Below, piece by piece: positions 1-64,000 of a stretch of 64,000 nt of DNA. The notes below the pieces were generated by a model, which worked only from the letters and a program-made list of their open reading frames with translations, was not told the DNA's origin and searched no databases. The stretch is from an uncultured Oscillospiraceae bacterium (GTDB lineage Bacteria > Bacillota > Clostridia > UMGS1883). The stretch covers positions 77,896-141,895 of the forward strand of contig CAYLPQ010000001.1 of the NCBI GenBank assembly GCA_964385605.1. Reading direction: 5' to 3'. Both the position numbers and the translations under genes were made by a program. How positions within the stretch are numbered: position 1 is the first letter of the stretch; the number at the start of each line of letters is the position of its first letter.

Positions 1-3000
1 CATAACTGCATACGAACCACGTGTCTTTGATTCCATTTTTGTCACATATGACCAGTTATGTAAATCCTGTCCCGGTTCAAAATCGGGATTTATAACGATA
101 CAGTTATGACCTTCCGGTCGTGTGAGGTAAAGATACGGCACTGCTGTCCATCCTCTGCCGTTTTCCTGAATTTTTGAATTATACAAATCCACAAATTGCG
201 TTCTGTAATTATAGTTTTCAACAGGTGTTTCCGTAACCCAACGTTCACCAAGCATATTGAATACATATGTCCCCGTATCAACGTGACCGTGTCCGGGAAG
301 CGGGTCACCACCGTGGAATGAAAGCCATGTAGCATTCTCTGTTCCCCAGGCAGATCTCAAGCTTACAAGCTCTGCCTTCGGGAAATATCCGTCCAAAGAA
401 AGTGATATATTTCCTTTAGAAGTCAAATGCTCCGGCTTTGTGTACCAAAGGTCAGTATTCGTTAAATTCATCGCATCATAGTACGCAAGCTTGATTTCCA
501 TAAGTCCCGGGTCGTTAAGCTTTTCAGAAAGCCATCCGAAATTACCCATATTATTTGTGGGTGCTCCGTTTTCACCATCATGGAAATTATTAACAGTAGT
601 CAGACTTGATGACTGAACTATATAATACGGTGCTTTATTAAAATCGGGACCACGCATCAGACCAAAGTCGTTTTCAAATGCAACATCTAAAGTTGTTATC
701 ATTCTCTGGAAATACTGCATACCATATGTCCAGTAGGTAAGACTTTCTGTATATGCACCGCTGGGATAGCACGTTATAGTATAACGTTCAACACCTTTTA
801 TAGCTTCGGATAAAAGCTTTGCACTATCCTCGGGATATACGTCCATCATTGCTACTGCACCGAGAGCATATGCACCGTGTCCTACAGGGTTCTGGTTCAT
901 CGAAGCATTTACATAATGCTTTGCTCCGGTTGAACCGATTCCGCCGTAAACCTCCAGACCGTTATGAAGACAACGTTCTTTTAACGATTCTTCAATAATT
1001 TTTCTTCTTTCAGGTGTAAAATAGTCATAACACCAGTCATAGCCTATTGATACTGCTGCTATTGTTTCAGAATGGCTGAGGTTTGCAAGCGGTCTCCAGT
1101 CGCCCCAGTTATCAATAGCATATTTTATATCAGCCCATATCTGTTCTGCATACTTACCGTCGCCTGTGAAGAGATATGCCTCACCGCAAGTTGTAATTCT
1201 GCTTAAAAGTGCTCTTGCAGAAGTTACATCATTGCTATAATCCATTTCTATAGGAGCTGAACCGAGTGCCGCGTCTGCTTTTTTAATGTTTGTTGCCAGC
1301 ATTTTTCCGATTTCTTCGTACTGAAAAGCTCGGTTCTTAACTGCTTCAACCTGCTGGGCGCTATGAATCAACCTGGGGTGTTCCCCTTTAGATTTTTCAT
1401 TAAATATCTGAAGCAGTTTTTCTGCAGACGGTCTGTCAAAGGCTGTATAGTTGTAAATATCCCACAAACCATAGTCACCTGACACACCCCAGTCCATTGT
1501 GTTAAGCTCGCCCGTATATGCAATGACCATACCTCTTGTATCATAGTATGTCTTTTTGCCGAAAGCCGCAAATAGCTCATCATATGTAGCATACGTTTTG
1601 CCATTTTCTGCAATGGTTTTTGTAAGCTTTGTTCCATTTGCCGTAACACTGTCATCTTTAATTTCAACCGGTTTTGAATACATCTTTCCAACAGCTTCAA
1701 CATCGATATAGCAAATACCGTCTTTTTCGATAAATAAACTATCACCGGAGGCTACTATTTCGCCTCCAAAATAAAGACGTTTACTTACAGTGTTCAAAAC
1801 CTCTGTTGCATTTAAGAGTGACACATTTGCCCAGTTTGCCCTTATCATACTCTTTTTCTCAAAGGAGTCATGACTCATTGGCTTCGGCTCTCTTCCCGAA
1901 TATATTGCAAACTGGTCAAAGCAAATATCTGCGCCACTATTTGGAATCTGCACCATTGCAGGATTACCAAAATCTTTATTTGCATAGGCAAGATTTTCCT
2001 TTACAAGCTTATAGTCAACAAAAACATCAAAGGTCTTGCTCGCAGCATCCAGCACAAAGGCAAGATTAGTCCATCTGTCCTTATGAACACGACCAACATT
2101 TGTACTGTCTGAAACTATATTATAGTTTGAAATGCTTGTTTTAAGACTCATAGAATGTGCTCTGCCGGTATCTTCAATATTAATAGATACACCGCCCTGT
2201 GATAAATCTACAGCCTTAATATTAAACTGAACAATTATGAAGCGCTTATCAGCTGCTGTTTCACGCGTATAGTTATCAGACATAGGAGATACTAAGTCCA
2301 AACGGTTATTTTTGTTATCATCTATCCATTCAAGATATTTATTACCGTTTTCTTCCTGCTTCACAAGAGTAGTTGCCTGACTTCCCGTCTGAATTCTTGG
2401 CAGAAGATTAAAGAAGGGATCAGTCGTCATTTCGTCAAAGTCACGAATGTAATACACTGATTCACTGACTGAACCATCACCTACATCAAGCTGAATTGCG
2501 CTTTCATTGTACTGCTTTTTGGGAAGTGTTGAAGTATCCTTCAATTTATCTCCACCATAAACATATACATTATCAAGTGTCACATCGATTGAAGTACCTT
2601 CCTCAGGATATAGCGCAAGCTGAACTGTTGTTATATCTTTGACAGGTGATTTCAGATAATACTTATCGCACACGCATACACCATTCTTGTAAAAGGAATA
2701 GACACCAGCTTTAGAGTTATAGATAATATCTATTTTCTGTTTGAAGCCTGTAAATCCGCCTATTGTATACCCTTCAGGATTTGAAAACCCTTTATCACCC
2801 TGAATATTCAAAATTTTAACTGAACTGTTTGAGCCATTTATAAAGGAAAGATCCCCTGTTACACTTCCGCCCGAAACCGAAATTTCCACCGAAAACACAA
2901 ATTTTTCAGGCAACGTCATTCCCGCATATTTTACCTTTATAAATCCATCCTCATTTGCACTCATTCGAAGAAGCTTGTTTTTTCCTTCTGTTTCTTCGAC

Positions 3001-3165
3001 GTATGCTACCTGTGAAGTAAATTCACCCACGGTAGGCAGGGAATTTGTTACTGCATCCTCATATGTTTCCGCAAGAAACACATCAACATTTTCGGCTAAA
3101 GTAAGCATCGGGCAAATACTAAACAGCATAAGGCATACTAAAAGCAAAGAAGTTACTTTCTTCAT
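1..3165 (-). CDS. secreted heparinase II/III-like (polysaccharide-lyase-like) protein, N-terminal ~1055 aa; C-terminus runs off the window start
   Basis: The minus-strand frame is open from the ATG at 3163-3165 (upstream GGGGGAA..GAGG RBS) to position 1 with no stop. It is missing from the ORF track because its stop lies outside the window. The N-terminus MKKVTSLLLVCLMLFSICPMLTLA is a signal peptide. The motifs LPGHGHVDTGTY (coded ~271-300) and RPEGHNCIVINPD (coded ~81-117) fit the Hepar_II_III domain. They align with PGHGHCDTGTF and RPEGHNCLVINPD in ORF 6769..9963, so the two are paralogs. Confidence 0.6.
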   Translation of the reverse strand, partial: MKKVTSLLLVCLMLFSICPMLTLAENVDVFLAETYEDAVTNSLPTVGEFTSQVAYVEETEGKNKLLRMSANEDGFIKVKYAGMTLPEKFVFSVEISVSGGSVTGDLSFINGSNSSVKILNIQGDKGFSNPEGYTIGGFTGFKQKIDIIYNSKAGVYSFYKNGVCVCDKYYLKSPVKDITTVQLALYPEEGTSIDVTLDNVYVYGGDKLKDTSTLPKKQYNESAIQLDVGDGSVSESVYYIRDFDEMTTDPFFNLLPRIQTGSQATTLVKQEENGNKYLEWIDDNKNNRLDLVSPMSDNYTRETAADKRFIIVQFNIKAVDLSQGGVSINIEDTGRAHSMSLKTSISNYNIVSDSTNVGRVHKDRWTNLAFVLDAASKTFDVFVDYKLVKENLAYANKDFGNPAMVQIPNSGADICFDQFAIYSGREPKPMSHDSFEKKSMIRANWANVSLLNATEVLNTVSKRLYFGGEIVASGDSLFIEKDGICYIDVEAVGKMYSKPVEIKDDSVTANGTKLTKTIAENGKTYATYDELFAAFGKKTYYDTRGMVIAYTGELNTMDWGVSGDYGLWDIYNYTAFDRPSAEKLLQIFNEKSKGEHPRLIHSAQQVEAVKNRAFQYEEIGKMLATNIKKADAALGSAPIEMDYSNDVTSARALLSRITTCGEAYLFTGDGKYAEQIWADIKYAIDNWGDWRPLANLSHSETIAAVSIGYDWCYDYFTPERRKIIEESLKERCLHNGLEVYGGIGSTGAKHYVNASMNQNPVGHGAYALGAVAMMDVYPEDSAKLLSEAIKGVERYTITCYPSGAYTESLTYWTYGMQYFQRMITTLDVAFENDFGLMRGPDFNKAPYYIVQSSSLTTVNNFHDGENGAPTNNMGNFGWLSEKLNDPGLMEIKLAYYDAMNLTNTDLWYTKPEHLTSKGNISLSLDGYFPKAELVSLRSAWGTENATWLSFHGGDPLPGHGHVDTGTYVFNMLGERWVTETPVENYNYRTQFVDLYNSKIQENGRGWTAVPYLYLTRPEGHNCIVINPDFEPGQDLHNWSYVTKMESKTRGSYAVM

Positions 3166-3184
3166 CTGCCTCATTCCCCCATTC

Positions 3185-4744
3185 TTATTTACCCAGATAT
3201 CTGTCATATGCCTGCTGCTCAATCTTAATATATTCATCAGCTCCGAGTGAATTCATTTCACTTATGAAAAGCTCATAGCTCAAATCAATATCTGTGTTTC
3301 CGAGTACCCATTTCTGCATCATTTCGCTAAGATGAGTTTCTACCTGTCCTTTATACTTGCTTACAAGTTCCTGCTCTTCTATTGTGTAGACTAACTGTAC
3401 CTTATCTTCAGGAAGGTAATCATTGTCAAGGTACATCTGCATACCTTCTTTTGCAAGGGGGTGTGCAAGGTCCATCTCAAACTGTGCAAGATTCATAACA
3501 CCCCAGTTCATCGCTGTACGATACTGGTTACGCAAGTTCATTGGTGCGGGGTCGGTTGATGCCAGGAATTCCTCTGTGAATTTAGGCTCGCCGTCAACCA
3601 TATTGTATGTAATACCTTCAACGCCGTAGTTAGCTGCAATCTTACCTTCTCTTGACCACCAGTAGTCAAAGTACTTAATTGCTTCAACTGTGTGCTTACA
3701 GTTTGCCGTAATAGCCCAACCTTCGCTGCTTATCTTATTTCTGTAAGTGTATTCAGCTCTTTCGCCGTTTACATTTTCAGGCGGTGCAAACGGAGCAAAG
3801 CGGAAACCTTCAATGTTAGCACCTAAAGTATCATTAAATGCAGCGGTACTTGTGAACCATTCATGTGTAATACCACCCAGGTTATTGCCGAGGAAATACT
3901 CTCTCTGTGACTTTCTGGTAAATATTTCCGGATCAATCAAGCCTTCTTTATACCATTTAGCTACAGTCTTTATCATTTCTTTAAACTGAGGCTCAAAAGG
4001 ACCGTATGAAACCTTGTCGCCATCATAACGGAATGAAGTATAAGCATCAAAAAGACCGCCGAAGTCATTCATTACACTTATAACATTTGACTTCGCTGTG
4101 AAATAGGGAACTTCATCCTGAATACCGTTTCCATTGGGGTCCTGTGTTTTGATTGCTACCATTGTATTGTAGAATTCTTCAAGATTATTAGGAGCTTCCA
4201 ATCCTAACTTATCAAGCCAGTCTGCTCTTATAAACCAGCCGTTTGCAGTCTGAAGCTCATTAACGAAGGGAATCCAGTAAATATTACCATCGGGAGCTGT
4301 TACATAACTTTCTACATCAGGATTCTCATCAAAATACTTCTTAATATTAGGAGCATGCTCTTCAATCAAATCATTAAGCGGAATAAGAGCACCTGACATA
4401 CCATACTCAATAAATGCATCGCGCTTATATGTATATATAATATCTGTAAGCTTTTTTGAAACTACAGCAAGCGCAAGTGCCTGGTCAAAATCTGTATTAT
4501 TTTCGCCCAGTTCAAATTTAAGATTTACATTTGTTCTGTCAAAAGCTTCTGTAAAGATGTTTTCCTCCTGCTTGGGTCCTCTGTACAGGATAGAAAGCTC
4601 TATCGGCTCATCTGTTATCTTATGTGTTAAGCTTCTTTCTGCGTTATCTGGCAAATTTGCTGTTTTTTTGTCGCCGGAGCATCCGGTAAGCAGCAGCATA
4701 AGTGCCAGAATTAACACAATTCCTCTTTTCAAATTTTTTCTCAT
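3185..4744 (-). CDS. lplA: extracellular solute-binding lipoprotein of a carbohydrate ABC transporter (large LplA/YtcQ-type SBP, 519 aa)
   Basis: The N-terminus MRKNLKRGIVLILALMLLLTGCSG is a lipoprotein signal peptide with an LTGC lipobox. At about 520 aa it matches family-1 SBPs of the LplA type. It sits immediately downstream of two LplB/LplC-type permease genes. The symbol is given by analogy to B. subtilis lplABC and is not based on a sequence search. Confidence 0.75.
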   Translation of the reverse strand: MRKNLKRGIVLILALMLLLTGCSGDKKTANLPDNAERSLTHKITDEPIELSILYRGPKQEENIFTEAFDRTNVNLKFELGENNTDFDQALALAVVSKKLTDIIYTYKRDAFIEYGMSGALIPLNDLIEEHAPNIKKYFDENPDVESYVTAPDGNIYWIPFVNELQTANGWFIRADWLDKLGLEAPNNLEEFYNTMVAIKTQDPNGNGIQDEVPYFTAKSNVISVMNDFGGLFDAYTSFRYDGDKVSYGPFEPQFKEMIKTVAKWYKEGLIDPEIFTRKSQREYFLGNNLGGITHEWFTSTAAFNDTLGANIEGFRFAPFAPPENVNGERAEYTYRNKISSEGWAITANCKHTVEAIKYFDYWWSREGKIAANYGVEGITYNMVDGEPKFTEEFLASTDPAPMNLRNQYRTAMNWGVMNLAQFEMDLAHPLAKEGMQMYLDNDYLPEDKVQLVYTIEEQELVSKYKGQVETHLSEMMQKWVLGNTDIDLSYELFISEMNSLGADEYIKIEQQAYDRYLGK

Positions 4745-4792
4745 AAAAAACTCCTCCTTATAATTATTGGTTTTATATATTTAACTTTACAA

Positions 4793-5674
4793 TTAACCTT
4801 TTACTGCACCGAGCATTATACCGTCCTTAAAATACTTCTGAATGAAAGGATAAATCAAAAGCATCGGTACAATTGATACCACAATTGTCGAATACACCAG
4901 CATATCTGAAGAATACTCAATAATTGTATCTGATTGTCCCTGTGGACCTGCAACTGTATTGGCACCAAATGTTGTGTCAATAATTATTTTCTTCAACACA
5001 ACCTGCAAGGGCTGTAAGTCATCCTGCCTTAACAGTATCATCGGCCATATGTAGCTGTTCCAGCAACCAATCAAAGACATAAGTGCAATAGTAGCAATAC
5101 ATGGCTTTGAAAGCGGAATGTATATACGGGTTAATACCTGCCAACTGTTTGCACCATCTAAAAATGCTGACTCTTCCATAGAATCAGGGATTGACTGAAA
5201 GTAAGTTCTCGTCAGGAGAACAAAGTAAGCCGGAACAGAAGATATTATAAGAGCCAGTCTTGTATCTAAAAGTCCCAAATCTACATAGTTCAAATATGCA
5301 GGAATCAATCCACCACCAAACCAAAGAGGTATTGAAACCAAAATATTAAACAGTTTTCTTCCTCTGAAACGTGGCTTTGAGAGAGGATATGAACCCAGGA
5401 TTACAAAGCTAACTGTAAACAATGTTCCAAAAAAAGCAATGAAAATTGAGTTACCGTAACCGGTCCAGATCATCTTTTCCTTCAAAACTTCTCTGTAAGC
5501 GCCAAGATTTAATCCCTTGGGCAGCAATATAACCTCACCGCGCATAACTGCATCCACATCACTCAACGATGCTGACAATACATAGACGAGAGGATACAGA
5601 CAGGCTAAAGAGAACAATAACAGTATGGTTCCGTTTATAAAATAAAATATTTTTTCACCTTTTGTTGCTTTCAT
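4793..5674 (-). CDS. lplC: carbohydrate ABC transporter permease (LplC/YtcP-like, ~293 aa)
   Basis: The protein is multi-pass hydrophobic with a binding-protein-dependent inner-membrane component layout. The track start MVGGEN lacks an RBS. The internal ATG (MKATKGEK) at 5672-5674 is preceded by GGGGGTGAG and avoids overlap with the upstream gene. Confidence 0.75.
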   Translation of the reverse strand: MKATKGEKIFYFINGTILLLFSLACLYPLVYVLSASLSDVDAVMRGEVILLPKGLNLGAYREVLKEKMIWTGYGNSIFIAFFGTLFTVSFVILGSYPLSKPRFRGRKLFNILVSIPLWFGGGLIPAYLNYVDLGLLDTRLALIISSVPAYFVLLTRTYFQSIPDSMEESAFLDGANSWQVLTRIYIPLSKPCIATIALMSLIGCWNSYIWPMILLRQDDLQPLQVVLKKIIIDTTFGANTVAGPQGQSDTIIEYSSDMLVYSTIVVSIVPMLLIYPFIQKYFKDGIMLGAVKG

Positions 5675-5685
5675 ATTCTCACCCC

Positions 5686-6642
5686 CTACCAAAGAGAAGT
5701 TTCTGTTACTCGCTTACTGATAATATTCGTTGCAAGAACAAAAACAAGTGCTACAAGTGAATTAAACAAGCCTACGGCTGTTGCAAAGTCATACTTACCT
5801 TCAGACATACCTAAACGGTACATATATGTAGATATAACGTCTGCAGTCTCGTACGTAACAGGCTGATATAACAAAATAATTTTTTCGTAACCGACAGAAA
5901 ACATACCGCCGACACTCAAAATAAGTTTTATTACTATTGTGGGCAATATACCCGGAAGAGTTATGTGAATTATCTGCCTGAACTTATTACCGCCATCAAT
6001 TACACAGGCTTCGTAAAGCGACGGGTCAATTCCCGACAGAGCTGAAAGATATATAATCGAGCTGTATCCGCAAGTTGTCCATATTCCGGTGGTAATATAT
6101 ATACTTCTGAACCATTCAGGCTTTGTCATGAAATATATGCGTTCTCCGCCCAAGGCTTCAATTAAATTATTGATTACTCCGCTGGGTGCAAGTAAATTTA
6201 CTGTAATACCACAGATAACAACCATAGATATAAAGTGAGGCAAGAAGGTTGCAGTCTGGAAAAAGCTCTTTAACTTTTTCGTTCTGACCTCATTGAGCAA
6301 TATTGCCAGAAGAATAGGAGCAGGGAAAGAAAATATCAAATTATAAATACCCAGTAAAAAAGTATTTTTCAATGTGCGTCCGAAATATGCTCCTGAAACA
6401 AATGTCTTGAAATGCTCAAGACCAACCCATTCACTGCCCCATATACCCTGATATGCATTGAAATCTTTAAAGGCAATGATAATACCATACATTGGTTTAT
6501 AGGTAAAAATCAGCAAGTGTAGTAAGAATGGAATAAACATTATGTACAAGGATAAGTCTTTCTTCACATCTGCCACAAAACGTCCCCTTTTAAACCCTGA
6601 TGAAGGGTGTACTTTTCTTTTAATTTTGCTAATCAAGTTCAA
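5686..6642 (-). CDS. lplB: carbohydrate ABC transporter permease (LplB-like, 318 aa, with the N-terminal extension typical of LplB)
   Basis: This is a polytopic membrane protein of MalF/LplB-like size and layout. It is the first gene downstream of a strong promoter. Its start appears to be TTG (TTG AAC TTG ATT = MNLI) following AAGGTTGG. Confidence 0.7.
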   Translation of the reverse strand: MNLISKIKRKVHPSSGFKRGRFVADVKKDLSLYIMFIPFLLHLLIFTYKPMYGIIIAFKDFNAYQGIWGSEWVGLEHFKTFVSGAYFGRTLKNTFLLGIYNLIFSFPAPILLAILLNEVRTKKLKSFFQTATFLPHFISMVVICGITVNLLAPSGVINNLIEALGGERIYFMTKPEWFRSIYITTGIWTTCGYSSIIYLSALSGIDPSLYEACVIDGGNKFRQIIHITLPGILPTIVIKLILSVGGMFSVGYEKIILLYQPVTYETADVISTYMYRLGMSEGKYDFATAVGLFNSLVALVFVLATNIISKRVTETSLW

Positions 6643-6697
6643 ACACCAACCTTAAATTAAAATTGTAAATTATAATTGCACTCCACTTTGTAACAAA

Positions 6698-6727
6698 ATT
6701 ATATGCTTGCCAGTATATAAATGTCAA
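6698..6727 (-). promoter_or_regulatory. sigma-A-type promoter for the lplB-lplC-lplA transporter operon
   Basis: The minus strand reads TTGACA, an 18-nt spacer, then TATAAT. It lies about 55 nt upstream of the lplB-like start and directly downstream of the stop of ORF 6769..9963. Confidence 0.7.
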
Positions 6728-6768
6728 TTTACATAAATTGCACTATATTCGCTTTTTTTGCATTAAAG

Positions 6769-9700
6769 CTATTCTTTTGTATTTATCGGCAATGCTTCTG
6801 TGAGAGGAGCAAGTTTTTCTTCAGAATCCCATACATATAACTTCGCAGAAAATTCATTTCCTTCAGGTATCTCACAAAACGCACTCATTCCATCATAAGT
6901 GTTATCTTTCGCGGGATGAATGCTGTAAAGTTCTTTCCCTTTATATACAACAATAAAAGGAAACAGATTTTTTGTCCTGACTTCCGCGCGAATATTTTTA
7001 TCGGTTTTATAAATTATCTCTGTAAAGTCATCGCACTTCCATTCATCCAATTGTACATTTTCAGAAGGCATAATATCATCTCCCATAGGGGAAAGCTTTG
7101 CCTGGATATACATATTTCCGTTTTCAGAACAATCAGCTACAACAGCAAGCTTTTTATATTTGCTATTGTCAGATTGACCTGCTGTTTGCGGAGATGTAGC
7201 AAGCGGTTCAGCTGACATTACTGTTAGTTCAAAGTTTGGGGCATCAGTAAGCAATTCAAATTTAATACTCTTTCCGCTTTTTGTTAAAATAGCAGTTTTA
7301 GCATCTTCCTGAATTTCAATCACCGTATCTGCCATTGTATGCATAAACCAATAGACCTTACCGGCACTTTTAATACCTTCTATTTCATCACGTATAATCA
7401 TACTGTTGCGATTATCATCAGTTTTAAAGCCGCGACGCACACTCGATGCATAATTGACGTATGCGTCAGTCATATTAAGGATACTGTAGCCCCCATATTC
7501 ATTTGTTTCAAATTTTTCAATCGGTGAAAATGCCGATGTATTATGTCCCGGCGACTCGTCAGGGTTTATAACCAAACAATTATGCCCCTCCGGTCTTGTT
7601 CTATATGTATCGAGCAGGCTACCTGCAAACGAATAGCTCTCCGATGGAAGATCTACCGCAAAACGAACACCATCATATTCATATACAAAGGTCCCCGTAT
7701 CGCAATGTCCGTGTCCGGGATAGGCATAACCTCCGTGATAAGATAAGAACATTCCGTTTGAGTCAAGCCATTCTTCTCGGAAAGAGCCGACTGCATCTCT
7801 TTGTATTGCAGCATCTTTTGGCAACTTTATATCATCCAGAACCTTTGCGTAAGAGGCCGGAAAATTAATGAGTGTTGTTATTCCATAATAAACCTTATGA
7901 TGCCAATCATATGTAAGTTTCCAGTCTGCCCATAAGGGCTCATTATACAAAGCTGCCAAGCCATAAAAGCTACCCATACTATATACCGAAAGATTCTGTT
8001 CAGAATCATGATAATTATTATTTTGTTGTATGCTTGCCGCATACATTATGTATTCGGGAGATTTTTCAAGTCCGGGCGAGTGAATCATACCGAAATCTTT
8101 TCCATAGGAAATTTTAATGCTCGAAACAGCCGGTACCCAATATTGCATCGAATATGTCCAATACGTCGTACCTTCAAGCCATGCGCCATCGGGATAGAAG
8201 CTATTCTGAAATTTTTCAACTGAACGAATTGCTTTTTCCAAAACAAAGCCCGCTTCCTCAGGATATTTATCCATGATTGCAAGGGCACATAAAATATATC
8301 CCCCGTTGATAACTGCATTCTGATTACTGTTTTTCGAATTTATCCACCACGAACTGTTACCGCCGATTTGTCCTCCGTAATTTTTCACAGCATAAACAAG
8401 GGCTTTTTTATAAAGAGCCTCCTCCATAGCCTTTTTCTGGGTATCATTCCACTCTTCATAAAGCCAGTCGTATGCATATGCCACAGCTGTTGCCATCTCT
8501 GCATTATCCAAGCCACTGTTAGGCTGCCAATGAGGAAAATCATCATCGTTTATAACTGCTTCAACATTTTCCCATATTCTATCCTTGACATTTTCTTTAA
8601 TTTCGTATTCATTTGCATCCGAAGCACTACTATCTTCCATTAAATGATACCATAGCGCAAGGTTTTTCACTCTTGAAAGCAATGTTCTTGCTTTCATCAT
8701 AACATTTTGTTTATTTGATGCATCGTTCAGCAACTTACCGGAATATTCATCATCTATACGCGTCTTACCTATTTCAAAATACCATTTAGCATATTCATAA
8801 GCATTTATCTCTTGTTTTATTTCGTCAATACGACCTTCCGGAATTGACAATCTGGGATGGTCCTTTTTTATATTATCAATCAAATATTCTGACGATGGCC
8901 TTTCATACATCAATTCATTGTGTAAAGTCCATTTCAAGCTGTCCGAAAGCTCGGCAACTCCCCCATCGTCACTCCAATAAATAAATCCGCGGTCGTCGTA
9001 TAAGGCCTTTTTGCCAAACTCTGCCAATGCAGCATCATACAATAAATACCCACCTATATTGATTTCAGTATTAAAAAGTTCCTCCAGTTTTTTACATGAA
9101 ATCAAAATTCTGCCATTTGAATACTTTACAATTTCAGCATCGTTTCCCTTTTTTCCGTTGATAATATAATCTCCGTAAATTGATATTGCAGACACACCTT
9201 CAGACTTATTATTGTCTGCATTAACTATTGACTTATACTCAAGATCATAGACAGTGTTATCAAAAACAGGCTCTCCGCTATAAAACACAAAATTATCAAA
9301 GCAATACGTGCCAGCAGTATATGATTTTTCTGAATGAAATCTTATACGCCATAAATCTATTATTACCGTTTCACGTGTTTCAATTTGTATATCGTTTGCA
9401 TAAACCGTAATATACGGTTTATCAACACTAAAATCGCAAACTACTCTTATTGTTGTCCACTCGTTTGCATTCAGTATGTTTTCTATACCGCAAACCTTGT
9501 CGTTAACAAGCCACACACTATGCGTATTGGTTCCGGTGCTGTCAGTCAGCATAAGTCCAATCTTTGTTGCAGTTTCTTTAGGCATCACATCAAACTGAAC
9601 AACCATTTTTTTTTCATTTATGGCCTCTGACAATATTTTTTCTATATTTGAGTTTCCCTCACCTGTCCCATACTCATAGTCAGGAGAATACTTTTCGAAA

Positions 9701-9963
9701 AATATATAGCGGTTACCACTTGTATCAACTTCTGTTCCTATATTGTTTCCGTTTTCACGCACTGTAATATTGTCAAATGGAGAATATTTGCCATAATAGC
9801 TATCATCAAAATTTTTTACAAAGTACAGCTCGCCACTCTCTTTGGTCACCTTTTCAGCAAAAGAAACTACTGGACATACAGACAGCAAAAACAAGCACAA
9901 CGTCCATAAGGCAACTACTTTTTTCATAAGCCTAGTTCTCCTTATCATTTTCTTTTTTATCAT
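6769..9963 (-). CDS. secreted heparinase II/III-like (polysaccharide-lyase-like) protein, 1064 aa
   Basis: A signal peptide lies within MIKKKMIRRTRLMKKVVALWTLCLFLLSVCPVVSFA. The C-terminal region has GHGHCDTGTF and RPEGHNCLVINPD, the hallmarks of the Hepar_II_III fold seen in PL12/PL15/PL17/PL21-like enzymes. It is a paralog of the partial ORF 1..3165. Confidence 0.6.
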   Translation of the reverse strand: MIKKKMIRRTRLMKKVVALWTLCLFLLSVCPVVSFAEKVTKESGELYFVKNFDDSYYGKYSPFDNITVRENGNNIGTEVDTSGNRYIFFEKYSPDYEYGTGEGNSNIEKILSEAINEKKMVVQFDVMPKETATKIGLMLTDSTGTNTHSVWLVNDKVCGIENILNANEWTTIRVVCDFSVDKPYITVYANDIQIETRETVIIDLWRIRFHSEKSYTAGTYCFDNFVFYSGEPVFDNTVYDLEYKSIVNADNNKSEGVSAISIYGDYIINGKKGNDAEIVKYSNGRILISCKKLEELFNTEINIGGYLLYDAALAEFGKKALYDDRGFIYWSDDGGVAELSDSLKWTLHNELMYERPSSEYLIDNIKKDHPRLSIPEGRIDEIKQEINAYEYAKWYFEIGKTRIDDEYSGKLLNDASNKQNVMMKARTLLSRVKNLALWYHLMEDSSASDANEYEIKENVKDRIWENVEAVINDDDFPHWQPNSGLDNAEMATAVAYAYDWLYEEWNDTQKKAMEEALYKKALVYAVKNYGGQIGGNSSWWINSKNSNQNAVINGGYILCALAIMDKYPEEAGFVLEKAIRSVEKFQNSFYPDGAWLEGTTYWTYSMQYWVPAVSSIKISYGKDFGMIHSPGLEKSPEYIMYAASIQQNNNYHDSEQNLSVYSMGSFYGLAALYNEPLWADWKLTYDWHHKVYYGITTLINFPASYAKVLDDIKLPKDAAIQRDAVGSFREEWLDSNGMFLSYHGGYAYPGHGHCDTGTFVYEYDGVRFAVDLPSESYSFAGSLLDTYRTRPEGHNCLVINPDESPGHNTSAFSPIEKFETNEYGGYSILNMTDAYVNYASSVRRGFKTDDNRNSMIIRDEIEGIKSAGKVYWFMHTMADTVIEIQEDAKTAILTKSGKSIKFELLTDAPNFELTVMSAEPLATSPQTAGQSDNSKYKKLAVVADCSENGNMYIQAKLSPMGDDIMPSENVQLDEWKCDDFTEIIYKTDKNIRAEVRTKNLFPFIVVYKGKELYSIHPAKDNTYDGMSAFCEIPEGNEFSAKLYVWDSEEKLAPLTEALPINTKE

Positions 9964-12121
9964 CGACTATGCATTTAGACCGGTACTCATTTGGCGAAAT
10001 ACCTGTTTTTTTCTTGAATACACGCACAAAACTTGTAGTGTTTAAATATCCTACACTCTCGCCAATTTCCTTGATTTTAATCATACTTTTATCTTTTAAA
10101 AGACTTTTTGCTTTTTTAATCCTGAGCTCCAGCACATAATCGATAAAAGTTTGTCCTGTCATTTTTTTATAGAGTTTGCTTACATACCCCACCGAAATAT
10201 TAAAACGTGCTGCTATATTTACAACAGACATTTCTTCCGTATTTGAAAAATTATCCATAACATAGTCGTTTATTTCATTGAAAAGGACATTTTGATTGTC
10301 AGTGTTCTTTGCAACTATAGCATTAAACACATTGTTGTAAAATGCATATAAAAAAACCTTAAGCTTTTCCTGATCGCGGCTGAAAGCAATTTTTTCTCGT
10401 ATATTTTCTCCATTTGCAAGTTCCGCCTCTGTTAAGCCAAAAGTCTCTACAATACGTTTTGCCGTCATCATAAGAGCAAATTTAAACTCAACGATTTCTT
10501 CAGAAGATATTTCTCTTTTGTCCGCATTGACATCCAATACATGAGAAAGAAGATTATAAAAACCTTCCTGATTACCTTCTCGAACAAATGAAACAAGACT
10601 GTCTTCAACTTCTATAGGATAATAATATCTGTCATATTTCTTTTTCTCGCCGCCATAATGATATACTGTATTCTCTATTGAGGCCATATGAATATCGCTG
10701 ATCTCGATTATTTCAGTATATAATCCGTACATGTCAGAGAGTTCAGCAATTCTATGGTCAAGCATTATCGCTTTAATCCTTATATTTAATTTTTGTTCAG
10801 CAGAAGTCAAATTTTTAAGGATAATCGTTTCTGCTTCATTATTTTTACTTTTCGGATACAAAAACACAGTCTTACCCAAGCTGAGTTCAAAGCTTTCTGC
10901 TGCAAGCTCATCTGCAATTTTTTCTAACAAGTCTTCGTAGGGTTTATTATTAATCACCGCTATATCAGAAGAGTCAAACATTAACACACCACATACGGCA
11001 CAATAAAAATCATCAGTTATCCTTAAGGAAAATAATTCTTTTTTATTTTCAATCTCACTTTTGCCAATTTTCCCCATGAAAATATCCTTTAAAAAGTTAC
11101 CCTTAAGCATTTTTTCATGTTCTTCCTGGTGTTTTTTTAATTCGTTATTCTTCTCTATCAAGCTCTCAAATGTGGATTCCATTACTCCAAATTCATCATA
11201 TTCGTCACTCTGCTCAAAGTATTTTTTCAAAAAAGTTCCAAATGGCTTATATATCTTTATTGCTATATATTTTGACAACCACAAAGTCAGCACAAAAAAG
11301 CATAAAAGAATTATTGCAAACTGCACAGAAAAATAAAAAGGAACTTTAAACTCGTCAGTTGCAATACCGTACTTCCATTCAGGAATAACAATTGAGCTTT
11401 TCCATATAGCTTGCTTTTTGTCGCTTGCTGAAAGTGAATCATATTTAAACAGATTACTCTCTTTTTCGTTTATATAAAATCCATTGAGCGATTCATTTTC
11501 CATATTTTCCGTCATTACAGTTTTATTTAACACGACCAGAAAACAGAGATTATTTTCTACGTAAACAGACTTTTTAACAAAAAATATTATGTAAGAGCTT
11601 TCATCCATACCTGTATATTTATCAGAAAGCCTGATAAAGGTATTTTCATCAAATCCTGCTAATGAGTCATGTTCGTAGGGGATATTCCCAAGTTTATCAT
11701 TAATATCATCGAGATGTTCAATTCCACTTTCCGAAATAAAACAATCATATTCCGGCTTGTACATAATCACCTCTATGCCCGAAATGCCTTTATGAGGCAT
11801 TGTATCGCTTATATATTTATATAATTGAATCTTATCATATTGGTTCACACTTTCTTTTCCGGCAAACTTTCTTACAGATGATTCCAAAGGTAGCACATCA
11901 ACATATTCAAACGCACTACGCAGTTCCTGATCTAATATATTTGCATGATTGTTTAATGTTATATATTCATTTTCTGTCTGTTTCTGCCGGTGAAGCTTTA
12001 TTTGTTGATATTCAAACAAGGATACAATTATCAAGCTAAAGCAAATCATTACAGTAAATATTAAAAGCCGAACATTTCTAAAATATTTATTTTTATTGTG
12101 CAAAATCATCCCTCGCTTCAA
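9932..12121 (-). CDS. membrane-anchored AraC-family transcriptional regulator (729 aa; N-terminal TM, large sensor region, C-terminal HTH_AraC)
   Basis: The C-terminus VSKLYKKMTGQTFIDYVLELRIKKAKSLLKDKSMIKIKEIGESVGYLNTTSFVRVFKKKTGISPNEYR is a double HTH AraC signature. Hydrophobic segments lie near the N-terminus (LLIFTVMICFSLIIVSLF) and near residue 270 (AIILLCFFVLTLWL). No receiver domain is present. Confidence 0.8.
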   Translation of the reverse strand: MKRGMILHNKNKYFRNVRLLIFTVMICFSLIIVSLFEYQQIKLHRQKQTENEYITLNNHANILDQELRSAFEYVDVLPLESSVRKFAGKESVNQYDKIQLYKYISDTMPHKGISGIEVIMYKPEYDCFISESGIEHLDDINDKLGNIPYEHDSLAGFDENTFIRLSDKYTGMDESSYIIFFVKKSVYVENNLCFLVVLNKTVMTENMENESLNGFYINEKESNLFKYDSLSASDKKQAIWKSSIVIPEWKYGIATDEFKVPFYFSVQFAIILLCFFVLTLWLSKYIAIKIYKPFGTFLKKYFEQSDEYDEFGVMESTFESLIEKNNELKKHQEEHEKMLKGNFLKDIFMGKIGKSEIENKKELFSLRITDDFYCAVCGVLMFDSSDIAVINNKPYEDLLEKIADELAAESFELSLGKTVFLYPKSKNNEAETIILKNLTSAEQKLNIRIKAIMLDHRIAELSDMYGLYTEIIEISDIHMASIENTVYHYGGEKKKYDRYYYPIEVEDSLVSFVREGNQEGFYNLLSHVLDVNADKREISSEEIVEFKFALMMTAKRIVETFGLTEAELANGENIREKIAFSRDQEKLKVFLYAFYNNVFNAIVAKNTDNQNVLFNEINDYVMDNFSNTEEMSVVNIAARFNISVGYVSKLYKKMTGQTFIDYVLELRIKKAKSLLKDKSMIKIKEIGESVGYLNTTSFVRVFKKKTGISPNEYRSKCIVDDKKENDKEN

Positions 12122-12244
12122 TAGTAAAACTTACTAAACCAACTATCGAGTTTCATCTTTATTGTAACTGCTTTTCTAACGTTGTTTCAAGAGGAAAAAA
12201 TAAGCATTGATTGTGTTATTTGGAATTTGTTTTTAAAGAATAAA

Positions 12245-14326
12245 TCACATAACGTTCTTTCTGTAACAGCTGAGCTCATATTCAATTACATAGTCAATGT
12301 GCTTAATTTTCCAACGTATGCGCTCCTCATCCCCCATATATTCCATAGACGGCTCCCAACCCAGGCGGGAGTCTTTTCTTACAAACTCAATTGCTTTTTC
12401 TGCGTTTTCCTTTTCGCGCAAAAGGAGTTTCTCCATTTGGTCAGCAAGCATTAAAATACTTTCAGCATTATTCTCGGATTTAATCTTTGCGGAGAACTTA
12501 TACCAGTATTTTGCATTTATTCCTGTAGTAACATAACAGCAAATGTATTCTCCCATATTCACAAGATAACACAGTTCTTCGTTTTTCTCCGAAATACCCT
12601 GAAGGATATCCGTTCCTTGCCGCATTAACTCGTACATTTTTTCCAGAGATTTTATCTCTGTATCAACCCGCATAAAGGGAAGCATTCCTCTTCCTGTTGG
12701 AAGTCCGTTTGTAGGATGATAGTCAGCCGGATACATTGTAAACATAATACGATTTCCGAAATGTGCATAACTCTCACCTTTTGGCTTCATTTCGCGAATT
12801 AAGCAGAAAGGATATGCCGGGCCGATTCTGAATGCTCCGTACTGGTCTGCATCGCTGGGTATATAATGAGTGATTGCATCACTCCATAATTTAAGTGCCT
12901 GACAGATTCTTTCAGCATTTTCCTCTCCGTATCGGGCAGAAATAACATCATTCAAGCATTTTTCACTATCGGTGTTTTCTTTAATGAAGCACTGTTTAGC
13001 AAGGTCCCCGATAAATGAAGGCCAAAAACCAAAATGATGAGATTCCATAACACCGCACAAACCCCATTTTTCGTTAGCCTCACGAAGACCCTTGTATCTT
13101 TTCATCCACTGATAAGGCATCGGCTCATAGGGCACAACACCCATATCCCATGTAGTACCACCGGTATTTGCCATTGTATACATACGGATACCACGTTTTT
13201 TTGCTGCTTCAGCCTCCGACTTAAAGTATTCGCCAGGGCCATGCAACGACAAGGTATAATCTGCTGTAAATTCAGTAATATCGTCTATTTTATAGCTCTC
13301 AAACATTTCAAAGGTTGCCATAAGGGTAATATCTGTCGGAAGGGAGTTTATAAGCTTCAGACGGTTTTCCTTATCAACATATCCCCAGTTATAGGTCCAG
13401 AAAACAATATCTGCATCCTTTTTCTGATTTCTTACCGCCTTTTTCACACATTCGAGCCACTGGGGATAATCATAACACGGCCACCAACCGGCAGACGGTT
13501 TTCCTGTGGGGAATCCATCCTTGTCAACCTTTTCCCTTGTTGGAGTAACATTAGGATCTTTGCTTGGAAATCCCACCGACTCCCCGACAAGTATAACACC
13601 TTTAAGGGAAGGACAATTTTTAAACAGTGTCCCGTAAAGGTTATCATAAAATTCCTGTGCATCTTCTTCCTCGGGATGCTTTTCGCTTTTTAAATAGCTG
13701 TAGGCATATACATCTATTCCGTAACGCGACGCACGATAAATGAGCTCGTTAAAATCAACGAACCCCGTGCTCGTCATATTAACACCTTTGACAAAAATCA
13801 GTATTGCATCCATTCCTGCGTGTGCAATAGATGCAAGATGTTCATTGGGGAAATTGTCTATTCCATAGCCTGAATGCACCATTCTGGGAGAGAACAGGTA
13901 CGTGTGTCTTATTTCCTCTTTTTTAAGAATTGGTGCTTTTTTCACATTCATTCTGTCCTCAAGACAGTAAAAAGCCTGTGCCACTCCTCTGTCATTTTTT
14001 CCGGAAATGGAAATACTGTCACCAATCTTTATTATGTAGTCTTCAGACTGATTTTCGTCAACAGAGCATAAAATGGCATTATCTGAAATTTTCTCATCCG
14101 AAATCATTGCAGATATTTTCATTGAGGTAAAAAGATAGCCTGTAAAATCTTTTGCCCCTGTAATTATAACCTCTGTACAATTTTCAGGCACAATGATATT
14201 TAGTCCGTTCTTCAGTTCAAGCTCGTTCTCGTCAGGAAGAATGTCAAAATTTCTGACATTCTTCCTGTGGATATTTAGTAGCCTTTTCCTAAACTCATAT
14301 TTTTGTTCATTCTTAAGCATATACAC
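12245..14326 (-). CDS. uncharacterised cytoplasmic 693-aa protein, putative glycoside hydrolase or phosphorylase (paralog of 21012..23129)
   Basis: There is no signal peptide. It shares long blocks with ORF 21012..23129: FSPRMVHSGYGID-FP, GMDAIL-F-KG-NMT, GV-LVGESV-FPS-DPN, GWWPC-DYP-WL, DIVFWTYNWG, GLCG-MESHH-GF-PSFI and YGAFRIGPAYPFC. I could not assign a family from memory. Confidence 0.5.
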   Translation of the reverse strand: MYMLKNEQKYEFRKRLLNIHRKNVRNFDILPDENELELKNGLNIIVPENCTEVIITGAKDFTGYLFTSMKISAMISDEKISDNAILCSVDENQSEDYIIKIGDSISISGKNDRGVAQAFYCLEDRMNVKKAPILKKEEIRHTYLFSPRMVHSGYGIDNFPNEHLASIAHAGMDAILIFVKGVNMTSTGFVDFNELIYRASRYGIDVYAYSYLKSEKHPEEEDAQEFYDNLYGTLFKNCPSLKGVILVGESVGFPSKDPNVTPTREKVDKDGFPTGKPSAGWWPCYDYPQWLECVKKAVRNQKKDADIVFWTYNWGYVDKENRLKLINSLPTDITLMATFEMFESYKIDDITEFTADYTLSLHGPGEYFKSEAEAAKKRGIRMYTMANTGGTTWDMGVVPYEPMPYQWMKRYKGLREANEKWGLCGVMESHHFGFWPSFIGDLAKQCFIKENTDSEKCLNDVISARYGEENAERICQALKLWSDAITHYIPSDADQYGAFRIGPAYPFCLIREMKPKGESYAHFGNRIMFTMYPADYHPTNGLPTGRGMLPFMRVDTEIKSLEKMYELMRQGTDILQGISEKNEELCYLVNMGEYICCYVTTGINAKYWYKFSAKIKSENNAESILMLADQMEKLLLREKENAEKAIEFVRKDSRLGWEPSMEYMGDEERIRWKIKHIDYVIEYELSCYRKNVM

Positions 14327-14521
14327 AACCTCGAATTTTTAGTTAATAACCGTAGTTATTCTTTCTACAAGAATTATATAATTATAATTTTACACCTTAT
14401 ATATTAAAAAGTAAATTGGCTTTTTTTGCACTCAGCATACATTATTTGCACTTTCTTTCCAAATTTTTCAACTGTTACATCATTTGTTCAAACAATGTTT
14501 ATGCAGTGCATTTATTGTCAT

Positions 14522-14562
14522 AAAAAAACTGTACCATCCCGTTTTGAATCGAGTTGGTACAG
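14522..14562 (-). terminator. rho-independent terminator downstream of the PHP gene
   Basis: On the minus strand an 8-bp stem (CTGTACCA / TGGTACAG) is followed by a run of seven T, just 3' of the stop at 14639. Confidence 0.5.
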
Positions 14563-14638
14563 CTCTATTTTTTGTTTTAATGCTCTTTCTCCGAATAGCC
14601 CTTACTTATTGAAATGTAGAATTCTGACCTTAACTTTC

Positions 14639-15499
14639 TTACAGACAAAGAAAAGCAGAAGTGTCAATACCATGCTTCATGCAAATCTCATTTATCTTCG
14701 AATAATCACATACCCCACTCAACACCTTTGAATGGCAGTCACTTCCCATAGATATTGCAATGCCACTGCTTTGAAGCTCTGATACCCAATCAAAATATGA
14801 GTTAATAAAACGTTCAGGATATTCATATTTGAAAAAACAGTTATTGAGTTCAAACGCAACATTATTTTCTAACATTGCGGCTTTGAGCTCACTTCTCATA
14901 GATTGTGAAATTACGGAAAAATCAAGAAAGGGATTTTCGTAATCCGGAAGATTCCACACATTTCTGAAAAGATTCTCATCCCACCATAAATAGTGTGCCA
15001 TTATCCTGGTGTAAGGGTGTGTTGCCGCAAACATATACTGTCTGTGATACTCTTTTAACACAGACTTTAAATCTGTAGCACAGTACATGGGCCAATGCAT
15101 ACCGCTTACAACATATTCTATTTTGTATTTTTCCATAAATTCTTCATCAAAATCAAACATAACAGGAGCATTGGCAGGACCGCCTGAACGAATTCCAAAT
15201 ATCGGAGGATCCTTATATTCTCCGCGGGCAATTATATCTACCTCCCATTTTGAGATAATGGTTGCCTCAATCCCAAAATGAAAATGACCTTCAAGTTCAG
15301 GATGCCTTTTTAGTGTAGCTTCATACTCTTTTCGTGAAGCAGCAATGTCCGCCTCCTGAAGTCTGGTATGATAGTGGTCTGTCACACCATAATCTGTTAT
15401 TCCAAGTTTTTTCGTCTCTGAAACAAGAGTTTCAAATTCCATACATGCACTGTCGCAACTGTATTTAGTATGTATATGCCAATCTGATGTAATTGCCAT
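14639..15499 (-). CDS. PHP-domain metal-dependent phosphoesterase (histidinol-phosphatase-like)
   Basis: The N-terminal DWHIHTKYSCDS and the ...GVTDHYHT motif are typical of the PHP fold. Confidence 0.65.
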   Translation of the reverse strand: MAITSDWHIHTKYSCDSACMEFETLVSETKKLGITDYGVTDHYHTRLQEADIAASRKEYEATLKRHPELEGHFHFGIEATIISKWEVDIIARGEYKDPPIFGIRSGGPANAPVMFDFDEEFMEKYKIEYVVSGMHWPMYCATDLKSVLKEYHRQYMFAATHPYTRIMAHYLWWDENLFRNVWNLPDYENPFLDFSVISQSMRSELKAAMLENNVAFELNNCFFKYEYPERFINSYFDWVSELQSSGIAISMGSDCHSKVLSGVCDYSKINEICMKHGIDTSAFLCL

Positions 15500-15535
15500 A
15501 ATTTTACTCCTTATTTATTAACATATATATTAATT

Positions 15536-16234
15536 TCAATGCAAAAACTGAAACAGCCTGTCCGGGAAGTTCACTGTCATACCGTCAACTTTCAAAAGAC
15601 ACATTTTCTTCATAAGATGAATGCCGGAAATGCCCCATGCTCTTACTCCAAGATTTAAAGCACGTAAATTTTTCATAATTTCATCTGTAATACAATCTGC
15701 ACTTGGCGCAATTTCTTCGCCATTGATGTCACAAAGCAGATTTATGTTTTCATCTGTTATTTCTTCCACAAGCCAGCCAACACGTGCTTCTGGATTTAAC
15801 TCTTTAATCTTTTTAATATAATCATATTTAAAGCTTGTAAATGTTGTTTTATCTAAAATTCCAAACTCTTCTGTCATATCAAGAGTATCTTTTTCAACAC
15901 CTTCGCCTTTCAGTTCAATGGCAAATTTTATATCATAGGATGAAAAGTGTTCAAGAAACTCACGTAAAGTCATAATTCTGTCGTAAAATCCTGTAGTAGA
16001 ATTTCCGTATATTTTAAGTTCCTTTAGTTCCTTTAAAGTGTAATCACAGACTTTTCCCGTACCATCTGAAACTCTGTCGACAGTATCATCATGAAACAAT
16101 ACCAGAAATCCATCTTTGGTTCTTTGCACATCTGTTTCTATGCCATTCGCTCCTTGCAATAATCCAAGACAGAACGATGACAGAGTATTTTCGGGAGCAT
16201 ATTCACTTGCCCCTCTATGAGCATAATTAATCAT
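15536..16234 (-). CDS. glycerophosphodiester phosphodiesterase (GDPD family)
   Basis: The N-terminal HRGASEYAPENTLSSF...ETDVQRTKDGFLVLFHDDTVDR is the canonical GDPD His-Arg-Glu-Asp motif set. Confidence 0.75.
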   Translation of the reverse strand: MINYAHRGASEYAPENTLSSFCLGLLQGANGIETDVQRTKDGFLVLFHDDTVDRVSDGTGKVCDYTLKELKELKIYGNSTTGFYDRIMTLREFLEHFSSYDIKFAIELKGEGVEKDTLDMTEEFGILDKTTFTSFKYDYIKKIKELNPEARVGWLVEEITDENINLLCDINGEEIAPSADCITDEIMKNLRALNLGVRAWGISGIHLMKKMCLLKVDGMTVNFPDRLFQFLH

Positions 16235-16273
16235 AAAAAATCGTCTCCTTTTTTTAAATCGATTTATTATATT

Positions 16274-16996
16274 TTACATACTATACTTTTCAACAAAATC
16301 AATTATGGGTGTATTATCATCAAGCCCGTGAGGATGATGACCGCAGTTTTCTTTTCCAATGACAACTATCGTTCCTGAATTTTCCTTGTAGTATTTTTCC
16401 AGGATTGCACCATTTTCAGCATAAGGAACAACAACATCTGACTTTCCGTATACCAGTATAACAGAAATGTTATTTTCAAGCAGCAGTTTCATTTTGTCGA
16501 TTGGGTGTTCTCTGTAACAAATCAGTTCCGGCAAAGTTATACCTGTTGCGTCCACAAACTCCTGCATCAAACTATCATCCGCAACTCCCAGTCCCGCGGG
16601 ACAGGAAAGCAAATTCATCACCGGGGCATCCAGATATAGCGCCGAAACACATTCAGGGTACTTTGCCGCAAACTTGCTTGCAATCAAACCACCACAACTC
16701 ATACCTACAGGAATACACTTTGCATACAATCCATACTCCCGGTTAAGATATTGTGCAAATCTTTTCTTAAGGTCCAGGTCTTCTTCAAGACACCATCGTG
16801 TAATATTTTTTATAAAAGCAAGATGCCAGCCTCTTTTTACCATTTCGAATTCAAAATTCTGAAAGGCATCAAAATACTCGGTTTTCAAAAGCCAGTTTTT
16901 ATTTTCATTTGGATTATCGGGGAATACAAGTATTGCCTCTCTTCCTTCAAACTCAAAGTCAATTCGTTTAAATCCATTCCATATAGATTCTTTCAT
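16274..16996 (-). CDS. alpha/beta-hydrolase-fold esterase-like protein
   Basis: The nucleophile elbow GMSCG, a later GKSDVVVP and CGHHPHG give a Ser-Asp-His arrangement. There is no signal peptide. Confidence 0.55.
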   Translation of the reverse strand: MKESIWNGFKRIDFEFEGREAILVFPDNPNENKNWLLKTEYFDAFQNFEFEMVKRGWHLAFIKNITRWCLEEDLDLKKRFAQYLNREYGLYAKCIPVGMSCGGLIASKFAAKYPECVSALYLDAPVMNLLSCPAGLGVADDSLMQEFVDATGITLPELICYREHPIDKMKLLLENNISVILVYGKSDVVVPYAENGAILEKYYKENSGTIVVIGKENCGHHPHGLDDNTPIIDFVEKYSM

Positions 16997-17023
16997 TGTT
17001 AATCATCCTTTCTGTATACATCT

Positions 17024-18367
17024 TTAATCTAAAGTCACTATAACGCTGCTGTCCGCCAAATAATCTATCCTGTCTCCGGATTTATTAAGACTGTCTATAA
17101 ATGCAAGATATTCCTCTTTTGATGAAAATTTGGGTTCAAACTCATCAATAATCTTTCTTGCTCTCTTTGCTGAATCAGAAAGAAGCAACAAAAGCATTCC
17201 CAACTGCATTTTCGCACTTGCGACACAAGCGGCTACAGGGTCTTTGATTTCATAATCACTACCATGTGCCGTACCTGTTGCTCCCGCTGCATATGGATGG
17301 ACTACCGGCATAATGCCACATAAATCGCCCATATCTGTACTTCCTGAACCAATAAAACTATTAGTAATGAATTCATATTCGGAAATAGCAAGTTCAGCTG
17401 CATCTTTGGCTACCTGCATCATATTTTCGTCATTTATCAACGGAGCATATCCTGGAATATCTATTATTTCCACGTTTGTTCCAAGAGAAAGTGCGGCACC
17501 GCACAGAGCCTGATTTACCCTTTTATTCGCACTGCAAATAGCCTCAAAGCTTGCACCACGCACATAGCTTTCCAGTATAGTTTTTTCAGGTATAGCATTA
17601 ACCATTGAGCCTCCACTTGTAATAATCGGATGAACTCTTATTATATCGCTTTCCTTAAATGTTTCACGGATGGCATTAATAGCATTCAGCCCGCAATTCG
17701 CTGCATAAAGCGCATTTTTTCCTTCCCACGGAGAACTTCCCGCATGAGAGGCTTTCCCTTTATAAATAATCTGCTTTGCCATGCAACCTACTGACCCTTT
17801 TCTGACCGAAAATGCACCTGAAGTGTGTACCATAAAAGCAATATCAACTCCGTCAAAATATCCTCTTGACAGAAATTCACTTTTGCCACCAAAGTATTTG
17901 ATTTTACCTTCTTTAACCAGTTTACTTCTGTATTCAATTTCCAGAAGTTCTTCTGCCGGAACTGCACAAAGCCTTATTTTACCACAAAATTTATCTGAAA
18001 TCCCGGGCTCTTTAAGAGCTGCGGCTATACCCACAAGCGCCGCACACTGTGCGTTGTGTCCGCACGAATGTACCGCTCCAGTTTCTGGATTTGCATCCTT
18101 ATGTTCAGGACATATTATAGAATCCAATTCAGCTAAAATCAAAATCTCCGGACCCGGCTTACCTGTATCTAAAATTGTATAAAAGCCCGTGATACCATCT
18201 GCCAAAACAAGATCATATCCAAGCTTTTTGAAAACACCTTCCAGATATGCAGATGTTTCATACTCTTTGTATCCTGTTTCTGGATGGTTCCAAATAAATC
18301 TTTCAGTATCCAAAATCAGCTGTGTATATTTTTCTACAGCCATACTTAATTCTTTCATAAAAAACAC
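17024..18367 (-). CDS. M20-family amidohydrolase (aminoacylase/hippurate-hydrolase type, M20D)
   Basis: The AVHSCGHNAQ motif and the overall size of about 450 aa fit M20D. There is no signal peptide. Confidence 0.7.
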   Translation of the reverse strand: MFFMKELSMAVEKYTQLILDTERFIWNHPETGYKEYETSAYLEGVFKKLGYDLVLADGITGFYTILDTGKPGPEILILAELDSIICPEHKDANPETGAVHSCGHNAQCAALVGIAAALKEPGISDKFCGKIRLCAVPAEELLEIEYRSKLVKEGKIKYFGGKSEFLSRGYFDGVDIAFMVHTSGAFSVRKGSVGCMAKQIIYKGKASHAGSSPWEGKNALYAANCGLNAINAIRETFKESDIIRVHPIITSGGSMVNAIPEKTILESYVRGASFEAICSANKRVNQALCGAALSLGTNVEIIDIPGYAPLINDENMMQVAKDAAELAISEYEFITNSFIGSGSTDMGDLCGIMPVVHPYAAGATGTAHGSDYEIKDPVAACVASAKMQLGMLLLLLSDSAKRARKIIDEFEPKFSSKEEYLAFIDSLNKSGDRIDYLADSSVIVTLD

Positions 18368-18659
18368 CTCATTTTATAATCGCATATTTTTTGAGTTTTT
18401 CTCCAAACAAATATAGATACCAGACTTAAAACCAAATTCACACATAATAATGTTAAAAAGATTATATCTTTTTAGTCTTTGCCTGTCAAGTAACACAATT
18501 TGCATAACATATACTTTTTTTGCACTCTCCATTCCCCTATATATTAGCATTTATATAAATTTCCTTAAATCACCAATTCAAACAAAGCATTACGCAGTGT
18601 TCAGAATATGTATGATAAGAAGTATTATTAACGATATATTCTACTGAATAACAGAGGAA

Positions 18660-18692
18660 GGGCGCTGCAGAAAATCCGCAGCGCCCCACTAT
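18660..18692 (-). terminator. GC-rich hairpin downstream of the GH4 gene (possible terminator with a weak U-tract)
   Basis: A 9-bp perfect stem GGGCGCTGC / GCAGCGCCC has the loop AGAAAATCC. It lies 50-80 nt 3' of the stop at 18738. The minus-strand tail is only moderately T-rich. Confidence 0.35.
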
Positions 18693-18737
18693 TTATATAA
18701 ACTCATGGCATAAGTTTATATCGAATTAATAAGGTTA

Positions 18738-20129
18738 CTATATACTATACATTGACAAATATTTCTTTGTGTTCTGTATCATTTCGTCAAATAACTTCCG
18801 TGCACTTTCCACATCAAGAGTTACAAGGGGATCGTTTACAAATGCATTGAATACACCCTCAATATCCCTGTTAGTAATTGCGGCATGAACTGCTTCCTGC
18901 TCTGCACATATTCTGGAAACAAGAGGATATATACTTTCAGGAATCCCGCCTGACATTACAGGCATAACACTGTCTGAACGGAAAACGGCATTTGTTTCAA
19001 CAACTGCTCCCATGGGAAGATTGGGAATCTGCCCTGTGTTTGGAATGTTTACATTTGTAACAAGGTCGCACAGTCCCACAAGAGCCCTTATTTGATTTAT
19101 ACCTTCCTCACCCGTTTTGTCAATTTTTACAGTTTCTTCACCGCTTCTTAATCTCTCGCTTCGTGCAATACGTTCCTTAAGCTCTTCTTTTCTGCTGTCA
19201 ACAGTTGTAAGAGCAAACCCCCATTTTTCTACAGTTTCCGGGTCTTTAAGGTACCATTTCCCTTCACAGAATTCCGCAAGATGTCTGTCGCCTGCGGCGG
19301 CAATGTAACCGTAGCGTTTAAAAAGGTCTATCTTTACCTTTTCCATACATTTAAGGTTTTTATTTGCCCAATTATCGTGAAGAGTTTCAGCATAGCCACA
19401 GTCAGAATATTTTTCGGCAAACTTACTGTACACCGGAAATAAATCCATATTCTTGTATTTTGCGGAAGTAATCCAGGTAAAGTGATTCACCGCAACGGGT
19501 GTAACCTTTATATCTTCTCTTTTTACATCCTTGATTCCGCAGATTTCTTCAAGCGCGGTCATAAGAACTTTCTGTGTGCCGAAAACCTCGTGACAGCATC
19601 CGAAAGCTTTGATTTCAGGGAAGGTTTTATAAAGAGTTTTTACACACAGTGTCATTGGGTTTGTGTAACTTATAACCCATGCATTCGGACAATATTCTTT
19701 TATATAATTTGCTATTTCTTCATACATAGGAACTGTACGCATCGCACGCACTATGCCTCCCGGGCCTGATGTATCTCCGACAGATTGATAAATTCCGTAT
19801 TTTTCAGGAGTATGTACATCAGAATACATTTCATCAAATGTTCCGGGCAAAATTGAAATTATAACAAAATCTGCATCAGTCATAGCCTCTTTTGCGGTTT
19901 TTACAGCATGGTAATTCCATACAGTATTTGCACCTTCGGCATTGTTAAATTTATTTCCTATAATTTCATTTGCAATTGCTGCATCATAATCGATATCATA
20001 AAGAAACACATCGCCGCTGATATCACTGCAGCTAGCAAGGTCACTCATAAGCCCCCAAGCCCAGCCACGGCTTCCGCCGCCGACATAAGCGATTTTTATA
20101 TCTCGCACACAATCTTTTTCAAATTTCAT
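18738..20129 (-). CDS. lplD: family 4 glycoside hydrolase (NAD+/Mn2+-dependent; LplD alpha-galacturonidase/alpha-glucosidase-like)
   Basis: The N-terminal IKIAYVGGGSRGWAWGLMSDLA Rossmann motif and a length of 463 aa are typical of GH4. The gene lies in the same region as the lplABC-like transporter. The symbol is by analogy only. Confidence 0.7.
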   Translation of the reverse strand: MKFEKDCVRDIKIAYVGGGSRGWAWGLMSDLASCSDISGDVFLYDIDYDAAIANEIIGNKFNNAEGANTVWNYHAVKTAKEAMTDADFVIISILPGTFDEMYSDVHTPEKYGIYQSVGDTSGPGGIVRAMRTVPMYEEIANYIKEYCPNAWVISYTNPMTLCVKTLYKTFPEIKAFGCCHEVFGTQKVLMTALEEICGIKDVKREDIKVTPVAVNHFTWITSAKYKNMDLFPVYSKFAEKYSDCGYAETLHDNWANKNLKCMEKVKIDLFKRYGYIAAAGDRHLAEFCEGKWYLKDPETVEKWGFALTTVDSRKEELKERIARSERLRSGEETVKIDKTGEEGINQIRALVGLCDLVTNVNIPNTGQIPNLPMGAVVETNAVFRSDSVMPVMSGGIPESIYPLVSRICAEQEAVHAAITNRDIEGVFNAFVNDPLVTLDVESARKLFDEMIQNTKKYLSMYSI

Positions 20130-20143
20130 GATAATCCACTCTC

Positions 20144-21025
20144 CTATTTAATTTCCCAGCCATTTTCACTATTTAAAAGACGCATTATAACAGGACGTTC
20201 ATCCTGCACAGGCTCGTTGGGCTTGTGCATAATAAAATACTCATTACCGCAAATATCCTCAAATATCATTCCGTGTCCGCCATTTTTATCCGAAACAGGA
20301 TTTTGAAGAACTTGCCAGTTTCCGTCTATATCCCCATTGTCGCTTTTTGCGATAAGCTCTGCATATCCGCTCCGGGTAAAGCTGGACCACAGGCAATATA
20401 ACTCACCATCTGTATTTCGTTTTAAAAACGGTCCGTCAGTAACAAAAGCAATCTCGTTTTCTCTTACGGTTTTTACACCTTTAAAATCAGATGCTTTCCA
20501 CAGTGTTTTGGGGACAGAAACGACTTCAGTCAAATCTGCCGAAAGCTGCACTTCACAGATTTCTCCGTCACCTGTCTGCAACCATTCATGACAAAAAACA
20601 ATGTGAGGGGCACCCTTTTTGTCAATATACAGAGTCCCATCAAGACATTCCCAATCGCGAGGAGTTACCGGGCAGTCTGATACCGGCACAAAATTGCCGT
20701 CAGGTGTATCAGAAACAAGAATATGCGTACCACGGCACTCTTTTTCTGACTTAAACGTGGCGAACATATAAAATTTTCCGTTGTAAAAATACACTTCCGG
20801 CGCCCAGAAATCCATGGTTCCCCAGAAACCATCTTGTTTCTCAAAAACGGATTTTGGTTCGTTCCAGTTTTTCAGGTCCTTGCTTACATAAACATCAAAC
20901 CCGGTTTGTTCACCCCATGGTTTTTCTTTTGTCGGCATGCCTACTCTTGAACCGTACATATAATATTTATTTTCCCACAACAAAATAAAAGGATCTCTTA
21001 TATTTATTTTTTCAAGTTTCATCAT
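20144..21025 (-). CDS. GH43-family glycoside hydrolase (beta-xylosidase/arabinofuranosidase-like five-bladed propeller)
   Basis: The N-terminal IRDPFILLWENKYYMYGS has the catalytic Asp motif. Internal WAPE and FYMFAT blocks are also present. The protein is cytoplasmic. Confidence 0.7.
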   Translation of the reverse strand: MMKLEKINIRDPFILLWENKYYMYGSRVGMPTKEKPWGEQTGFDVYVSKDLKNWNEPKSVFEKQDGFWGTMDFWAPEVYFYNGKFYMFATFKSEKECRGTHILVSDTPDGNFVPVSDCPVTPRDWECLDGTLYIDKKGAPHIVFCHEWLQTGDGEICEVQLSADLTEVVSVPKTLWKASDFKGVKTVRENEIAFVTDGPFLKRNTDGELYCLWSSFTRSGYAELIAKSDNGDIDGNWQVLQNPVSDKNGGHGMIFEDICGNEYFIMHKPNEPVQDERPVIMRLLNSENGWEIK

Positions 21026-23129
21026 AAACCTCTTTTGTAAGATTATGCTTTATTCCTTCTTTCAGTGCATTTATCTCGAAGTTCAGCAGATACTCCATCT
21101 GACGTATTTTCCATTTAATATGCTCCTCGTCTCCCAGATATTCCATCGATGGCTCCCATCCTAACCGTGAGTTTTTCTGAACAAGAGGAATGGCAGATTT
21201 TGCATTATCAATTTCAAGCAAGGCAATTTTCTCAAGTTCTTTAATGTACTTATTAATTACATTCGGATCATCCGAAGAATAGAGCCTTGTTCGCGCAACT
21301 GTATAGGTCTTTACATTTATTACACTACGGACAGTACACGCAATGAATTTTCCCAATTCAATAAGCTCCTCTAGTTCATCATTACATAACTCTATGCTTT
21401 CAAGAATATTAATTCCTTTCAGCAAATGATGCTCTAACACCTCAAAGGATTTTATTTCACGGTGTATTCTTATAGGAGAAACACTGATTTGGGTATTGCT
21501 GTCAAAGAAAGGATAATATGCTGAAGTTAAAATGCCTGTACCAAAATGTGCGTAATCAGCCTGCGGCGGTTTTATTTCACGATGCATACAGAACGGATAT
21601 GCCGGACCTATTCTGAATGCTCCGTATTGATCATCACACACTGCTATATAATGAGTAATTGCCTCACTCCATTCAAGCATTGCTTCATTAACTTTTTCAA
21701 CATTTTCTTCTCCGTATAAATTGCCAAGAAGTTCCTTTAAAATATTCTTTCTCGGCTTATCTGAAATTGTAAAACTCCATTTTGCAAACTCACTGATAAA
21801 TGATGGGTAAAATCCGTAATGATGTGACTCCATTAATCCGCATAAGCCGTATTCTTCTCTGCATTCAAGCAGTGCATCATATCTTTTTTGCCATTGATAT
21901 GGGAACGGCTCGTAGGGGATTACACCAAAATCCCATGTAAGACCTGCCGTATTTGCCATAGCATAAAGTCGAATGCCGTTCTCCTTTGCTGCTTTTGCCT
22001 CTGACAAGAAGCACTTTCCCGGTCCTGTTAACGACAATGTGTAATCCGACACATTTTCCATAACTCCGTTTTTTTCATAAATCTCACTCTTTTCAAAGGT
22101 TGCAAGAAGAGAAATATCCTCTGGCAAAGATTCTATGAGCTTTATGCGATCTATTTCGGGTGCGCCTCCCCAGTTATAGGTCCAGAATACAATGTCCGCC
22201 TCACTATTGTATTTTCTGATGACCTTTTTCAATAGATTCAACCAATCCGGGTAATCACAGCAAGGCCACCAGCCGGGATGCGTTTTTAAGTTTGGAATTC
22301 CGTCAGGACTTTTTCTTGAAATGCTTCCTGTAGTATTCGGGTCGTGACTTGGAAACGCAACTGATTCACCTACTAAAACAACACCCTTCAAGCCGGGACA
22401 TTCACGGAAAAGCTTACCGTAACTCCCATCATAATAATCATATGCCCCTTCATCATCCGGATGCATTTCACTTTTTAAATAGCTGTACGCATAAACGTCT
22501 ATGCCGTATTTAGCCGCTCTGCAAACTAACTCATTAAAGTCAAGAAACCCGTATGTTGTCATATTAGAGCCTTTTGTAAAAACCAAAATGGCATCCATCC
22601 CTGCGTGAGCAATATCACGCAAGTGACAATCTGGGAATTGGTCAATTCCATAGCCGGAATGGACCATTCTTGGAGAAAATGCAGCTTTACATTCTATAGT
22701 TTCTTTTTTAAGGAAAGGCGCTTTACGCAGTGTCATCATATCCTCCATACGGTACAATGCCTGTGCAACACCTCTTTCATCATGGGCTAAAACTTTTATG
22801 CTTTCTTCCACGGACAAACGGTATCCCATATAACCGTTACCTGTAGTCAATTGCTGTTCTTTATCAAAATCTATGCTGATAACTTTTTTGCCGGTTTCTT
22901 TTTTGCGCGCTATCATAACAGACACATTCATCGAAATGAGCATATACTCCTGAAAATCTTTTGCAGCCGTAAGAACGACATCACTGTCTGTTTGCGAGAT
23001 GTCAATTACAAACCCGTCTGTGATTACAAGTTCATCCTCACCGGGCATTATAGATACATTAACTATATCTTTTTTATGAATTTGCATCATTCTCTTTCTG
23101 AATTCATAATTTTTTTCGAGTTTTCTCAT
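21012..23129 (-). CDS. uncharacterised cytoplasmic 705-aa protein, putative glycoside hydrolase or phosphorylase (paralog of 12245..14326)
   Basis: It shares the same conserved blocks as ORF 12245..14326, for example GWWPCCDYPDWL, DIVFWTYNWG and GLCGLMESHHYGFYPSFI. There is no signal peptide. Confidence 0.5.
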   Translation of the reverse strand: MRKLEKNYEFRKRMMQIHKKDIVNVSIMPGEDELVITDGFVIDISQTDSDVVLTAAKDFQEYMLISMNVSVMIARKKETGKKVISIDFDKEQQLTTGNGYMGYRLSVEESIKVLAHDERGVAQALYRMEDMMTLRKAPFLKKETIECKAAFSPRMVHSGYGIDQFPDCHLRDIAHAGMDAILVFTKGSNMTTYGFLDFNELVCRAAKYGIDVYAYSYLKSEMHPDDEGAYDYYDGSYGKLFRECPGLKGVVLVGESVAFPSHDPNTTGSISRKSPDGIPNLKTHPGWWPCCDYPDWLNLLKKVIRKYNSEADIVFWTYNWGGAPEIDRIKLIESLPEDISLLATFEKSEIYEKNGVMENVSDYTLSLTGPGKCFLSEAKAAKENGIRLYAMANTAGLTWDFGVIPYEPFPYQWQKRYDALLECREEYGLCGLMESHHYGFYPSFISEFAKWSFTISDKPRKNILKELLGNLYGEENVEKVNEAMLEWSEAITHYIAVCDDQYGAFRIGPAYPFCMHREIKPPQADYAHFGTGILTSAYYPFFDSNTQISVSPIRIHREIKSFEVLEHHLLKGINILESIELCNDELEELIELGKFIACTVRSVINVKTYTVARTRLYSSDDPNVINKYIKELEKIALLEIDNAKSAIPLVQKNSRLGWEPSMEYLGDEEHIKWKIRQMEYLLNFEINALKEGIKHNLTKEVYDET

Positions 23130-23185
23130 AGTATTATCCCCTTAATCTGTTATGCCACTTCGCATATTCTCTCCTGAAATAAAGT

Positions 23186-25279
23186 TTAATTTTCATTAAG
23201 CATATTCATTACTTCAACTCCGGCACTTAATACAACACCTACACCGTGATCGTCATTTTCTATGGTATCAAGCTGCATATAATACTTTTCTTCCATATTA
23301 CAGCCTGAACCCATACATATTCCGTATACATTGCCTTTTTCGTCAATGCAGTTTCTGCATAATGATTTCCACGCATCATTTATTTCTTCTTTATATTCAG
23401 AAGATATCCAGCCGTTTACAATCCCTCTTGCAAGTGCTGTAATAAACATTGCACTGCCACTTGTTTCAATGTAGCTATCGGGGTTATCTATCACCTGGTG
23501 CCATATGCCTTTTTCTTTGTCACGGTATTTAAGAACACCCCGGGCAAACTTCTGAAAAACTGAAAGTATTTCTTCCCGCCCGTGATAATCTTCCGGCAAA
23601 AGCAGGAGCACCTCGGAAAGAGCAAGCAAAACCCATCCATTTCCTCTGCCCCATGGTACACGGTTAGCTTTATCTTCTTCCACGAAGAATATATGGGAAA
23701 ACAAATCCTTATCCTCCATATAAAGCCGCTTGTAAAACCCTCTTATCTGGATAAGAATATCATCAAAATAACATTCATTACCGCTTATCGCACCAAGACG
23801 AGCCATAAACGGAAGACACATATACATATCATCTGTCCACATAGTTTTTATGCGGTAAAATGTTCCGTCGGAGAATCTTGGTATTTTGTACGTAAGAACA
23901 TCACCAAGGATATTAAACAGATTCTCTGCATTGGAATCATTGGACATCATATAATATTCCGCAACATTTGTACCAATCGTTCCTATTGCGTCAAGACTTT
24001 TTATTCTTCCTCCGGTTGCAAGATATGATGCATATCCCGAACGTTCATTATCAACCGCACCATAATCACGGTGCAGGCAAAGAAGTTTCATACTTTCCGA
24101 AAAATATTGGTCAAAATCCTTTTTGCCAAGCTTCTGCGCGGCTTGCTTCATACCATAGAGTCCCACCATAATCGCATAAAACCATTTTCCGTAAAATGCA
24201 CTGTGAAGATATTGCCGAAGGTAAGTATTTTCCCTGTAAAAATTCCAGTACACACTTCCTCCCCAGGCCGTAGCATAAGGCTTAATAAATCCAAGTTCTG
24301 TTTCCGGTCCGTAGGGATAATCTACATTCTCTCCTTTTCTTCCGAAAGGACCTATCCATATCCACTGCAAATCAGGACAGTCAGCTCCGTCTATAAATGG
24401 AAGGCTGTGCTCGCCGGAAGTTTCAGCCGTAAAGCCCCACACATCTTCCTGGCGTGTGCTTTTTATCAAAAGCGGTGTATCACAGTTAAAGTTCTCTTCA
24501 AAAGCTCCGTTTTCAGAGTTATATATAATCTTATCCCCTGAAAAAACTTTAAGAGGATTTTTATGTTCAATTTTGATTTTTCCTTTTACACAGGTATAGG
24601 CATAAGCTGTGTAACCGTTTTTACACAATTTGGTAAAATCAAAAGTTTTTATATTGCTTTGAGGTGGTAAAACCGGATATACCCATTCAATTTCTTTAAT
24701 ATTCGGTTCTTTCTCTCCATTTTTATAAAGGCGGGAAAACTCAAGCAATTCCTGAAGCCTGTACCCCCTTTTTTTTACGTACTGCCAGGTGCAGTAAGCA
24801 TAGTCTCCGCCCGTTCCATATCTTAATTTGGGAACAAGAGGGAAAACATATACCGAAAAGTTTTCTTTCTCTGCAACTGCTTTTACAACTAGACGGTTCT
24901 CGCCTTTTTTGAAAGTTACGTATGTATCAAGAGTGTTATTGGGGCCGGTAGAAAGTATCTTTTCCTTTCCGTTAAAATACACCTTCGCTTCTGCACAACC
25001 TCTTATATTTATGAGTATTTCCCTTTCGTGGAGTCCTTCAAGGTAAGTTGATATATAAGCATAATCACCCTTATTATAACCGGGATAAACTTTTCCAAAA
25101 TCAACACCGGGTTTGTTTGACATATCAACATATTCATCATTTCGATACGGTCTGTATGATACCTTTGATTTCGGTCTGTATTTCAATGCATTCTCAAAAA
25201 TCTGATTGACAATTTCTCTGTTAGTTTTATGTTTTTCATTTATTGAATGTTCAACATATGTTCCCATAAATATCACCAT
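23186..25279 (-). CDS. GH88/GH105-like unsaturated uronyl hydrolase domain with a ~330-aa N-terminal extension
   Basis: The C-terminal half contains ANRVPWGRGNGWVLLALSEVLLLL, the GH88/GH105 (alpha/alpha)6 signature. It is a paralog of ORF 58510..60669. The track start is TTG; the ATG at 25277-25279 or the next ATG (MGTYVEH) is more likely. Confidence 0.65.
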   Translation of the reverse strand: MVIFMGTYVEHSINEKHKTNREIVNQIFENALKYRPKSKVSYRPYRNDEYVDMSNKPGVDFGKVYPGYNKGDYAYISTYLEGLHEREILINIRGCAEAKVYFNGKEKILSTGPNNTLDTYVTFKKGENRLVVKAVAEKENFSVYVFPLVPKLRYGTGGDYAYCTWQYVKKRGYRLQELLEFSRLYKNGEKEPNIKEIEWVYPVLPPQSNIKTFDFTKLCKNGYTAYAYTCVKGKIKIEHKNPLKVFSGDKIIYNSENGAFEENFNCDTPLLIKSTRQEDVWGFTAETSGEHSLPFIDGADCPDLQWIWIGPFGRKGENVDYPYGPETELGFIKPYATAWGGSVYWNFYRENTYLRQYLHSAFYGKWFYAIMVGLYGMKQAAQKLGKKDFDQYFSESMKLLCLHRDYGAVDNERSGYASYLATGGRIKSLDAIGTIGTNVAEYYMMSNDSNAENLFNILGDVLTYKIPRFSDGTFYRIKTMWTDDMYMCLPFMARLGAISGNECYFDDILIQIRGFYKRLYMEDKDLFSHIFFVEEDKANRVPWGRGNGWVLLALSEVLLLLPEDYHGREEILSVFQKFARGVLKYRDKEKGIWHQVIDNPDSYIETSGSAMFITALARGIVNGWISSEYKEEINDAWKSLCRNCIDEKGNVYGICMGSGCNMEEKYYMQLDTIENDDHGVGVVLSAGVEVMNMLNEN

Positions 25280-25352
25280 AGACAAGAATACAACACATTT
25301 TTCTTTATTTCCTTAAATTTGTTGTTCAAATAGAATAAAACAAGAAAATATT

Positions 25353-25380
25353 GTTGTATTTTTTATATTTTATGGTATAA
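25353..25380 (+). promoter_or_regulatory. sigma-A promoter of the AraC gene (TTGTAT, 16-nt spacer, TGgTATAAT extended -10)
   Basis: The -35 and -10 elements can be read directly. GAGGTG lies 7 nt before the ATG. The region overlaps the conserved 23-nt motif at 25335..25357. Confidence 0.65.
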
Positions 25381-25399
25381 TATCTTTGAGGTGATAAAA

Positions 25400-26209
25400 A
25401 TGCTGTTAAAACCGATTGAAGTTCCTCTTTTTGAAAAGAAATCCATTGAGGGGCGCCGTAAGATGCCCAAAGCACATTTTCATGATAAGCACGAGCTTTA
25501 TTACCTTGAAGAAGGACAGACAAAATATTTCATTGATACAGAAATATTTATCCTTGAGCCAGGCGATATGATTTTTATACCGAAAAATACACTTCATCGT
25601 ACAGAAAGCCTTGAATCAGAATCTGTCAGCCGTTCAATTCTTTATTTTAACGACTTTGATTTTGAGGATGAGCTTGCACCTTTTATTGAAAAACTTAAGC
25701 CCAGAAGGCTTATTAAAATCCAGCACAAAAAAATGCACTATATCCGTGGTCTTCTTGCCGAAATTGCCGAAGAAGAAGAAAAAAAGAAAGACGGATACCG
25801 TCAGATGCAGATGCTTTTCCTTAAACAGCTTGTTGTTATGATAGAAAGATATTGTATTGATAATGTTGAAAACAACATCAGTTCTTCGTACAGAGTTGCT
25901 GAAAACATTTCGAAATATATCAGGGAACATTACAACGAAAATTTAAGTCTTGCACACCTTTCCCGCGAATTTGCGATGACACCGTCGTATCTGTCAAGAA
26001 TTTTTAAGAAAAGCACCGGCATCAGCCTTAACGAATATATAAACATTGTAAGAATTACAGAGGCGGAAAAGCTTCTGAAAAATCCGGATATTTCTATAAC
26101 AGAGGTAGCTTTTGAGTGCGGTTTCAATGACAGCAATTACTTTTCATCCGTTTTCAAAAAAGCAAAAGGAATTACACCGAAAAAATTCTCAAAAATGAAT
26201 ATGGCATAA
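25400..26209 (+). CDS. AraC-family transcriptional regulator (cupin-like ligand domain + HTH_AraC)
   Basis: The C-terminus LAHLSREFAMTPSYLSRIFKKSTGISLNEYINIVRITEAEKLLKNPDISITEVAFECGFNDSNYFSSVFKKAKGITPKKF is the AraC signature. The track start is GTG at 25391; I prefer the ATG nine nucleotides downstream, which has GAGGTG. It is the only plus-strand gene in the window. Confidence 0.85.
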   Translation: MLLKPIEVPLFEKKSIEGRRKMPKAHFHDKHELYYLEEGQTKYFIDTEIFILEPGDMIFIPKNTLHRTESLESESVSRSILYFNDFDFEDELAPFIEKLKPRRLIKIQHKKMHYIRGLLAEIAEEEEKKKDGYRQMQMLFLKQLVVMIERYCIDNVENNISSSYRVAENISKYIREHYNENLSLAHLSREFAMTPSYLSRIFKKSTGISLNEYINIVRITEAEKLLKNPDISITEVAFECGFNDSNYFSSVFKKAKGITPKKFSKMNMA

Positions 26210-26252
26210 AAAGAAAAGAAAGGACATTGCAGTTTTTGCAAATGTCCTTTCT
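26208..26252. terminator. bidirectional hairpin between the convergent AraC (+) and secreted-protein (-) genes
   Basis: A 10-bp stem AAAGGACATT / AATGTCCTTT is flanked by an A-rich 5' side and a T-rich 3' side. On the minus strand it is followed by CTTTTCTTTTT. Confidence 0.55.
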
Positions 26253-26298
26253 TAATATATAAGCTCATGGCAAGTTCACATCGCTTTAATTGCGTAAA

Positions 26299-28848
26299 TT
26301 AATCGCAAAGTTCGTCATTCATAAATGCAACAGGTGAAATACCGTCTGCACCTATTACAAAAATCTTAATCTGGTCTACTCCGGTATTTGAGTAGGGATG
26401 CTGTGTAGACATATTCTTAAGAAGACCTGTATCTGCCACAAAATTCTCATTATCAGTAAGACTGATTGTTTTTACAAGGATAAGTTTTCCTTCAAGATAC
26501 TGTGCAACTACAATCTTTTCAGTGCCTGTGATACCTTCAAGCCAAAGTCCGTTGAAAGCACTTTTTCCGTTAAGTCCAAGCCCGCGGATAGATGCTGGAG
26601 CAAGTCTTTTTGTAAAAGTCTTTGACTCTGTAACTGTACCGTCAGCACTTGTAGCAGTGATTGTAAATTCAACTGTCTCGGGACTGTCAACGTCGATTGC
26701 TGTTACAGTCTCACCATTGACTTTGTACGTGATTGATGGACCGTCTGTCTGAAGAGTATATCTTGCAGGATTGTTATGAACATCTGTCTCATCCGTGTAG
26801 AAGTCAGAATTGTTATTAATCCATGACTTACTGATAGTCTTTTCAACAAGAGCTCTGTTGGTAAGTGTAGGATGAATTACATCTGAAGCATAGAGAACTG
26901 CTGCTGCGTTAAGAGCTGCATTTACTTCTGCTACATTTGCATCACTGAAGCTGCGGAGAGTTACGTTATCAAGCCATACATCGCCTGCAGCACTTGATAC
27001 CGTTGAAATACCACGAACTGTAGCGCTGGTTGTATTCGTCTTATAAGCATTTCTTCTTACAATGGGATGTGGTGTAACAAGAATACCGTCTGCGTAAACT
27101 TCGTATGTCTGCGACATGATGTTGAAGTCAAATACAACATTTATCCACTCACCTTCCTTATCCTGAAGAAATTCGGGCATAGGAAGCCAAAGTGTATCTA
27201 TATCATTACTTCTTAATCCGGTACCTGATTCATTTGCTACTGATTTTGTTGTACCAAAACCAATCTGTTTTGATTCAAAGTTAAATACAAGGAAACAGGA
27301 ATCTGCGCCCTGAATACCGGCAACCTGAACACCGCCATAGTTTGAGGTTGCTTCCTTGTCGTGGCGATATTTAACGTCTGCACTTGCAAGAACTCTGTCT
27401 GCAAATCCAGCGCCGGAGGCACCTGAACCTGCGCTAAGTGTACCGCTGCCTGCGGGAGCATTTTTGTGAAGAACAGTTGCATGAGCAGGATTTTCGTCAG
27501 TAACGTAACCTGTCTCACCTGCCTTGTCTTCAAAATCAATTCTTGAAAGGTTTGTTGTGCCTTCCTGTGCTACCTGAAGGTAGTAGGGAATTGTTTCAAC
27601 AACTTCGCCTGCTGTGATTGTAGCAGTGAAGGTAACGTTTTTCGGAATAAATGAATTTACAGCAGTTACCTTACCATCGTTTGTGATAACAGATGTATCG
27701 CTTGATTCATATGCAATTGTAACATTAGCTGATTCTGCAGGAGATGCTACAAGGTTAAGGTCGCTGTCAACACCAACAAGCTTTCCGTCAGAGGTGAGCT
27801 GATTTGCAAGAACAAGATTTTTGTAATAATCTGCTCTTTCCTGATCGGGGAGTGAGCCGATTACACCGTCTGCAGTAGATTCTGCATAAACATAGATATC
27901 ATCAACAAAGATGTGAGCAGTTGTTACTCTGAAGGGGAATGTAACCTTAACTGCCTTGTCAGATGTAAAATCAGGAACGTATGTCTTTGATGCATCGTAT
28001 GTAACATATTCTGTAAGCAAACCGTCCTGATAGTATTCAACCTTGCCAAGCTCTTTGTCAATTCTTATTGTAAGGTCAACAAAGTCTGTTCCGGGAACTG
28101 ATGTATTACGGCTGTTATTTACCGCAGTACCTCTTGTATGCCATGGATTAGCGGTCAAAAGGGCACCACCGTAAACTTTTCCTGCCCAACCGGCGCTACC
28201 AAGCATAAATTCGCCGGCTTTTGTGCCGCCCCAACTAATGTTCATGTTAAGACCTGAATGGGTTGTAGCCTTTACAGGAGCATAAACCTTTGCCTTCATA
28301 ACATAGTAACGTGCATTCTGAATTCCGGGGGCTTTGTTCATAGTGTAAACGAAAGCATCACCTGTAGCAGGAGCTGATGTATCACCATCGTTGTTCTTAA
28401 AGCCGAGCTTTGCATAGCTGTTGGTACCGTCCACAACATATTCGGCAGCAAATGTACCTGCACTGCTTGTTGCTACTGTCCAACCCTGATCTGTGCCGAT
28501 TGCATCGCCATTTTCAAGGTCATAATCCTCAAAAGTAACGATTTCGCTGACCCCAACGATTGTCTGGGGCTGTACCTTTACAGTAAAGCTTGTGCCGTTT
28601 ACTGTAAGAGTAACCTCCTCTACATCAAAAAGTGAACGGGTAACTGTACCATCAAGAGCAATTACAGCCTCGTTCGATGAAGTAACCGTTGCACCTTCAG
28701 GGAAAGTGAGGTTACCTGTGATAAATTCGGGAACCTGACCGTTTGAAATATCCTCAAACAAAACAGCTTCGCCTTCTGCCATTACAGTAAATGCACACAT
28801 TGAAAGTGCCATCATCATTGCAAGACAGAGTGCCATAAATTTTTTCAT
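26299..28848 (-). CDS. secreted 849-aa protein with ConA/LamG-like and Ig-like beta-rich domains (function unknown)
   Basis: The signal peptide is MKKFMALCLAMMMALSMCAFTVMA. It is beta-rich with two regions that look like LamG/ConA-like lectin folds. It has no SLH or catalytic motif I can name. Confidence 0.5.
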   Translation of the reverse strand: MKKFMALCLAMMMALSMCAFTVMAEGEAVLFEDISNGQVPEFITGNLTFPEGATVTSSNEAVIALDGTVTRSLFDVEEVTLTVNGTSFTVKVQPQTIVGVSEIVTFEDYDLENGDAIGTDQGWTVATSSAGTFAAEYVVDGTNSYAKLGFKNNDGDTSAPATGDAFVYTMNKAPGIQNARYYVMKAKVYAPVKATTHSGLNMNISWGGTKAGEFMLGSAGWAGKVYGGALLTANPWHTRGTAVNNSRNTSVPGTDFVDLTIRIDKELGKVEYYQDGLLTEYVTYDASKTYVPDFTSDKAVKVTFPFRVTTAHIFVDDIYVYAESTADGVIGSLPDQERADYYKNLVLANQLTSDGKLVGVDSDLNLVASPAESANVTIAYESSDTSVITNDGKVTAVNSFIPKNVTFTATITAGEVVETIPYYLQVAQEGTTNLSRIDFEDKAGETGYVTDENPAHATVLHKNAPAGSGTLSAGSGASGAGFADRVLASADVKYRHDKEATSNYGGVQVAGIQGADSCFLVFNFESKQIGFGTTKSVANESGTGLRSNDIDTLWLPMPEFLQDKEGEWINVVFDFNIMSQTYEVYADGILVTPHPIVRRNAYKTNTTSATVRGISTVSSAAGDVWLDNVTLRSFSDANVAEVNAALNAAAVLYASDVIHPTLTNRALVEKTISKSWINNNSDFYTDETDVHNNPARYTLQTDGPSITYKVNGETVTAIDVDSPETVEFTITATSADGTVTESKTFTKRLAPASIRGLGLNGKSAFNGLWLEGITGTEKIVVAQYLEGKLILVKTISLTDNENFVADTGLLKNMSTQHPYSNTGVDQIKIFVIGADGISPVAFMNDELCD

Positions 28849-28986
28849 AATGATTTCCTCCTTATATTATATTTTTCAATTATATTCTACAACACAGTTT
28901 TTGTCTTAACCTTGATTTTTTAACACAAATCAAGGTAAAACACGAAAATATTGCTGTATTAATTTACTTTTCTTTATAAAATGCCT

Positions 28987-30096
28987 TTATAGTTGATACG
29001 TTTTCAAGGGCAAGCTCATTCCTCTTGCGGCATTAGCTTTTACTTCCTCCGGAAGCCATACCGGAAAGTCTTTTACAAGGCAGCTTTTTAACTCACCACT
29101 TTTGTATCCATCAAGAATATCCTCGCAATAGCGCAGTGATTTTTCCTTGTCTGTTATTCTTGGAGTTTCTCCGAAAGCCTTTATAAAGCTGTTAATGTAA
29201 ATATCCATAACAACATTCCCGGGAAGACGTGCAGGATTAATGACAACATTTTCGCCGTAAATTTCAGGATTAAGGTCATAATAGACCGCGGTGAAGGGTT
29301 CACTTTCTTCAAGGAACTTACGGACAGGGGAATGCCTTGTTACAATTTCAAAGTCATCATCCTCTTCAAAACGGCAGTTATATGTATCTGTGCCATAGAT
29401 AACCCTGTCGCTGAACTTTGTGAAAAATTCGTTCCAACCTTCAAGGTCATCTGAAAATCTGATTATAAAATCACCGCCGAGGGCAAGGTCAACTGAAACT
29501 CCGGGATAAGTATCCATAATCTGTTCAAGATGTTTTCTGTCATGCGCCATATTGAACATATGAGCAAATGTAACACGAAGACGGGGATGCCGTTTTAAGA
29601 CATTCAGCATTTCATTCTGAATCACATCTCTCGCCTTTGTGTTTTCACTGTCGGGAAAAGCTACAAAATGACCTATATGCATTACAACCGGAAACTGGGT
29701 CTCTTCCAGAAATGCAAACATTGGCTCATATTTTTCACTGTCAAACTTGCAATTAAAAAGTTCGTGATAGTCTGTCTTTCCTTCAAGGATTTTTATCCCG
29801 TCAAAACCAAGGTCATAATAGAGCTTCACCTGACGGAGAAATTCATCGGCATTATCCCTTTTGTCACCGTGGTGAACAATCGCCGCAAAAGCAAACACAT
29901 TCTCTCCCATCTTATCTTTAAGATAAAGAGCCTTAAGATTCGAGGTGTTATCAATTCCCAGGTCGCCTGCGTATTCGTATGAAAGCACTGCGATTTTATC
30001 AAGATTAAGATACTCTACTTCTTTTTTCACGAGCAGCAATGTTTCTTCAATAGGACGATGAAAAGCAATATGCCAATGACCATCATTGATTTTCAC
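28987..30096 (-). CDS. metal-dependent TIM-barrel hydrolase, amidohydrolase-2-like (possible sugar lactonase)
   Basis: The N-terminal DGHWHIAFH and internal HHGD and MHIGHF histidine clusters are present. The protein is cytoplasmic. The assignment is tentative. Confidence 0.4.
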   Translation of the reverse strand: MKINDGHWHIAFHRPIEETLLLVKKEVEYLNLDKIAVLSYEYAGDLGIDNTSNLKALYLKDKMGENVFAFAAIVHHGDKRDNADEFLRQVKLYYDLGFDGIKILEGKTDYHELFNCKFDSEKYEPMFAFLEETQFPVVMHIGHFVAFPDSENTKARDVIQNEMLNVLKRHPRLRVTFAHMFNMAHDRKHLEQIMDTYPGVSVDLALGGDFIIRFSDDLEGWNEFFTKFSDRVIYGTDTYNCRFEEDDDFEIVTRHSPVRKFLEESEPFTAVYYDLNPEIYGENVVINPARLPGNVVMDIYINSFIKAFGETPRITDKEKSLRYCEDILDGYKSGELKSCLVKDFPVWLPEEVKANAARGMSLPLKTYQL

Positions 30097-30174
30097 ATTT
30101 GAAAATCCATTTTTTTTCTATATATTTACTCATATTTGTACCCCCTGTAAAGTGGAGATGCTGAAACTACGTTT

Positions 30175-32964
30175 TTAATCGTATTGTGAGTTCATATTTG
30201 TTATAACAACAAGGTCGTATACCGTACCGTCAATACGTTTTAAAAGAACCTTTGTATCCGGATTGAAATTCTCGTAACCTTTTGCTGTAAGCTGTGCCGC
30301 TGACGGAATTTTATCTCTAGTTATAACCTTGACTTCTTTTGTTTCGCAATCAAATTCAAATATGGACATTGAGCTTGATTCTGACTGAAGGATTGTCGTC
30401 CAGAAGGTTTCTTCAGTAGGGGTCTTATTTCCAGACATATTAATATAGTCTGCATTGGCTTTACTGTAAGTGCTGATTTTGTTACTGCCTACATGACACG
30501 GATAGCCCAGAATATAATAGTTTTCGTCATCGTTAATTTCTGTCTGTCCGTTCATGTCAAAATAAGTGTAATCGGGGTCAGTATCCCTCTGGGGAGAATA
30601 TACAATCCTGGCCCTGCTTATTCCCTCTTCATTATCAAAACCGATTTCAAAAACATCACCTGCAAGGATTTTTCCGTTGCTATCAGGGTAACGTTTTTTT
30701 ACTGCCTCGGAAAGAATGCCATCATATGATTCAACAAAGGATCTGAAGTCCTGTGCCCACCAACCGTTTATAGCCTGTTTGAATTCCCCGTCAAAGTCCT
30801 TCTGCACATAGGCTTCGGTAACTACAAAGAGTCTTGAATTTATATCTAGCGGTTCAGACACTACAATCGCTCCGGCTTCCCATCCGTCATCCGCATCATA
30901 AAGCTTAAGATAACAGCTACCGTAACGTCTTGTATAAGCCGTATAATCAATAACACTGACCAGTTCTTCGTTGGTTTCTTCCACAGTTTTAGAAGTGGTG
31001 TTAACGGCAAAAATTTTAGTATTTGAAGTTATAATCTGATTTCCGTTATAGGTTCTCAATCCATTTATACTCTTTGTTGAATATCCTGATTCACTTACAA
31101 AATCAAGGCTGAAGTTCTCAAGGTCAAAGCCGAACATTGAGCCTGTATTATCAGTTGCGGAGTCAAGCTCCTTCAGTTTTCCGTCAGAGTTTATTCTCAC
31201 CATTACAAGCTGCGGCTTGATATTGCCTGTCGCTGCATCGAAGAAAATACTTGATGAAAGGATGTCATTACCGGTCTTATTTTTTATGCCGTCAAAAGTC
31301 AATTTATCGGCAACCGGAACTGTTACATAATCATTGCTTTCAAGAAGAAGCTTTACACTTACTCTACCGCCGTCAAGTCCCTGTCCTGTCTTTCCTGCAT
31401 CCAGCATATAAGCATACTGGAGTCTGCCTTGTGTTTCAATAAGCATCGCTATGTTTCCCTCATAGTTAAGAAGCACTCTATATGACGACCCCGGCACAGG
31501 GGCATTAAAAGTTACCGGCTTTGTATTCATAAGGGTTTCATAGGTATTGGAAAATTCGTAAACCATATCACCAAATATAACTCTTATTTTTCCGTCTTCA
31601 GCTGTTTCGACAGATTCTGCAACAATTTCCAAAGTCAGCTCGGAAACAATAAAACGAATTTTTTCATTATTCTTGCTTCTGAATACCGATACAACACTGT
31701 TTTCCTTTATGCCGTCGGGCAAAATTTGCTCACCTGCGGCATTCTGGAAAATGCAAGTTTTATATTCTCCGTAATTTATAAACGCATAATCATCCTCGGA
31801 ATAAGTTGCCACAAACTTTTTTGTCTCTGCATTGCAATTTTTAAAAACAATATCGCGGTATTCCTCTGCTATTACTGTTTCATAGTCACCGTCCATATCT
31901 GCATCGATAAGCTTTAGGGTTCCGTCCTTAATTTTGAGGGTTTCGCCGTTAAAGGTTTTGTCAAGACCTCCGTTATAGATAAGGTTGGCATACGGGTCTA
32001 TCCTATATTTTTTCTTTTTACCGTTAATTTCCGCAGTCACACAAGTCTTGGAAAAATCTCCGGACTCTGTCAGAAGTTCATAAGCTTTTACTGTTACGAT
32101 GTCATTTCTGCCTGTTTTTTCACTGACATAAAGCAGTGCATTATTATCCTGCTTATAGTAATACTCTACATAACAACCAAGAAATTCTCTTTCCCGGTCA
32201 TCTGTCCCTGTGAGAACTTTTTTACCTATTTTACTACAATCAATCGCAAGAGCCGTTTCTCCGTTTATCGCAGTAATACCGTTATCTGTCATAACACCTT
32301 CGCCGATATAGATACTATGATATACGTTAAGCGCTGTGTTATCCTCATAGCTTGCAAAATAAGCCTTATCATTTGTGAGGTAAACAATTTCATAGACCTC
32401 TGCTTCTGCAGATAACTTTATAAGGTTTGCCGCTGTATCAAATGTAAGAGGTGCATCAAAATCGTAGGGTGGATTATCTACAATACCGATATTATATGCA
32501 CAACGCAAGTATCCATCCGAATAACCTCCTGCTACTGTAGCCGCCGGGGTATATCCAAGAGCAGTAACAACCGTTTTTATCGCCTGCCTGTATGTAATAG
32601 GTTCGTCCGGTAAAAATCTCCCGTCTCCCACACCATTCATAATACCCAAGGCTGCCATAGCATCAATTTCACAGGCATAAAGATTACTTTGCGGAACATC
32701 AGTGAAACAGTTATTAGTGTTATAATCTTTGTTTATCCCTAAAAGATCTGCAACCATTTTGGCAAATGTAGCCCTGGAAACTGTAGAGTCCGGCTTTTCT
32801 TCGGGAAAACTATATATTTCAAGGAATGTTATGAAATCGACATTTTTCTCATAATCTGCAGTGTCTGTTACCGATGTCTTATTTTCCTCCTGTGCGAAGG
32901 TTGGCATTCCGGACACAAGCAGTGCTATCAGCAGGACAAGCGCAGTTATTTTATTAAATCTCAT
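30175..32964 (-). CDS. cell-surface protein with three N-terminal SLH domains and a large beta-rich C-terminal region (929 aa)
   Basis: After the signal peptide (MRFNKITALVLLIALLVSGMPTFA) come SLH-like repeats: FTDVPQSNLYACEIDAMAALGIMNGVGDGRFLPDEPITYRQAIKTVVTALGY and flanking repeats. Confidence 0.65.
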   Translation of the reverse strand: MRFNKITALVLLIALLVSGMPTFAQEENKTSVTDTADYEKNVDFITFLEIYSFPEEKPDSTVSRATFAKMVADLLGINKDYNTNNCFTDVPQSNLYACEIDAMAALGIMNGVGDGRFLPDEPITYRQAIKTVVTALGYTPAATVAGGYSDGYLRCAYNIGIVDNPPYDFDAPLTFDTAANLIKLSAEAEVYEIVYLTNDKAYFASYEDNTALNVYHSIYIGEGVMTDNGITAINGETALAIDCSKIGKKVLTGTDDREREFLGCYVEYYYKQDNNALLYVSEKTGRNDIVTVKAYELLTESGDFSKTCVTAEINGKKKKYRIDPYANLIYNGGLDKTFNGETLKIKDGTLKLIDADMDGDYETVIAEEYRDIVFKNCNAETKKFVATYSEDDYAFINYGEYKTCIFQNAAGEQILPDGIKENSVVSVFRSKNNEKIRFIVSELTLEIVAESVETAEDGKIRVIFGDMVYEFSNTYETLMNTKPVTFNAPVPGSSYRVLLNYEGNIAMLIETQGRLQYAYMLDAGKTGQGLDGGRVSVKLLLESNDYVTVPVADKLTFDGIKNKTGNDILSSSIFFDAATGNIKPQLVMVRINSDGKLKELDSATDNTGSMFGFDLENFSLDFVSESGYSTKSINGLRTYNGNQIITSNTKIFAVNTTSKTVEETNEELVSVIDYTAYTRRYGSCYLKLYDADDGWEAGAIVVSEPLDINSRLFVVTEAYVQKDFDGEFKQAINGWWAQDFRSFVESYDGILSEAVKKRYPDSNGKILAGDVFEIGFDNEEGISRARIVYSPQRDTDPDYTYFDMNGQTEINDDENYYILGYPCHVGSNKISTYSKANADYINMSGNKTPTEETFWTTILQSESSSMSIFEFDCETKEVKVITRDKIPSAAQLTAKGYENFNPDTKVLLKRIDGTVYDLVVITNMNSQYD

Positions 32965-32980
32965 ACTTAATCCTCCTGAC

Positions 32981-34798
32981 TTATTTTTCTATCAATTCGC
33001 AAATCAACTTTACTGCCTGTGCTCTTGTAAGCTCTTCCATTGGACGGAAGCTTCCGTCTTCGAAGCCTGAAATTATACCTGCTGCTACGAGCATTTCTAC
33101 ACTTTCTGCAGCATATTCTGAAATTTCATCAAAATCTGTTACACTACCACTACCGGAAAGAGTAATACCATTCTTTTTGCACAGGCGCGCAATCATTACA
33201 GCTGCGTCCTGCCTTGAAACGGGTTTTGCCGGCATAAATGTTCCGTCACCCATTCCATTAATGATGCCTGAATCCACTGCAATTTTTATGTAAGAAGCAG
33301 ACCATCTGTCATTTTCAACATCGCTGAAGTTTAACTCTGCCTCTGATTCTTCAAGTTCAAATGCTACTACCAGCATTTTCACAAACTGCTCTCTAGTAAC
33401 TTCCTTATCAGGCATAAAGGATCCGTCGGGATAACCTTCAACAACTTTCTTTGAAGAAAGATTTTTTATTGAAGTGTATGCCCAGTGAGAATCTGTAATA
33501 TCAGTATAATACACACCCTGCACTTCATCTTTTTCTTTATCAGAACTGATAAGATTATCATTAACACCCAAAATGTTATTCATATTTGAGCTTCCGCCTG
33601 TGCCGGAGAATCCGCCACCGTCAGAGCTTCCGCCACTACTGCTTCCACCGCCACCGGAGGATCCGCCACCGCCTGAAGATGACCCACCTTTAAGTACATT
33701 TATACGTTTTTTGAGAGCTTCGAGTACCTGCGACGGTTTTTCAAAATCTTTGTCTACAAATGCCTTGTTTACCTCGTAATCTGTATACTTTTCACAATAG
33801 ATAGCATAATCTGTCTTATCAAGACCAAGAAGTACAGAATACTTTTCTATAACGGGTGCAACAGTTGTTGCATCCTTCGTATTAAGAAGAGCAAGTGCTA
33901 CCGCCTGCGCTATTGCAGTTTTTACATCCGTCATACATTCAGGCGCATCATCCTTAAGAATTGTTGCTGCAATTGGATAAGCTGCATCCTTCATAAGAGT
34001 ATAATGTTCATTCTCTTCTGAAAAGTCATACCCGATAAGATTACCGTACTTGCCGATGTAATTTTTAATATCTTCACTACTGATGCTTTCGGGAAATTCA
34101 CGAAGTGCATCTACAATTTCGAGAACATTTGTAATATCCTGCATTGAATTGAATTTTTTTCCTGTAGCAGAAGAAACTTTACAGTCGTTATTTCTTACTG
34201 AAATAAACTTTTCATGTATTTCGTCTTTGTTAGCCTGATAGTCATCGCCAAGCTCAATTCCCAAAAGGAGCTGATTTTGTCTCAAAAGTTCTTCAAGCTC
34301 ACTTGCTTCTGCATTTTCAAATGCCGGAAGTGTTACATGAGTGATAGTATCATCTGTGTAATACTGTCTGAGAATTGATGCTTCAACAGGCATTCTGCCA
34401 CTACCACTGGCTTTTACTATGAGGTACTGCCCGTTTTCAATGCCGTCAAGAGCAAAACGAATGCTATATTCACCGTTTACAGATGCCTTTACCTCGTTCC
34501 AACGAATGAGCTTTGTAATATCCTCAAGAGGCTTCATTTCCGCAGGATTCTCTGAAAGCTCACCATTTTCAAGTCTGATATCCTCAAGACCGTTTATAAA
34601 TGCAGGGTCATATACTACTATATTTATAGCCTGACCATATTTTGCGGGAGTTGTTCCACTTACAACAAGGAATTCTCCCTCATCAGAAAAGTCAAACTCT
34701 GCATTAAGAACAAAACCTTCAGCTGCACCGACCTGTACAGAACACAATGTGAAAAGCATTGTCAATGCGAGAATTAAACTGATTAACTTGTTTTTCAT
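32981..34798 (-). CDS. cell-surface protein with a helical N-terminal region, a Gly/Ser linker and three C-terminal SLH domains (605 aa)
   Basis: After the signal peptide comes the linker GGSSSGGGGSSGGGGSSSGGSSDGGGFSGTGGSS. The C-terminus has SLH repeats: WAYTSIKNLSSKKVVEGYPDGSFMPDKEVTREQFVKMLV, WSASYIKIAVDSGIINGMGDGTFMPAKPVSRQDAAVMIARL and AAESVEMLVAAGIISGFEDGSFRPMEELTRAQAVKLI. Confidence 0.7.
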   Translation of the reverse strand: MKNKLISLILALTMLFTLCSVQVGAAEGFVLNAEFDFSDEGEFLVVSGTTPAKYGQAINIVVYDPAFINGLEDIRLENGELSENPAEMKPLEDITKLIRWNEVKASVNGEYSIRFALDGIENGQYLIVKASGSGRMPVEASILRQYYTDDTITHVTLPAFENAEASELEELLRQNQLLLGIELGDDYQANKDEIHEKFISVRNNDCKVSSATGKKFNSMQDITNVLEIVDALREFPESISSEDIKNYIGKYGNLIGYDFSEENEHYTLMKDAAYPIAATILKDDAPECMTDVKTAIAQAVALALLNTKDATTVAPVIEKYSVLLGLDKTDYAIYCEKYTDYEVNKAFVDKDFEKPSQVLEALKKRINVLKGGSSSGGGGSSGGGGSSSGGSSDGGGFSGTGGSSNMNNILGVNDNLISSDKEKDEVQGVYYTDITDSHWAYTSIKNLSSKKVVEGYPDGSFMPDKEVTREQFVKMLVVAFELEESEAELNFSDVENDRWSASYIKIAVDSGIINGMGDGTFMPAKPVSRQDAAVMIARLCKKNGITLSGSGSVTDFDEISEYAAESVEMLVAAGIISGFEDGSFRPMEELTRAQAVKLICELIEK

Positions 34799-37699
34799 TT
34801 ATTTTCCATCCTTTCCCGAGATGACTTTTACGTCGACAGAAATAATCGTGGCAGGACTACCTGCAGCACCTACACGGAAATCTGTTCCTAATAAATCCAT
34901 ATTTCCCAGACATATATCGTCAAACTTAAAGGTCTGTGTTACAATCTTGCCGGTATTTTTTCTATCAATATAATTTTTTTCAGTGGTAACCTTGTTCACA
35001 TATTTATGCGAATTCTGAATCCATCTGTGGTAATAGAACGTAATGGGAAGAGTTGTATCATCTTTGTAGGTTATGGAAATCTCTGCCGCTACGTTGTCGC
35101 TATCTACTACCTCGCGCTTTACGTTTACATAAAGCTCTTTTCCTGCAGGAACTTCAGTTCCAACATATGTACCGTCTTCTGCGTAGAGAGGATTTACATC
35201 AAATGCAAAATCACCCTCGTATGCGATGGCATCACAGGATTCGGAAATGTCATATCTTCCGCCGGAGGCAGGATTACCGGTGATATCAGAAACATCTGCC
35301 CAACCGAACTGTGCTATTTTGAAAGTTTCATCCCAGCAACCAAAGATTGCATAAGTGTTTTTTGGACTCATCTGGGGATGAAGATGTCCGGGATTTGCGG
35401 AGTTTTGAGGGAGGAATGCGATTGTTTCTGTAGCACCGGTCTCGGCATCAATCACAAAAAGTCCTGAAAGCTTCGCTGATGAACCGTATTTATTATCTGC
35501 AGCAATCCATCTGCCGTCATGACTTATCATTGAGTGATTAGTACCTGTACCTGCACTTCCAAGAATTGTGGGGGCGATACCGTAGTCCGCCTTTATATAT
35601 CTCTTGTCAGTACCATCAATTCTCTGCAAAAGGAAATTTGTATCAGGACCAACAAATCCACGCATTCCGTCAACATAAGTGGAACTGCCTACCTTGCCAA
35701 TCCACTCACCGTCATAAGACCAGAACTCGTGACCGGCATTTTCGCCGACGTAACCGCTGCCGGGCTTTTCGGGGTCAGGAGATCTGAACCATTTTTGTTC
35801 AACTATGTTATAGTATTCGTCAGTATCAGTATTTACAATCCATACTCGCTCGGGATTAAGACTTCCCTCGTAAAAATACGCAAGAGTTGCATTTGATGTT
35901 TCGTGAGCAAAGAAATACAGATTACTGTACTTTGGGTTTGGATTTATGCACGGATGATTAGGTGCATAGTCAGGAAAATCAAAACCGTAGTAATGACTTA
36001 AATCCCATTCACCGGTTTTAATGTCAAATATAGGGAATCTGGTCATCAGCTTGTTGTCAAATTCACCGCTGTTATCTGCCCACCAAACACTTAACTTTGA
36101 TTCGTCATTGTTAACCTGCAAAAGTGATGGAGAACTCTTTTGCCACTCCGGAAGCTTGCCTATAAAAGTTGCTTCATATGTGTCAAGATCAAGCTTCCAT
36201 ATTTCGTATTTTCTGTTTATATACCACAAATTGTTAAGAGGGGTAACCATACAGTTGTTTTCGTTGGGAGAATCTGAAATGTATTTACACATTTCTGTCT
36301 TAATATTATATTCCCATATTTTATTGTCCGCAGTTCTGAAATAAATTCTGGTTTCATCCATAGACATACAGTTCATAGTAAAATACGGTTTTATTGCATT
36401 CTGTCCAAAGAAGTTAACTGTGTAATAGGTTCTGCCCGTATATTTATCTACATACGTTTTCTTGGGAATCTTAAAATCCGTACTCATAAGCCAATCCCAG
36501 ATATTGTCATCGTTTGCGTTGGCAAGGGTTTCCATATTGTAATCTCCAGAATTCATACCGTCTGTAAACGGACAGTAACCTGTATCGGGATTAGTCATAG
36601 AAAAACAGTTCATTGCCAGAAGCACAAACGCATCAACGTCGGCATTTTTCTCCGGTTGGAAAAGCATACTTCCCACCGTAATGAGTTTTTTGTCTTTTGC
36701 AAGCTGATAAACGTCGGTCTCTTCGGTTACATTTTCACCAATAAGCTTAAGATACCACTCTACAAGCTCTTTCTGCGTAAAATAATCTTTTGCACCGAGT
36801 GTATCGCCTTTTTCTATAATTCCAAGCTCAATTGCCATTGCCACATAGGGATCCGCCTCGGGACTCACATCGCTAAAGCCTGATTTTATATTTTTCGAAA
36901 GAGCCTCATCTTCCATTCTGTAGGTTTTTATAAGCTGTGTAAGCGCCTCTTCCCTCGTAAGCTCTTTGTCAAGGCGGGGTTCAAAAACTTCTCCCTCACC
37001 GTATCCGTCAAAAACCTCAAGAGTATGAAGTGAGTTTGCTTTTTGCCTGTTAAATGTGCCTATCTTTTCGCCAGGCTTTGCAGTACGGCTTATGTTACGC
37101 ACCTCTACCTTGGAGAATGAGTTATATGCACCTGAACGTATTCTTATATCTGCACCGTTATCAAATTTTCCTGTAAATTCCGCATCATCAATATGTATCC
37201 TTACACGGAACCAGGTTCCCTGTGTTTTAACACCGTTTTCGTCAAGACCAAGCTTGTATACTCTTTCAGATTTAGTGGTCGTTGAACCCCTCGGTTGATA
37301 TTCCACGTAGAAATATCCGCCTCCGCCATAGTCCCAATAGTCAAGTATTATTTCAAAAACACTGTCGTCTTTACCTGCAAAGTTCTCATCAAGCTTGAAA
37401 TAGAAGTAGTTCTCAACATAAACCTGTCGTGCCTCTACCCCGTTCCATTCAACCTTTTCACTGTAAAGTTCACTGTATCTGCCCTCTTCCTCGGAGCCAA
37501 GATAAGTCATCTTATCCATTTTCGGCCGACTACTGAAAATGATTGATGCATTTTCGGAATTTGGGGTATCAGGACCTGTTACGGCAGTCTGCATTGATGC
37601 GTAATCATCATCTGATGCTGCAAAAGTATTTACCGCAAAAAGGACAGACATTATTAAAATAAACGCAAAGGATATTAATCCAATTCTTTTCCTTTTCAT
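34799..37699 (-). CDS. secreted 966-aa beta-propeller-like protein (function unknown; possible lyase or binding module)
   Basis: The signal peptide is MKRKRIGLISFAFILIMSVLFAVNTFA. A long beta-strand-rich region has repeated W/Y-rich blades. One SLH-like segment appears mid-protein (FSDVSPEADPYVAMAIELGII). Confidence 0.45.
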   Translation of the reverse strand: MKRKRIGLISFAFILIMSVLFAVNTFAASDDDYASMQTAVTGPDTPNSENASIIFSSRPKMDKMTYLGSEEEGRYSELYSEKVEWNGVEARQVYVENYFYFKLDENFAGKDDSVFEIILDYWDYGGGGYFYVEYQPRGSTTTKSERVYKLGLDENGVKTQGTWFRVRIHIDDAEFTGKFDNGADIRIRSGAYNSFSKVEVRNISRTAKPGEKIGTFNRQKANSLHTLEVFDGYGEGEVFEPRLDKELTREEALTQLIKTYRMEDEALSKNIKSGFSDVSPEADPYVAMAIELGIIEKGDTLGAKDYFTQKELVEWYLKLIGENVTEETDVYQLAKDKKLITVGSMLFQPEKNADVDAFVLLAMNCFSMTNPDTGYCPFTDGMNSGDYNMETLANANDDNIWDWLMSTDFKIPKKTYVDKYTGRTYYTVNFFGQNAIKPYFTMNCMSMDETRIYFRTADNKIWEYNIKTEMCKYISDSPNENNCMVTPLNNLWYINRKYEIWKLDLDTYEATFIGKLPEWQKSSPSLLQVNNDESKLSVWWADNSGEFDNKLMTRFPIFDIKTGEWDLSHYYGFDFPDYAPNHPCINPNPKYSNLYFFAHETSNATLAYFYEGSLNPERVWIVNTDTDEYYNIVEQKWFRSPDPEKPGSGYVGENAGHEFWSYDGEWIGKVGSSTYVDGMRGFVGPDTNFLLQRIDGTDKRYIKADYGIAPTILGSAGTGTNHSMISHDGRWIAADNKYGSSAKLSGLFVIDAETGATETIAFLPQNSANPGHLHPQMSPKNTYAIFGCWDETFKIAQFGWADVSDITGNPASGGRYDISESCDAIAYEGDFAFDVNPLYAEDGTYVGTEVPAGKELYVNVKREVVDSDNVAAEISITYKDDTTLPITFYYHRWIQNSHKYVNKVTTEKNYIDRKNTGKIVTQTFKFDDICLGNMDLLGTDFRVGAAGSPATIISVDVKVISGKDGK

Positions 37700-37714
37700 A
37701 GTCTACCTCCCATA

Positions 37715-39274
37715 TCAGTCGGCGGCAATTATTCTGATGGCATTAATTGCTATATCTTTATTGGAAGTAATTGTGTTTGTACCACTTCCTATATCTGTGA
37801 TATCAAAAGTCATCTTCTGCCATTTTCCGCTTTCTGAAACAGTCTTTTCCTCTCCGTTAAGAGTAATTACTGTATCGTCTGTGGGAGCATTGTACGTAAC
37901 TATAACCTTTACATTTCCCGTATAGAGGTCACTGTCAGTTACATTGAACTCAACTGCACCTCCGGGAATTGAAGAAAGTTTTATTCCTGTACGGTTACCA
38001 ATTTTTTCAGGAATGAAGCCTGCCGCATTTGTTGTCAGGTCACACACGACCGTCCCTCCGTCTGCAGTAAGGTATGAGCCGGCATTTTTCTTAAGAGTAT
38101 AAAATTCGTCTGTTTCCCCATCTGTATCAAAAATCGGATACACTTTGAAATCACGAACCTTAATACCGGTTGTCCGCCAGTCATCGCAGCTTATTCTGAA
38201 GTTGTAGTAACCATTACCCAGATTGTCGTTGTACTGGAAAGTATCACCTGCCTGAAGGGGATAAACTCTTCTTATAGTTTTCCATGTATTTGTATTTGTT
38301 TTTGTAATTGCAAGTGATCTGTTCTGCCTGTTTCCGTCAGCTCTCGTGACATAGGCATCAAAAGTCATTTTTGAAGATCCTTCATCAAAATATGTAAATT
38401 CATAAGCAACAGCCTCTGCTCCCGAAGTCTCTGCAAAATAATCGTCTGAAAATCTGTAAGTAAGAAATGCCTGTCCCTGAACACCGTTTGCAATACGGTA
38501 TGTTGACCAGAAGCAGTCAAGTCCGCCCGCCTGTGTCTTTGTAACATAGAAGTTTCTGTTTTCCTCCGTGAGAGTACCTGTAAAAATGAAATTTCCGTCA
38601 GGCGACTGTGTGTATTCATCAGTAGTGATAGCCGCATTTTTGTAAAGTGTTGTTGCACTTACTTCACCAACTTCGGATTCCTTACCCTCTGTATCTACTG
38701 CACGAACTTCAAAATTGTAATCAGTTCCACTTGCAAGATTCTCAACAGTGCAGTTGAGATTTGCACAATCCTCTGCCACAAGCATCCCTTCATCGTAGAT
38801 ATTATAAGTAAGGTTATCTGTGCTGTCATAATCGTCAAGGGCACCTTCCCAGTTGATTGTGGCATCTGACACATTTGCAATTGCAGAAAGCCCCTCTGGA
38901 GCTGTAGGAGCATTGTTAAGAAGAGACATATTTCCGGAAAGACTATTCCAGACATTGTAGGCAAGAACTCCGCCATCCTCGGTCTTATCTTCAAGAGTTA
39001 AGCTGATTGTATTTCCATCGAGAAGAGAAACATCCTCACATACCTCTGCATTAACAGAAAGTATTCTGCCGGAATCAGGGTGCATATATGCCGCAACAAG
39101 CACCGCACTCTTCCCTGCAGGCTTTGAAAGAAGCTCCGCATTAACTGTAGTTACCCCGTTTTCTGTCTGCACCGTAGTTTCCCCAATAATAACTCTTTCC
39201 TCTGTTGCGCTTACATTAACGCATCCAAAAAGAACCATCATTGTAAGCATAAGCACTAAAAACTTTTTCATCAT
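37715..39274 (-). CDS. secreted protein with a fibronectin type III domain and a LamG/ConA-like region (519 aa)
   Basis: The signal peptide is MMKKFLVLMLTMMVLFGCVNVSA. The FN3 signature is NLTYNIYDEGMLVAEDCANLNCTVENLASGTDYNFEVRAVDTEGKESEVGEVSATT. Confidence 0.55.
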   Translation of the reverse strand: MMKKFLVLMLTMMVLFGCVNVSATEERVIIGETTVQTENGVTTVNAELLSKPAGKSAVLVAAYMHPDSGRILSVNAEVCEDVSLLDGNTISLTLEDKTEDGGVLAYNVWNSLSGNMSLLNNAPTAPEGLSAIANVSDATINWEGALDDYDSTDNLTYNIYDEGMLVAEDCANLNCTVENLASGTDYNFEVRAVDTEGKESEVGEVSATTLYKNAAITTDEYTQSPDGNFIFTGTLTEENRNFYVTKTQAGGLDCFWSTYRIANGVQGQAFLTYRFSDDYFAETSGAEAVAYEFTYFDEGSSKMTFDAYVTRADGNRQNRSLAITKTNTNTWKTIRRVYPLQAGDTFQYNDNLGNGYYNFRISCDDWRTTGIKVRDFKVYPIFDTDGETDEFYTLKKNAGSYLTADGGTVVCDLTTNAAGFIPEKIGNRTGIKLSSIPGGAVEFNVTDSDLYTGNVKVIVTYNAPTDDTVITLNGEEKTVSESGKWQKMTFDITDIGSGTNTITSNKDIAINAIRIIAAD

Positions 39275-39569
39275 ATTGTCCTCCTCTTTACAGTTTATAT
39301 ATTTTCAAAAAAGTTCTTTCTATACTATACCTAACTTAAGTATAGTGTTAATCACTGTTTTATTCAATGTACAATTATTCGCAGTTAATTCATTTTTATT
39401 CTAGAGAACCTATTATTTGAAAATTTAGAAAAATGTTACTGCTGTGTTTGCATTTCAATTCTAATTATATTCTGCAACATTTTTTTCCTAATTTCCTTTA
39501 ATTTATTGCTTACAATTTATTAAAACAAGAAAATTTTGTTGTAACAAGAGTATTAAGAAGTATTATTAA

Positions 39570-39610
39570 TAAAAAAGCAGGCTGGAGCCTGCACACAAGT
39601 CGCGCACATA
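39570..39610 (-). repeat. GC-rich repeat element copy 1 (A-run + GCAGGCTGGAGCCTGC hairpin + conserved tail ACNNNNGTCGCGC), acting as a terminator on the minus strand
   Basis: The plus strand reads AAAAAAGCAGGCTGGAGCCTGCACACAAGTCGCGCACAT. A homologous copy in reverse orientation lies at 60865..60908. Confidence 0.5.
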
Positions 39611-39651
39611 CAAAATGCAAACATAATTTCAAGCAAATTTCCTATATAGTT

Positions 39652-39685
39652 AAAAATGCGTTACGGAACACCGTAACGCATTTTT
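39652..39685. terminator. strong bidirectional rho-independent terminator 3' of the M20 gene
   Basis: AAAAATGCGTTACGG-AACA-CCGTAACGCATTTTT is a 10-bp perfect stem with an A5 run upstream and a T5 run downstream. It lies 12 nt after the stop at 39697. Confidence 0.75.
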
Positions 39686-39696
39686 AACAGGATGGT

Positions 39697-40845
39697 TTAT
39701 ATTTTTATGGTCAGTATTGTTTTTATTGCAATTTCGAGACCTGTTTTAAGAGAAGCTTTTTCAACCCATTCTTCTCTGGTATGGGCTCCCTCTCCGTTGA
39801 AAATGCCTATACACACTGCCGGAATACCCATTGAAAGAGGAACATTGCAATCAGTAGATGCTGCTTTAACAACTATCTGTTTACCGCTTACTTCTGAAGC
39901 TACATCACAGCATATTTTTGCCAGTGAATTTTTCTTTTTCAAATCTACACCGTTTTCACAAGGCCTTTCGCCTACACATTCAACAAAAACACTTATATTT
40001 TCTTTTTGAGCAGAGGCGAAAATATCAGAAAATTTTCTTTTCATATATTCCAGACTTTCAAAATCATTACTTCTGTATTCACAAAGCATTTTTGCACTTT
40101 GCGCAATGGTATTGACAGATGTTCCGCCCTCAAAGGTTCCAACATTATAGGTGGTTTTTGTGTTTTTGTCATTTGAAAGCTCTATTTTGTAAATATCGGA
40201 GACAATATCTGAAAGTACGGTTATTGCGTTAGGATTTCCAAATTTATGGTATGAATGACCACCTTCGGTAGTTACTTCAACCATATACCTGTGTGAGCCT
40301 ACGCATTTATCGTATACGTTGCCGATTTTACTGTCAAGGGCTATAAACTGCTTTACACGATTACCAAACTGTCTCATAACAGCTTTTGTGCCACGCAAGT
40401 TGCCAAGACCTTCTTCACAGGAATTCAGTACAAATAAAATACCTTCTTTAAAAGAGATGTTGTTTTCAATAAGGAACTTTATAGTATACAGAAGAACGCA
40501 GACACTTGCAGTATCATCACCTGCACCGGGATAACATATTCTTTCTTCATCTTCCTTTAATTCCATTGGCTTTGTATCAGGAAAAACAGTATCGGTATGT
40601 GCTGAAACAACAGTAATACTGTCACTGTTTTCGCAGTTAAAAGGGAAAATCACATTATTTACTTCATCAATATACGCAGATTCCGCGCCGATATTCTTAA
40701 GCCAATTAAGGCAAAAACCAGCTCGCTTCGCTTCTTTGCCCGAAGGTGCAGGCAAAGAAGCAAATGTCCGTAGTAAATCCAAAAGTTTGTCATAATTCTC
40801 TGTTATATAATTTCTGATAAGTTCCTGCATCGCACTCTTCCTCAA
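39697..40845 (-). CDS. M20-family metallopeptidase/deacylase (ArgE/DapE/CPG2-like)
   Basis: VVSAHTDTVFPD, AGDDTASV and later Glu and His blocks are present. The protein is 382 aa and cytoplasmic. Confidence 0.65.
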   Translation of the reverse strand: MRKSAMQELIRNYITENYDKLLDLLRTFASLPAPSGKEAKRAGFCLNWLKNIGAESAYIDEVNNVIFPFNCENSDSITVVSAHTDTVFPDTKPMELKEDEERICYPGAGDDTASVCVLLYTIKFLIENNISFKEGILFVLNSCEEGLGNLRGTKAVMRQFGNRVKQFIALDSKIGNVYDKCVGSHRYMVEVTTEGGHSYHKFGNPNAITVLSDIVSDIYKIELSNDKNTKTTYNVGTFEGGTSVNTIAQSAKMLCEYRSNDFESLEYMKRKFSDIFASAQKENISVFVECVGERPCENGVDLKKKNSLAKICCDVASEVSGKQIVVKAASTDCNVPLSMGIPAVCIGIFNGEGAHTREEWVEKASLKTGLEIAIKTILTIKI

Positions 40846-40847
40846 TG

Positions 40848-41885
40848 TTATACTTTAATACGTCTTCCGCTTTGCTGACTTTCATAAACTGCTTCTACAA
40901 TTTTCTGATTAAAAATAGCTTCTGCTGCGGTTACGGGTACGTCTGATCTTTCAATTATTGCGTCAGAAAATTTTTCTATTTCTTTTGTGTACATGTTTCC
41001 ACCTGTATACTCAAGAGGTTTCATTACAACAGCACCTTCATCTGTAATGGTTTTAAGCTTTACACTTCCACTTTCAATCTGTCCTATTGTTCCATCAGCA
41101 GATATTACACCTTTAGTGCCGTAAATTTCAAATTTACATCCTCCGATTGCATCCGGAATATTGAAATTCGCCTCAACCGTGAATAAGGCTCCGTTTTCCA
41201 TACGAAGAACTGCACTGGCGGCATCCTCGGTGTCAGGATATTCAAAAATCTGATTACCGCACATACCTGTAACTTCTTTTGTTTTAAGCGATGTAAGGTA
41301 CTGAAGCAAGTCAATACAATGAATACCCATATCCATCATCGTTCCACCGCCGCTGAATGCTTTTGTCTGCCTCCATTTTACGGGAGAAACAGGCGACCAG
41401 CAATTGAATTTAGCATAAGCTGACACAATTTCACCTAATGCACCTTTTTCAACATATTCCTTAATAAGCTGATGGGCGCTGTGAAATCGCATCATAAAAC
41501 CTACTCCCAGAAGAACATTTTTACCTTTACAGTAGGATTCTATCTGACAAGCTTCTTCACTTGTAACCCCCATAGGCTTTTCAAGCAAGATATGCTTGCC
41601 CTTATCAGCTGCTTTAAAAACTTGTTCCTTATGACAAAATACAGGTGTTGCAATATAAACAGCATCGATATCCTGTTCAAGAAGTGCATCCACACTGTCA
41701 GTTGCAAAAGATGCGTTATATTTGTTTTTTACATTTTCAGCAACTTCTGCATTTATATCCATTACAGCATAACATTCTGCATTTTCAGCAAGCATCATTC
41801 CCGGTATTGTTCTTCTGTCAGCAATACCGCCGCAGCCTATTACACCCCATTTGATTTTTTTCATATAATTACTCCTTTTTATCAA
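40848..41885 (-). CDS. Gfo/Idh/MocA-family NAD(P)-dependent oxidoreductase
   Basis: The N-terminal KIKWGVIGCGGIA Rossmann motif and the ILLEKP motif are present. The gene overlaps the upstream gene by 4 bp, so translational coupling is likely. Confidence 0.8.
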   Translation of the reverse strand: MIKRSNYMKKIKWGVIGCGGIADRRTIPGMMLAENAECYAVMDINAEVAENVKNKYNASFATDSVDALLEQDIDAVYIATPVFCHKEQVFKAADKGKHILLEKPMGVTSEEACQIESYCKGKNVLLGVGFMMRFHSAHQLIKEYVEKGALGEIVSAYAKFNCWSPVSPVKWRQTKAFSGGGTMMDMGIHCIDLLQYLTSLKTKEVTGMCGNQIFEYPDTEDAASAVLRMENGALFTVEANFNIPDAIGGCKFEIYGTKGVISADGTIGQIESGSVKLKTITDEGAVVMKPLEYTGGNMYTKEIEKFSDAIIERSDVPVTAAEAIFNQKIVEAVYESQQSGRRIKV

Positions 41886-42745
41886 AAAGAAAAGACTTCT
41901 TTTTTAAATTCTTCAGTTAATGGTGAACCATATTCGGAAACCTGGAAAGCTTCTGCAAAAAGCACACTCTTTCCTTTTTCTCCGTATCGTTCAATAAGCT
42001 TATCACGGTACTTTGCAGCAGGCATTGCTTCGCGGTATTCACTGTTGTTGCTGATAGTAGGAACACTTAATTCCTCGACAGTGAGAAGTCTGCCGTCACG
42101 AGGCACACGTGGTGTACGAAGCCATTCAAGTCTTTCCTTTTTGTCTGTAGGAACTTTATCCAGGAAACCTCTTGAAGCAGGTAACCATTCATAGACCTGT
42201 GATTCGTAGCAATCAAACATTTCGTATTTTTTATCAATCACGTCATCAGTTGCTATAACTATTTCGGGATTAAAAACAGGATTTGTAAATTTATCGTAAA
42301 AATACATTATAACAGGCATTTTGGGAAGTGCTTTTACTTCCGGGCAAAATCTGGGTACAATAAGAAGATATGATGCATCCTGAACAAGGATAGCAACGTC
42401 ACGATGATCAGCATGATAGTCATTTGATCTGTGGGTAAAGATTATATCTGGCTGAAATTCACGGATATATCGAATCATTTTCTTTCTGTTTTCAATACTT
42501 GTGGAAACCTCACACTCGGGAAGTCCCATATTATCATACTCAATTCCGCTGATTTTTGAAGCCATCTGACATTCTGCAAGTCTTCTTTCGTTAAGAGCTT
42601 CAGGCTCCATTTCGTGATGACCCATAGTTCCGTTACATACGGAAAGAAAACGCACTGTGTGACCTCTTTCAATAAATTTCAGAGCTGTTCCGCCGCATCT
42701 GAAATCGTTGTCATCCATATGTGCACCAATCATTAAAATTCTCAT
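41882..42745 (-). CDS. PIG-L/LmbE-family N-acetyl-sugar deacetylase
   Basis: The N-terminal MRILMIGAHMDDNDFRCGGTAL matches the AHPDDE..GGT zinc-site pattern of the family. The RBS is AAAGGA. Confidence 0.7.
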   Translation of the reverse strand: MRILMIGAHMDDNDFRCGGTALKFIERGHTVRFLSVCNGTMGHHEMEPEALNERRLAECQMASKISGIEYDNMGLPECEVSTSIENRKKMIRYIREFQPDIIFTHRSNDYHADHRDVAILVQDASYLLIVPRFCPEVKALPKMPVIMYFYDKFTNPVFNPEIVIATDDVIDKKYEMFDCYESQVYEWLPASRGFLDKVPTDKKERLEWLRTPRVPRDGRLLTVEELSVPTISNNSEYREAMPAAKYRDKLIERYGEKGKSVLFAEAFQVSEYGSPLTEEFKKEVFSF

Positions 42746-42824
42746 AACAAACTATCCTTTCGTCTGTGATTTTTTCATATATAGGATTCATTCCATCTAA
42801 ATGATGATTAATTCAAATTTTGCA

Positions 42825-42950
42825 ATCCCTCCACCACCTACGGTGGTCCCCCTCCCTTTACACAAGGGAGGCTCACCGAGGCTTTAGAAGCCGCGCAACA
42901 AAGCCTTCCCTGTGCAAGGGAAGGTGGCACACGAGAGTGTGACGGAAGGG
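42825..42950. other. GC-rich (~62% GC) multi-hairpin element of unknown nature (candidate structured leader RNA or sRNA)
   Basis: Five consecutive local inverted repeats are present: CCACC-TACG-GGTGG, CCTCCC-TTTACACAA-GGGAGG, GGCTT-TAGA-AAGCC, CCTTCCC-TGTGCAA-GGGAAGG and CACAC-GAGA-GTGTG. On the plus strand two loops are UNCG- and GNRA-type tetraloops. The element lies between the terminator at 43015..43055 and the deacetylase operon start at 42745. Confidence 0.3.
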
Positions 42951-43014
42951 TTGTTTCTAAAAATCATCATTTATCCAAAATGTTACTCACGATAAAGCGC
43001 GCAAATTCCTATAC

Positions 43015-43055
43015 GGTAAAATATTTGCACCAAAGACCGTAGTCTTTGGTGCAAA
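43015..43055 (-). terminator. rho-independent terminator 3' of ORF 43075..44235
   Basis: A 15-bp perfect stem ATTTGCACCAAAGAC-CGTA-GTCTTTGGTGCAAAT is followed on the minus strand by ATATTTTACC. Confidence 0.7.
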
Positions 43056-43074
43056 TAATATTATTTGTTGGTTT

Positions 43075-44235
43075 TTAGTTTAATGTAGTTGAAATTGCGT
43101 AAGGTACAAGCTGGTCATCCACAACAAATGCACGATAAACTTTTCCTTCATCAAGAGAAAGTGTTGTCTTGCTGTCTGTCCATGCTGTTGAGCCTGACAC
43201 TGTACCAAGAATCTGAACATCTGTCAAAAGACCGTTTTCGTATACTGCACCGTAAATCTTTGCTTCGGGAGTTAAAGAACCTGCCTTTGTTACTGTAAGA
43301 GTAGTGCCGTCAATAGCAAGCTCGTAGGGGAATGCAGGCTCCGCAACTGTTACTGTTGCAACAGCTTTAACATCTACAGAATATCCATCCATTACACCAT
43401 ATACAGTCTTTGTTCCTGTAGTAGTTGTATCAACATCTTCCCAAAGCACGTTCACTGTTTCTGAAACGCCATCTGCAGTTACATTTACCGTTGAAGGAAA
43501 ATTTGCTTCCTGTCCAACTGCAACAGAAATATTCACAGCTTCCTGTGAAAAGCTTGTAACAGGAGTATACTGCGCAATATACATATCATCAAAGTACACA
43601 CCTTCACTGTTTGCATCGTAAGGATAAACCTTTATCTGATATGGATCACGGTTTGCGTTGGTTATATTAGCGAAAGCATAAGTAAGATTTGTAATATGGT
43701 TACCATTTAAATAAACATCAAGTGTTACAGTGCTATCAGTATGGTTTTCGACAAACTTCATTCTAATATCATTCCAGTCGCCAGTCGACAAGGTTTCACT
43801 ATTTATCAGAACATCTTTTGAGTTGGTTTGATAATAATAATCTCCGTCGGAACCAGATGTAAATTTAGAGTTGAGAACAGGATACGATGCATTTGAACCT
43901 GCTATCTGAACAAGAAAGTCCTTGCTTACAGACTTATCTAATTTTACTTTGAATCCAACTTCATAATATGCACTCGAAATCGCCTTGGTCTTATCACCGG
44001 TAATAAGAAGTGCATTTGAACTACCTGTAGTAGCATCTTTAATTTCAAGAAAACTATTACCATTTTCCGTCAAAACTTGTATACCCGTTTTTGACACGGT
44101 AAACGCATCAAATGATTCATTTAGAGTATAATCGTACTTGTTAACCGTCTCGCCCTCTGCCATTGCAGGAATAGCCATAGCAGAAAGCATAAGCATACAT
44201 AACACTACTGAAAGAAACTTTTTCATATTTTTCAT
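43075..44235 (-). CDS. secreted protein with a LamG/ConA-like domain and a C-terminal Ig-like (Big-type) domain (~386 aa)
   Basis: The internal ATG at 44233-44235 (MKNMKKFLSVVLCMLMLSAMAIPAMA signal peptide) is preceded by GGAGG. The track start 44376 would add 47 non-hydrophobic residues with no RBS. The Ig-like block is NISVAVGQEANFPSTVNVTADGVSETVNVLWEDVD. Confidence 0.55.
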   Translation of the reverse strand: MKNMKKFLSVVLCMLMLSAMAIPAMAEGETVNKYDYTLNESFDAFTVSKTGIQVLTENGNSFLEIKDATTGSSNALLITGDKTKAISSAYYEVGFKVKLDKSVSKDFLVQIAGSNASYPVLNSKFTSGSDGDYYYQTNSKDVLINSETLSTGDWNDIRMKFVENHTDSTVTLDVYLNGNHITNLTYAFANITNANRDPYQIKVYPYDANSEGVYFDDMYIAQYTPVTSFSQEAVNISVAVGQEANFPSTVNVTADGVSETVNVLWEDVDTTTTGTKTVYGVMDGYSVDVKAVATVTVAEPAFPYELAIDGTTLTVTKAGSLTPEAKIYGAVYENGLLTDVQILGTVSGSTAWTDSKTTLSLDEGKVYRAFVVDDQLVPYAISTTLN

Positions 44236-44350
44236 TTTAAAAACCTCCAAATCGTTTTCAATAATACTATTTAATACTAGCAAGAAAACCGCTGTTTTTC
44301 TATACCAATTTCTGTTTTTTGCGGACAAATTCTTTATTTTCACCTTTAAA

Positions 44351-45151
44351 TCATACATCCAGAACCATTCTGTCATAGCAGATAACGGGATTTTTTGTAC
44401 AGCCTTTCATATCTTCAAATGCGGCTTTTTCATCATTGAGGATTGCCCTTCCGTTATGGGAGAAAAGTAATTGTCCGACATTATGGGTATCTGCAAAATC
44501 ACAAACATCCTTAACCTTATGATGACCTGTTTCTGCTATGAGGAAATCGCACCCATTCCCCAACACATTTTCAAGGTCATCCATATCACGTACATCACCG
44601 GAGTAAAGAATTGTTTTTCCGTCAACTGTAATTTTAAAGGAATAGGATTTCGGCTTTTCCCCGGGCAAAAACTTTATATGATGGTTATGAATTGCCTCGA
44701 CTTTAATATTTTCATCTTCATACAAAAGTCCGTCGGTTATTTCATGCTCACAGATTTCAAACCAATCACGATACTGTAAACCTATACCTCGTAACACATC
44801 GTCAAAGCTATTCCATAGTCCCATATCGCCTATATGAAAATCTACCTTTTTTTCAGGTGGATATGTATTGCGGACTGTGGCAAGCTTCCATATTGTATAT
44901 ATTGTGTTAAGCAGACCGCCAAGATGGTCAATATGTGGATGAGAAATAAATATTGCCTTAATCCTCAACAAATCTATCCCCATAAGATGCGCTGTACGGG
45001 AACAGCCCTCCCCTGCGTCAAAAAGATAATAATATCCGTTACTTTCAATCATCATTGATGAGTGATGACATTCAGGCATAGGCTCCGTTCCTGCACACGT
45101 TCCAAGGAAAATAATTTTTGACATATTACTTTTTTGATTCCTCATAGTCAT
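44351..45151 (-). CDS. MBL-fold metallo-hydrolase
   Basis: The FISHPHIDHLGG motif (HxHxDH) and later H and D ligands are present. The start is ambiguous among three in-frame ATGs at 45151, 45145 and 45124. Confidence 0.65.
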   Translation of the reverse strand: MTMRNQKSNMSKIIFLGTCAGTEPMPECHHSSMMIESNGYYYLFDAGEGCSRTAHLMGIDLLRIKAIFISHPHIDHLGGLLNTIYTIWKLATVRNTYPPEKKVDFHIGDMGLWNSFDDVLRGIGLQYRDWFEICEHEITDGLLYEDENIKVEAIHNHHIKFLPGEKPKSYSFKITVDGKTILYSGDVRDMDDLENVLGNGCDFLIAETGHHKVKDVCDFADTHNVGQLLFSHNGRAILNDEKAAFEDMKGCTKNPVICYDRMVLDV

Positions 45152-47996
45152 ACATTATTTCAGGAGAAAATCTGAGTCTCATAGCAAATACTTTTGCAAC
45201 ATCGTTTTCAAATCTGTATGGAGACTCCAGCATTTTGTCAAAAGCCTTCTTCACTATATCAACATAGCTGTTTTCATTATCCACACTTCCGAACAGCAAC
45301 GCATCAAGTATTTCCATACTCGTTTCAGGCTGACTGACACGTCTTTCAACCTCTTTGAACGCGGTAGAATACCAGAATTCCTGAAGCTCCTCATCGTACA
45401 TATCAACAAGCCACTTTGCCATATTAACACAGCACTGACGGATATGTTCATCGCCGGTCATACAGTAAAGCTTTCTCATTGCAGAAGCGAGCACACCGTG
45501 CATAAACGGCTTTCCGCCATAGCAGAACTTACGTTCTGTCACTTCTTTAGGCTGTGGAACAGGCATCATTGTACTTATACAGCCCGTCTTTGCATCCTGC
45601 TTAAAAATTACGCGTTCCGCCATTATGCGGCAGGCATTAAGATAGTATTCATCAAGAGTAATATCATAAGCCGCCTGTAGAGCGAGCATACACCATCCGG
45701 GTTCTCTTTCTGTAAGGAAATCAAATTTTCTTGTATAGTATTTTGCCAAAGTATCAGCACAGTTGAGAACTATAGTTTTATACCTTTCGATACCTGTCAT
45801 CTTATAGTACAATGCAAGTCCGTCATTAAAGATATGACCCATCTGAAATTTAATTTTAGGATAGCTTTTCGGTACAAGCTCGTGAGGATAGTAATTATTT
45901 GCATGACCTACAGTGTGGACAAAGAAATAACCCTTTTCCTCAAAACTCACTCCTGTATGGCTGGTATCAACCTCCGAATAATGAGCCATACCAATACGGG
46001 CAAGGTCATAGAAACGTTCGTCACCCGTTCTCAAATAGTGAATCATCAATCCATAATGGAAATCATATTCAAGATTCATCCAGTGAATATTGTTCTCACC
46101 AAAGCTGTCTCCGTAATTAAGCATACCGTAATCACGGTAGCTTTCTCTATGATTAAGATATAACTGGAGGGAATTATCCATATAAGCATCATATTTGGGA
46201 AAATCGGGACATCCGCATTTAATACGTCCGAAAGCCATGCTTTTTTCAATTGCTTCACAGTCGGGATGGAGAAATGATATATCTGTCAGCTTTTCTGCAT
46301 CTTTTCCAAAAATAACTGTGTGATATTTTCGGAGCCCGCCGTGGAATTCATATTTTCCTGTTTTTAAATAGAAAAACATCTGTGCTTCGAGAAGTACATC
46401 CTCCTTTCTATAATGCTCCGGCTTTGTAATAAAGGGGCAAATTCCGATTTTTACTGAATCTTCTGCTGCAACAAATGATTTAGGGTAATTCTGCCAGAAT
46501 TCTTCAACAATAATTTCTGTATTATCAACAGCAAAACGTCCGTCAATCTTCTGCGCCACTTCTTTTCCGCCTACAACAGCCGTTTTTTCATCAAGCTGCA
46601 TTACATCTATTGAACAGCTATTCTGTGAAGGTCCTTCCAGATACAGCCCGTTAATTGTGTAAAATTCGTTATTCAACAAATCATTTTCAAATCCAAACTC
46701 AAGACGGTACGCATCTATATTCCTGTAAAAGTGCAGGTGGGTATAGCATTTCATACTTCTTTTTCCATCACACATAAAACGGTTAAAACGCGTTATTACA
46801 ATGTGATTTGCACCCTGCTCCTCTACAAAATACTCACCACCGCAAGCAGTATAACGCATATCATCTGCACCATAAAGAACAGCATACAGTTCCTTGTCCG
46901 GAAGTACGGAATTATTTTTGTTGTTGAAATAGTACACTTTTTCTCCGTTTGTAACAGTTATGCCATCTTCACTACAAACAGCAGAAAATTTTTCGAGACT
47001 GACCTGCTTATCACTATCCACTGCATAAAACTTTCTTCCGTCAAGAGGCAAAATTGCGTTGACAGAAACTGTTTTAATACTGTCGTCATTCCATTTGGAA
47101 GTAACTTTGCACTGCGTGAGATAGTTCTCACCGTTTTCGTCGGTAATATGAAGTCCGTCACAGGAATACATTTCTCCGATACCGAAAGGAAGTACACTCA
47201 CAGCAGGATATATACCTTCTTTTTCAGCATCGCATTTAAGTTCGATTTTTACCGGAGAATTACTTCCTTTTTCATAAACTTTTGCTTTACATCTGCCACG
47301 TCCGCAAAGGATATTACCCTCTTCATCCTGAAGCTCAATAACAAATCTCATTCCCCACAATTCCTCGGGAATTGTAAAGCGATGATTATTAAGATATTCT
47401 TCCTCTGTATAAATAGTATCTCCCAGCAATATTCTACCGCGGCAGGCAACCTTGGTCCAGAAGCGAACCTCGCCGTTATCTGTTGTTAAATTCATAATAC
47501 GGTTAAGTTGAGGCTTGGGAGCATCCTTCATAAGCACAATTGCTGTAAAAAGAACGTGTTCACCATCAAGAACCAGATATTTTATTTCATCGCCTTTTTT
47601 AAGCTCTATAGCATCTTCAGTTACAAAGAAATAATACTTTTTATCATCTCTTCCGTAGCGAAATCTTCCTATTCTTTCACCGTTCACACTAAGTTCAACA
47701 AGACATTCGCCAAAGGCACCGCACTCTTCTTCGAGCACAGGAATATACTCTTCATCATAGGTGCCGAAAGTATCTCTCACCTGAAGTGCAAGGTAATATT
47801 TTCCGTCAGCAGGAGCTTTTGCCGAAAGGCTTGCTCCTGCTGAACCAAAATCAAACACATGAGGTACAAAGTAACTTCTTCTCTGCGCATGAAAGCCCTC
47901 ATTATGTAACATATCAGAAGACAAAACAAAATCATTTTCTGAATGAACATATTTTGTTATTTCTGCATCTCCTGAAAGTAATCTGATAAAATTCAT
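45126..47996 (-). CDS. large cytoplasmic protein (956 aa) of unknown function, possibly a carbohydrate-active enzyme
   Basis: There is no signal peptide. It has beta-rich N-terminal two-thirds and a helix-rich C-terminal third. It sits between secreted-enzyme genes and the MBL hydrolase gene. I cannot name a family motif. Confidence 0.4.
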   Translation of the reverse strand: MNFIRLLSGDAEITKYVHSENDFVLSSDMLHNEGFHAQRRSYFVPHVFDFGSAGASLSAKAPADGKYYLALQVRDTFGTYDEEYIPVLEEECGAFGECLVELSVNGERIGRFRYGRDDKKYYFFVTEDAIELKKGDEIKYLVLDGEHVLFTAIVLMKDAPKPQLNRIMNLTTDNGEVRFWTKVACRGRILLGDTIYTEEEYLNNHRFTIPEELWGMRFVIELQDEEGNILCGRGRCKAKVYEKGSNSPVKIELKCDAEKEGIYPAVSVLPFGIGEMYSCDGLHITDENGENYLTQCKVTSKWNDDSIKTVSVNAILPLDGRKFYAVDSDKQVSLEKFSAVCSEDGITVTNGEKVYYFNNKNNSVLPDKELYAVLYGADDMRYTACGGEYFVEEQGANHIVITRFNRFMCDGKRSMKCYTHLHFYRNIDAYRLEFGFENDLLNNEFYTINGLYLEGPSQNSCSIDVMQLDEKTAVVGGKEVAQKIDGRFAVDNTEIIVEEFWQNYPKSFVAAEDSVKIGICPFITKPEHYRKEDVLLEAQMFFYLKTGKYEFHGGLRKYHTVIFGKDAEKLTDISFLHPDCEAIEKSMAFGRIKCGCPDFPKYDAYMDNSLQLYLNHRESYRDYGMLNYGDSFGENNIHWMNLEYDFHYGLMIHYLRTGDERFYDLARIGMAHYSEVDTSHTGVSFEEKGYFFVHTVGHANNYYPHELVPKSYPKIKFQMGHIFNDGLALYYKMTGIERYKTIVLNCADTLAKYYTRKFDFLTEREPGWCMLALQAAYDITLDEYYLNACRIMAERVIFKQDAKTGCISTMMPVPQPKEVTERKFCYGGKPFMHGVLASAMRKLYCMTGDEHIRQCCVNMAKWLVDMYDEELQEFWYSTAFKEVERRVSQPETSMEILDALLFGSVDNENSYVDIVKKAFDKMLESPYRFENDVAKVFAMRLRFSPEIMYDYEESKK

Positions 47997-48018
47997 AAAA
48001 TTTCCTCCATTATCAGAC

Positions 48019-51000
48019 TTAATACTGTGAAATATTAAATCCGCGGCCTATTCCGTCAGCCACTTTTGCACCATTTTTGTTATACCAGAAATAGAGAACA
48101 ACTGTGCCGCCTTCGTTTGTAATTGTTCCTATGTCAGTTGTTCCGTCGCCATCCATATCGCAAGTAAATTTCTGCTGACCCGTCTGATATGATTTCATAC
48201 TGGTTGAGTCATAACCTCTTACGGGTGCAAGGGGTTTTACTCTAACTTTAAATTCACCGTCAACCAGAACATTATCTGTAGGCATAAAAATGTAATCAGT
48301 GCTACCCTCACCTGTCCAGTTAATGATATTAAACTGTCTGTTACGGATATAACTGTTTGCGACATTGAGGACTTCTCCGTCAAGTGATAAGTACATAAGC
48401 TGTGATGCCGGCTGTCCCATAGCATTGTCACCGGTAATAATCTGGAATGGATTATCGTCAATACCGAGATTTGCTTTTTCCACAGTTTCATAATGCACTG
48501 CATCATCAAGTGCCCATACTCTGTCACCGTTACCGTCAATCATAATTATGTTACTTCCGCCGCCACAGGGAGACATACAGAAGCGCTGGTCTTCTTTGGG
48601 AATACCCTTATTCGGGAAAGCCTTCAATGTTCCCTCTAGTTTTTCAGTAAGAAGTGCCTTATCTTCAGCATCTATTTTGCCGTCGCCCGTTGTATCTCCG
48701 GCAGTAAACTGATTTCCTGTAAGGGTTACCTCTCCGCTAATATGCTTGTTAAGCAAATCAAGGTCTTTATCATTAATAATTAAATCACCCGTTGTGTCAC
48801 CTGTAAGAACAAAATTAACCACTTCAAGTGAATCCTTATGTCCGCGGCTTATATAACCGGGATAGTCATCCTCTTTCATTGACCAGAGTACACTTCCGTC
48901 ATCATCTATGCAAGCATATCCTACGATAACTTCATCGTGACCGTCATTATCAATATCTATAGGCTGTGGATAATGACCAACCTTTAATCCTTCCGGCATA
49001 CAGGTGTACCAGATAGGCTTCCAGTCTTTGGTATATGCCCATACTTCTGTATAACGGGTTTTTACCATAATATCACTGGGATAGCCGTTGCCCGAAATAT
49101 CAGCAAAGATTATGGTATCACTTGCCCAACTTCCTGCTGTATATTCAGACATTGGCATTTTATAACGATTTTTCACTTCACCGGTAGCAGCATTGAATAT
49201 GTAAAGATATTCGCTTGTAGCTGCAACAACCTCAAGCTGACCGTCATTTTCCAGGTCGTGCACCTGACAAGGCAAGTCACTACCAAGAGCTTTTGAACCT
49301 TTAGCAGGGTCTCCCCATTTCCAGAGGATGGTACCGTCTGCTTCCTGTACAGCTATACTTGCACAATCGTGATTTCCCGAGAAAAGGGGATCATCGTAAA
49401 TACGTGCAGAAATGTACTCAAGCTCACCGTCGTTATCAACATCGTTTACACAAACCCATCGGCTCTGATAATCCGGATCAAGCTCAACACGCAAATCCGG
49501 TTCTACATATTCAATATTCTCCGGCGCACCTCCGGGGGCAAACACCTGAAACTCTGAAAGAGCTGCTGTTCCCTGCAATTCAGTCACGGTAAATCGTACA
49601 CTTGTTACAGTCTTTGCATCAAAAGTAACATCACTGGGATAACCAGTATTTCGTATATCTTTCACTTGTATTTCTGAACCGTCGCTGAAAGTAAGAACTC
49701 CAGCTTTTATCCAGTTATCATATTTCGCTGAATCGTGAAGAATAATACGGTTTATTGTCTGCGGTTCATTCCATGAAAGCTCAACCCACTTTTCCGCTTC
49801 ATCACCGCTGTGCCATTCACCGATACCACCGAATTCTGCAATTATATTATCATTAATTCCCTGTTTGTCATATTCTGCAGACTTTTCGCCGGATACATTG
49901 ACATCTGCATAGAAAGCGAGATTATCTACGGGAGTACGGCGCTTGAGAATAACTCGAAATTCAGAAAGCTGTGCATAGGTAGTATTTCCCATTGCATCGA
50001 TTGCATCGTAAATAGTTATTCTGACATTTGTTGAACGTGCAGGAGCAAAGCTCAAAATCTGCTCGCCACTATAGAACTTGTCGGTTCTATCCTGTACAGT
50101 TTCGTAAACTGTACCACCGCTTCTGTCCACATCTACTGTATATTTAAGAGAAACTCCGTCAGGAATCTTAAGGTATGCACCCTCAACCTCGCTTTCACGC
50201 ACAAGGTCTATATTACAGAACTGCGTAAAGGTGTAAAGCGAAGGAGCATCATAGTAGTCTACATCGATTTTACCGCCGGTAGCCTTTCCTATCGACCATC
50301 CGGTGGGTTTTGTTGTGCCGGCTTCATACTCTTCAAAATTCTGCTGTGTTACAACTTCTTCAAAGCTTTGAAGAGGAGAAGAATACGAAACCTTGATATT
50401 ATCTAGGTAAAAACCGCCTGTAGTACGCGTACTCATGTGATAGCGAAGCTGTCTGACATCATCACAACGTTCTCTGAAAGATGCCTCCGCCAGACAAAGC
50501 TTACCATCTACGTATGTATCATAAGTCTGTGAATCTGTGTTTATTACAATTTTAATATTGTACCATGTATCTGCAGAAACGTCTCTGTAAACGGTTCCTC
50601 CACCGCCGGCAAGTTTAAACACACCGCCTGACTGAATAAGTGAAACTGCCGTATTGCCGTTTGAGCTGTAAATATACGGAAGTGCTTTCTCATCTGAAAC
50701 ATCTGTTACAAGCACGTCCTGTTCAACAACTACAATACCTTTACACGGTTCAAAATTATACTGCATAGCAAGAGTAGTGTTTCCTATTTCAGGCTTCAAA
50801 AGACGAAGACTCTTTCCGTTATCTACAGGAGTAAGCGGAGGTGCAGCCTGCCACTTTGTAGAATCCTCTCCGTCTACTAAATTACTCGCCGGAAACTCCT
50901 CTGTCTCGGTAGAGAATGTAACCTTGCTGCCAGTATAAATTCCCGGAACATATTCCTCATCTGGAGCTTTATAGTTATCAAGATAAGGGACACGCGAACT

Positions 51001-51714
51001 ATAATATACTTCACGCGGATCACTTTCCACAGAAGATCCGCCGGTACTTATTGATGCACCGCTGCCTGTATTTGATATTTTTATCCCGGTAAGTATCTCC
51101 CCTGAATTTATAAGCATACTGTCAAGGAGAAGTTTTGCATTTTTTCCCGTTACACTATACTGAACACTGTTTGCAGAGCTTTTCGTGCTGTAATTCAGTG
51201 TTCCTCCGATTTTAATACCATTAAGCATAACTTCGTAGCTTGCAGCCTGCAGATTTGCATTTATCTCTACATTATACCAGGTTCTTTCCACATAACCCGA
51301 AAGCTTCACCCAGCCGTTGTTGCTCATAGCTTTAATCTGTCTGTTACTGAATGTGACTGTAAACAAAGTTTTTCCGTCGGACATAACACGTATCTGTGCT
51401 TCTTTTCCGTCGTAAAAACAAATTTTTTGTCTTAAAACCAACACACTGTCTGTAGAGCTATCAAAATTAACACGCGCAACTGCCATATCTCCTGTATCAT
51501 TAGTAAGGCTAATGCCCTTACTGTCAGCTCCGTTTGCCATTTTTACCGTGCTTCCGTAAAATGTTTCGAATTTTTCCAATTGACTTTCCGATTGTGAATC
51601 AAAATTCAATTCCATATAAAGTGGCTCTTTATCCTCCGCCTGTACAGGAATAATTCCAATACAGAGCATAAGAATCATTGCCAGTATTTTTTTCATTGCG
51701 CATCCTCCTTTCAA
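48019..51714 (-). CDS. secreted multi-domain protein (1231 aa): LamG-like N-terminus, F5/8-type-C/CBM32-like domain, FG-GAP/beta-propeller region (PL11 rhamnogalacturonan-lyase-like), dockerin-like Ca-binding pair
   Basis: A signal peptide (MKKILAMILMLCIGIIPVQA) follows MKGGCA. FG-GAP-like repeats are DVDNDGELE, DLENDGQLE and DIDNDGHDE. The dockerin-like pair is GDTTGDLIINDKDLDLLNKHISG...AGDTTGDGKIDAEDKALLTEKLEG, coded around 48625..48810. Confidence 0.55.
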   Translation of the reverse strand: MKGGCAMKKILAMILMLCIGIIPVQAEDKEPLYMELNFDSQSESQLEKFETFYGSTVKMANGADSKGISLTNDTGDMAVARVNFDSSTDSVLVLRQKICFYDGKEAQIRVMSDGKTLFTVTFSNRQIKAMSNNGWVKLSGYVERTWYNVEINANLQAASYEVMLNGIKIGGTLNYSTKSSANSVQYSVTGKNAKLLLDSMLINSGEILTGIKISNTGSGASISTGGSSVESDPREVYYSSRVPYLDNYKAPDEEYVPGIYTGSKVTFSTETEEFPASNLVDGEDSTKWQAAPPLTPVDNGKSLRLLKPEIGNTTLAMQYNFEPCKGIVVVEQDVLVTDVSDEKALPYIYSSNGNTAVSLIQSGGVFKLAGGGGTVYRDVSADTWYNIKIVINTDSQTYDTYVDGKLCLAEASFRERCDDVRQLRYHMSTRTTGGFYLDNIKVSYSSPLQSFEEVVTQQNFEEYEAGTTKPTGWSIGKATGGKIDVDYYDAPSLYTFTQFCNIDLVRESEVEGAYLKIPDGVSLKYTVDVDRSGGTVYETVQDRTDKFYSGEQILSFAPARSTNVRITIYDAIDAMGNTTYAQLSEFRVILKRRTPVDNLAFYADVNVSGEKSAEYDKQGINDNIIAEFGGIGEWHSGDEAEKWVELSWNEPQTINRIILHDSAKYDNWIKAGVLTFSDGSEIQVKDIRNTGYPSDVTFDAKTVTSVRFTVTELQGTAALSEFQVFAPGGAPENIEYVEPDLRVELDPDYQSRWVCVNDVDNDGELEYISARIYDDPLFSGNHDCASIAVQEADGTILWKWGDPAKGSKALGSDLPCQVHDLENDGQLEVVAATSEYLYIFNAATGEVKNRYKMPMSEYTAGSWASDTIIFADISGNGYPSDIMVKTRYTEVWAYTKDWKPIWYTCMPEGLKVGHYPQPIDIDNDGHDEVIVGYACIDDDGSVLWSMKEDDYPGYISRGHKDSLEVVNFVLTGDTTGDLIINDKDLDLLNKHISGEVTLTGNQFTAGDTTGDGKIDAEDKALLTEKLEGTLKAFPNKGIPKEDQRFCMSPCGGGSNIIMIDGNGDRVWALDDAVHYETVEKANLGIDDNPFQIITGDNAMGQPASQLMYLSLDGEVLNVANSYIRNRQFNIINWTGEGSTDYIFMPTDNVLVDGEFKVRVKPLAPVRGYDSTSMKSYQTGQQKFTCDMDGDGTTDIGTITNEGGTVVLYFWYNKNGAKVADGIGRGFNISQY

Positions 51715-54390
51715 TTACTCTTCTATAACAAATATTTCACGAATATAGTGATAGCGATAGTTAAGAACCATAAGTGTACCATCGGGCAGGCTTTGCGGGC
51801 TTCCGGTGGATGGAATCAAAATAGATTCATCTGCCGATTCAAATTTTCTTGTTTCGTCTGAATATTTATAAACGATACTACCATTCAGATATGCCGCCCA
51901 CGGACGTTCTTGCCCTACATATACACTTACTGCAGAGCCGTTCTTTCGCCACAATCTACCAGTCTGGCTCCAGATTGTGGGGAATCTTCCGCTTCCTTTT
52001 ATTACTGTTCGTTCAGTTAATGTCAAACCTTTACTTGGTGAATATATTACATAATCAGAATGGATTTTCAGTTCACCTTTAAGAGTCTTCTGGCACTGAA
52101 CAATACTTCCCGGTTCAGGAACCGAACCATCAAGCGAAGTATAAACAAATTCTTCTTCAACACCGCGAAGAAAACCTTTTACCATAGGCTGAAATTCTCC
52201 ATCCTTGTCCTTGCCCATATAAACACTGTTAATTGCAAGGAAATATGAGTCAAGCACTTCTACATCACTGTCTGCAGAGGCATCGGGCATATACAGAAGA
52301 ACGGATGCAGTATATGTATCATCGCAATCAAACACCTGCATATTGGCATAATCGTCATTATTCTCAAATATAGAAGCATCAACTATCTGCATATCATCTT
52401 CTACAACTTCGCCGTTATTACATGGAAGGTAGAAAACCTTTGTTGTTCCGGAAAGATGGAACACATGATTATATGAAGATTCATGAACAAAGCTTGATGT
52501 TGAGTTCTGGAAATTATAGGTTTCTGATGTGGTTATCGCATCGAAATCCATAGAAAATTTATCAAGATTATATCCTAATGCTGTAGCATTTGTATATTTA
52601 TCTATAGCAGTAACAACACCTTCATCATTAACACTGTAGCATATCATCTGCGGAATGAAATAACCTGCTTCATCATAAAACAGGTTCATTACATCTGCAG
52701 TTTTATAAGTTTTTAATTCATATACATCAGAAGAAAATTTAATCTTATCTGCAATGTCAAATATCTGAACTTTTCCTTTATGGTCAAACAGCTTTATCTC
52801 ATATTGTTTGGAAAGTGTTCCCTTTGTTGCAGCATCTATAGCATATGCATATGCGTTTTCTTCACTGCTCACTTTATATACTGCAGCAATTTCTCCTATA
52901 ACGTCAAAATAAAATTCTGATCTTAACCCTGATTTCATTGGTGTAAAACCTGTGTTTTCAGGAAGGCTCATATATTGCTCTGAAACGGCATATTCATAGC
53001 CGTTAATCAGCACATAGGTGTTATCATCTTCAACAATTGCTTCCACTGTACCGCCAACACCGCTACGGGTTGGTATAATCGTTACAAGGGAACCGTCCTT
53101 TGAACGTGCTACACTGAGAACATCCCAGTTAGAGAGCTTAAGAAGCTGTTCCCAGCCACCCCATATGCCGTCATTACCGAGAACTCTATATGTAACGTTG
53201 TTGTTCTTATCCCTGCGAAGTGTTTTTTTATAGTGACAATTTATGACATCTTCTGCAACACTTTCGCAAACGTAGTTTTCATAATTCCAAATAAAACAAA
53301 CGTCATAAACATCATCATCGTTATGGTCTATAAGCTTTACATAACCGGTAGGAAAATCAAGGTCATCAATATCAAAGTCGAGATCGTAAACATCGTTATA
53401 CATAAAACGATGTTCTTTTGAAAGATCTGCTGTTTGTGTTTTCCCTGTCTGAGTTTTATAACAGAACTTTCTCAATGAAAATTCCGGAGAATCAGTATTT
53501 AAGTCACCTATTTTTATCATAAGTTCATTATTATCTGATGTAGGAAATGCGTATAACAGCTTTTCAGCATCTGCATTCCCATCGGTAGCATAAGCTTCAA
53601 CCATATAACCAAGAAGCGAAGGAACATATGTATCGGAATAGTTCAAAACAGTGCTTCCGATTTTAACACTTCCCTCGGCAGTATCTTTGTTTCGTGAAAG
53701 CATACTTCTGCCATCTACACTGTTTACAACAGCTTCAAATTTACGGATTCCCATATATTTACCGAGAATAGTGCTACGGGTTTTTGTGTTGTAACCAGCC
53801 TTATTAGTCACAGAAGTAAGTTCAACAAGCTCTACATCAAGGCAATTGTATACCATCTGGGCAAGCTCGGCTCTGCTTACAAAATTACCCTGATTATAAT
53901 TTACATTTTCCAAAATATCGAGCTTACTTGCGCATATAGCATAGCCCAAGGGGTATCCACCGTTTTTCTCTGCCTGAACTTCATATCCGAGAATATATAA
54001 CAAGCATTTCACTGCCTGCTCATATGTCACATAGGTATTGGGCATAAAATTACCGTTTTCGTCACCAACCATAATTTTTTGAGAATGTACTGTTGCAATC
54101 TGATGATAATACACGTGACCTTCATTAACATCTGCAAATTCAGGCTTTTGTGCAGTCTGCATATCGTGCATATTCATAAGCTTACAAATAATTGAAGCAA
54201 ATTCTCCTCTTGTAATTTGAGATGCATCAGAATCGTTGTTTGAAAATGCATCCATTATTCCCAAAGCTTTTACAACCTGCAAATGGTCTGTATTGACAGA
54301 TAGCTGTACAATGCTTTCTGCGGATGCCGGAGTCGCAGATATAAGCAGCAATATACACAAAACAATTGCTAAAACTTTACGCATATTCAA
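51715..54390 (-). CDS. cell-surface protein with N-terminal SLH domains and a large beta-rich C-terminal region (891 aa)
   Basis: The signal peptide is MNMRKVLAIVLCILLLISATPASA. The SLH-like repeats are ITRGEFASIICKLMN..., FADVNEGHVYYHQIATVHSQKIMVGDENGNFMPNTYVTYEQAVKCLLYILGY and YAICASKLDILENVNYNQGNFVSRAELAQMVYNCL. Confidence 0.6.
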   Translation of the reverse strand: MNMRKVLAIVLCILLLISATPASAESIVQLSVNTDHLQVVKALGIMDAFSNNDSDASQITRGEFASIICKLMNMHDMQTAQKPEFADVNEGHVYYHQIATVHSQKIMVGDENGNFMPNTYVTYEQAVKCLLYILGYEVQAEKNGGYPLGYAICASKLDILENVNYNQGNFVSRAELAQMVYNCLDVELVELTSVTNKAGYNTKTRSTILGKYMGIRKFEAVVNSVDGRSMLSRNKDTAEGSVKIGSTVLNYSDTYVPSLLGYMVEAYATDGNADAEKLLYAFPTSDNNELMIKIGDLNTDSPEFSLRKFCYKTQTGKTQTADLSKEHRFMYNDVYDLDFDIDDLDFPTGYVKLIDHNDDDVYDVCFIWNYENYVCESVAEDVINCHYKKTLRRDKNNNVTYRVLGNDGIWGGWEQLLKLSNWDVLSVARSKDGSLVTIIPTRSGVGGTVEAIVEDDNTYVLINGYEYAVSEQYMSLPENTGFTPMKSGLRSEFYFDVIGEIAAVYKVSSEENAYAYAIDAATKGTLSKQYEIKLFDHKGKVQIFDIADKIKFSSDVYELKTYKTADVMNLFYDEAGYFIPQMICYSVNDEGVVTAIDKYTNATALGYNLDKFSMDFDAITTSETYNFQNSTSSFVHESSYNHVFHLSGTTKVFYLPCNNGEVVEDDMQIVDASIFENNDDYANMQVFDCDDTYTASVLLYMPDASADSDVEVLDSYFLAINSVYMGKDKDGEFQPMVKGFLRGVEEEFVYTSLDGSVPEPGSIVQCQKTLKGELKIHSDYVIYSPSKGLTLTERTVIKGSGRFPTIWSQTGRLWRKNGSAVSVYVGQERPWAAYLNGSIVYKYSDETRKFESADESILIPSTGSPQSLPDGTLMVLNYRYHYIREIFVIEE

Positions 54391-54397
54391 ACCTCCT

Positions 54398-56875
54398 TTA
54401 TTTCTGTGCTAATTCACCAAATAATCCGTAAAGCAGTTTTGCAGCTTCCGCTCTGCTTGTATGATTCTTTGGACGGATTGTATTATCTTCATATCCTGAA
54501 AGTATTCCCCTGGAACCGAGGCAGTTAATGGCATCCTTTGCATAATCTGAAACATCGCTGTAATCTGCAAATGATGCTACTTCAACAGCGCCCTCTGTTT
54601 CAAGCGCGCGGTAAATAATAACTGCAAGCTGTTCTCTGGTAATATAATCGTATGGCATGAATTTTCCATCTGTTCCCTGTATGATTCCATAGGACGCCGC
54701 TTTTTTTACTTCGTCGTTGAACCAATCATTATCTTTTACATCAACAAAAGCTATGGCATTTTCATTTTCCTGTTCAGGAAGCATACGACCAAGCATTACA
54801 ACGAACTCGGCACGGGTAAGTGTTCCCTCCGGACGGAAGGTATTATCCTCAAATCCTGTAATAATACCAGCTTCACAAAGTGCAGAAATTGCTTCCTCTG
54901 CCCAGTGTCCGCTTATATCTGTAAGATTATTTGTTATCTGTGTTTCCGGAGTCTGAACAACCGGTTCAATTTCGGGAGCAAGTTCCTGATTATCTTCTTT
55001 TTTATAAGCAGAGCCACCACCGCCGCCTCCGCCGGATGAGCCGCCACCGCCTGATGAACCACTTCCTGATGTAAAGTCATCCTCTTCAAGTTCAGGAGGA
55101 GTCTGGGGGTTCTCCGGAAGGTTTAAAACAGCAGTATTCCAATCTGCACGTATATCTTCAACTTTCGTATAGGATTTATTATACAGTGCCGGATACAATG
55201 AATCTGCATTTTCAGCAGTAACTGATGTAAGGTCCAGACCAAATACATCATCGTTAAACTTTTCTACAATTTCCTCAATACCGCTTCTTTCAGCCGCATT
55301 AATACTTGTCATAGCCATAGAATAGCGAAGTGCACCCTGAATTTTTTCATCTGAAATAAGAAGATTTTCGTTGTCAGTCCGTTTTGTTTCGAAATGAGAG
55401 AAGAACTCTTCTTTATTTTCATTAAACACGGCATTCTCTGCGTATTCAGTAATGTAACCGCCCTTTTCCAAAACTGCAAATACCTCTTCTGATGTTTGCG
55501 CATTCTTAAGCTCAAGATAACTCTTTGCTTTCAGAAAATCTGACTGTACCTCCGGAATTGAAGTGTAATCCACACTGCTGTTTTTGAAATATGCAGTTAT
55601 AAAAGCAAGATTATCAAGAGCTTTTTGTGTGAGTACATCATTTTCTTCAGGAAGAAGCAAACCAATTTCTTCTTCAGTCAGGAAACACGGAAGATAATAC
55701 TTAATCAAGTTCTGTGCTTCTTCATCTGCTTCCGGCAAATCTGAAAAGTCACCGGGAAGCGCTTCAAGTTGCTGCGTAGTAGCAACATATATTTTTTGTT
55801 GTTTACCACTACCCTTAATTTCTCCACCGATATAACGTTGTATATCTGCATAATACCAGCCGGGTTCTACATTTACTTCTTCTGAAAATTCAAATGTCGC
55901 TGCAGGATCATCTGTTTTTACGGCAACTGTCTGTGAAAGCTGTGTTATATCAGAATCATCCTCTGCGTTAATGAGAGAAAGGCTGTAACTCTGCTCAAGA
56001 AACACCGAATCCGTACCGTTAGAAACAACAATCCTTGGAGTTGCTTCAGCATAATTCATTGCTGCTTCAAAATTCATAGTAAGTTCAGCAGGATCATATG
56101 AAACAATACTCTTACCTCTGACAACTATATCGTCAAAATAAATTACTTCATCAAGAGGATTTCCTGTATCAAAGCGATACTGATACATTCTTACACTTTC
56201 AACAGCTTTACCTGCAGTATATCCTATTCCGCCTGTACCTATTTCCGTAAAAGTATATGTACCTACAAGTTCATTATTAAGATATACATAGAAGTTTGAC
56301 AGGTCCTTATCGGTTGTTCCGTCAACATCCACTCTGTGCATAATCATTTTTATTTTATTGAAGCTTTCTTCGGTAAAGTTTTCACCGTCATCTTCAGCAT
56401 TTTTTGGAAGATGATAAAGAGCATCTGTTCCGATTACTTCCTCACTTCCTACTTTAACTCTGTATCTGTTCAGGTCTCCGTTGTCACAACTGATTTTTAC
56501 ATTAAGACGTGCATTGCTTGCCCCCTGCATAAGCTGAACATATGCTTCTGCCCTTTCCCCGCCTGTCTCTCTGGGAAGAACTTTGAATTCAAGCTCCACT
56601 ATGTCCTGACTGACAGCGGTGTCAAGAACTATCTTTTCTGTATTATCAACTGCGCCATCCGTTCTATATAACGAGAAAGCTTTGTCTTCTGTATCACTGA
56701 TTTCAACGATAGCATTTTGAGATGATTCAGGAGTATAACTCTCAAAATCCTGATTGAATGTAATTTGTGTTATCTGTGCAGTTTCTGTTATTGCAGTTTC
56801 TTCAGCCATAGTAACCGGTATAACAGTCATTAACATTACAACTGCAAGTATAAATGATATACCTTTCTTTTTCAT
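54398..56875 (-). CDS. cell-surface protein with a Gly/Ser linker and three C-terminal SLH domains (~825 aa)
   Basis: The internal ATG at 56873-56875 (MKKKGISFILAVVMLMTVIPVTMA signal peptide) is preceded by AGGAGG. The linker is SGSGSSGGGGSSGGGGGGGS. The C-terminal SLH repeats are WAEEAISALCEAGIITGFEDNTFRPEGTLTRAEFVVML, WFNDEVKKAASYGIIQGTDGKFMPYDYITREQLAVIIYRAL and AKDAINCLGSRGILSGYEDNTIRPKNHTSRAEAAKLL. Confidence 0.7.
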   Translation of the reverse strand: MKKKGISFILAVVMLMTVIPVTMAEETAITETAQITQITFNQDFESYTPESSQNAIVEISDTEDKAFSLYRTDGAVDNTEKIVLDTAVSQDIVELEFKVLPRETGGERAEAYVQLMQGASNARLNVKISCDNGDLNRYRVKVGSEEVIGTDALYHLPKNAEDDGENFTEESFNKIKMIMHRVDVDGTTDKDLSNFYVYLNNELVGTYTFTEIGTGGIGYTAGKAVESVRMYQYRFDTGNPLDEVIYFDDIVVRGKSIVSYDPAELTMNFEAAMNYAEATPRIVVSNGTDSVFLEQSYSLSLINAEDDSDITQLSQTVAVKTDDPAATFEFSEEVNVEPGWYYADIQRYIGGEIKGSGKQQKIYVATTQQLEALPGDFSDLPEADEEAQNLIKYYLPCFLTEEEIGLLLPEENDVLTQKALDNLAFITAYFKNSSVDYTSIPEVQSDFLKAKSYLELKNAQTSEEVFAVLEKGGYITEYAENAVFNENKEEFFSHFETKRTDNENLLISDEKIQGALRYSMAMTSINAAERSGIEEIVEKFNDDVFGLDLTSVTAENADSLYPALYNKSYTKVEDIRADWNTAVLNLPENPQTPPELEEDDFTSGSGSSGGGGSSGGGGGGGSAYKKEDNQELAPEIEPVVQTPETQITNNLTDISGHWAEEAISALCEAGIITGFEDNTFRPEGTLTRAEFVVMLGRMLPEQENENAIAFVDVKDNDWFNDEVKKAASYGIIQGTDGKFMPYDYITREQLAVIIYRALETEGAVEVASFADYSDVSDYAKDAINCLGSRGILSGYEDNTIRPKNHTSRAEAAKLLYGLFGELAQK

Positions 56876-56909
56876 AAGTGTCCTCCTAATAATATGTTGA
56901 AAATTGCTG

Positions 56910-58397
56910 TTACATCCTTGCAAATTTTGACGGGGATATATTTTCATGCTTCAGGAAAATTCTTCTGAATGTTCTTGAATTTTTAAATCCCGATTTTTCA
57001 GATAACTCCTCTATCGTTATTTCAGGATTGGCGATTATCATTCTTTTTGCTTCGTCAACTCGGACTTTGTTTATATAATCGAGAAGTTTAATATCTGTGT
57101 TTCGTTTGAACATATTTGAAAGATATGCAGGATTTATATAAAACCTTGCAGCAATCGCATTGACGTTCATATCAGCATCAGCATAATTTTCCCGTACATA
57201 TTGTTTTATCTTTTCGCAGAACGGCGAAGCTACACCTTTATTATTTTCTGCAATACACTCACATACTTCTTTCAGATATTCTTTCAGAATATGTTCCATC
57301 TCAATAACGGAATCTGTAAAGAAAATATCATTAAGCTTTTTACTGCAACCAAGGCTTATTCCGTTTTCTTTTTCAGTTTCACCAATAGCTTTCAGAATTG
57401 TTCCTGCTATTTCAAACATAAAGCATCGGATTATGTATATGGGATAGCTTCGCTGATAGAGAATTTCATCAAGTGCATTTCTTATCAGTCCATAGGCACG
57501 GGCAAAATCGCCTTTTTTAATATAGATGATAATACTGATTTCAGTGTCTATTGAGTAGTTATAAACATCATAGTCGCGTTTGGCGATTTTTTCCGCATCA
57601 ATTATACATCCGTCTTTCTGACTTAAAAATGCTGCATCCTTCACTTCACGGTAAACATCAGAAATCTCATCCTTATTTTCTGTAATGCGGCCATATATAA
57701 CATCAGCATCAATATTCAAATCAGATTTTAATGAATTAATAAACTTTCTGGATATTTTTTCAATATCATCTTTTAAGCTATCAGAAGAAGCTTTAAAAAC
57801 TGCTATCATCCATAAAGCACCGCCGGTCTGATTTTCTGCAAAATGAATATTTGCTATTTCTGAAAACAAATCTTTTGCAATCTCTTTGACACCGGTTTTC
57901 TTAATTTCTGAAAAGCTTTCTTTGCTGTAGGCAACAAACAGTATGCTGTACGCACCGTTAAATTGCGGCAGTAAATTGCTAACCTCATCATCCATAGGTT
58001 TTCCTTCCAACAATTCCGTTACAGCCCTTATTCTGAATTGTTGCTCCATGGTTTCTACTTTATGCACAAGCTCATTTCTTTCACACAAAAGGTCCGAGAG
58101 ACAGTTTTCAAGTTTGTCGGTCATTGCTTTTTTCTGTATATGCTCTCTGCCCGATGAAATTTTTAAAATTTCTGAAAGTCTCTTAATCTGTTTATGTTTT
58201 TGTATCAACATCGACAACAACACTGTAAAACCTAATGCCGCTATCAAAAAGATAATCATTTTCACAGCAGCACTTTCAAAACCGAAATAGATACCTGCCA
58301 TACTGCAAAAAGCCAAAACAAGCAAAACAACTATATGGATATATTCATTTTTCCCCGAACTTCTTTTATTCTTTTTCATATTTTTCCCTTTCAACAC
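56910..58397 (-). CDS. membrane-anchored AraC-family transcriptional regulator (495 aa)
   Basis: N-terminal TM helices are IVVLLVLAFCSMAGIYFGF and MIIFLIAALGFTVLLSMLI. The C-terminal HTH_AraC is AARFYINPAYLSNMFKRNTDIKLLDYINKVRVDEAKRMIIANPEITIEELSEKSGFKNSRTFRRIFLK. Its 3' end overlaps the 5' end of the track ORF 54398..56947; this is resolved if that gene starts at 56875. Confidence 0.8.
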   Translation of the reverse strand: MLKGKNMKKNKRSSGKNEYIHIVVLLVLAFCSMAGIYFGFESAAVKMIIFLIAALGFTVLLSMLIQKHKQIKRLSEILKISSGREHIQKKAMTDKLENCLSDLLCERNELVHKVETMEQQFRIRAVTELLEGKPMDDEVSNLLPQFNGAYSILFVAYSKESFSEIKKTGVKEIAKDLFSEIANIHFAENQTGGALWMIAVFKASSDSLKDDIEKISRKFINSLKSDLNIDADVIYGRITENKDEISDVYREVKDAAFLSQKDGCIIDAEKIAKRDYDVYNYSIDTEISIIIYIKKGDFARAYGLIRNALDEILYQRSYPIYIIRCFMFEIAGTILKAIGETEKENGISLGCSKKLNDIFFTDSVIEMEHILKEYLKEVCECIAENNKGVASPFCEKIKQYVRENYADADMNVNAIAARFYINPAYLSNMFKRNTDIKLLDYINKVRVDEAKRMIIANPEITIEELSEKSGFKNSRTFRRIFLKHENISPSKFARM

Positions 58398-58509
58398 TGC
58401 ATAGTATACAATGCTGAAATTATCTCATATAAATATGGTTTTGTATACACGCAAATCTTTGGAAGACAGGACATTTTCTTACAGCATTATACATATAAAT
58501 TTACGGCTA

Positions 58510-60669
58510 TTACCCAATTTCTTTTACTATCTCACTGTCTCCATTTAAAATAATGTCGCCGAGAAGCATCAGAAGGACACCGGTTCCGTGATTATCATCT
58601 TTAACTGTTCCCAATCTCAAGTAGTAAGAAACATCCATCGAACAGCTTGAACCCATACAAACATTATAAAAAATGCCTTCTTTATCTACGCATTTTGCGA
58701 GCAATGCTTTTAGTCCACGTTTCACATTTGCTAAATACTTCTTATCAATCCAGCCGTTCTTTACCCCGCGGTACATAGCCAGAGTAAACATAGCTGTACA
58801 GGAAGCTTCCTGATAACTTTCATCTTTATCAAGCACCTGATGCCACATACCTTCATCATCCTGGAAGCTTTCCAATCCTTCGCAAAATTCAGAAAAAGCG
58901 GAGCGCAACACTTCAAACTTATCCCCTTTTTCATCATTTACAGTAAGTAATATTTCGCTTAAAGAAAGAGCTATCCAACCATTGCCGCGACCCCAGGGGA
59001 TACAGTTTTTCAGGCCGGTATCGAGGAAGAATATATGAGAAAAAATCTTTTTTTCTTCCATATAAAGTCTCTTTTTAAATCCGCGAATCTGTGTAATGAT
59101 TTCGTCAAGACACTCGGTTTTACCAAATTCCTTATACAATCTTATCAAAAACGGACATGACATAAAGAAATCATCTGCCCACATTGTTTTGCTTTCTTTT
59201 CTGCAGAAAGTGTCGTCATCAAAACGGGAAATTTTTGTTTTTACATTATCATAAAGCTTGTCAATCAATTCGAGATACTTCTTGTCACCGGTGGTTTTAT
59301 ATGCTTCTATGAAATTTACTCCCATTGTTCCGTTATAATCAAGCAATCCTTCCGATGATGCTCCGCTCATAAAATTGGAAAAATTATACTCGGCAAAATC
59401 GTATCTTGCATAATCATACCAGTCTGCCAGGAAAGACATGTTCTCAATAAAGTACTCCGGGTATGCTCTTTCGCCAAGAGCATTTCCTGCATACTGCATA
59501 CCATACATACAAAGCATTGTCGCATAGTACCAATGACCAAAAAAGCTTGAATCAATACAAGCTCTCAATCTTGCATTCTGAAATCTCCAGAAAACGGTTT
59601 CTCCCTTTTCATTAACAAAAGGTGTAATCCTTTTATCATCAATCTCTACAATTGCATCTGTGTAAAAAGGACCGCAGTACATAAAAAGAAATTCTTCTTT
59701 TCTGTCAGTTTCCAGCATGGGAAGTCCAATGCCTTTACAGTCTTTTATCCGGAAGCCCCAACCGGCAACCTGTTTCCTTGATTTTAACAGAATTTTGTCA
59801 TTTTTCTTAATTTCTATCAGCTTTTCGTCACCTGATGACAGCTTGCAAAGCTCATTGTTGTTCATATAGACATCTGTATCAGAAGTCGCGGAAATCATAA
59901 TATAACCGTCGTTTTCAGCAAAAGTATATGCTACTGCATATTCACCTTCCTGATACATAGCAGAAAAGTCTATCAAGTCTTTTTCCTTTACAACTTTCGG
60001 AAAATTATATACAGGCTTATCTTCAAAATCACATTTGGAATGATACGCATCTTCCAAAGATGCAAAACCGGTATAAAGCGGTGAAACAGCAAGTCCTTCT
60101 TCCTTATTCAACCCTTCCACAGGAAGATTCATACGCACCATAACCAAGTAGAAATTAGCCCAAAGGCTTGCACAGCTCGGTGGCGAAATATTAAGCCAGA
60201 AGCCGTCATTTATATCATTGAAAACATATTTAATTACAAGATTGTTTTTACCGCCTTTTTTCAGGAAAACGGGCAACGAAACATACTTTTTACTTTCTGC
60301 ACAGTTTTTTGCGTCTTCAAAAGAAGAAAACAGACATTTCCCGTCAAGAAATACCGAAACAAGACCTGTAACATTTATCCACACAGTATAATCTTTTTCA
60401 ATAGATATATTGCCTGAAACATAGGCTACGTCACCGGCTTTACTTTCAGGATAGATTTTTTTCATATCAAAATAAATATCGTGCTTACGTTTTTTACCGT
60501 AGGAAATTTCCTCCATATATATGTAAGGATTCCACATCGGACTTTTTACAGGTCTGGTTTCAAGCAGATGCGAAAGCACCGTAGTTGCTATATCCTTACA
60601 GGAAACTGCGGTTTTTAAGATTGTATCCTCCGCATTCATTTTAACATTTACAACATCACTTTTATGCAT
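58510..60669 (-). CDS. GH88/GH105-like unsaturated uronyl hydrolase domain with a ~330-aa N-terminal extension (paralog of 23186..25279)
   Basis: The motif IPWGRGNGWIALSLSEILL is in the C-terminal half. The N-terminal region aligns with the paralog (KAGDVAYVSGNI vs NKGDYAYISTYL). The RBS is GGAGGT. A TATAAT lies 8 nt upstream of the RBS with a poor -35, which suggests activator dependence. Confidence 0.65.
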   Translation of the reverse strand: MHKSDVVNVKMNAEDTILKTAVSCKDIATTVLSHLLETRPVKSPMWNPYIYMEEISYGKKRKHDIYFDMKKIYPESKAGDVAYVSGNISIEKDYTVWINVTGLVSVFLDGKCLFSSFEDAKNCAESKKYVSLPVFLKKGGKNNLVIKYVFNDINDGFWLNISPPSCASLWANFYLVMVRMNLPVEGLNKEEGLAVSPLYTGFASLEDAYHSKCDFEDKPVYNFPKVVKEKDLIDFSAMYQEGEYAVAYTFAENDGYIMISATSDTDVYMNNNELCKLSSGDEKLIEIKKNDKILLKSRKQVAGWGFRIKDCKGIGLPMLETDRKEEFLFMYCGPFYTDAIVEIDDKRITPFVNEKGETVFWRFQNARLRACIDSSFFGHWYYATMLCMYGMQYAGNALGERAYPEYFIENMSFLADWYDYARYDFAEYNFSNFMSGASSEGLLDYNGTMGVNFIEAYKTTGDKKYLELIDKLYDNVKTKISRFDDDTFCRKESKTMWADDFFMSCPFLIRLYKEFGKTECLDEIITQIRGFKKRLYMEEKKIFSHIFFLDTGLKNCIPWGRGNGWIALSLSEILLTVNDEKGDKFEVLRSAFSEFCEGLESFQDDEGMWHQVLDKDESYQEASCTAMFTLAMYRGVKNGWIDKKYLANVKRGLKALLAKCVDKEGIFYNVCMGSSCSMDVSYYLRLGTVKDDNHGTGVLLMLLGDIILNGDSEIVKEIG

Positions 60670-60773
60670 TAGTGCTACCTCCGGTAATTATTATACGAAT
60701 AAAATATCATTATTTTATTTGCTTTGTCTATGCTCATTATTTTAAATAATCGGTCTTTTTCTTTAATTTTGCA

Positions 60774-60809
60774 CAAAAAAATAAGTAACGTCATTTAACG
60801 TTACTTATT
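60774..60809 (-). terminator. perfect 11-bp inverted repeat AATAAGTAACG-N8-CGTTACTTATT followed on the minus strand by a T7 run (terminator and/or operator)
   Basis: It lies 105-140 nt upstream of the GH105-like start and 110 nt downstream of the stop at 60916. It reads as a rho-independent terminator for the upstream operon. The palindrome could also bind a dimeric regulator. Confidence 0.5.
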
Positions 60810-60864
60810 TCTTGCCGTATAGGAAATTGCGTAAAATTGATACGCGTGAAACTATGTCCGCACC

Positions 60865-60908
60865 GGGGATGAGCGCGACGCGGGTGCAGGCACAGCCTGC
60901 TTTTTTTG
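60865..60908 (+). repeat. GC-rich repeat element copy 2 (reverse orientation): GCAGGCACAGCCTGC hairpin + T8 run, with conserved GCGCGAC tail
   Basis: The minus-strand reading AAAAAAAAGCAGGCTGTGCCTGCACCCGCGTCGCGCTCAT aligns with copy 1 at 39570..39610. As oriented here it is an intrinsic terminator for plus-strand transcription. Confidence 0.5.
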
Positions 60909-60915
60909 TGCATTA

Positions 60916-61764
60916 TTAAAGTGTTGCTATTTTATTATTCAGAAATTCAATCGCCTTTGCAATGTCTGCCGCAGGATTCTCTCCTACTTCTCTTTCTACT
61001 GTCAAAAAGCCTTTATAGCCTATTTCCTCAAGAGCCTTAAGATAGTTGTCAAAGTCAACATTACCTTCGCCGAGAGGCATTTCAATATATGCATCTCCCT
61101 GATTTGCTTCCTCGTCAATGATGCGGTAAACAACCTCTGGATTGCAGGGACGAAGATTTTTACCATCCTTTGCGTGGGTATGTACAATATAATCCTTAAG
61201 TGTATGAACACCTTTTACGGGGTCATCGCCTGTTACCATTACAAAGTTTGCAGGGTCAAAGTTTACTGCAACACCTTTTGAACCAAGGGAATCAAGAAAT
61301 CCCTTAAGTGTTGTTGCAATTTCCGGACCTGTCTCAATAGCAAAATGCGCTTTGAGGCTGTCGGCATAACGGGCAAGTTCAAAACAAGCCTCCTGCATAA
61401 TTTTATAACGGTCATGACTTGGGTCAGCAGGAACAACACCTATATGTGTTGTAACGATGTCCGTTTCAAGCTCCGTTGCAAGGTCAAGAATTCTCTTGGA
61501 TTTTTCAATAAGACCGGGATTAAGCTCCTTGTTACCGAATCCCATGCCTAGGTCACCGCAAAGTGCGGAAAAAACAAGACCATGTGATTTTACAATATCA
61601 AGAAGCTCTCGTCGTTTTGCACCAACAAGATTTTCGGGTGCAAATTCTCCGTTTGTAGCATACATCTGAAGGCCTTTTGCTCCAAGCTCCGAAGCCTTTT
61701 TGATAGCTTCTTTATAGTCAAGTTTAAAAGAATCAAGCATTACACCAATAGGAAACTGATACAT
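60916..61764 (-). CDS. sugar phosphate isomerase/epimerase (xylose-isomerase-like TIM barrel)
   Basis: It is 282 aa and cytoplasmic. Conserved acidic and His blocks (HFAIETGPE, TTHIGVVP, VTGDDP) are typical of the AP-endonuclease-2 / sugar-isomerase TIM fold. Confidence 0.55.
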   Translation of the reverse strand: MYQFPIGVMLDSFKLDYKEAIKKASELGAKGLQMYATNGEFAPENLVGAKRRELLDIVKSHGLVFSALCGDLGMGFGNKELNPGLIEKSKRILDLATELETDIVTTHIGVVPADPSHDRYKIMQEACFELARYADSLKAHFAIETGPEIATTLKGFLDSLGSKGVAVNFDPANFVMVTGDDPVKGVHTLKDYIVHTHAKDGKNLRPCNPEVVYRIIDEEANQGDAYIEMPLGEGNVDFDNYLKALEEIGYKGFLTVEREVGENPAADIAKAIEFLNNKIATL

Positions 61765-61776
61765 AGTTTTTCTCCT

Positions 61777-62589
61777 TTATATTTCTACAGTAAGTCCGTC
61801 ATATGAGACGATATAACCGTAATCCTTTACCCTCTCCTCAAGTTCATGATGTATTGGGCGCGCATTATGTGAAAAATGATTTATAACCTTTACGGTATTA
61901 TCTGATATAACACCCATATCAGTAAGCTTTGCCACAAGTCTGTTAATATTGTCAATTCCCATATGAGGATGAATATCCTCAATAGGAATATCAATATTAG
62001 TGCAGTCCATACTTATTAAATCAAGTTTCACGTTGTTCTTTTCAAAATACTCAAACACCTCGCCAAAGAAGAATCCCGTATCGTGAGCATAAAGAATAAC
62101 CTTATCTCCTTCAATCAGATAGAAACGGGCATCATCACCTTCAGCATGATTTGCAGGAAATGAAGTAACACGGTAATTTCCAACAGTTATGGGTTTAAAT
62201 GTTTCTATTTTATTAAGCGCAACATTTTTCGGGATTTTGGTCGAAATTTTATCATAAACACCCTGGCCACAGAAAACATTAAGAGTTGGCACTCGCATTT
62301 CCTTTGCATAAGTACCGCCGCGCCTTTCAAGCTCAATCTTATAAAAATGGTCACTGTGAGAATGGGTTATTAAAAGATTTTCAATCTTGTCACCTTCGAT
62401 ATTATTCATCAGGAAATGATGGTACGTATCTGCAGGAATGTCCAAAAGCAGGTTATCATTTATAATCGCCTGACTTCTTGTGCGGATATTCTTTCCGCCA
62501 ATCTTACGGGCATCAATACAATGCCTGCAATTGCAGAACACCGCCGGAAATCCTTCCGCTGCAGCTGTGCCGAGATATGTTAATTTCAT
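61777..62589 (-). CDS. MBL-fold metallo-hydrolase
   Basis: The LLITHSHSDHF (HxHxDH) motif is present. The protein is 270 aa. Confidence 0.65.
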   Translation of the reverse strand: MKLTYLGTAAAEGFPAVFCNCRHCIDARKIGGKNIRTRSQAIINDNLLLDIPADTYHHFLMNNIEGDKIENLLITHSHSDHFYKIELERRGGTYAKEMRVPTLNVFCGQGVYDKISTKIPKNVALNKIETFKPITVGNYRVTSFPANHAEGDDARFYLIEGDKVILYAHDTGFFFGEVFEYFEKNNVKLDLISMDCTNIDIPIEDIHPHMGIDNINRLVAKLTDMGVISDNTVKVINHFSHNARPIHHELEERVKDYGYIVSYDGLTVEI

Positions 62590-62591
62590 AG

Positions 62592-63614
62592 TTAACCCTC
62601 TCTTTTAAGTTTACTTTTAATAATTCTGTCAGCCTCTGCCGCCCAGCGAAAGCTTTCCCACATATCGTCAAGCGAAGGATTAGCTTCAGTTTCTCCCTCA
62701 ATCATATCAATCAGTGTCTGAAGCTGTGCACCGGTAGGCTTGCGTTTGCAATTTACATTTATCATTTCGTAGCGCTTTTCGGGATATGTATAGTATTCGA
62801 TGAGGTCGCCCTCCTCCTGATGCTCGTGCCGGTTCATCTGTAGTATAATCCGTATTCTTCCTTTTGGTCCTATAAATTCTTTTGTATTCTCTGCAGACAT
62901 GGTATTGCTCCACCCTGCTTCATAATAAGCGACAGAACCGCCCGAAAGTCTCGCAGTTATAAGGCCGTAGTTATAACTTGTCTCGGGAACATCCTCCTCT
63001 GTTCTCAAGCCTATTCCCGATACTTCCTCCACATCTTCGCCGGTAAACCAGCGCATAACATCAATATAATGAACACCACAGTCAAGAATCGGTGATGTAT
63101 CTTTAATCAGATTAAGATATTTACTCCAGTTCATAGTGTGATGATTTTGAGTCATACGCATAACCACGGGTTTACCGATAGCACCGCTCTGGATCATTTC
63201 GGCAACCTTGCAGTAAGTGTCATTGTGCCGCAAAATATATCCTATAAGCACTTTGCACTGCGGATTGTCACGAATAAGCTTAACAGCTTCTTCTCCGCTT
63301 TCAATATTATCCGCAATAGGCTTTTCGCAAACAACGTGCTTGTTATTTCTGATACATTCACGAAGTATTTCAAGATGAGTTGACGGATATGTTGAAATAA
63401 TAACTATATCCACATCATCTCTTGCTACAATTACACGGTAATCTGTATCCGCATAGTCGGCATGATAAATACGCGCAAATCGCTGTGCGCTTTCAATATT
63501 TAAATCGCAAACACACTTGATATTTACATTTTCCATGAGCATTATATCATCAAGGTGTGCCGCACCCATAGAACCGCATCCTATGAGTGCAACGTTATAA
63601 GTTTTCTGTGCCAT
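62592..63614 (-). CDS. Gfo/Idh/MocA-family oxidoreductase
   Basis: YNVALIGCGSMGAAHL Rossmann and VVCEKPIA motifs are present. The track start 63689 lacks an RBS. The internal ATG (MAQKTYNV) at ~63612-63614 is preceded by GAAGAAGGG, so the start is uncertain between these. Confidence 0.75.
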   Translation of the reverse strand: MAQKTYNVALIGCGSMGAAHLDDIMLMENVNIKCVCDLNIESAQRFARIYHADYADTDYRVIVARDDVDIVIISTYPSTHLEILRECIRNNKHVVCEKPIADNIESGEEAVKLIRDNPQCKVLIGYILRHNDTYCKVAEMIQSGAIGKPVVMRMTQNHHTMNWSKYLNLIKDTSPILDCGVHYIDVMRWFTGEDVEEVSGIGLRTEEDVPETSYNYGLITARLSGGSVAYYEAGWSNTMSAENTKEFIGPKGRIRIILQMNRHEHQEEGDLIEYYTYPEKRYEMINVNCKRKPTGAQLQTLIDMIEGETEANPSLDDMWESFRWAAEADRIIKSKLKREG

Positions 63615-63688
63615 TTTTTGCCCTTCTTCTTTTTGCATTTGTGCTACATTATACTTTATACAAGAAACAAAGTCAAGAGAAAAAAGCA

Positions 63689-64000
63689 TTAAAGCTCAAT
63701 CCATTCGTAAGGCTTCTGAAGTGCTCTGTAGCCTGCTTCACGTATAGCAATTGCGTCAACTGTCTGGCTGTGTTCAACCGGGATTTTTCCTGTTTTAAAG
63801 AATTCAACAAGTGCCTCCATAAAAAGATTGAAATGCTCTGAAAATATAGTATAATCTGTAGGATTGTTTTCCTTATCAACAGTTCTTATTTTAAACTTAA
63901 CATCATTTGAATGATGCATCTGTGCAACTCTGCCGTCTTCAAATTCGATTAAAAGAGAGGGATGTTCAAGATCGCCAAGACCCATAACTCTTGTTGCACG
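63689..64000 (-). CDS. 3' portion of a gene running off the window end; C-terminal fragment resembling a Gfo/Idh/MocA-type oxidoreductase
   Basis: The frame is open to the window edge. The C-terminal FKTGKIPVEHSQTVDAIAIREAGYRALQKP resembles the C-terminal helix of Gfo/Idh/MocA proteins. Its stop overlaps the next start. Confidence 0.35.
   Translation of the reverse strand, partial: RATRVMGLGDLEHPSLLIEFEDGRVAQMHHSNDVKFKIRTVDKENNPTDYTIFSEHFNLFMEALVEFFKTGKIPVEHSQTVDAIAIREAGYRALQKPYEWIEL

What the first reader, a model, noticed from the sequence alone, without database searches (positions are those of the whole stretch)
39697..42745. Tightly coupled PIG-L deacetylase, Gfo/Idh/MocA dehydrogenase and M20 deacylase operon inside a lyase/GH locus
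The three genes overlap or abut (41882/41885 overlap, 40845/40848). They are bracketed by strong terminators. A de-N-acetylase plus an NAD(P) sugar dehydrogenase plus an amidohydrolase looks like a cytoplasmic amino-sugar or N-acyl-sugar processing route, for example for an N-acetylated uronic or amino sugar released by the lyases. It does not match a canonical named pathway that I know. The end of the window (60916..64000) has a second small-enzyme cluster with an isomerase, an MBL and two Gfo/Idh/MocA genes.
Basis: inference. Interest (0 to 1): 0.55.

Follow-up and report, generated by a model that had tools for sequence, protein, structure and literature searches.

The report
Amino-sugar deacetylase, dehydrogenase, amidase operon
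A three-gene operon for cytoplasmic enzymes sits inside a gut Clostridia locus for breaking down an acidic polysaccharide; it most likely processes N-acetylated sugars released by that locus, but only the deacetylase and dehydrogenase recur together in other genomes, and no substrate is known.

Summary
Three minus-strand genes encode a PIG-L/LmbE (CE14) deacetylase (42745..41882), a Gfo/Idh/MocA oxidoreductase (41864..40848) and an M20 metallo-amidase (40830..39697). All have intact catalytic motifs and no signal peptide. Strong hairpins (dG -25.4 and -28.4 kcal/mol) flank the unit.

The reported overlaps come from longest-ORF TTG starts. The likely ATG starts, each with a Shine-Dalgarno site, leave 17-nt gaps.

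- **The trio is rare.** It recurs in one related MAG (L095), and probably in a short fragment.
- **PIG-L and this Gfo clade recur together.** They are adjacent in both gene orders, once right after a GH88 gene. Of 51 loci with more distant clade members, 17 carry a PIG-L and 34 a DegT sugar aminotransferase.
- **The PIG-L clade is large.** It was found in more than 590 species, in varied glycan loci, with NagB-like genes nearby in 8 of 77.
- **The M20 link is narrow.** It is confined to one lineage, and its relatives sit in non-glycan contexts.

No protein reaches a named NCBIfam equivalog, and BshB is rejected. The operon is an uncharacterised amino-sugar accessory module of moderate interest.

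The parts
41882..42745 (-). PIG-L/LmbE-like (CAZy CE14-type) Zn-dependent de-N-acetylase, 287 aa, no signal peptide. It belongs to a long clade with a conserved C-terminal extension of about 100 residues.
   Evidence: Pfam PF02585 at 83 bits against a 28.2-bit cut-off. Residues H9, D11, D12, R55, H111, D113 and H114 are invariant in 25 homologues, matching the HXD1D2+H motif. The AF2 model has pLDDT 93.1, and the top Foldseek hits are BC1534/BshB, Pyrococcus diacetylchitobiose deacetylase and GalB, at about 20% identity.
40848..41864 (-). Gfo/Idh/MocA NAD(P)-dependent sugar oxidoreductase, 338 aa. The longest ORF extends to a TTG at 41885.
   Evidence: Pfam PF01408, PF22725 and PF02894. The GxGxxA, EKP and D-x3-H motifs are read directly from the sequence. 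Best PDB matches are 1,5-anhydro-D-fructose reductase 2glx (E 8.8e-31) and DgpA1 (E 3.6e-29). No NCBIfam equivalog is reached. The 338-aa gene call appears.
39697..40830 (-). M20 family dinuclear metallo-amidohydrolase with a dimerisation domain, 377 aa. The longest ORF extends to a TTG at 40845.
   Evidence: Pfam PF01546 and PF07687. H78, D80, D105, D106, E139, E140, D166 and H350 are invariant in 20 homologues. The closest solved structure is poly(aspartic acid) hydrolase 7LJH (E 7.5e-48). DapE and ArgE cut-offs are not reached.
43022..43057 (-). Terminator hairpin of the upstream Big_4 surface-protein gene. It separates that gene from the trio.
   Evidence: 16-bp stem; dG -25.4 kcal/mol, z -8.5.
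42746..43021 (-). Leader and promoter region of the trio. It holds a GC-rich structured stretch of about 120 nt (42935-42816), including a 51-nt two-hairpin element (42873-42823). No strong sigma-70 consensus was found.
   Evidence: Sequence. Fold dG -57.6 kcal/mol, z -3.9. No Rfam match. The element is 100% identical to L049:10874-10924. Promoter scan.
39652..39685 (-). Intrinsic terminator directly after the M20 stop codon. A second hairpin with a T-run lies at 39592-39577.
   Evidence: Sequence; dG -28.4 kcal/mol, z -8.3; scan.
44351..45151 (-). MBL-fold hydrolase in the upstream operon. In the related locus L002 it is the gene immediately before PIG-L and M20.
   Evidence: Pfam Lactamase_B and Lactamase_B_2. 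MBL-PIG-L-M20 contiguity in L002-L004.

Best explanation
The three genes form one transcription unit for cytoplasmic enzymes. The unit serves as an accessory amino-sugar module of a Clostridial locus, from a ruminant-gut Oscillospiraceae-like organism, that degrades a uronic-acid polysaccharide with lyases and GH88.

Shown:
- The unit has intact catalytic motifs and is flanked by terminators.
- PIG-L and this Gfo clade co-localise repeatedly.

Inferred:
- Oligosaccharides cut by surface lyases are imported, and GH88 removes the unsaturated uronate.
- The CE14-type PIG-L enzyme then hydrolyses the N-acetyl group of the exposed or released HexNAc, or of a HexNAc-terminated oligosaccharide, by Zn-activated water attack with Asp11 as general base.
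- The NAD-dependent Gfo enzyme interconverts a hydroxyl and a keto group on that sugar or its partner. Relatives work beside sugar aminotransferases, and the closest solved enzyme reduces a 2-keto sugar.
- The M20 enzyme hydrolyses a second amide of the N-acyl-amino-acid type. This step was added only in this lineage.

The exact substrates are unknown.
For: Operon anatomy: 17-nt gaps with Shine-Dalgarno sites, no signal peptides, flanking hairpins.

Active sites: PIG-L HXDD+H, with R55, H111 and D113 invariant, and a confident LmbE fold. M20 metal ligands are invariant. The Gfo EKP and D-x3-H motifs are present.

Locus conservation: the same trio follows the same DUF7402, PcRGLX-like, MBL and Big_4 genes in L095 (Gfo 87% identical).

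PIG-L and Gfo adjacency survives rearrangement:
- PIG-L then Gfo in the window, L095 and L100.
- Gfo then PIG-L in L011 (64% and 65% identity).
- GH88, Gfo, PIG-L in L096/L097.

Wider Gfo clade: among 51 metagenome loci with Gfo relatives at about 41-58% identity and at least 3 neighbouring ORFs, 34 carry a DegT aminotransferase, 17 a PIG-L, 18 a NagB-like protein and 9 a ceramidase-like amidase within 4 genes.

PIG-L clade: its neighbours are glycan-catabolic. Counts are AraC in 18 of 77 loci, Gfo in 13 of 77, NagB-like in 8 of 77, and TIM barrels, MFS transporters, GH123, GH3 and GH2 in smaller numbers.

M20 next to PIG-L: seen with three different M20 subfamilies, in L002, L018 and L037.
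Against: - No enzyme assay or expression data exist, and no protein reaches a curated equivalog.
- The exact trio is limited to one close lineage.
- L002 lacks the Gfo. Close Gfo homologues in L098 and L183 have no PIG-L nearby.
- M20 relatives, including the sister sequence P0163, sit in housekeeping or amino-acid contexts.
- The window has no DegT, NagB-like, NagA or kinase gene to complete a route.
- PIG-L neighbourhoods are very heterogeneous, and no single partner exceeds about 25% of loci.
- HexNAc has not been shown to be a component of the target polysaccharide.
Confidence: 0.45

Rival explanations
1. The operon arose by accretion. The three genes are co-transcribed but act on unrelated substrates. 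In particular, the M20 is a general peptidase or deacylase, for example for beta-aspartyl or acidic dipeptide-like compounds, that happens to sit after the PIG-L in this lineage. The Gfo is a separately inserted sugar reductase.
For: - M20 homologues at 54-59% identity lie next to a glycerate kinase and SNF transporter (L090), next to LysR, PGA_cap and Lyase_1 genes (L091), or among housekeeping genes (L093, L180).
- The best solved relative is a poly(aspartic acid) hydrolase.
- The Gfo is absent between PIG-L and M20 in L002.
- Close Gfo homologues occur without PIG-L.
- The immediate neighbours of the PIG-L clade are heterogeneous.
Against: - PIG-L and Gfo stay adjacent in both gene orders and across two PIG-L subfamilies.
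- M20 lies next to PIG-L with three different M20 subfamilies.
- The PIG-L-linked M20s group together in a neighbour-joining tree (no support values were computed).
Confidence: 0.25
2. An oxidised route. The Gfo enzyme oxidises C1 of HexNAc or HexN to the lactone and then the aldonic acid. The resulting N-acetyl-hexosaminate is an N-acyl alpha-amino acid, and the aminoacylase-like M20 deacetylates it. PIG-L handles the ring-form or glycosidic HexNAc. The nearby MBL enzymes act as lactonases.
For: - M20 enzymes typically cleave N-acyl amino acids with a free carboxylate (established knowledge of ArgE, DapE and aminoacylases).
- The family includes aldose 1-dehydrogenases: the Gfo hits Gfo6 xylose 1-dehydrogenase at 122 bits and the aldose-aldose oxidoreductase 5a02.
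- An MBL gene sits beside a Gfo or PIG-L gene twice: MBL-PIG-L-M20 in L002, and MBL270-GFO365 in the window.
Against: This is pure inference. No dehydratase, ammonia-lyase or aldolase for hexosaminate is present in the window. Net oxidation is unfavourable for a strict anaerobe. The MBL families matched are RNase Z-like and PhnP-like, not known lactonases.
Confidence: 0.1
3. An oxidise-and-eliminate route for glycoside cleavage. The Gfo is a glycoside 3-dehydrogenase with tightly bound NAD, as in DgpA, BT2158/2159 and NanOx. The PIG-L-fold protein acts as a Zn hydratase like GalB, or unmasks the substrate. Together with the TIM-barrel enzymes elsewhere in the locus they cleave resistant linkages.
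For: - PDB matches to DgpA1 and DgpA (E 3.6e-29 and 7.9e-25), YjhC and NanOx (E 1.7e-25 and 8.7e-21), and a glucuronide 3-dehydrogenase (E 5.7e-20).
- The GalB hydratase is among the top structural matches of the PIG-L model.
- PIG-L clade members sit beside Gfo and AP_endonuc_2 TIM barrels in L008, L010, L023, L024 and L026.
- The window has a TIM-MBL-Gfo cluster and a GH4.
Against: - NCBIfam scores for the BT_2158 and BT_2159 families are far below cut-off (38 and 51 bits against 750 and 650).
- There is no TIM-barrel gene in the trio.
- The full deacetylase motif, including the substrate-binding Arg, is conserved.
- NagB-like neighbours point to amine chemistry.
Confidence: 0.12
4. A biosynthetic role: a BshB-type deacetylase in low-molecular-weight thiol synthesis, or an enzyme of glycoconjugate or antibiotic synthesis.
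For: The best NCBIfam hit of the PIG-L is BshB1 (E 7.7e-29). In L096 the Gfo-PIG-L pair abuts an EPS biosynthesis cluster containing DegT, Bac_transf, a PglD-like gene and GT4 genes.
Against: - The BshB1 score is 101 bits against a 182.5-bit cut-off.
- No BshA or BshC, no glycosyltransferase and no biosynthetic gene was found among the window's ORFs of at least 150 aa.
- The clade is embedded in catabolic loci with transporters, GHs and AraC regulators.
- Identity to characterised LmbE enzymes is only about 20%.
Confidence: 0.03

Closest known systems
Diacetylchitobiose deacetylase (Dac, CE14) of the Thermococcus/Pyrococcus chitin pathway
   Same: A cytoplasmic LmbE-fold Zn deacetylase used in catabolism of an N-acetylhexosamine oligosaccharide rather than in biosynthesis. 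It is among the top structural matches (8bgo, 3wl3, 4xm0).
   Different: Identity is only about 20%. The window protein has a distinct, conserved C-terminal extension (SQVYEWLP and FAEAF..SEYG motifs). No GlmA-type glucosaminidase is in the operon. The partners are a Gfo/Idh/MocA and an M20, and the locus is a uronate-polysaccharide (GH88 and lyase) locus, not a chitin locus.
BshB / BC1534 (GlcNAc-malate deacetylase, bacillithiol biosynthesis)
   Same: The closest match by sequence and structure (2ixd E 8.1e-16; Foldseek rank 1). It has the same HXDD+H, His, Asp and Arg residues.
   Different: The score is below the equivalog cut-off. No BshA or BshC is present. The context is catabolic, and there are about 100 extra C-terminal residues.
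Canonical NagA/NagB amino-sugar catabolism
   Same: The same logic of deacetylating an N-acetyl amino sugar and then removing the nitrogen. PIG-L clade members are often followed by a distant NagB-like protein (8 of 77 loci).
   Different: NagA belongs to the amidohydrolase superfamily and acts on the 6-phosphate. Here the deacetylase has an LmbE fold, no kinase or PTS is linked, and the window has no NagB-like gene.
1,5-anhydro-D-fructose reductase (AFR) and glycoside 3-dehydrogenases (DgpA, LgdA, BT2158/2159) of the Gfo/Idh/MocA family
   Same: The same two-domain fold and the EKP and D-x3-H catalytic motifs. These are the best PDB sequence matches.
   Different: No solved relative scores above about 110 bits (E 8.8e-31). 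The NCBIfam equivalog cut-offs are missed by a wide margin. No TIM-barrel lyase partner is in the operon. The clade is linked to PIG-L and DegT genes instead.
PahZ2 poly(aspartic acid) hydrolase and DapE/ArgE-type M20 deacylases
   Same: A dinuclear-metal M20 catalytic domain plus a dimerisation domain, with all ligands conserved. The chemistry is hydrolysis of an N-acyl amino acid or peptide amide.
   Different: Identity to PahZ2 is well under 50% by my reading of the alignment (the tool gave no figure). DapE and ArgE cut-offs are not reached. The gene sits in a polysaccharide locus after a sugar deacetylase.
Streptococcal/clostridial glycosaminoglycan utilisation clusters (GH88 UGL with DhuI/DhuD or KduI/KduD, KdgK and KdgA)
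   Same: Cytoplasmic processing of products of lyases and GH88. One relative has GH88, Gfo and PIG-L in a row.
   Different: No KduI/DhuI, SDR reductase, KDG kinase or aldolase is in the window. A CE14 deacetylase and a Gfo/Idh/MocA are not part of the described clusters (my own knowledge; not tested here).

Membership tests
LmbE-like / PIG-L superfamily (CAZy CE14) | PIG-L domain (Pfam PF02585) above the gathering score | tested here: met
   83 bits against a 28.2-bit cut-off, residues 4-124.
LmbE-like / PIG-L superfamily (CAZy CE14) | HXD1D2 + H metal-binding and catalytic motif, with a 97-148 residue spacer | tested here: met
   H9-M-D11-D12 and H114, with a spacer of 101 residues. All are invariant in 25 homologues, as are R55, H111 and D113, the equivalents of BshB R53, H110 and D112.
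LmbE-like / PIG-L superfamily (CAZy CE14) | Rossmann-like LmbE fold | tested here: met
   AF2 pLDDT 93.1. The top 42 Foldseek PDB hits are all LmbE-fold proteins, with E down to 2e-15.
LmbE-like / PIG-L superfamily (CAZy CE14) | Hydrolysis of an N-acetylglucosamine-containing substrate | not testable with these tools
   This needs an enzyme assay. Only context supports it: NagB-like, GH123, GH3 and GH88 neighbours.
BshB1 (bacillithiol biosynthesis deacetylase, TIGR04001) | Score above the curated equivalog cut-off | tested here: not met
   101 bits against 182.5.
BshB1 (bacillithiol biosynthesis deacetylase, TIGR04001) | Presence of BshA and BshC pathway partners | tested here: not met
   No GT4 or BshC-like gene was found among the window's ORFs of at least 150 aa. 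The rest of the genome was not examined.
Gfo/Idh/MocA oxidoreductases | N-terminal Rossmann domain and C-terminal alpha/beta domain above the Pfam cut-offs | tested here: met
   PF01408 85.3 bits, PF22725 107.5 bits, PF02894 100 bits.
Gfo/Idh/MocA oxidoreductases | GxGxxG/A dinucleotide motif, EKP lysine and D-x3-H catalytic pair | tested here: met
   Read from the translation: GCGGIA, LLEKPMG and DMGIH. The assignment of these roles rests on established knowledge of GFOR and AFR.
Named Gfo/Idh/MocA equivalogs (IolG, levoglucosan dehydrogenase, BT_2158/BT_2159 glycoside 3-dehydrogenases, UDP-GlcNAc 3-dehydrogenase, Gfo6) | Score above the curated cut-off | tested here: not met
   153 against 355, 112 against 650, 38 against 750, 51 against 650, 130 against 450 and 122 against 350 bits.
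Peptidase M20 (ArgE/DapE/aminoacylase-type metallohydrolases) | M20 catalytic domain plus dimerisation domain above the Pfam cut-offs | tested here: met
   PF01546 61.5 bits, PF07687 44.9 bits.
Peptidase M20 (ArgE/DapE/aminoacylase-type metallohydrolases) | Dinuclear metal ligands (His, bridging Asp, Glu, Asp/Glu, His) and the catalytic Glu | tested here: met
   H78, D80, D105, D106, E139, E140, D166 and H350 are invariant in 20 homologues and align with PahZ2.
DapE / ArgE / PepT equivalogs | Score above the curated cut-off | tested here: not met
   Gram-positive DapE 81 against 304; DapE-ArgE 72 against 218; acetylornithine deacetylase 49 against 298; PepT-like 44 against 274.
Conserved three-gene module (PIG-L + Gfo + M20) as a pathway unit | The same three genes recur together in phylogenetically separate genomes | tested here: not met
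   The trio was found only in the window's own contig (L001) and in L095, a close relative. PIG-L with M20 alone occurs in L002. PIG-L with Gfo alone occurs in L011, L096 and L100. Of 77 PIG-L loci, 3 have an adjacent M20 and 13 have a Gfo within 4 genes.
PIG-L + Gfo clade pair as a functional unit | Adjacency kept through rearrangement and divergence | tested here: met
   Both gene orders occur in close relatives. A PIG-L lies within 4 genes in 17 of 51 loci of more distant Gfo relatives.

The most novel reading that the evidence does not exclude
The long CE14 clade and this Gfo/Idh/MocA clade together form an undescribed, non-phosphorylative route for removing nitrogen from N-acetyl amino sugars. 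The steps are deacetylation, then keto/amino or keto/hydroxyl interconversion. Gut Clostridia and several other phyla would use it downstream of GH88 and lyases. In this lineage the M20 enzyme removes a second amide, such as an N-acyl amino-acid-type decoration or an N-acetyl-hexosaminate. The related DegT, PIG-L, NagB-like, NagA-like, Gfo and DHDPS clusters would be a catabolic pathway for di-N-acetylated deoxy sugars or nonulosonic acids.
Probability: 0.2. Interest if true: 0.65.

Novelty: new variant of a known kind. Interest (0 to 1): 0.4.

Why it matters
CE14 (LmbE) enzymes are known from thiol biosynthesis, GPI anchor synthesis, antibiotic tailoring and archaeal chitin use. About a third of the family has no predicted function (PMC13450560).

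This work finds a large clade that is distant from all characterised CE14 enzymes. It was detected in more than 590 species, from ruminant-gut Clostridia to haloarchaea, Poribacteria and Latescibacterota, and it sits in glycan-catabolic loci. It pairs repeatedly with one Gfo/Idh/MocA clade.

If the pair defines a new way of handling N-acetyl amino sugars released from acidic polysaccharides, it would fill a gap in models of gut and rumen glycan breakdown and give targets for enzyme discovery. The window operon itself is one lineage-specific arrangement of such enzymes, so its individual importance is modest.

Tried and rejected
- **BshB or bacillithiol role.** Rejected on the equivalog score and the missing partners.
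- **Riboswitch or known RNA in the 330-nt leader.** Rfam found nothing at E up to 1.
- **Broadly conserved trio.** Scans of 80 GTDB species loci anchored on PIG-L and 80 metagenome loci anchored on Gfo found the trio only in the closest lineage.
- **Single dominant PIG-L partner.** A Pfam scan of 132 immediate neighbours returned 135 families; the most frequent, AraC, was in 13.
- **DegT, NagB-like, NagA-like or ceramidase-like genes in the window.** tblastn found none.
- **Clues to the polysaccharide from the large unannotated proteins** (693, 705 and 956 aa). No PDB sequence match.
- **Literature on a PIG-L, Gfo and M20 or DegT pathway.** Full-text searches found nothing relevant. A haloarchaeal glycosaminoglycan paper mentions only CE4 and ChbG deacetylases.
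- **Second Gfo gene at the window end.** The partial ORF at 63690-64000 has no Pfam hit.

Full report
**Observation**

The window at 39697-42745 holds three consecutive minus-strand ORFs. Pfam assigns them well above the gathering thresholds:
- 41882-42745: PIG-L (PF02585, 83 bits).
- 40848-41885: Gfo/Idh/MocA, N- and C-terminal domains (85-107 bits).
- 39697-40845: Peptidase_M20 plus M20_dimer (61 and 45 bits).

The reported overlap and abutment come from taking the longest ORFs, which start at TTG. The sequence shows ATG 41864 seven bases after AAGGAG, and ATG 40830 after GAGGAAGAG. Independent gene calls on an identical public contig use these starts and give 338 and 377 aa. Homologues have the same lengths. 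The genes are therefore separated by 17 nt each. They are packed tightly enough to be one transcript, but they do not overlap.

The unit is bracketed by strong hairpins:
- 43057-43022, after the upstream Big_4 gene: dG -25.4 kcal/mol, z -8.5.
- 39685-39652, directly after the M20 stop codon: dG -28.4 kcal/mol, z -8.3.
- 39592-39577: a second hairpin with a T-run.

None of the three proteins has an N-terminal signal sequence, unlike the neighbouring fn3 protein. They are cytoplasmic.

**Setting**

The 64-kb window reads almost entirely on one strand, with G+C of 32-42% per 2-kb bin. It encodes:
- two long GH88 proteins;
- a 1064-aa protein with Hepar_II_III_C;
- a 956-aa protein with a weak PcRGLX-like hit;
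- a 1231-aa DUF7402/FG-GAP/dockerin protein;
- GH4 and GH43;
- several SLH-anchored giants with no Pfam domain;
- an ABC importer and four AraC regulators;
- GDPD, PHP and alpha/beta-hydrolase proteins, a second M20 (TIGR01891, above its cut-off) and an Amidohydro_2.

The closest relatives of its genes come from ruminant-gut Oscillospiraceae and other Clostridia MAGs. The description 'inside a lyase/GH locus' is correct. No sulfatase, NagA, NagB, KduI, KduD or KDG-pathway gene was found in the window.

**The three proteins**

*PIG-L.* It has the complete LmbE signature HXD1D2+H (H9-M-D11-D12 and H114, spacer 101 residues). It also has the equivalents of BshB Arg53, His110 and Asp112 (R55, H111, D113). 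All are invariant in 25 homologues (motif definition from PMC4101496). An AlphaFold model is confident (pLDDT 93.1). Its best structural matches are BC1534/BshB, Pyrococcus diacetylchitobiose deacetylase, GalB hydratase and TT1542, all at about 20% identity with TM about 0.63. A conserved C-terminal extension of about 100 residues distinguishes the clade. The best NCBIfam hit, BshB1, scores 101 bits against a cut-off of 182.5.

*Gfo.* It has the GxGxxA, EKP and D-x3-H motifs. Its best solved relatives are 1,5-anhydro-D-fructose reductase, DgpA C-glycoside 3-dehydrogenases, levoglucosan dehydrogenase and YjhC/NanOx. It reaches no equivalog cut-off.

*M20.* All dinuclear-site residues are invariant (H78, D80, D105/D106, E139/E140, D166, H350). 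It is closest to poly(aspartic acid) hydrolase PahZ2 (E 7.5e-48), and again it reaches no equivalog.

**Is the trio a conserved module?**

No. The identical arrangement, with the same upstream DUF7402, 959-aa, MBL and Big_4 genes, was found in one related MAG (L095, Gfo 87% identical). It is probably also present on a 2.1-kb fragment (L100).

In the next relative (PIG-L 72% identical, L002-L004) the order is MBL, PIG-L, M20, with no Gfo.

M20 homologues at 54-59% identity lie elsewhere:
- beside a glycerate kinase and an SNF transporter (L090, in the same MAG as L095);
- beside LysR, PGA_cap and Lyase_1 genes (L091);
- among housekeeping genes (L093, L180).

In a neighbour-joining tree the PIG-L-linked M20s group together, but their sister P0163 lies in a housekeeping context. 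The M20 link is therefore lineage-specific. Two other M20 subfamilies also sit next to PIG-L clade members (L018, L037). That is a weak hint that an extra amidase is useful beside this deacetylase.

**PIG-L and Gfo**

This pair is better supported. Among close Gfo homologues (at least 64% identity), PIG-L is adjacent in five of seven distinct contexts, in both gene orders:
- PIG-L then Gfo in the window, L095 and L100.
- Gfo then PIG-L in L011.
- GH88, Gfo, PIG-L in L096/L097.

It is absent in L098/L099 and L183, where the neighbours include GH78-type rhamnosidases.

Among 51 metagenome loci that encode more distant members of the Gfo clade (about 41-58% identity) and have at least three neighbouring ORFs, the following lie within four genes:
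- a DegT/DnrJ/EryC1 aminotransferase in 34;
- a PIG-L, in a short 234-aa form, in 17;
- a 316-aa protein in 18;
- a ceramidase-like amidase in 9.

NCBIfam shows the 316-aa protein to be a distant NagB relative, the DegT to be closest to PseC and LegC, and an accompanying Amidohydro_1 to be NagA-like. DHDPS-family, SDR, aldo-keto reductase and glutamate dehydrogenase genes also occur. PIG-L genes are few per genome (my estimate, not measured here), so a 33% co-occurrence is far above chance. This places the Gfo clade in amine and keto sugar chemistry next to deacetylases.

**The PIG-L clade at large**

A pattern scan of one genome per GTDB species found at least 591 stretches encoding relatives. 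They come from gut Clostridia, haloarchaeal plasmids, Acidobacteriota, Poribacteria, Latescibacterota, Gemmatimonadota, Lentisphaerota and others.

In 77 loci the neighbours are heterogeneous but catabolic:
- AraC regulators in 18 loci;
- Gfo/Idh/MocA in 13;
- a 312-aa NagB-like protein in 8, usually the next gene downstream;
- AP_endonuc_2 TIM barrels in 5 to 9, depending on the method (phmmer, BLAST clustering);
- MFS transporters, counted as 10 of the 132 immediately adjacent ORFs;
- GH123 in 3, GH3 in 4, plus GH2 and GDSL esterases.

One 57%-identical member sits in a cluster of PL8, SLH, Gfo, three TIM barrels, PIG-L, GH123, AraC and GH88. This supports a role in handling N-acetyl amino sugars from glycans. 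It argues against a thiol-biosynthesis role.

**Mechanism proposed**

*Shown.* The operon encodes three cytoplasmic metallo- or NAD-dependent enzymes with intact active sites, inside a lyase/GH88 locus. The PIG-L and Gfo association recurs.

*Inferred.*
- Imported lyase products are trimmed by GH88.
- The PIG-L enzyme removes the N-acetyl group from the exposed or released HexNAc.
- The Gfo enzyme carries out a keto/hydroxyl interconversion on that sugar or its partner.
- The M20 hydrolyses a second amide.

The window lacks the aminotransferase or NagB-like step seen elsewhere. The route is therefore either completed elsewhere in the genome or differs from those clusters.

Rivals:
- accretion of functionally unrelated genes (0.25);
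- an oxidise-and-eliminate role for the Gfo, with PIG-L as hydratase or unmasking enzyme (0.12);
- a C1-oxidation route with an aminoacylase-type M20 step (0.10);
- a biosynthetic or BshB-type role (0.03).

**Comparison with known systems, and novelty**

Each protein is a member of a known superfamily, and the membership tests were met. None is a member of a named functional family. All equivalog tests were run and none was met.

The nearest functional analogue for the deacetylase is the archaeal Dac step of chitin catabolism. For the overall logic it is NagA/NagB. Full-text searches found no described pathway with this gene set. A 2026 analysis lists about a third of CE14 as clades of unknown target.

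I rate the operon a new variant of a known kind: accessory sugar-processing genes inside a polysaccharide locus. Interest is about 0.4. Most of that interest lies in the widespread uncharacterised CE14 clade and its Gfo partner rather than in the particular trio.

Noticed in passing
window 42873-42823 (minus strand), within the structured leader 42935-42816; L049:10874-10924 and L049:11830-11876: A 51-nt element with two hairpins (GCCTCCCTTGTGTAAAGGGAGGGGGACCACCGTAGGTGGTGGAGGGATTGC) lies upstream of the PIG-L gene. It is 100% identical to a sequence just after the PIG-L homologue of a distant Eubacteriales MAG, where the PIG-L is only 49% identical at the protein level. That MAG has a second copy at 89% identity in the next intergenic gap, and its 3' GGAGGG sits 7 nt before the next gene's ATG, where a Shine-Dalgarno site would be. 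Rfam has no match. It may be a small mobile or REP-like element, or a cis-regulatory element.
   Followed up: partly
L113, L115-L119, L122, L125, L131, L134, L137-L139, L154, L167, L171, L176 (for example L117:1919-10592): Metagenome loci recur with a cluster of DegT (PseC/LegC-like) aminotransferase, short PIG-L, NagB-like 316-aa protein, NagA-like Amidohydro_1, Gfo/Idh/MocA, DHDPS-family lyase, aldo-keto reductase and SDR. Some also carry glutamate dehydrogenase or a ceramidase-like amidase. This looks like an undescribed catabolic pathway for di-N-acetylated amino sugars or nonulosonic acids.
   Followed up: partly
window 60916-64000: A second small-enzyme cluster holds an AP_endonuc_2 TIM barrel (60916-61764), an MBL (61777-62589) and a Gfo/Idh/MocA (62592-63689). 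TIM plus Gfo next to a PIG-L clade member recurs in L008, L010, L023, L024 and L026, with GH123 also present in L008, L023 and L024. The two window clusters may therefore be functionally related.
   Followed up: partly
window 12245-14326 (693 aa, minus strand); L034, L044, L046: A 693-aa protein has no Pfam, NCBIfam or PDB sequence match. Homologues at 42-61% identity lie within four genes of PIG-L clade members in three other genomes. In L044 they also sit with Amidohydro_2 and GH2. It is a candidate for a new glycan-active family.
   Followed up: partly
window 17024-18367, 28987-30096; L037:8543-9922: The locus carries two more amidohydrolase-type enzymes. One is a second M20 of the aminoacylase/hippuricase subfamily (TIGR01891, 174.7 bits against a 153.75-bit cut-off). 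The other is an Amidohydro_2. A 67%-identical orthologue of the second M20 sits directly upstream of a PIG-L clade gene in L037. The target glycan may carry several amide-linked groups.
   Followed up: no
window 34799-37699, 45126-47996, 21012-23129, 51715-54390: Several very large proteins, some secreted or SLH-anchored, have no convincing domain. The 966-aa protein has none. The 956-aa protein has only a sub-threshold PcRGLX-like hit. The 705-aa protein has none. The two that were searched (956 and 705 aa) have no PDB sequence match. They are conserved and syntenic in L002 and L095, and may be novel lyases or hydrolases that define the locus's substrate.
   Followed up: no
L025:10880-11818, L027, L031, L056 and others: A family of about 312 aa with no Pfam hit is weakly NagB-like in NCBIfam (52.8 bits). 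It is the gene immediately downstream of long PIG-L genes in several Clostridia, often with a divergent AraC regulator upstream. This forms a compact AraC, PIG-L, NagB-like unit.
   Followed up: partly

Follow-up and report, generated by a model that had tools for sequence, protein, structure and literature searches.

Results

Gene cassette

Within the window, by which we mean the whole 64-kb stretch of DNA analysed, from an uncultured gut Clostridia bacterium, a mechanical open reading frame on the minus strand (48019-51714, 1231 aa), the presence of which was confirmed, encodes the protein studied here, hereafter T. It is the third gene of a cassette on that strand. The first gene (protein A, 54398..56875) encodes a secreted protein with three C-terminal SLH domains, and the second (protein B, 51715..54390) a secreted protein in which an N-terminal SLH triplet is followed by about 700 aa of unclassified fold; the preliminary description had placed the SLH domains of both neighbours at the C-terminus, which is correct for A but not for B. 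As in most cassettes, T is followed by the gene for protein D (45126..47996, minus strand), a weakly PcRGLX-like protein of 956 aa without a signal peptide. The run A-B-T-D-MBL-Big_4 is tightly packed and operon-like, with intergenic gaps of 7, 18 and 22 nt as well as overlaps, and a terminator-like palindromic hairpin with a 16-bp stem (43022..43057, no strand assigned) stands after its last gene. Nearby genes encode GH88/105-type hydrolases, PcRGLX-like proteins, a heparinase II/III-like protein and a GH78 rhamnosidase; the two GH105-like hydrolases announced for the window were recovered as two GH88/GH105-type genes.

The order A-B-T recurs at loci L001-L003, L005-L008 and L012-L015, among them paralogous cassettes with 26-42% identity, and at all loci found the gene with the nested dockerin is always part of a tight cassette of a C-SLH protein, an N-SLH protein and a dockerin enzyme. 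Dockerin-less paralogues of T are encoded in the same operons as the dockerin-bearing ones, so a dockerin on each enzyme is not a strict requirement of the cassette. Proteins like B are also found where there is no dockerin protein: the second SLH cluster of the window (30175-37699) has none, and the B-like P0193 sits among housekeeping genes. In protein A the three SLH domains (5.9e-35) are preceded by a ConA-like lectin, an Ig-like sandwich, a helical region and a Gly-rich linker. The lectin assignment of its N-terminus comes from a structure model and a fold search, whose matches include ERGIC-53. The N-terminal ~470 aa of A have seven homologues among 5.8 billion proteins, all of them in A-B-T cassettes. 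Both this conservation of the three-gene cassette across all loci found and the insertion of one domain into another, described below, had been missed in the preliminary description.

Domain organization of T

The reading frame begins at a TTG (51714), but translation almost certainly starts from the ATG at 51696, because AGGAGG lies 7 nt 5' of it and the resulting protein of 1225 aa is 100% identical to the database protein P0001; the coding sequence is thus 48019..51696 on the minus strand, as are all features of T given below. Residue numbers follow the 1231-aa frame, and those of the real protein are lower by 6. T is a secreted modular protein with two ConA/LamG-like modules, a beta-rich module and a DUF7402 domain, followed by a C-terminal eight-bladed Ca-blade propeller. 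The predicted Sec signal peptide, MKKILAMILMLCIGIIPVQA (51637..51696), has n, h and c regions ending in VQA/E and is kept in orthologues. ConA/LamG-like module 1 (residues ~30-215, 51070..51627) has weak Sialidase-like_CBM matches and resembles module 2 (residues ~270-455, 50350..50907; BLASTP 2e-4), which has weak matches to Laminin_G_3 and Sialidase-like_CBM. The beta-rich module (residues ~460-595, 49930..50337) has no significant Pfam match and is F5/8-C-like by analogy only, the equivalent region of P0019 and of a 1637-aa protein at L006 scoring with F5_F8_type_C(_2). The discoidin-like domain that had been noticed earlier is readily confirmed at residues 598-725 (49540..49923) by Pfam DUF7402 (94.2 bits against a cut-off of 27, 9e-27) and, at 613-715, F5_F8_type_C (36 bits against 28.2, 8.6e-9). 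Pfam gave no match to an SLH domain in T itself.

The propeller is encoded in two parts. The N-terminal part (residues 735-970, 48805..49512) carries Ca blades at D758, D820 and D920, the invariant motif K885-x-R887-Y888, and H914, H959 and D961; the C-terminal part (residues 1037-1231, 48022..48606) carries H1074-Y-E1076-T, a further Ca blade at 1186-1194 and a C-terminal N-I-S-Q-Y. Between them lies a type-I-like dockerin (residues 971-1036, TGDTTGD...AFPNK, 48607..48804) with two F-hand Ca loops and their helices.

Identity of the dockerin

Both Ca-loop segments quoted in the preliminary description are present, DTTGDLIINDKD at 973-984 and DTTGDGKIDAED at 1007-1018, and among all open reading frames of at least 150 aa in the window the dockerin Ca-loop pattern occurs twice in T only. 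The type-I assignment made there stands as well. Pfam Dockerin_1 (PF00404) matches residues 972-1026 with 26.7 bits against a gathering threshold of 22.9 (E = 6.4e-6) over profile positions 2-56/57, that is, over both repeats and both helices, and the dockerin of the L006 paralogue scores 24.1 bits. A phmmer search against the PDB returned dockerins exclusively (2ccl_B, 1.4e-3), and a 13-sequence family profile scored 4.9e-11 with 8x39, the double dockerin of C. thermocellum, and 2.9e-6 with the XynY dockerin 2ccl_B. In the AF2 model the segment is helical, with pLDDT of ~78-92, and superposes on solved dockerins at 1.1-1.6 A (1.1 A and 35% identity for XynY 2ccl_B), the alignments behind both AF2 models being shallow (13 and 8 sequences, pLDDT 71 and 67). 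Profiles and model together identify residues 971-1036 as a bona fide type-I-like dockerin.

In length and fold the module resembles the type I dockerins of A. thermocellum (XynY/Xyn10B, 1OHZ and 2CCL; Clo1313_0689, 8X39), in which each of two 22-residue repeats combines a 12-residue Ca loop with a helix. It differs from them in being nested, in having Thr at Ca-ligand position 3, in the asymmetry of its repeats at positions 10/11 and 17/18 (D-K/N-K as against A-E/T-E), and in that no cohesin partner for T was found in A, B or the 64-kb window. Positions 1, 5, 9 and 12 of the predicted Ca sites are canonical in both loops; the Thr at position 3 is found in both loops within the target clade, and other orthologues and paralogues have D/N there. 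Positions 10, 11, 17 and 18 differ among clades, while the core and the Ca ligands are constant.

Position of the dockerin within the propeller

The module had been described as internal, with FG-GAP repeats upstream. It is indeed not C-terminal, and FG-GAP_3 matches T in three stretches (Pfam, 6e-9), but the description was incomplete in that the Ca-blade/FG-GAP repeats flank the dockerin on both sides, downstream for example with DMDGDGTTD at 1186-1194. The propeller thus encloses the module, which does not lie between domains. It stands in place of a beta-hairpin turn of 2-3 residues in the propeller of relatives: all 27 aligned standalone propellers (22-33% identity) have merely G-E/K/D where T has TGDTTGD...AFPNK, and P0020 and P0022, dockerin-less paralogues encoded alongside, have HVDSVEILNFEKGMARKDMRF at the insertion point, directly after the strand with the conserved metal-site residues His959-x-Asp961. 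By sequence comparison, then, one beta-hairpin of the propeller contains an inserted, complete 66-residue type-I-like dockerin.

Such nesting is rare, being confined to about four clusters among the 3873 relatives obtained in an exhaustive search; most of these match in two separate parts and leave out profile positions 236-300, and the match runs uninterrupted through these positions in P0007, P0016, P0017 and P0018 only. Where it occurs, the dockerin is retained at the identical site, in 13 of 13 orthologues (35-87% identity) and in two more paralogous clades, and it is under purifying selection, with a dN/dS over its 66 codons of 0.05-0.15, similar to that of the whole gene. Known dockerins are terminal or lie between modules, whereas that of T lies inside a beta-hairpin of another domain. 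The P. cellulosolvens protein GH43-Doc-CBM42-GH43 (PMC5590126) shares with T a dockerin that is not C-terminal in the polypeptide, but there it separates independently folding modules, while in T one domain is split by it. Among the papers searched on dockerins with FG-GAP repeats and propellers, or with domain insertion, none described a nested dockerin.

Relationship to PL11 lyases

A superfamily profile of the propeller matches the PL11 structures YesX and YesW at 3e-18 and 1e-16, respectively. Three Ca blades of T align with YesW 158, 222 and 369. In the profile alignment, which is of low identity and may be off by 1-2 residues, H914, H959 and D961 align with YesW His363, His399 and Asp401, reportedly, together with Glu422, the active-site Ca ligands of PL11 (Ochiai et al.). 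The equivalent PL11 residues of Bo3128 and Bo4416 are given in PMC8787155. YesW Glu422 sits in an insert, where the family of T has T-x-C-G-G, and in the profile alignment neither this residue nor Arg452 or Lys535 has a conserved counterpart in that family: Arg452, which with Lys535 forms the catalytic and carboxylate-stabilising pair of PL11, falls on the H-[YF]-E-[ST] motif, Lys535 falls on a position that is not conserved, and the stacking Tyr595 is beyond the aligned range. Pfam RGL11_C matches T at residues 919-947 only and below its gathering threshold (19.0 bits as against 27), while standalone relatives pass it with 33-64 bits, and no PL11 N-terminal domain was detected in T. Across the superfamily K885, Y888, H914, H959 and D961 are invariant, R887 is nearly so and H-[YF]-E-[ST] is conserved; the same polar residues are kept in standalone relatives of ~430 aa without a signal peptide. 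The K-x-R-Y motif, invariant in the family of T, is the family's own with respect to PL11.

Judged by its sequence, the propeller shows distant homology to that of the PL11 rhamnogalacturonan lyases. Like YesW and YesX (2Z8R, 2ZUY) and the B. licheniformis RGL (4CAG), it is an eight-bladed Ca-blade propeller with its Ca blades in register, it keeps the His-His-Asp of the catalytic Ca site, and genes of GH88/105, PcRGLX-like and GH78 type lie nearby. Unlike PL11, it has its own K-x-R-Y motif and a sub-threshold RGL11_C match, and lacks a detectable N-terminal domain and conserved counterparts of Glu422, Arg452 and Lys535. Since the His-His-Asp is kept and the Arg/Lys catalytic pair is not, the protein is PL11-like rather than a demonstrated PL11, and T is best treated as an uncharacterised sister family of PL11.

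Search for cohesins

The cohesin that had been expected on the adjacent SLH proteins did not turn up. Neither A nor B has a Pfam Cohesin match even at E<=10, their family profiles gave no cohesin match in the PDB at E<=10, the annotations of their homologues are SLH only, a structure-based search revealed no cohesin fold in A, and the 64-kb window yielded none. HMMs can miss divergent cohesins (PMC13463774). The encoding of a dockerin enzyme beside secreted SLH-anchored proteins recalls the SLH scaffoldins of A. thermocellum (SdbA, OlpB, Orf2p, OlpC) as well as the gut amylosome and mucinolysome, and in protein A, as in anchoring scaffoldins, an N-terminal module is followed by a linker and three SLH domains; unlike these scaffoldins, A has a ConA-like lectin, an Ig-like domain and helices at the place of the cohesin, and both A and B are without a detectable cohesin.

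Discussion

The dockerin, the propeller and the SLH proteins are known parts in a new arrangement, and the cassette suggests an unusual docking of an enzyme to the cell surface. What could be the role of the nested module? We tentatively propose, with a confidence slightly short of even, that T is held in a cell-surface complex via the nested dockerin, with A and B as the likeliest partners. The propeller would be the working glycan-cleaving or glycan-binding domain, its substrate probably a rhamnose- and uronate-containing polysaccharide, and the dockerin an add-on for Ca-dependent protein-protein docking that would keep the enzyme in the complex. The partners would most likely be the products of the co-transcribed genes immediately upstream, A with its C-terminal and B with its N-terminal SLH domains, and the receptor surface on them may be a cohesin too divergent to recognise or a non-cohesin surface. 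By analogy with the PL11 topology, the strand leading to the insertion point would start on the active-site face and reach that point at its distal end, and docking there would leave the catalytic face free. The conserved A-B-T order and the rarity of the A N-terminus argue for a relationship internal to the cassette. Docking on A or B is counted against by the lack of a cohesin in either, by the B-like proteins that occur elsewhere without a dockerin, by the dockerin-less paralogues within the same operons and by the Thr at Ca-ligand position 3, and A as a receptor also by its modelled lectin-like N-terminus, which could bind a polysaccharide rather than a dockerin.

A narrower proposal, unlikely in our estimation, is that the nested dockerin, instead of binding a cohesin, has its receptor in a non-cohesin surface on A or B, candidates being the unique ConA-like lectin and Ig-like module of A and the ~700-aa region of B. 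The binding of an EF-hand protein by an L-type lectin fold has a known case in ERGIC-53 with MCFD2. If this were true, A-B-T would represent an undescribed three-gene S-layer-anchored enzyme-display system of uncultured gut Clostridia, in which a docking module built into the catalytic propeller would fix the orientation of the enzyme relative to the cell wall.

Another possibility, which we regard as open to considerable doubt, is that the dockerin belongs to a system resembling a cellulosome, amylosome or mucinolysome and binds a canonical or highly divergent cohesin of a scaffoldin whose gene lies elsewhere in the genome; the neighbouring SLH proteins would then be glycan-binding or S-layer proteins rather than receptors. 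The module is a typical type I dockerin in sequence and fold, known dockerins bind cohesins, none was found in the cassette, and the N-terminus of A is lectin-like. Gut Clostridia do have non-cellulolytic cohesin-dockerin systems, such as the R. bromii amylosome (PMC4611034) and the mucinolysome (PMC12997984), and the cohesins of such systems can be invisible to HMMs (PMC13463774). A distant scaffoldin does not, however, accord with the strict maintenance of the A-B-T order through paralogous cassettes, with an N-terminal region of A as rare as T itself, or with the single dockerin protein in 64 kb, which is unlike cellulosomal loci.

Whatever its partner, T might be no enzyme but a surface glycan-binding or adhesin protein, combining an integrin-, Bap1- or BamB-like propeller with CBM-like modules. 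The four lectin-/CBM-like modules upstream of the propeller and the lack of conservation of PL11 Arg452 and Lys535 in the alignment speak for this reading, yet we consider it rather unlikely, given that the polar residues invariant throughout the superfamily look like those of an active site rather than of an adhesion surface, that the retained His-His-Asp is the PL11 catalytic Ca site and that PL11 is the strongest sequence relationship among solved structures. Vibrio cholerae Bap1/RbmC (6MLT) is unlike T: what is inserted in Bap1 is a lectin beta-prism rather than a dockerin, and Bap1 is an adhesin without SLH or cohesin context.

It is still less probable that the insert has no partner and acts as an EF-hand-like Ca-binding subdomain which stabilises, gates or regulates the propeller, for example as a Ca-dependent lid or spacer. 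Such a role would suit its place directly after the strand with the conserved His-x-Asp metal site and the failure to find a partner, and it is favoured by the cohesin-less dockerin-like modules that Peer et al. reportedly described in many non-cellulosomal organisms (FEMS Microbiol Lett, 2009). Close paralogues in the same operons and all 27 standalone relatives do without the insert, however, and it is therefore not needed for the propeller fold; moreover, a full two-repeat dockerin with both helices is conserved, which goes beyond one Ca loop, and the cohesin-contact positions 10, 11, 17 and 18 vary by clade as expected of a specificity surface. The variation at these four positions is also compatible with weak constraint.

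A chance likeness of FG-GAP Ca loops to EF-hand/dockerin loops, conceivable in that Ca blades and dockerins have the Dx[DN]xDG motif in common (PMC3123361), is scarcely credible and was ruled out by the profile cover of 2-56/57, the helical superposition at 1.1-1.6 A and the presence of 66 extra residues.

The dockerin of the target protein is a nested domain

The target protein T is encoded by the open reading frame at 48019-51714 of the window, as the preliminary description had it, on the minus strand. Translation almost certainly begins at the ATG at 51696, which has AGGAGG 7 nt 5' of it; the mechanical frame opens with a TTG at 51714. The product from this ATG has 1225 aa and is identical to database protein P0001; residue numbers used here follow the 1231-residue frame and are 6 higher than in the real protein. 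T is a secreted modular protein. The discoidin-like domain claimed for it is matched in Pfam by F5_F8_type_C (residues 613-715) and DUF7402 (598-725, 9e-27), and FG-GAP_3 is matched in three stretches. There are also weak matches to Sialidase-like_CBM, RGL11_C and lambda-carrageenase-propeller.

Both Ca-loop segments quoted in the preliminary description are present (973-984 and 1007-1018), and no other of the 35 large open reading frames in the window carries such a pair. The dockerin that they were taken to form is confirmed by several lines of evidence: Dockerin_1 matches residues 972-1026 above the Pfam cut-off (26.7 bits against 22.9, E = 6.4e-6), dockerins are the sole matches in a phmmer search of the PDB, and the family profile matches the Clostridium thermocellum double dockerin 8x39 at 4.9e-11. 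The position of the segment is shared by all orthologues of T, about 13 metagenomic proteins of roughly 1200-1230 aa with 35-87% identity. The dN/dS of the 66 dockerin codons is 0.05-0.15, similar to the remaining gene, although this is a rough figure with dS near saturation. The dockerin is strongly conserved.

We observe that this dockerin is a clean domain-in-domain insertion in a beta-hairpin of the propeller (residues 735-1231). In an exhaustive HMM search, which covered 1.84 billion representatives, 3873 relatives were recovered; nearly all of them match as two separate stretches on either side of the dockerin, and only 4 clusters match straight through it. When T is aligned with 27 standalone relatives, propellers of about 430 aa, the junction is exact: a 2-3-residue turn stands at the site of TGDTTGD...AFPNK in T. 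The paralogue P0020, which has the same upstream DUF7402 architecture, reads HVDSVEILNFEKGMARKDMRF at the insertion point, where T reads HKDSLEVVNFVL[66 aa]GIPKEDQRF. By analogy with PL11, the strand that begins with the His-x-Asp metal ligands would carry the insertion at its distal end, remote from the active-site face.

The nested dockerin recurs in two further paralogous clades, one of them with a 1637-aa GDSL-esterase fusion whose sister proteins are without the insert. Fusions of GDSL-esterase, LamG, discoidin, DUF7402 and propeller were found at three loci (L006, 8696-13606; L007, 11515-16125; L008, 8453-13096). The dockerin is present in the first (Dockerin_1, 24.1 bits) but absent from the other two, which are P0019-like, indicating that the insert was gained or lost within close paralogues. 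These fusions have about 1540-1640 aa and are encoded directly 3' of a T paralogue. The dockerin part of the profile also reached a different kind of protein with 6-16 tandem dockerin modules (P0055, P0064, P0070, P0088 and P0145), P0055 having 9 Dockerin_1 repeats in 859 aa.

Since paralogues and more distant relatives fold without it, we infer that the dockerin of T is an add-on for Ca-dependent docking, most plausibly one that attaches the enzyme to the SLH-anchored surface layer. Dockerins serve as the plug in all cellulosome-type complexes; biologists and engineers of designer cellulosomes alike regard them as independent modules attached by linkers. Insertions of a domain into an FG-GAP propeller are known, the beta-prism of the Vibrio cholerae biofilm protein Bap1 being one. 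Dockerins situated between modules have already been reported, for example in GH43-Doc-CBM42-GH43 (PMC5590126); the literature searched yielded no account of one nested inside a second domain. T is a new arrangement of known parts. A natural, conserved dockerin in a propeller hairpin means that the module can be accommodated inside another domain, its N and C termini lying near each other, and suggests that rigid, orientation-fixed enzyme docking is used in nature.

The propeller resembles PL11 lyases

What could be the activity of the host domain? The preliminary description had proposed a PL11-like lyase, and the propeller is a distant homologue of the PL11 lyases. The superfamily profile matches the PL11 rhamnogalacturonan lyase structures YesX (2.9e-18), YesW (1.3e-16) and 4cag (5.3e-16), as well as Bap1 (4.8e-13). 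Residues D758, D820 and D920 of T align with the YesW calcium blades 158, 222 and 369. H914, H959 and D961, which are invariant throughout the superfamily, align with the catalytic-Ca ligands of PL11, which we take to be His363, His399 and Asp401 in the YesW numbering of Ochiai et al. The equivalent residues and their roles are given for two B. ovatus PL11 enzymes (PMC8787155).

The likeness does not extend to three other residues of the PL11 active site. Glu422 of PL11 falls in an insert relative to the T superfamily, Arg452 is opposite an H-[YF]-E-[ST] motif specific to that superfamily, and Lys535 is opposite an unconserved position, while the superfamily has an invariant K-x-R-Y motif of its own. 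RGL11_C scores under the threshold in T and over it in the standalone relatives. For these reasons the domain is named PL11-like rather than a demonstrated PL11. The invariance of active-site-like polar residues, which extends to cytoplasmic standalone relatives, makes it probable that the propeller is catalytic.

The 3873 relatives constitute a large uncharacterised sister family of PL11 that keeps the His-His-Asp metal site with different putative catalytic residues, and they may form a new family of polysaccharide lyases or hydrolases with rhamnose- and uronate-containing glycans as substrates. One standalone member of 431 aa (L009, 5056-6348), from a contig whose label is 'uncultured archaeon', is without a dockerin and 33% identical to the pre-dockerin half of the propeller of T.

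T belongs to a fixed cassette with two SLH proteins

T occupies the third position among four closely spaced genes, A-B-T-D, with intergenic gaps of 7, 18 and 22 nt. A (54398-56875, minus strand) is a secreted protein with three SLH domains at its C-terminus, and B (51715-54390, minus strand) is a secreted protein with an SLH triplet at its N-terminus. D (45126-47996, minus strand; 956 aa) is PcRGLX-like: it has no signal peptide and weakly matches the first and third domains of PcRGLX, an exo-rhamnogalacturonan lyase-like protein. After these four genes come overlapping MBL and Big_4 genes and then a strong, perfectly palindromic hairpin with a 16-bp stem just 3' of the Big_4 gene (43022-43057), which is probably a bidirectional terminator closing the A-B-T-D-MBL-Big_4 operon.

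The A-B-T cassette is fixed. Its gene order is kept in every locus recovered, even where the cassettes are paralogous and identity falls to 26-42%; one contig carries two cassettes. The loci come from gut or faecal MAGs of uncultured 'Clostridia bacterium'. A homologue of D directly follows T or its paralogue in most cassettes (L002, L003, L012, L014, L015). Some cassettes also carry a dockerin-less paralogue (P0020, P0022 or P0019-like) or a GH78 rhamnosidase. P0020 and P0022 (L014, 10001-13387 and 16281-18464; L015, 10001-14014) were considered as dockerin-less relatives without A and B that might act as a natural control, and proved to lie inside A-B-T cassettes. The GH78 alpha-L-rhamnosidase, also at L014, hints at a rhamnose-containing substrate.

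Candidate receptors for the dockerin

Possible receptors are A, B and a cohesin from elsewhere in the genome. The preliminary description had placed a possible cohesin on the adjacent SLH proteins, and our searches did not bear this out. No cohesin was detected in A or B by Pfam at E<=10, by phmmer against the PDB or by family profiles against the PDB at E<=10, all of which gave SLH matches only, and no cohesin is annotated among the homologues of either protein, the 32 homologues of B being annotated as SLH only. HMMs can fail to reveal the cohesins of gut ruminococci (PMC13463774), so this negative is not conclusive. The paper on the Limousia mucinolysome (PMC12997984) makes no mention of SLH, FG-GAP, GH88, GH105, propeller or PL11.

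B-like proteins are also found without dockerin proteins, and a general cell-surface or S-layer protein is the probable origin of the B family. The distantly B-like SLH protein P0193 (L010, 10001-12586; 28% identity) stands alone among housekeeping genes, with valyl-tRNA synthetase, NusB and a topoisomerase as neighbours. The N-terminal roughly 470 aa of A have only 7 homologues in 5.8 billion proteins, all in these cassettes, and are absent from the other C-terminal-SLH protein of the window, which made A the best candidate receptor.

A non-cohesin, SLH-anchored dockerin receptor is the more novel possibility. The strict association of T with two SLH proteins without recognisable cohesins makes it directly testable whether the dockerin receptors of gut Clostridia include proteins other than canonical cohesins, or whether these bacteria have cohesins so divergent that they escape detection.

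Genomic neighbourhood

The window is a Gram-positive polysaccharide-utilisation region with a GC content of 38.6%. It encodes an ABC transporter, AraC regulators, GH43 and GH4 enzymes, a heparinase II/III-like protein, a PcRGLX-like protein and PIG-L, GFO and M20 enzymes. The two GH105-like hydrolases noticed earlier are indeed there, as GH88/GH105-type enzymes on the minus strand (58510-60669 and 23186-25285) that are 31% identical to each other. In each of them the Glyco_hydro_88 domain is preceded by about 370 aa of unannotated N-terminal sequence.

A second surface-protein cluster (30175-39274, minus strand), without a dockerin, encodes a 519-aa fn3 protein, a 966-aa secreted protein without a Pfam match, a 605-aa protein with three C-terminal SLH domains and a 929-aa N-terminal-SLH protein 25% identical to B. 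It was rejected as a paralogous dockerin cassette: hhalign shows no relationship between the 966-aa protein and T (probability 0.7%), and the 605-aa protein has only the helical, linker and SLH part in common with A.

Two paralogous proteins of about 700 aa and 49.6% identity (12245-14326 and 21012-23129, minus strand) are encoded among the CAZyme genes. Neither has a signal peptide or a Pfam match, and they may represent an uncharacterised intracellular enzyme family.

Follow-up and report, generated by a model that had tools for sequence, protein, structure and literature searches.

The anchoring scaffoldins of Acetivibrio thermocellus (SdbA, OlpB, and Orf2p) are secreted proteins that combine a flexible linker with a C-terminal SLH triplet, and ClcC/ClcD of Cellulosilyticum lentocellum constitute a minimal cohesin-dockerin gene pair (PMC13487519). 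The locus analyzed here resembles these systems: one of its secreted products ends in an SLH triplet that follows a flexible linker (C-SLH), and the corresponding gene lies beside a second SLH gene and a gene for a dockerin-bearing enzyme that has no wall anchor. Unlike in the scaffoldins and ClcC/ClcD, however, no cohesin was detected; the N-terminal modules of C-SLH are ConA-like, Ig-like, and helical, the last of these unannotated; the dockerin is internal in a beta-propeller; and the gene pair is also found in loci without any dockerin. The second protein, with its SLH triplet at the N terminus (N-SLH), is similar in layout and acidic pI to the S-layer proteins Sap and EA1 of Bacillus anthracis, SbsB of Geobacillus stearothermophilus, and SpaA of Paenibacillus alvei, and some members of its family stand alone in housekeeping neighborhoods, which is another S-layer-like trait. 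By contrast, its beta domains match the assembly domains of Sap and SbsB neither in sequence nor in fold, and unlike S-layer proteins the N-SLH copies in the window (the whole 64,000-nucleotide stretch of DNA that was analyzed, from an uncultured Oscillospiraceae bacterium) are duplicated, situated in regulated enzyme operons, and each accompanied by a C-SLH partner gene.

The SusD/E/F-type surface glycan-binding proteins (SGBPs) of polysaccharide utilization loci (PULs) in Bacteroidota offer another comparison. Like them, the two proteins are non-catalytic surface proteins encoded in a locus with a regulator, a transporter, and enzymes; as with PUL SGBPs, each of several loci in a genome has its own paralogs, and a lectin- or CBM-like module is common to them and the locus enzymes. 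On the other hand, there is no homology to these SGBPs, the anchor is SLH on a wall polymer and not a lipid or a sortase linkage, and glycan binding is putative here. A Gram-positive PUL is said, following work on Roseburia and Eubacterium, to consist of one or more degradative enzymes, a carbohydrate transporter, and a transcriptional regulator that are co-located. Paenibacillus, Caldicellulosiruptor, and Thermoanaerobacterium likewise use SLH triplets to keep glycan-processing proteins at the wall, namely glycoside hydrolases and CBM proteins, and SLH-bearing pectinolytic enzymes have reportedly been found in Monoglobus pectinilyticus. Unlike such hydrolases, both SLH proteins described here, each of which has a signal peptide, lack a recognizable catalytic domain and belong to a conserved two-gene module. 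Our literature searches found no description of the C-SLH/N-SLH pair, and the non-SLH families of both proteins are undescribed, with no annotation beyond "SLH domain-containing".

Organization of the locus

The pair lies in a minus-strand block in which an AraC-type regulator gene is followed by the C-SLH gene, the N-SLH gene, and a gene for a secreted beta-propeller enzyme; all coordinates given below for features of these genes are on the minus strand. The first gene of this co-directional block (56910..58397) encodes an AraC-family regulator of 495 aa with HTH_18 (4.3e-16) and HTH_AraC matches in Pfam and a membrane-like N-terminal region. The three intergenic gaps are 34, 13, and 18 nt long, each followed by AGGAGG and an ATG, an operon-like packing; a scan for promoters and terminators gave signals no better than chance. 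The longest open reading frame of C-SLH extends to 56947, and the ATG behind AGGAGG is at 56875, which gives a gene of 825 codons at 54398..56875. For N-SLH, the preliminary description had given 891 aa; an open reading frame of this length does exist (51715..54390, from a TTG at 54390), but the likelier start is the ATG at 54384, which gives 889 aa (51715..54384), because it has AGGAGG 7 nt upstream and the database protein P0001 starts at the same place. The enzyme gene (48019..51696, 1,225 aa) begins with AGGAGG and an ATG 18 nt past the N-SLH stop codon, which places the pair directly upstream of a dockerin-bearing gene, as the preliminary description had stated.

The surroundings are rich in carbohydrate-related genes. 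Next to the enzyme gene, 45126..47996 (minus strand) encodes a 956-aa protein with a weak match to a PcRGLX-like toroid. It is a conserved neighbor: in three related loci (L002, L008, and L009) the enzyme gene is immediately followed by a homolog with 66-83% identity, and three more (L006, L010, and L013) have a homolog with about 31-33% identity upstream of the C-SLH gene and separated from it by other genes. In L008 and L009 the cassette comes after an orthologous AraC regulator gene, and in L002 such a regulator and then an ABC transporter are encoded immediately ahead of the C-SLH gene. The window as a whole encodes two GH88 enzymes, GH43, GH4, a heparinase II/III-like protein, PIG-L, and M20, together with three AraC regulators and an ABC transporter at 3185..6642; enzymes, a carbohydrate transporter, and a transcriptional regulator are thus co-located in it, as in a gpPUL. 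The pyruvyltransferase family PS_pyruv_trans (csaB), which goes with SLH binding to a pyruvylated wall polymer, had no match among the window ORFs scanned with Pfam.

Domain architecture of the C-SLH protein

From the N terminus, C-SLH consists of a signal peptide, a ConA-like domain, an Ig-like domain, a helical module, a Gly/Ser tether, and an SLH triplet (AF2 model, pLDDT 77.8). The preliminary description had assigned a helical N-terminal region to this protein, whereas in the model the N-terminal third is beta (ConA-like and Ig-like) and the helices are central, at aa 367-584. The first domain (aa 31-260, 56096..56785) is modeled as the curved beta-sandwich jelly-roll of the ConA-like lectin/glucanase superfamily: Foldseek against the PDB gave matches with a probability of 1.0, albeit with modest TMt values of 0.4-0.56, to TtX122B, the alginate lyase Aly36B, galectin-8, calreticulin, legume lectins, and GH16. 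Neither the whole protein nor its sub-domain pieces matched a Pfam model in this region, and an ortholog (P0099) had faint Laminin_G_3 and Toxin_R_bind_N matches. Since the fold is also that of lyases and hydrolases (PL7-type, GH16), the domain might have a catalytic role. An HMM built for it has matches in the C-SLH partner of every locus with the pair and a dockerin-bearing enzyme, and weaker ones in the enzyme itself (aa 364-446, iE 1.5e-6) and in ORF 43075..44376, so that C-SLH has a ConA-like module in common with the enzyme and with a Big_4 protein encoded in the locus.

The Ig-like beta-sandwich (aa 262-364, 55784..56092, delimited by DSSP on the model) is followed by the helical module (55124..55777), whose C-terminal end has the conserved pattern A-(M/V)-T-S-(I/V)-N-x-A-x-R-S-x-I-x-x-I-V-x-x-Y...GL. 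Neither this module nor any other non-SLH part had a Pfam, NCBIfam, or PDB sequence match. The tether (aa 589-648, 54932..55111) is predicted to be disordered (pLDDT 23-41) and includes SGSGSSGGGGSSGGGGGGGS (aa 603-622, 55010..55069), located by a regular expression; 10 of 11 C-SLH partner proteins have a Gly-rich run ahead of their SLH triplet. The triplet itself (aa 650-825, 54401..54928) was detected by Pfam as three SLH stretches (5.9e-35), and jackhmmer also found three units; in Foldseek it aligned with Sap SLH (3pyw and 6bt4) at TMt 0.78-0.79 and with SpaA-SLH at up to 0.83. The three SLH domains and the Gly/Ser linker noted in the preliminary description were thus recovered.

Domain architecture of the N-SLH protein

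In the SLH region of N-SLH, Pfam finds one unit of three (2.8e-4), jackhmmer finds all three, and the AF2 model (pLDDT 84.4) aligns with the whole triplets of SpaA-SLH and Sap SLH (Foldseek probability 1.0, TMt 0.64-0.80), which places the N-terminal triplet at aa ~33-188 (891-aa numbering, 53827..54294). Both proteins therefore have the three-SLH pseudo-trimeric domain (PF00395). The Arg of the TRxE-type motif is kept in SLH units 1 and 3, R61 being invariant in alignments A1 and A2 and R173 in A2 only. A profile of the N-SLH family matched only Sap, SbsB, SpaA, and SlpA chains in the PDB.

After the triplet come six small beta-barrels (D1-D6) in the model, consistent with the large beta-rich domain proposed earlier. 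Four of them form a conserved core (D1-D4, aa 189-605, 52576..53826, by DSSP on the model), segments of which match 124-196 of the 261 family members; the core contains a conserved DxDxDG-like loop (aa ~349-366), and its sole fold similarities are weak ones to OB/S1-type barrels. The distal domains (D5-D6, aa 606-891, 51718..52575) are clade-specific in the family domain census, with D5 matching 53 of the 261 members and D6 33. With the exception of P0198, all D6 matches (32 of 33) are proteins of loci that also have the dockerin-bearing enzyme, their relatives at 28% identity or more, or a fragment. The family is uncharacterized and comprises more than 800 clusters at 50% identity.

The dockerin-bearing enzyme and the search for a cohesin

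The secreted enzyme has ConA-like/CBM, DUF7402/F5_F8_type_C, and FG-GAP beta-propeller modules by Pfam and no SLH domain. A dockerin-type insertion at aa 972-1026 (1,231-aa numbering, 48637..48801) matches Pfam Dockerin_1 with 26.7 bits, which exceeds the gathering score of 22.9. It contains two repeats of a calcium loop and helix, DTTGDLIINDKD and DTTGDGKIDAED, 34 residues apart, which is the arrangement of type I dockerins (PF00404), whose two repeats of ~22 residues each combine an F-hand calcium loop, D-x-[DNT]-x-D-x-x-[IVL]-x-x-x-D, with a helix. Its placement is atypical: it is inserted within a beta-propeller enzyme instead of forming a terminal module. When the whole enzyme was compared with the PDB by sequence, the XynY/Xyn10B dockerin was the sole match; the chains matched by the insertion are 2ccl_B (E 1.4e-3), 1ohz_B, and 6kg9_A. 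All eight enzymes encoded directly after an N-SLH gene keep the dockerin, including those of the four more distant loci, where enzyme identity is 35-38%. It is precisely missing from two of the three extra enzyme paralogs encoded further downstream. The association between the pair and a dockerin enzyme suggested by the preliminary description is therefore conserved.

The cohesin-like function proposed along with it was not borne out. Pfam searches found no cohesin in the whole C-SLH and N-SLH proteins at E<=0.01, in nine sub-domain pieces of them at E<=10, or in the 36 scanned window ORFs of at least 150 aa; sequence and profile searches of the PDB with the SLH proteins returned no cohesin chain; and there was none among the best 50 Foldseek-PDB matches of each model. 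Neither protein thus contains a sequence-recognizable cohesin (PF00963), a module of ~140 aa that folds as a nine-stranded jelly-roll.

Conservation and duplication of the gene pair

We compared 20 distinct loci. An alignment of 44 sequences had proved too divergent to be scanned as a pattern, and a narrower alignment contributed seven genome loci and one metagenome locus. In 14 of the 20, a C-SLH gene lies immediately upstream of the N-SLH family gene on the same strand, and these paired loci cover at least six lineages that share less than 30% identity. In most of them the two genes are 7-30 nt apart; in L015 and L021 they abut or overlap by a few bases. Eight distinct loci, down to about 30% identity, have the trio of the pair and a dockerin-bearing enzyme, and six paired loci have no dockerin-bearing neighbor. 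AraC regulators, ABC transporters, and large secreted enzymes (GH5, GH88, HepII_C lyases, and CBM-bearing proteins) surround the paired loci, and SLH scans of the flanks found very few further SLH-bearing ORFs. In the remaining six loci the N-SLH family gene has no C-SLH partner, and at least four of these genes stand alone among housekeeping genes; the N-SLH fold therefore does not require the partner.

One of the six paired loci without a dockerin neighbor is a second cassette in the window. As the preliminary description had noted, the two-gene architecture at 30175..34798 is the same, with a 605-aa C-SLH protein (32981..34798) ahead of a 929-aa N-SLH protein (30175..32964), both on the minus strand. 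This C-SLH protein has an Ig-like domain, a helical module, a Gly/Ser run (aa 371-392), and an SLH triplet, and lacks the ConA-like domain. The pairwise alignments that had been suggested as a check supported the relationship. The two N-SLH proteins are full-length paralogs (BLASTP, 25% identity over 728 aa, E 7e-40). The likeness of the two C-SLH proteins is confined to the SLH triplet in BLASTP, but profile comparison revealed remote homology outside it (hhalign probability 96.4%, E 1e-9, against 0.1% for a reversed control), which covers the Ig-like domain and the helical module. Within that match the Ig-like domain aligns with the N-terminal Ig-like domain of the other protein, although when taken alone it reached a probability of only 55%; the helical tail alone gave 95.3% between the C2 and C1 groups. 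Two cassettes per genome are present here and in the MAG JAZQAO01, and the enzyme context differs between cassettes. The large proteins encoded upstream and downstream of the two cassettes had no BLASTP similarity to each other, and an SLH-like stretch in the 966-aa protein upstream of the second cassette was confirmed by neither Pfam nor jackhmmer.

Alternative explanations

Genomes of this kind are rich in SLH proteins, and this abundance, together with the restriction of BLASTP similarity between the C-SLH proteins to the SLH triplet, could mean that two unrelated SLH genes without a common function became neighbors by chance. Given the synteny data, this explanation is effectively refuted, and we consider it extremely improbable: the same order recurs in 14 of 20 loci and at least six deep lineages, mostly with short same-strand gaps and few other SLH-bearing ORFs nearby, and the homology of the C-SLH proteins extends beyond SLH at the profile level. 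Together with the paralogy of the N-SLH proteins, these data agree with the earlier proposal that the duplicated cassette is a functional unit. That unit might instead concern the S-layer itself. According to this explanation, this Clostridia lineage would build its S-layer lattice from N-SLH family proteins, those encoded in glycan loci would be alternative subunits that remodel the S-layer on induction, and C-SLH would be associated with the S-layer, its Gly/Ser tether passing through the lattice. N-SLH is indeed built like Sap, EA1, and SbsB: its signal peptide is followed by an SLH triplet and then by ~700 aa of beta domains, and its pI is acidic. Some family members are also solo and apparently monocistronic beside housekeeping genes. 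Of these, L004, L020, and L022 have 0-1 Cys, the upstream gaps of L020 (~375 nt) and L022 (~2.5 kb) are long, and a rough neighbor-joining tree without bootstrap places the solo members away from the paired ones. The paired copies, however, are Cys-rich (7-13 Cys) and occur as at least two paralogs per genome within AraC-regulated enzyme operons, and the N-SLH beta region has no match to known S-layer assembly domains. We therefore regard a lattice role as improbable for the pair.

The conserved dockerin raises the question of whether one of the SLH proteins tethers the co-transcribed enzyme through a domain not recognizable as a cohesin, the candidates being the clade-specific tip of N-SLH (D5-D6) and the ConA-like domain of C-SLH. 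Such an arrangement would amount to a minimal cellulosome-like tether that serves a single enzyme and needs no cohesin. On the one hand, the enzyme is secreted without an anchor of its own, its dockerin scores above the Pfam gathering threshold and matches PDB dockerins, and the module is retained in every enzyme directly downstream of an N-SLH gene and cleanly deleted in most of the extra paralogs. The D6 and ConA-like domains are essentially limited to loci with the trio and hence co-vary with the dockerin enzyme, and a working minimal system built from adjacent cohesin and dockerin genes is known in C. lentocellum (PMC13487519). On the other hand, neither the Pfam and PDB searches nor the best 50 Foldseek-PDB matches contained a cohesin, and the same co-variation is expected if the D6 and ConA-like domains bind the substrate of the enzyme. 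Dockerin-like modules without cohesin partners are also said to be widespread, as Peer et al. reportedly described in 2009. Moreover, because six other paired loci have no dockerin-bearing neighbor, dockerin binding is not the general function of the pair. Overall, we find a receptor of this kind unlikely.

A proposed role for the pair

The explanation that we favor, and in which our confidence is about evenly divided between belief and doubt, is that the pair serves a Gram-positive polysaccharide utilization locus as a glycan-capture platform that is anchored by SLH and induced by the substrate. We infer the functions of both SLH proteins, including glycan binding and their mutual contact. 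The two non-catalytic secreted proteins would each be held non-covalently to the cell wall by their own SLH triplet and probably act jointly as a surface module, whose target would be a uronic-acid-containing glycan. Upon induction by the substrate, both proteins would be exported and bind to the pyruvylated secondary cell-wall polymer. N-SLH could then serve as a stalk or an S-layer-like platform with a variable tip that gives locus specificity, while C-SLH, on its predicted disordered tether of ~60 residues, would reach outward and capture the polysaccharide; the anchorless co-transcribed enzyme would subsequently cleave the captured polysaccharide at the wall, beside the ABC importer. Contact with the N-SLH partner would most likely be made by the conserved helical module of C-SLH.

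A bolder joint reading, which we offer only as a long shot, would have the two-gene module mark PULs in a lineage of uncultured gut Clostridia in the way that SusC/SusD pairs do in Bacteroidota, with a domain specific to the clade studied here acting as a new, non-cohesin receptor for the enzyme's internal dockerin. In that case, an N-SLH stalk with a locus-specific tip and a tethered, lectin-like C-SLH protein, one of them providing the receptor (D5-D6 or the ConA-like domain), would make up a wall-anchored "mini-cellulosome" with a single enzyme and no cohesin, directed at a non-cellulosic glycan.

Implications

If the dockerin of the enzyme does dock on one of the SLH proteins, this would be a dockerin receptor other than cohesin, and it would bear on the "orphan" dockerins of non-cellulosomal organisms, a long-standing puzzle. 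More broadly, how polysaccharides and enzymes are retained at the cell surface is far less understood in Gram-positive gut bacteria than in the Sus-like systems of Bacteroidota. The recurring SLH pair would provide a genomic marker of glycan loci in uncultured Clostridia, and it would define two sizeable protein families, N-SLH being the one with the hundreds of clusters noted above.

Architecture of the two SLH proteins

Three SLH repeats were identified by Pfam at the C-terminus of the 825-aa C-SLH protein of cassette 2 (5.9e-35), and they are preceded by a Gly/Ser linker with the run SGSGSSGGGGSSGGGGGGGS at aa 603-622. In the predicted model (mean pLDDT 77.8), a signal helix is followed by a beta-sandwich (aa 31-260), an Ig-like domain (aa 262-364), a helical module (aa 367-584), a disordered segment (aa 589-648), and the SLH triplet. 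Thus, the helices that the preliminary description had assigned to the N-terminal region are central, and the N-terminus is a beta-sandwich. This is the one correction to the original observation, which is otherwise confirmed by the SLH repeats, the Gly/Ser runs, and the dockerin match in the neighbouring enzyme.

Foldseek searches of the C-SLH model against PDB matched SLH structures (TM about 0.8). The N-terminal sandwich matched proteins of the ConA-like lectin/glucanase fold with a probability of 1.0 and a TM of only 0.4-0.56, among them TtX122B, a PL7-type alginate lyase, galectin-8, calreticulin, legume lectins, and GH16. An HMM of this ConA-like domain gave weak matches to modules within neighbouring enzymes and to a 433-aa Big_4 protein. 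Such matches are expected if a substrate-binding module is common to the locus, and they suggest, at the level of sequence, one binding module distributed over several of its proteins. The Big_4 module (43075..44376) is related to the C-SLH domain with an iE of 3.6e-4, and the Big_4 homologues in two related loci, L008 and L002, also have such a module. The C-SLH orthologue P0099 (L002:6023-9985, 1313 aa) carries a tandem duplication of the ConA-like, Ig-like, and helical unit (BLASTP segments 7-586 and 560-1137), followed by a single linker and SLH triplet. In the second clade of loci that combine the SLH pair with the dockerin-bearing enzyme, an extra 677-aa protein is encoded immediately upstream of the C-SLH gene (L013:5204-7237 and L010:5906-7939); it has the same ConA-like domain and lacks SLH. 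A search with the helical-module alignment (A4) against a 5.8-billion-protein set returned 0 matches and missed even known proteins with 60-70% identity to the first row of the alignment, so it does not indicate absence of the module elsewhere.

In the N-SLH protein, Pfam detects one SLH repeat (aa 85-126) and iterated search three units. The beta-rich region described previously is resolved in the model (mean pLDDT 84.4) into six small all-beta domains, D1 to D6, after the SLH triplet. The closest PDB structures are SpaA-SLH and Sap-SLH (Foldseek probability 1.0, TM 0.64-0.80); beyond SLH, the matches listed comprise only meaningless whole-chain DDB1 alignments (TM 0.08) and a weak HIN/OB match. 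A viral library yielded SLH matches and weak OB-type matches to S1 and LEF-3, and the family profile matched only SLH-containing chains in PDB. A loop at 53293..53346 (aa ~349-366), G-x-V-x-L-I-D-x-D-x-D-x-x-Y-D-V-V, resembles the DxDxDG / FG-GAP-type Ca-binding motif and is kept across most of 44 aligned family members; domain D2 may hold a structural calcium site there.

About 95 homologues of the N-SLH protein were found by word index. With the SLH triplet removed, it matched 1521 cluster representatives at E<=1e-3, of which 814 reached E<=1e-10; almost all have 850-900 aa, and the matching region begins near residue 200. The family members sampled come from MAGs and metagenomes only, and the best name available is 'S-layer homology domain-containing protein'. 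Domains D1-D4 constitute a conserved core, matched in 124-196 of 261 family members; the distal D6 segment is matched in 33. With the single exception of P0198, nearly all of the D6-matching members are proteins of loci that also contain the dockerin-bearing enzyme, their relatives with at least 28% identity, or a fragment.

Locus context and gene order

The genes of the window make up a large region for glycan utilisation (genome GC 38.6%), and the nearest genomes are 'Clostridia bacterium' MAGs of fecal origin. Three AraC regulators and an ABC sugar transporter are encoded together with two GH88-type unsaturated uronyl hydrolases, GH43 and GH4, proteins resembling heparinase II/III and PcRGLX, a PIG-L deacetylase, M20 deacylases, and oxidoreductases of the GFO/IDH/MocA type. 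In both GH88-type hydrolases (58510..60669 and 23186..25285), the catalytic domain is preceded by ~370 N-terminal residues that have no annotation, the Pfam match beginning at aa 367-379. Three ORFs, 34799..37699 (966 aa), 21012..23129 (705 aa), and 12245..14326 (693 aa), have no Pfam match at E<=0.01, and the first has no NCBIfam match either. This 966-aa ORF has a signal peptide and abuts the cassette-1 C-SLH gene with zero gap; an SLH-like stretch seen in it by eye was not confirmed by Pfam or iterated search.

Every gene around cassette 2 is on the minus strand. An AraC-family regulator (58397..56910) is followed by the C-SLH gene (56875..54398), the N-SLH gene (54384..51715; 889 aa, or 891 aa from an upstream TTG), the gene for the secreted 1225-aa enzyme (51696..48019), and that for a 956-aa protein (47996..45126). 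The C-SLH start at 56875, the one used in the preliminary description, has a ribosome-binding site and agrees with how the gene was called when the locus was assembled independently. Because the junctions from the regulator to the enzyme are short (34, 13, and 18 nt), each with AGGAGG ~7 nt ahead of an ATG, the block fits a single transcription unit; a consensus promoter/terminator scan remained at chance level and was uninformative. The regulator has its HTH at the C-terminal end and weak membrane-protein matches (SpoIIGA-like, DUF5935) in its N-terminal region, and it might act as a sensor-regulator embedded in the membrane. AraC proteins of 730-742 aa, one with a dCache domain, are encoded in related loci.

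Conservation of the gene pair

The two cassettes are more similar than unrelated SLH proteins. Their N-SLH proteins share 25% identity over 728 aligned residues (E 7e-40). Between the C-SLH proteins, only the SLH triplet matches by BLASTP. Profiles were built from partner proteins of related loci with the Gly linker and SLH triplet trimmed off. The profile of the cassette-2 group matched the cassette-1 protein outside SLH (hmmsearch), and hhalign aligned the two groups over 286 columns with a probability of 96.4% (E 1.2e-9). The final ~85 helical residues alone gave 95.3%; a reversed-sequence control gave 0.1%. The 286-column match spans the Ig-like domain and helical module, which argues that the cassette-1 C-SLH protein, with its Gly/Ser run GGSSSGGGGSSGGGGSSSGGSS at aa 371-392, is by profile comparison the cassette-2 architecture minus the N-terminal ConA-like domain. 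Aligned with the N-SLH family, the C-SLH profile matched signal peptides only.

A C-SLH gene lies immediately upstream of the N-SLH gene, on the same strand, in 14 of 20 distinct loci surveyed. The paired loci represent at least six lineages with N-SLH identity below 30%, which bears out the earlier view of the pair as a functional unit; this synteny excludes coincidental adjacency of two SLH genes. Most loci have 7-30 nt between the two genes; in L015 and L021 there is no spacer, the genes adjoining or sharing a few bases. A Gly-rich run precedes the SLH triplet in 10 of the 11 C-SLH partners checked. Of the six unpaired N-SLH genes, four stand alone in housekeeping surroundings, beside FtsH (L016), DivIVA and ClpP (L019), or secE-nusG-L11-L1 (L022) and near ProRS and rpoB (L020); one belongs to a glycan locus but has no C-SLH partner (L017), and another has a divergently transcribed N-terminal-SLH neighbour beside spoIIGA-sigE-sigG (L004). 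The upstream gap is long in L020 (~375 nt) and L022 (~2.5 kb). Cys content is 0-1 in L004, L020, and L022 versus 7-13 in the clade of cassette 2, and in a rough neighbour-joining tree without bootstrap the solo members cluster apart from the paired ones. The N-SLH proteins of L019, L020, L022, L016, and L004, distant members of the family, look like primary S-layer protein candidates of these uncultured Clostridia.

The dockerin-bearing enzyme and the function of the pair

The presence of a dockerin-bearing gene next to cassette 2 was substantiated by a Dockerin_1 match above the Pfam gathering score and by the sole match in a PDB sequence search, the dockerin of C. thermocellum XynY/Xyn10B. 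Other Pfam matches of the enzyme are DUF7402/F5_F8_type_C and FG-GAP, with RGL11 and carrageenase-propeller weak. The order C-SLH, N-SLH, enzyme is kept in eight distinct loci (the window, L002, L006, L008, L009, L010, L012, and L013), the four more distant ones having 28-30% N-SLH and 35-38% enzyme identity. Where the enzyme gene directly follows the N-SLH gene, the two-loop dockerin insertion is retained in all eight cases. Exactly this 66-residue module is missing in two of three further-downstream paralogues (L010:16776-21374 and L013:16333-20940, just downstream of the trio; compare 48637..48801 in the window) and kept in the third (L012:8705-13609); thus, the dockerin behaves as a discrete gain-or-loss module within the beta-propeller. 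The C-SLH ConA-like domain, found in 8/8 of these partners and absent in those of cassette 1, L007, L015, and L018, and the N-SLH distal D5-D6 region co-vary with the dockerin enzyme.

The conserved trio and the selective retention of the dockerin would fit a model in which one of the SLH proteins binds the enzyme's dockerin. However, the cohesin-like function once thought plausible for cassette 2 gained no support: no cohesin was detected by Pfam in the whole SLH proteins, in nine protein pieces (E<=10), or among 36 window ORFs, by PDB sequence and profile searches, or as a fold among the 50 Foldseek matches listed for each model. In the flanks of the six other paired loci, none of the ORFs has a double loop of the dockerin type, and dockerin binding cannot be what the pair does in general. 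We consider such a receptor role unlikely. Still less likely is that the pair is a variant S-layer; the solo N-SLH family members speak for this possibility, but structural support for it is absent.

The best-supported reading, to which we give about even chances, is that the two proteins are anchored to the wall and form the non-catalytic surface module of a Gram-positive polysaccharide utilisation locus, where they may serve in glycan capture. In this picture, a stalk or platform with a locus-specific tip would be provided by the N-SLH protein, as a relative of putative primary wall or S-layer proteins; a lectin-like module would be presented by the C-SLH protein on its flexible tether, the two proteins perhaps in contact via the helical module; and the enzyme, itself unanchored, would act at the cell wall. 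Enzymes anchored through SLH are well known, as are anchoring scaffoldins. A literature search found no paper that describes the SLH gene pair. A minimal adjacent cohesin-dockerin pair has already been characterised (PMC13487519); it combines a cohesin with an adjacent dockerin, whereas no cohesin was detected in the cassette-2 pair. What appears to be new is that SLH genes of two families, with neither catalytic nor cohesin modules, form a conserved pair that is found again and again in different glycan loci.
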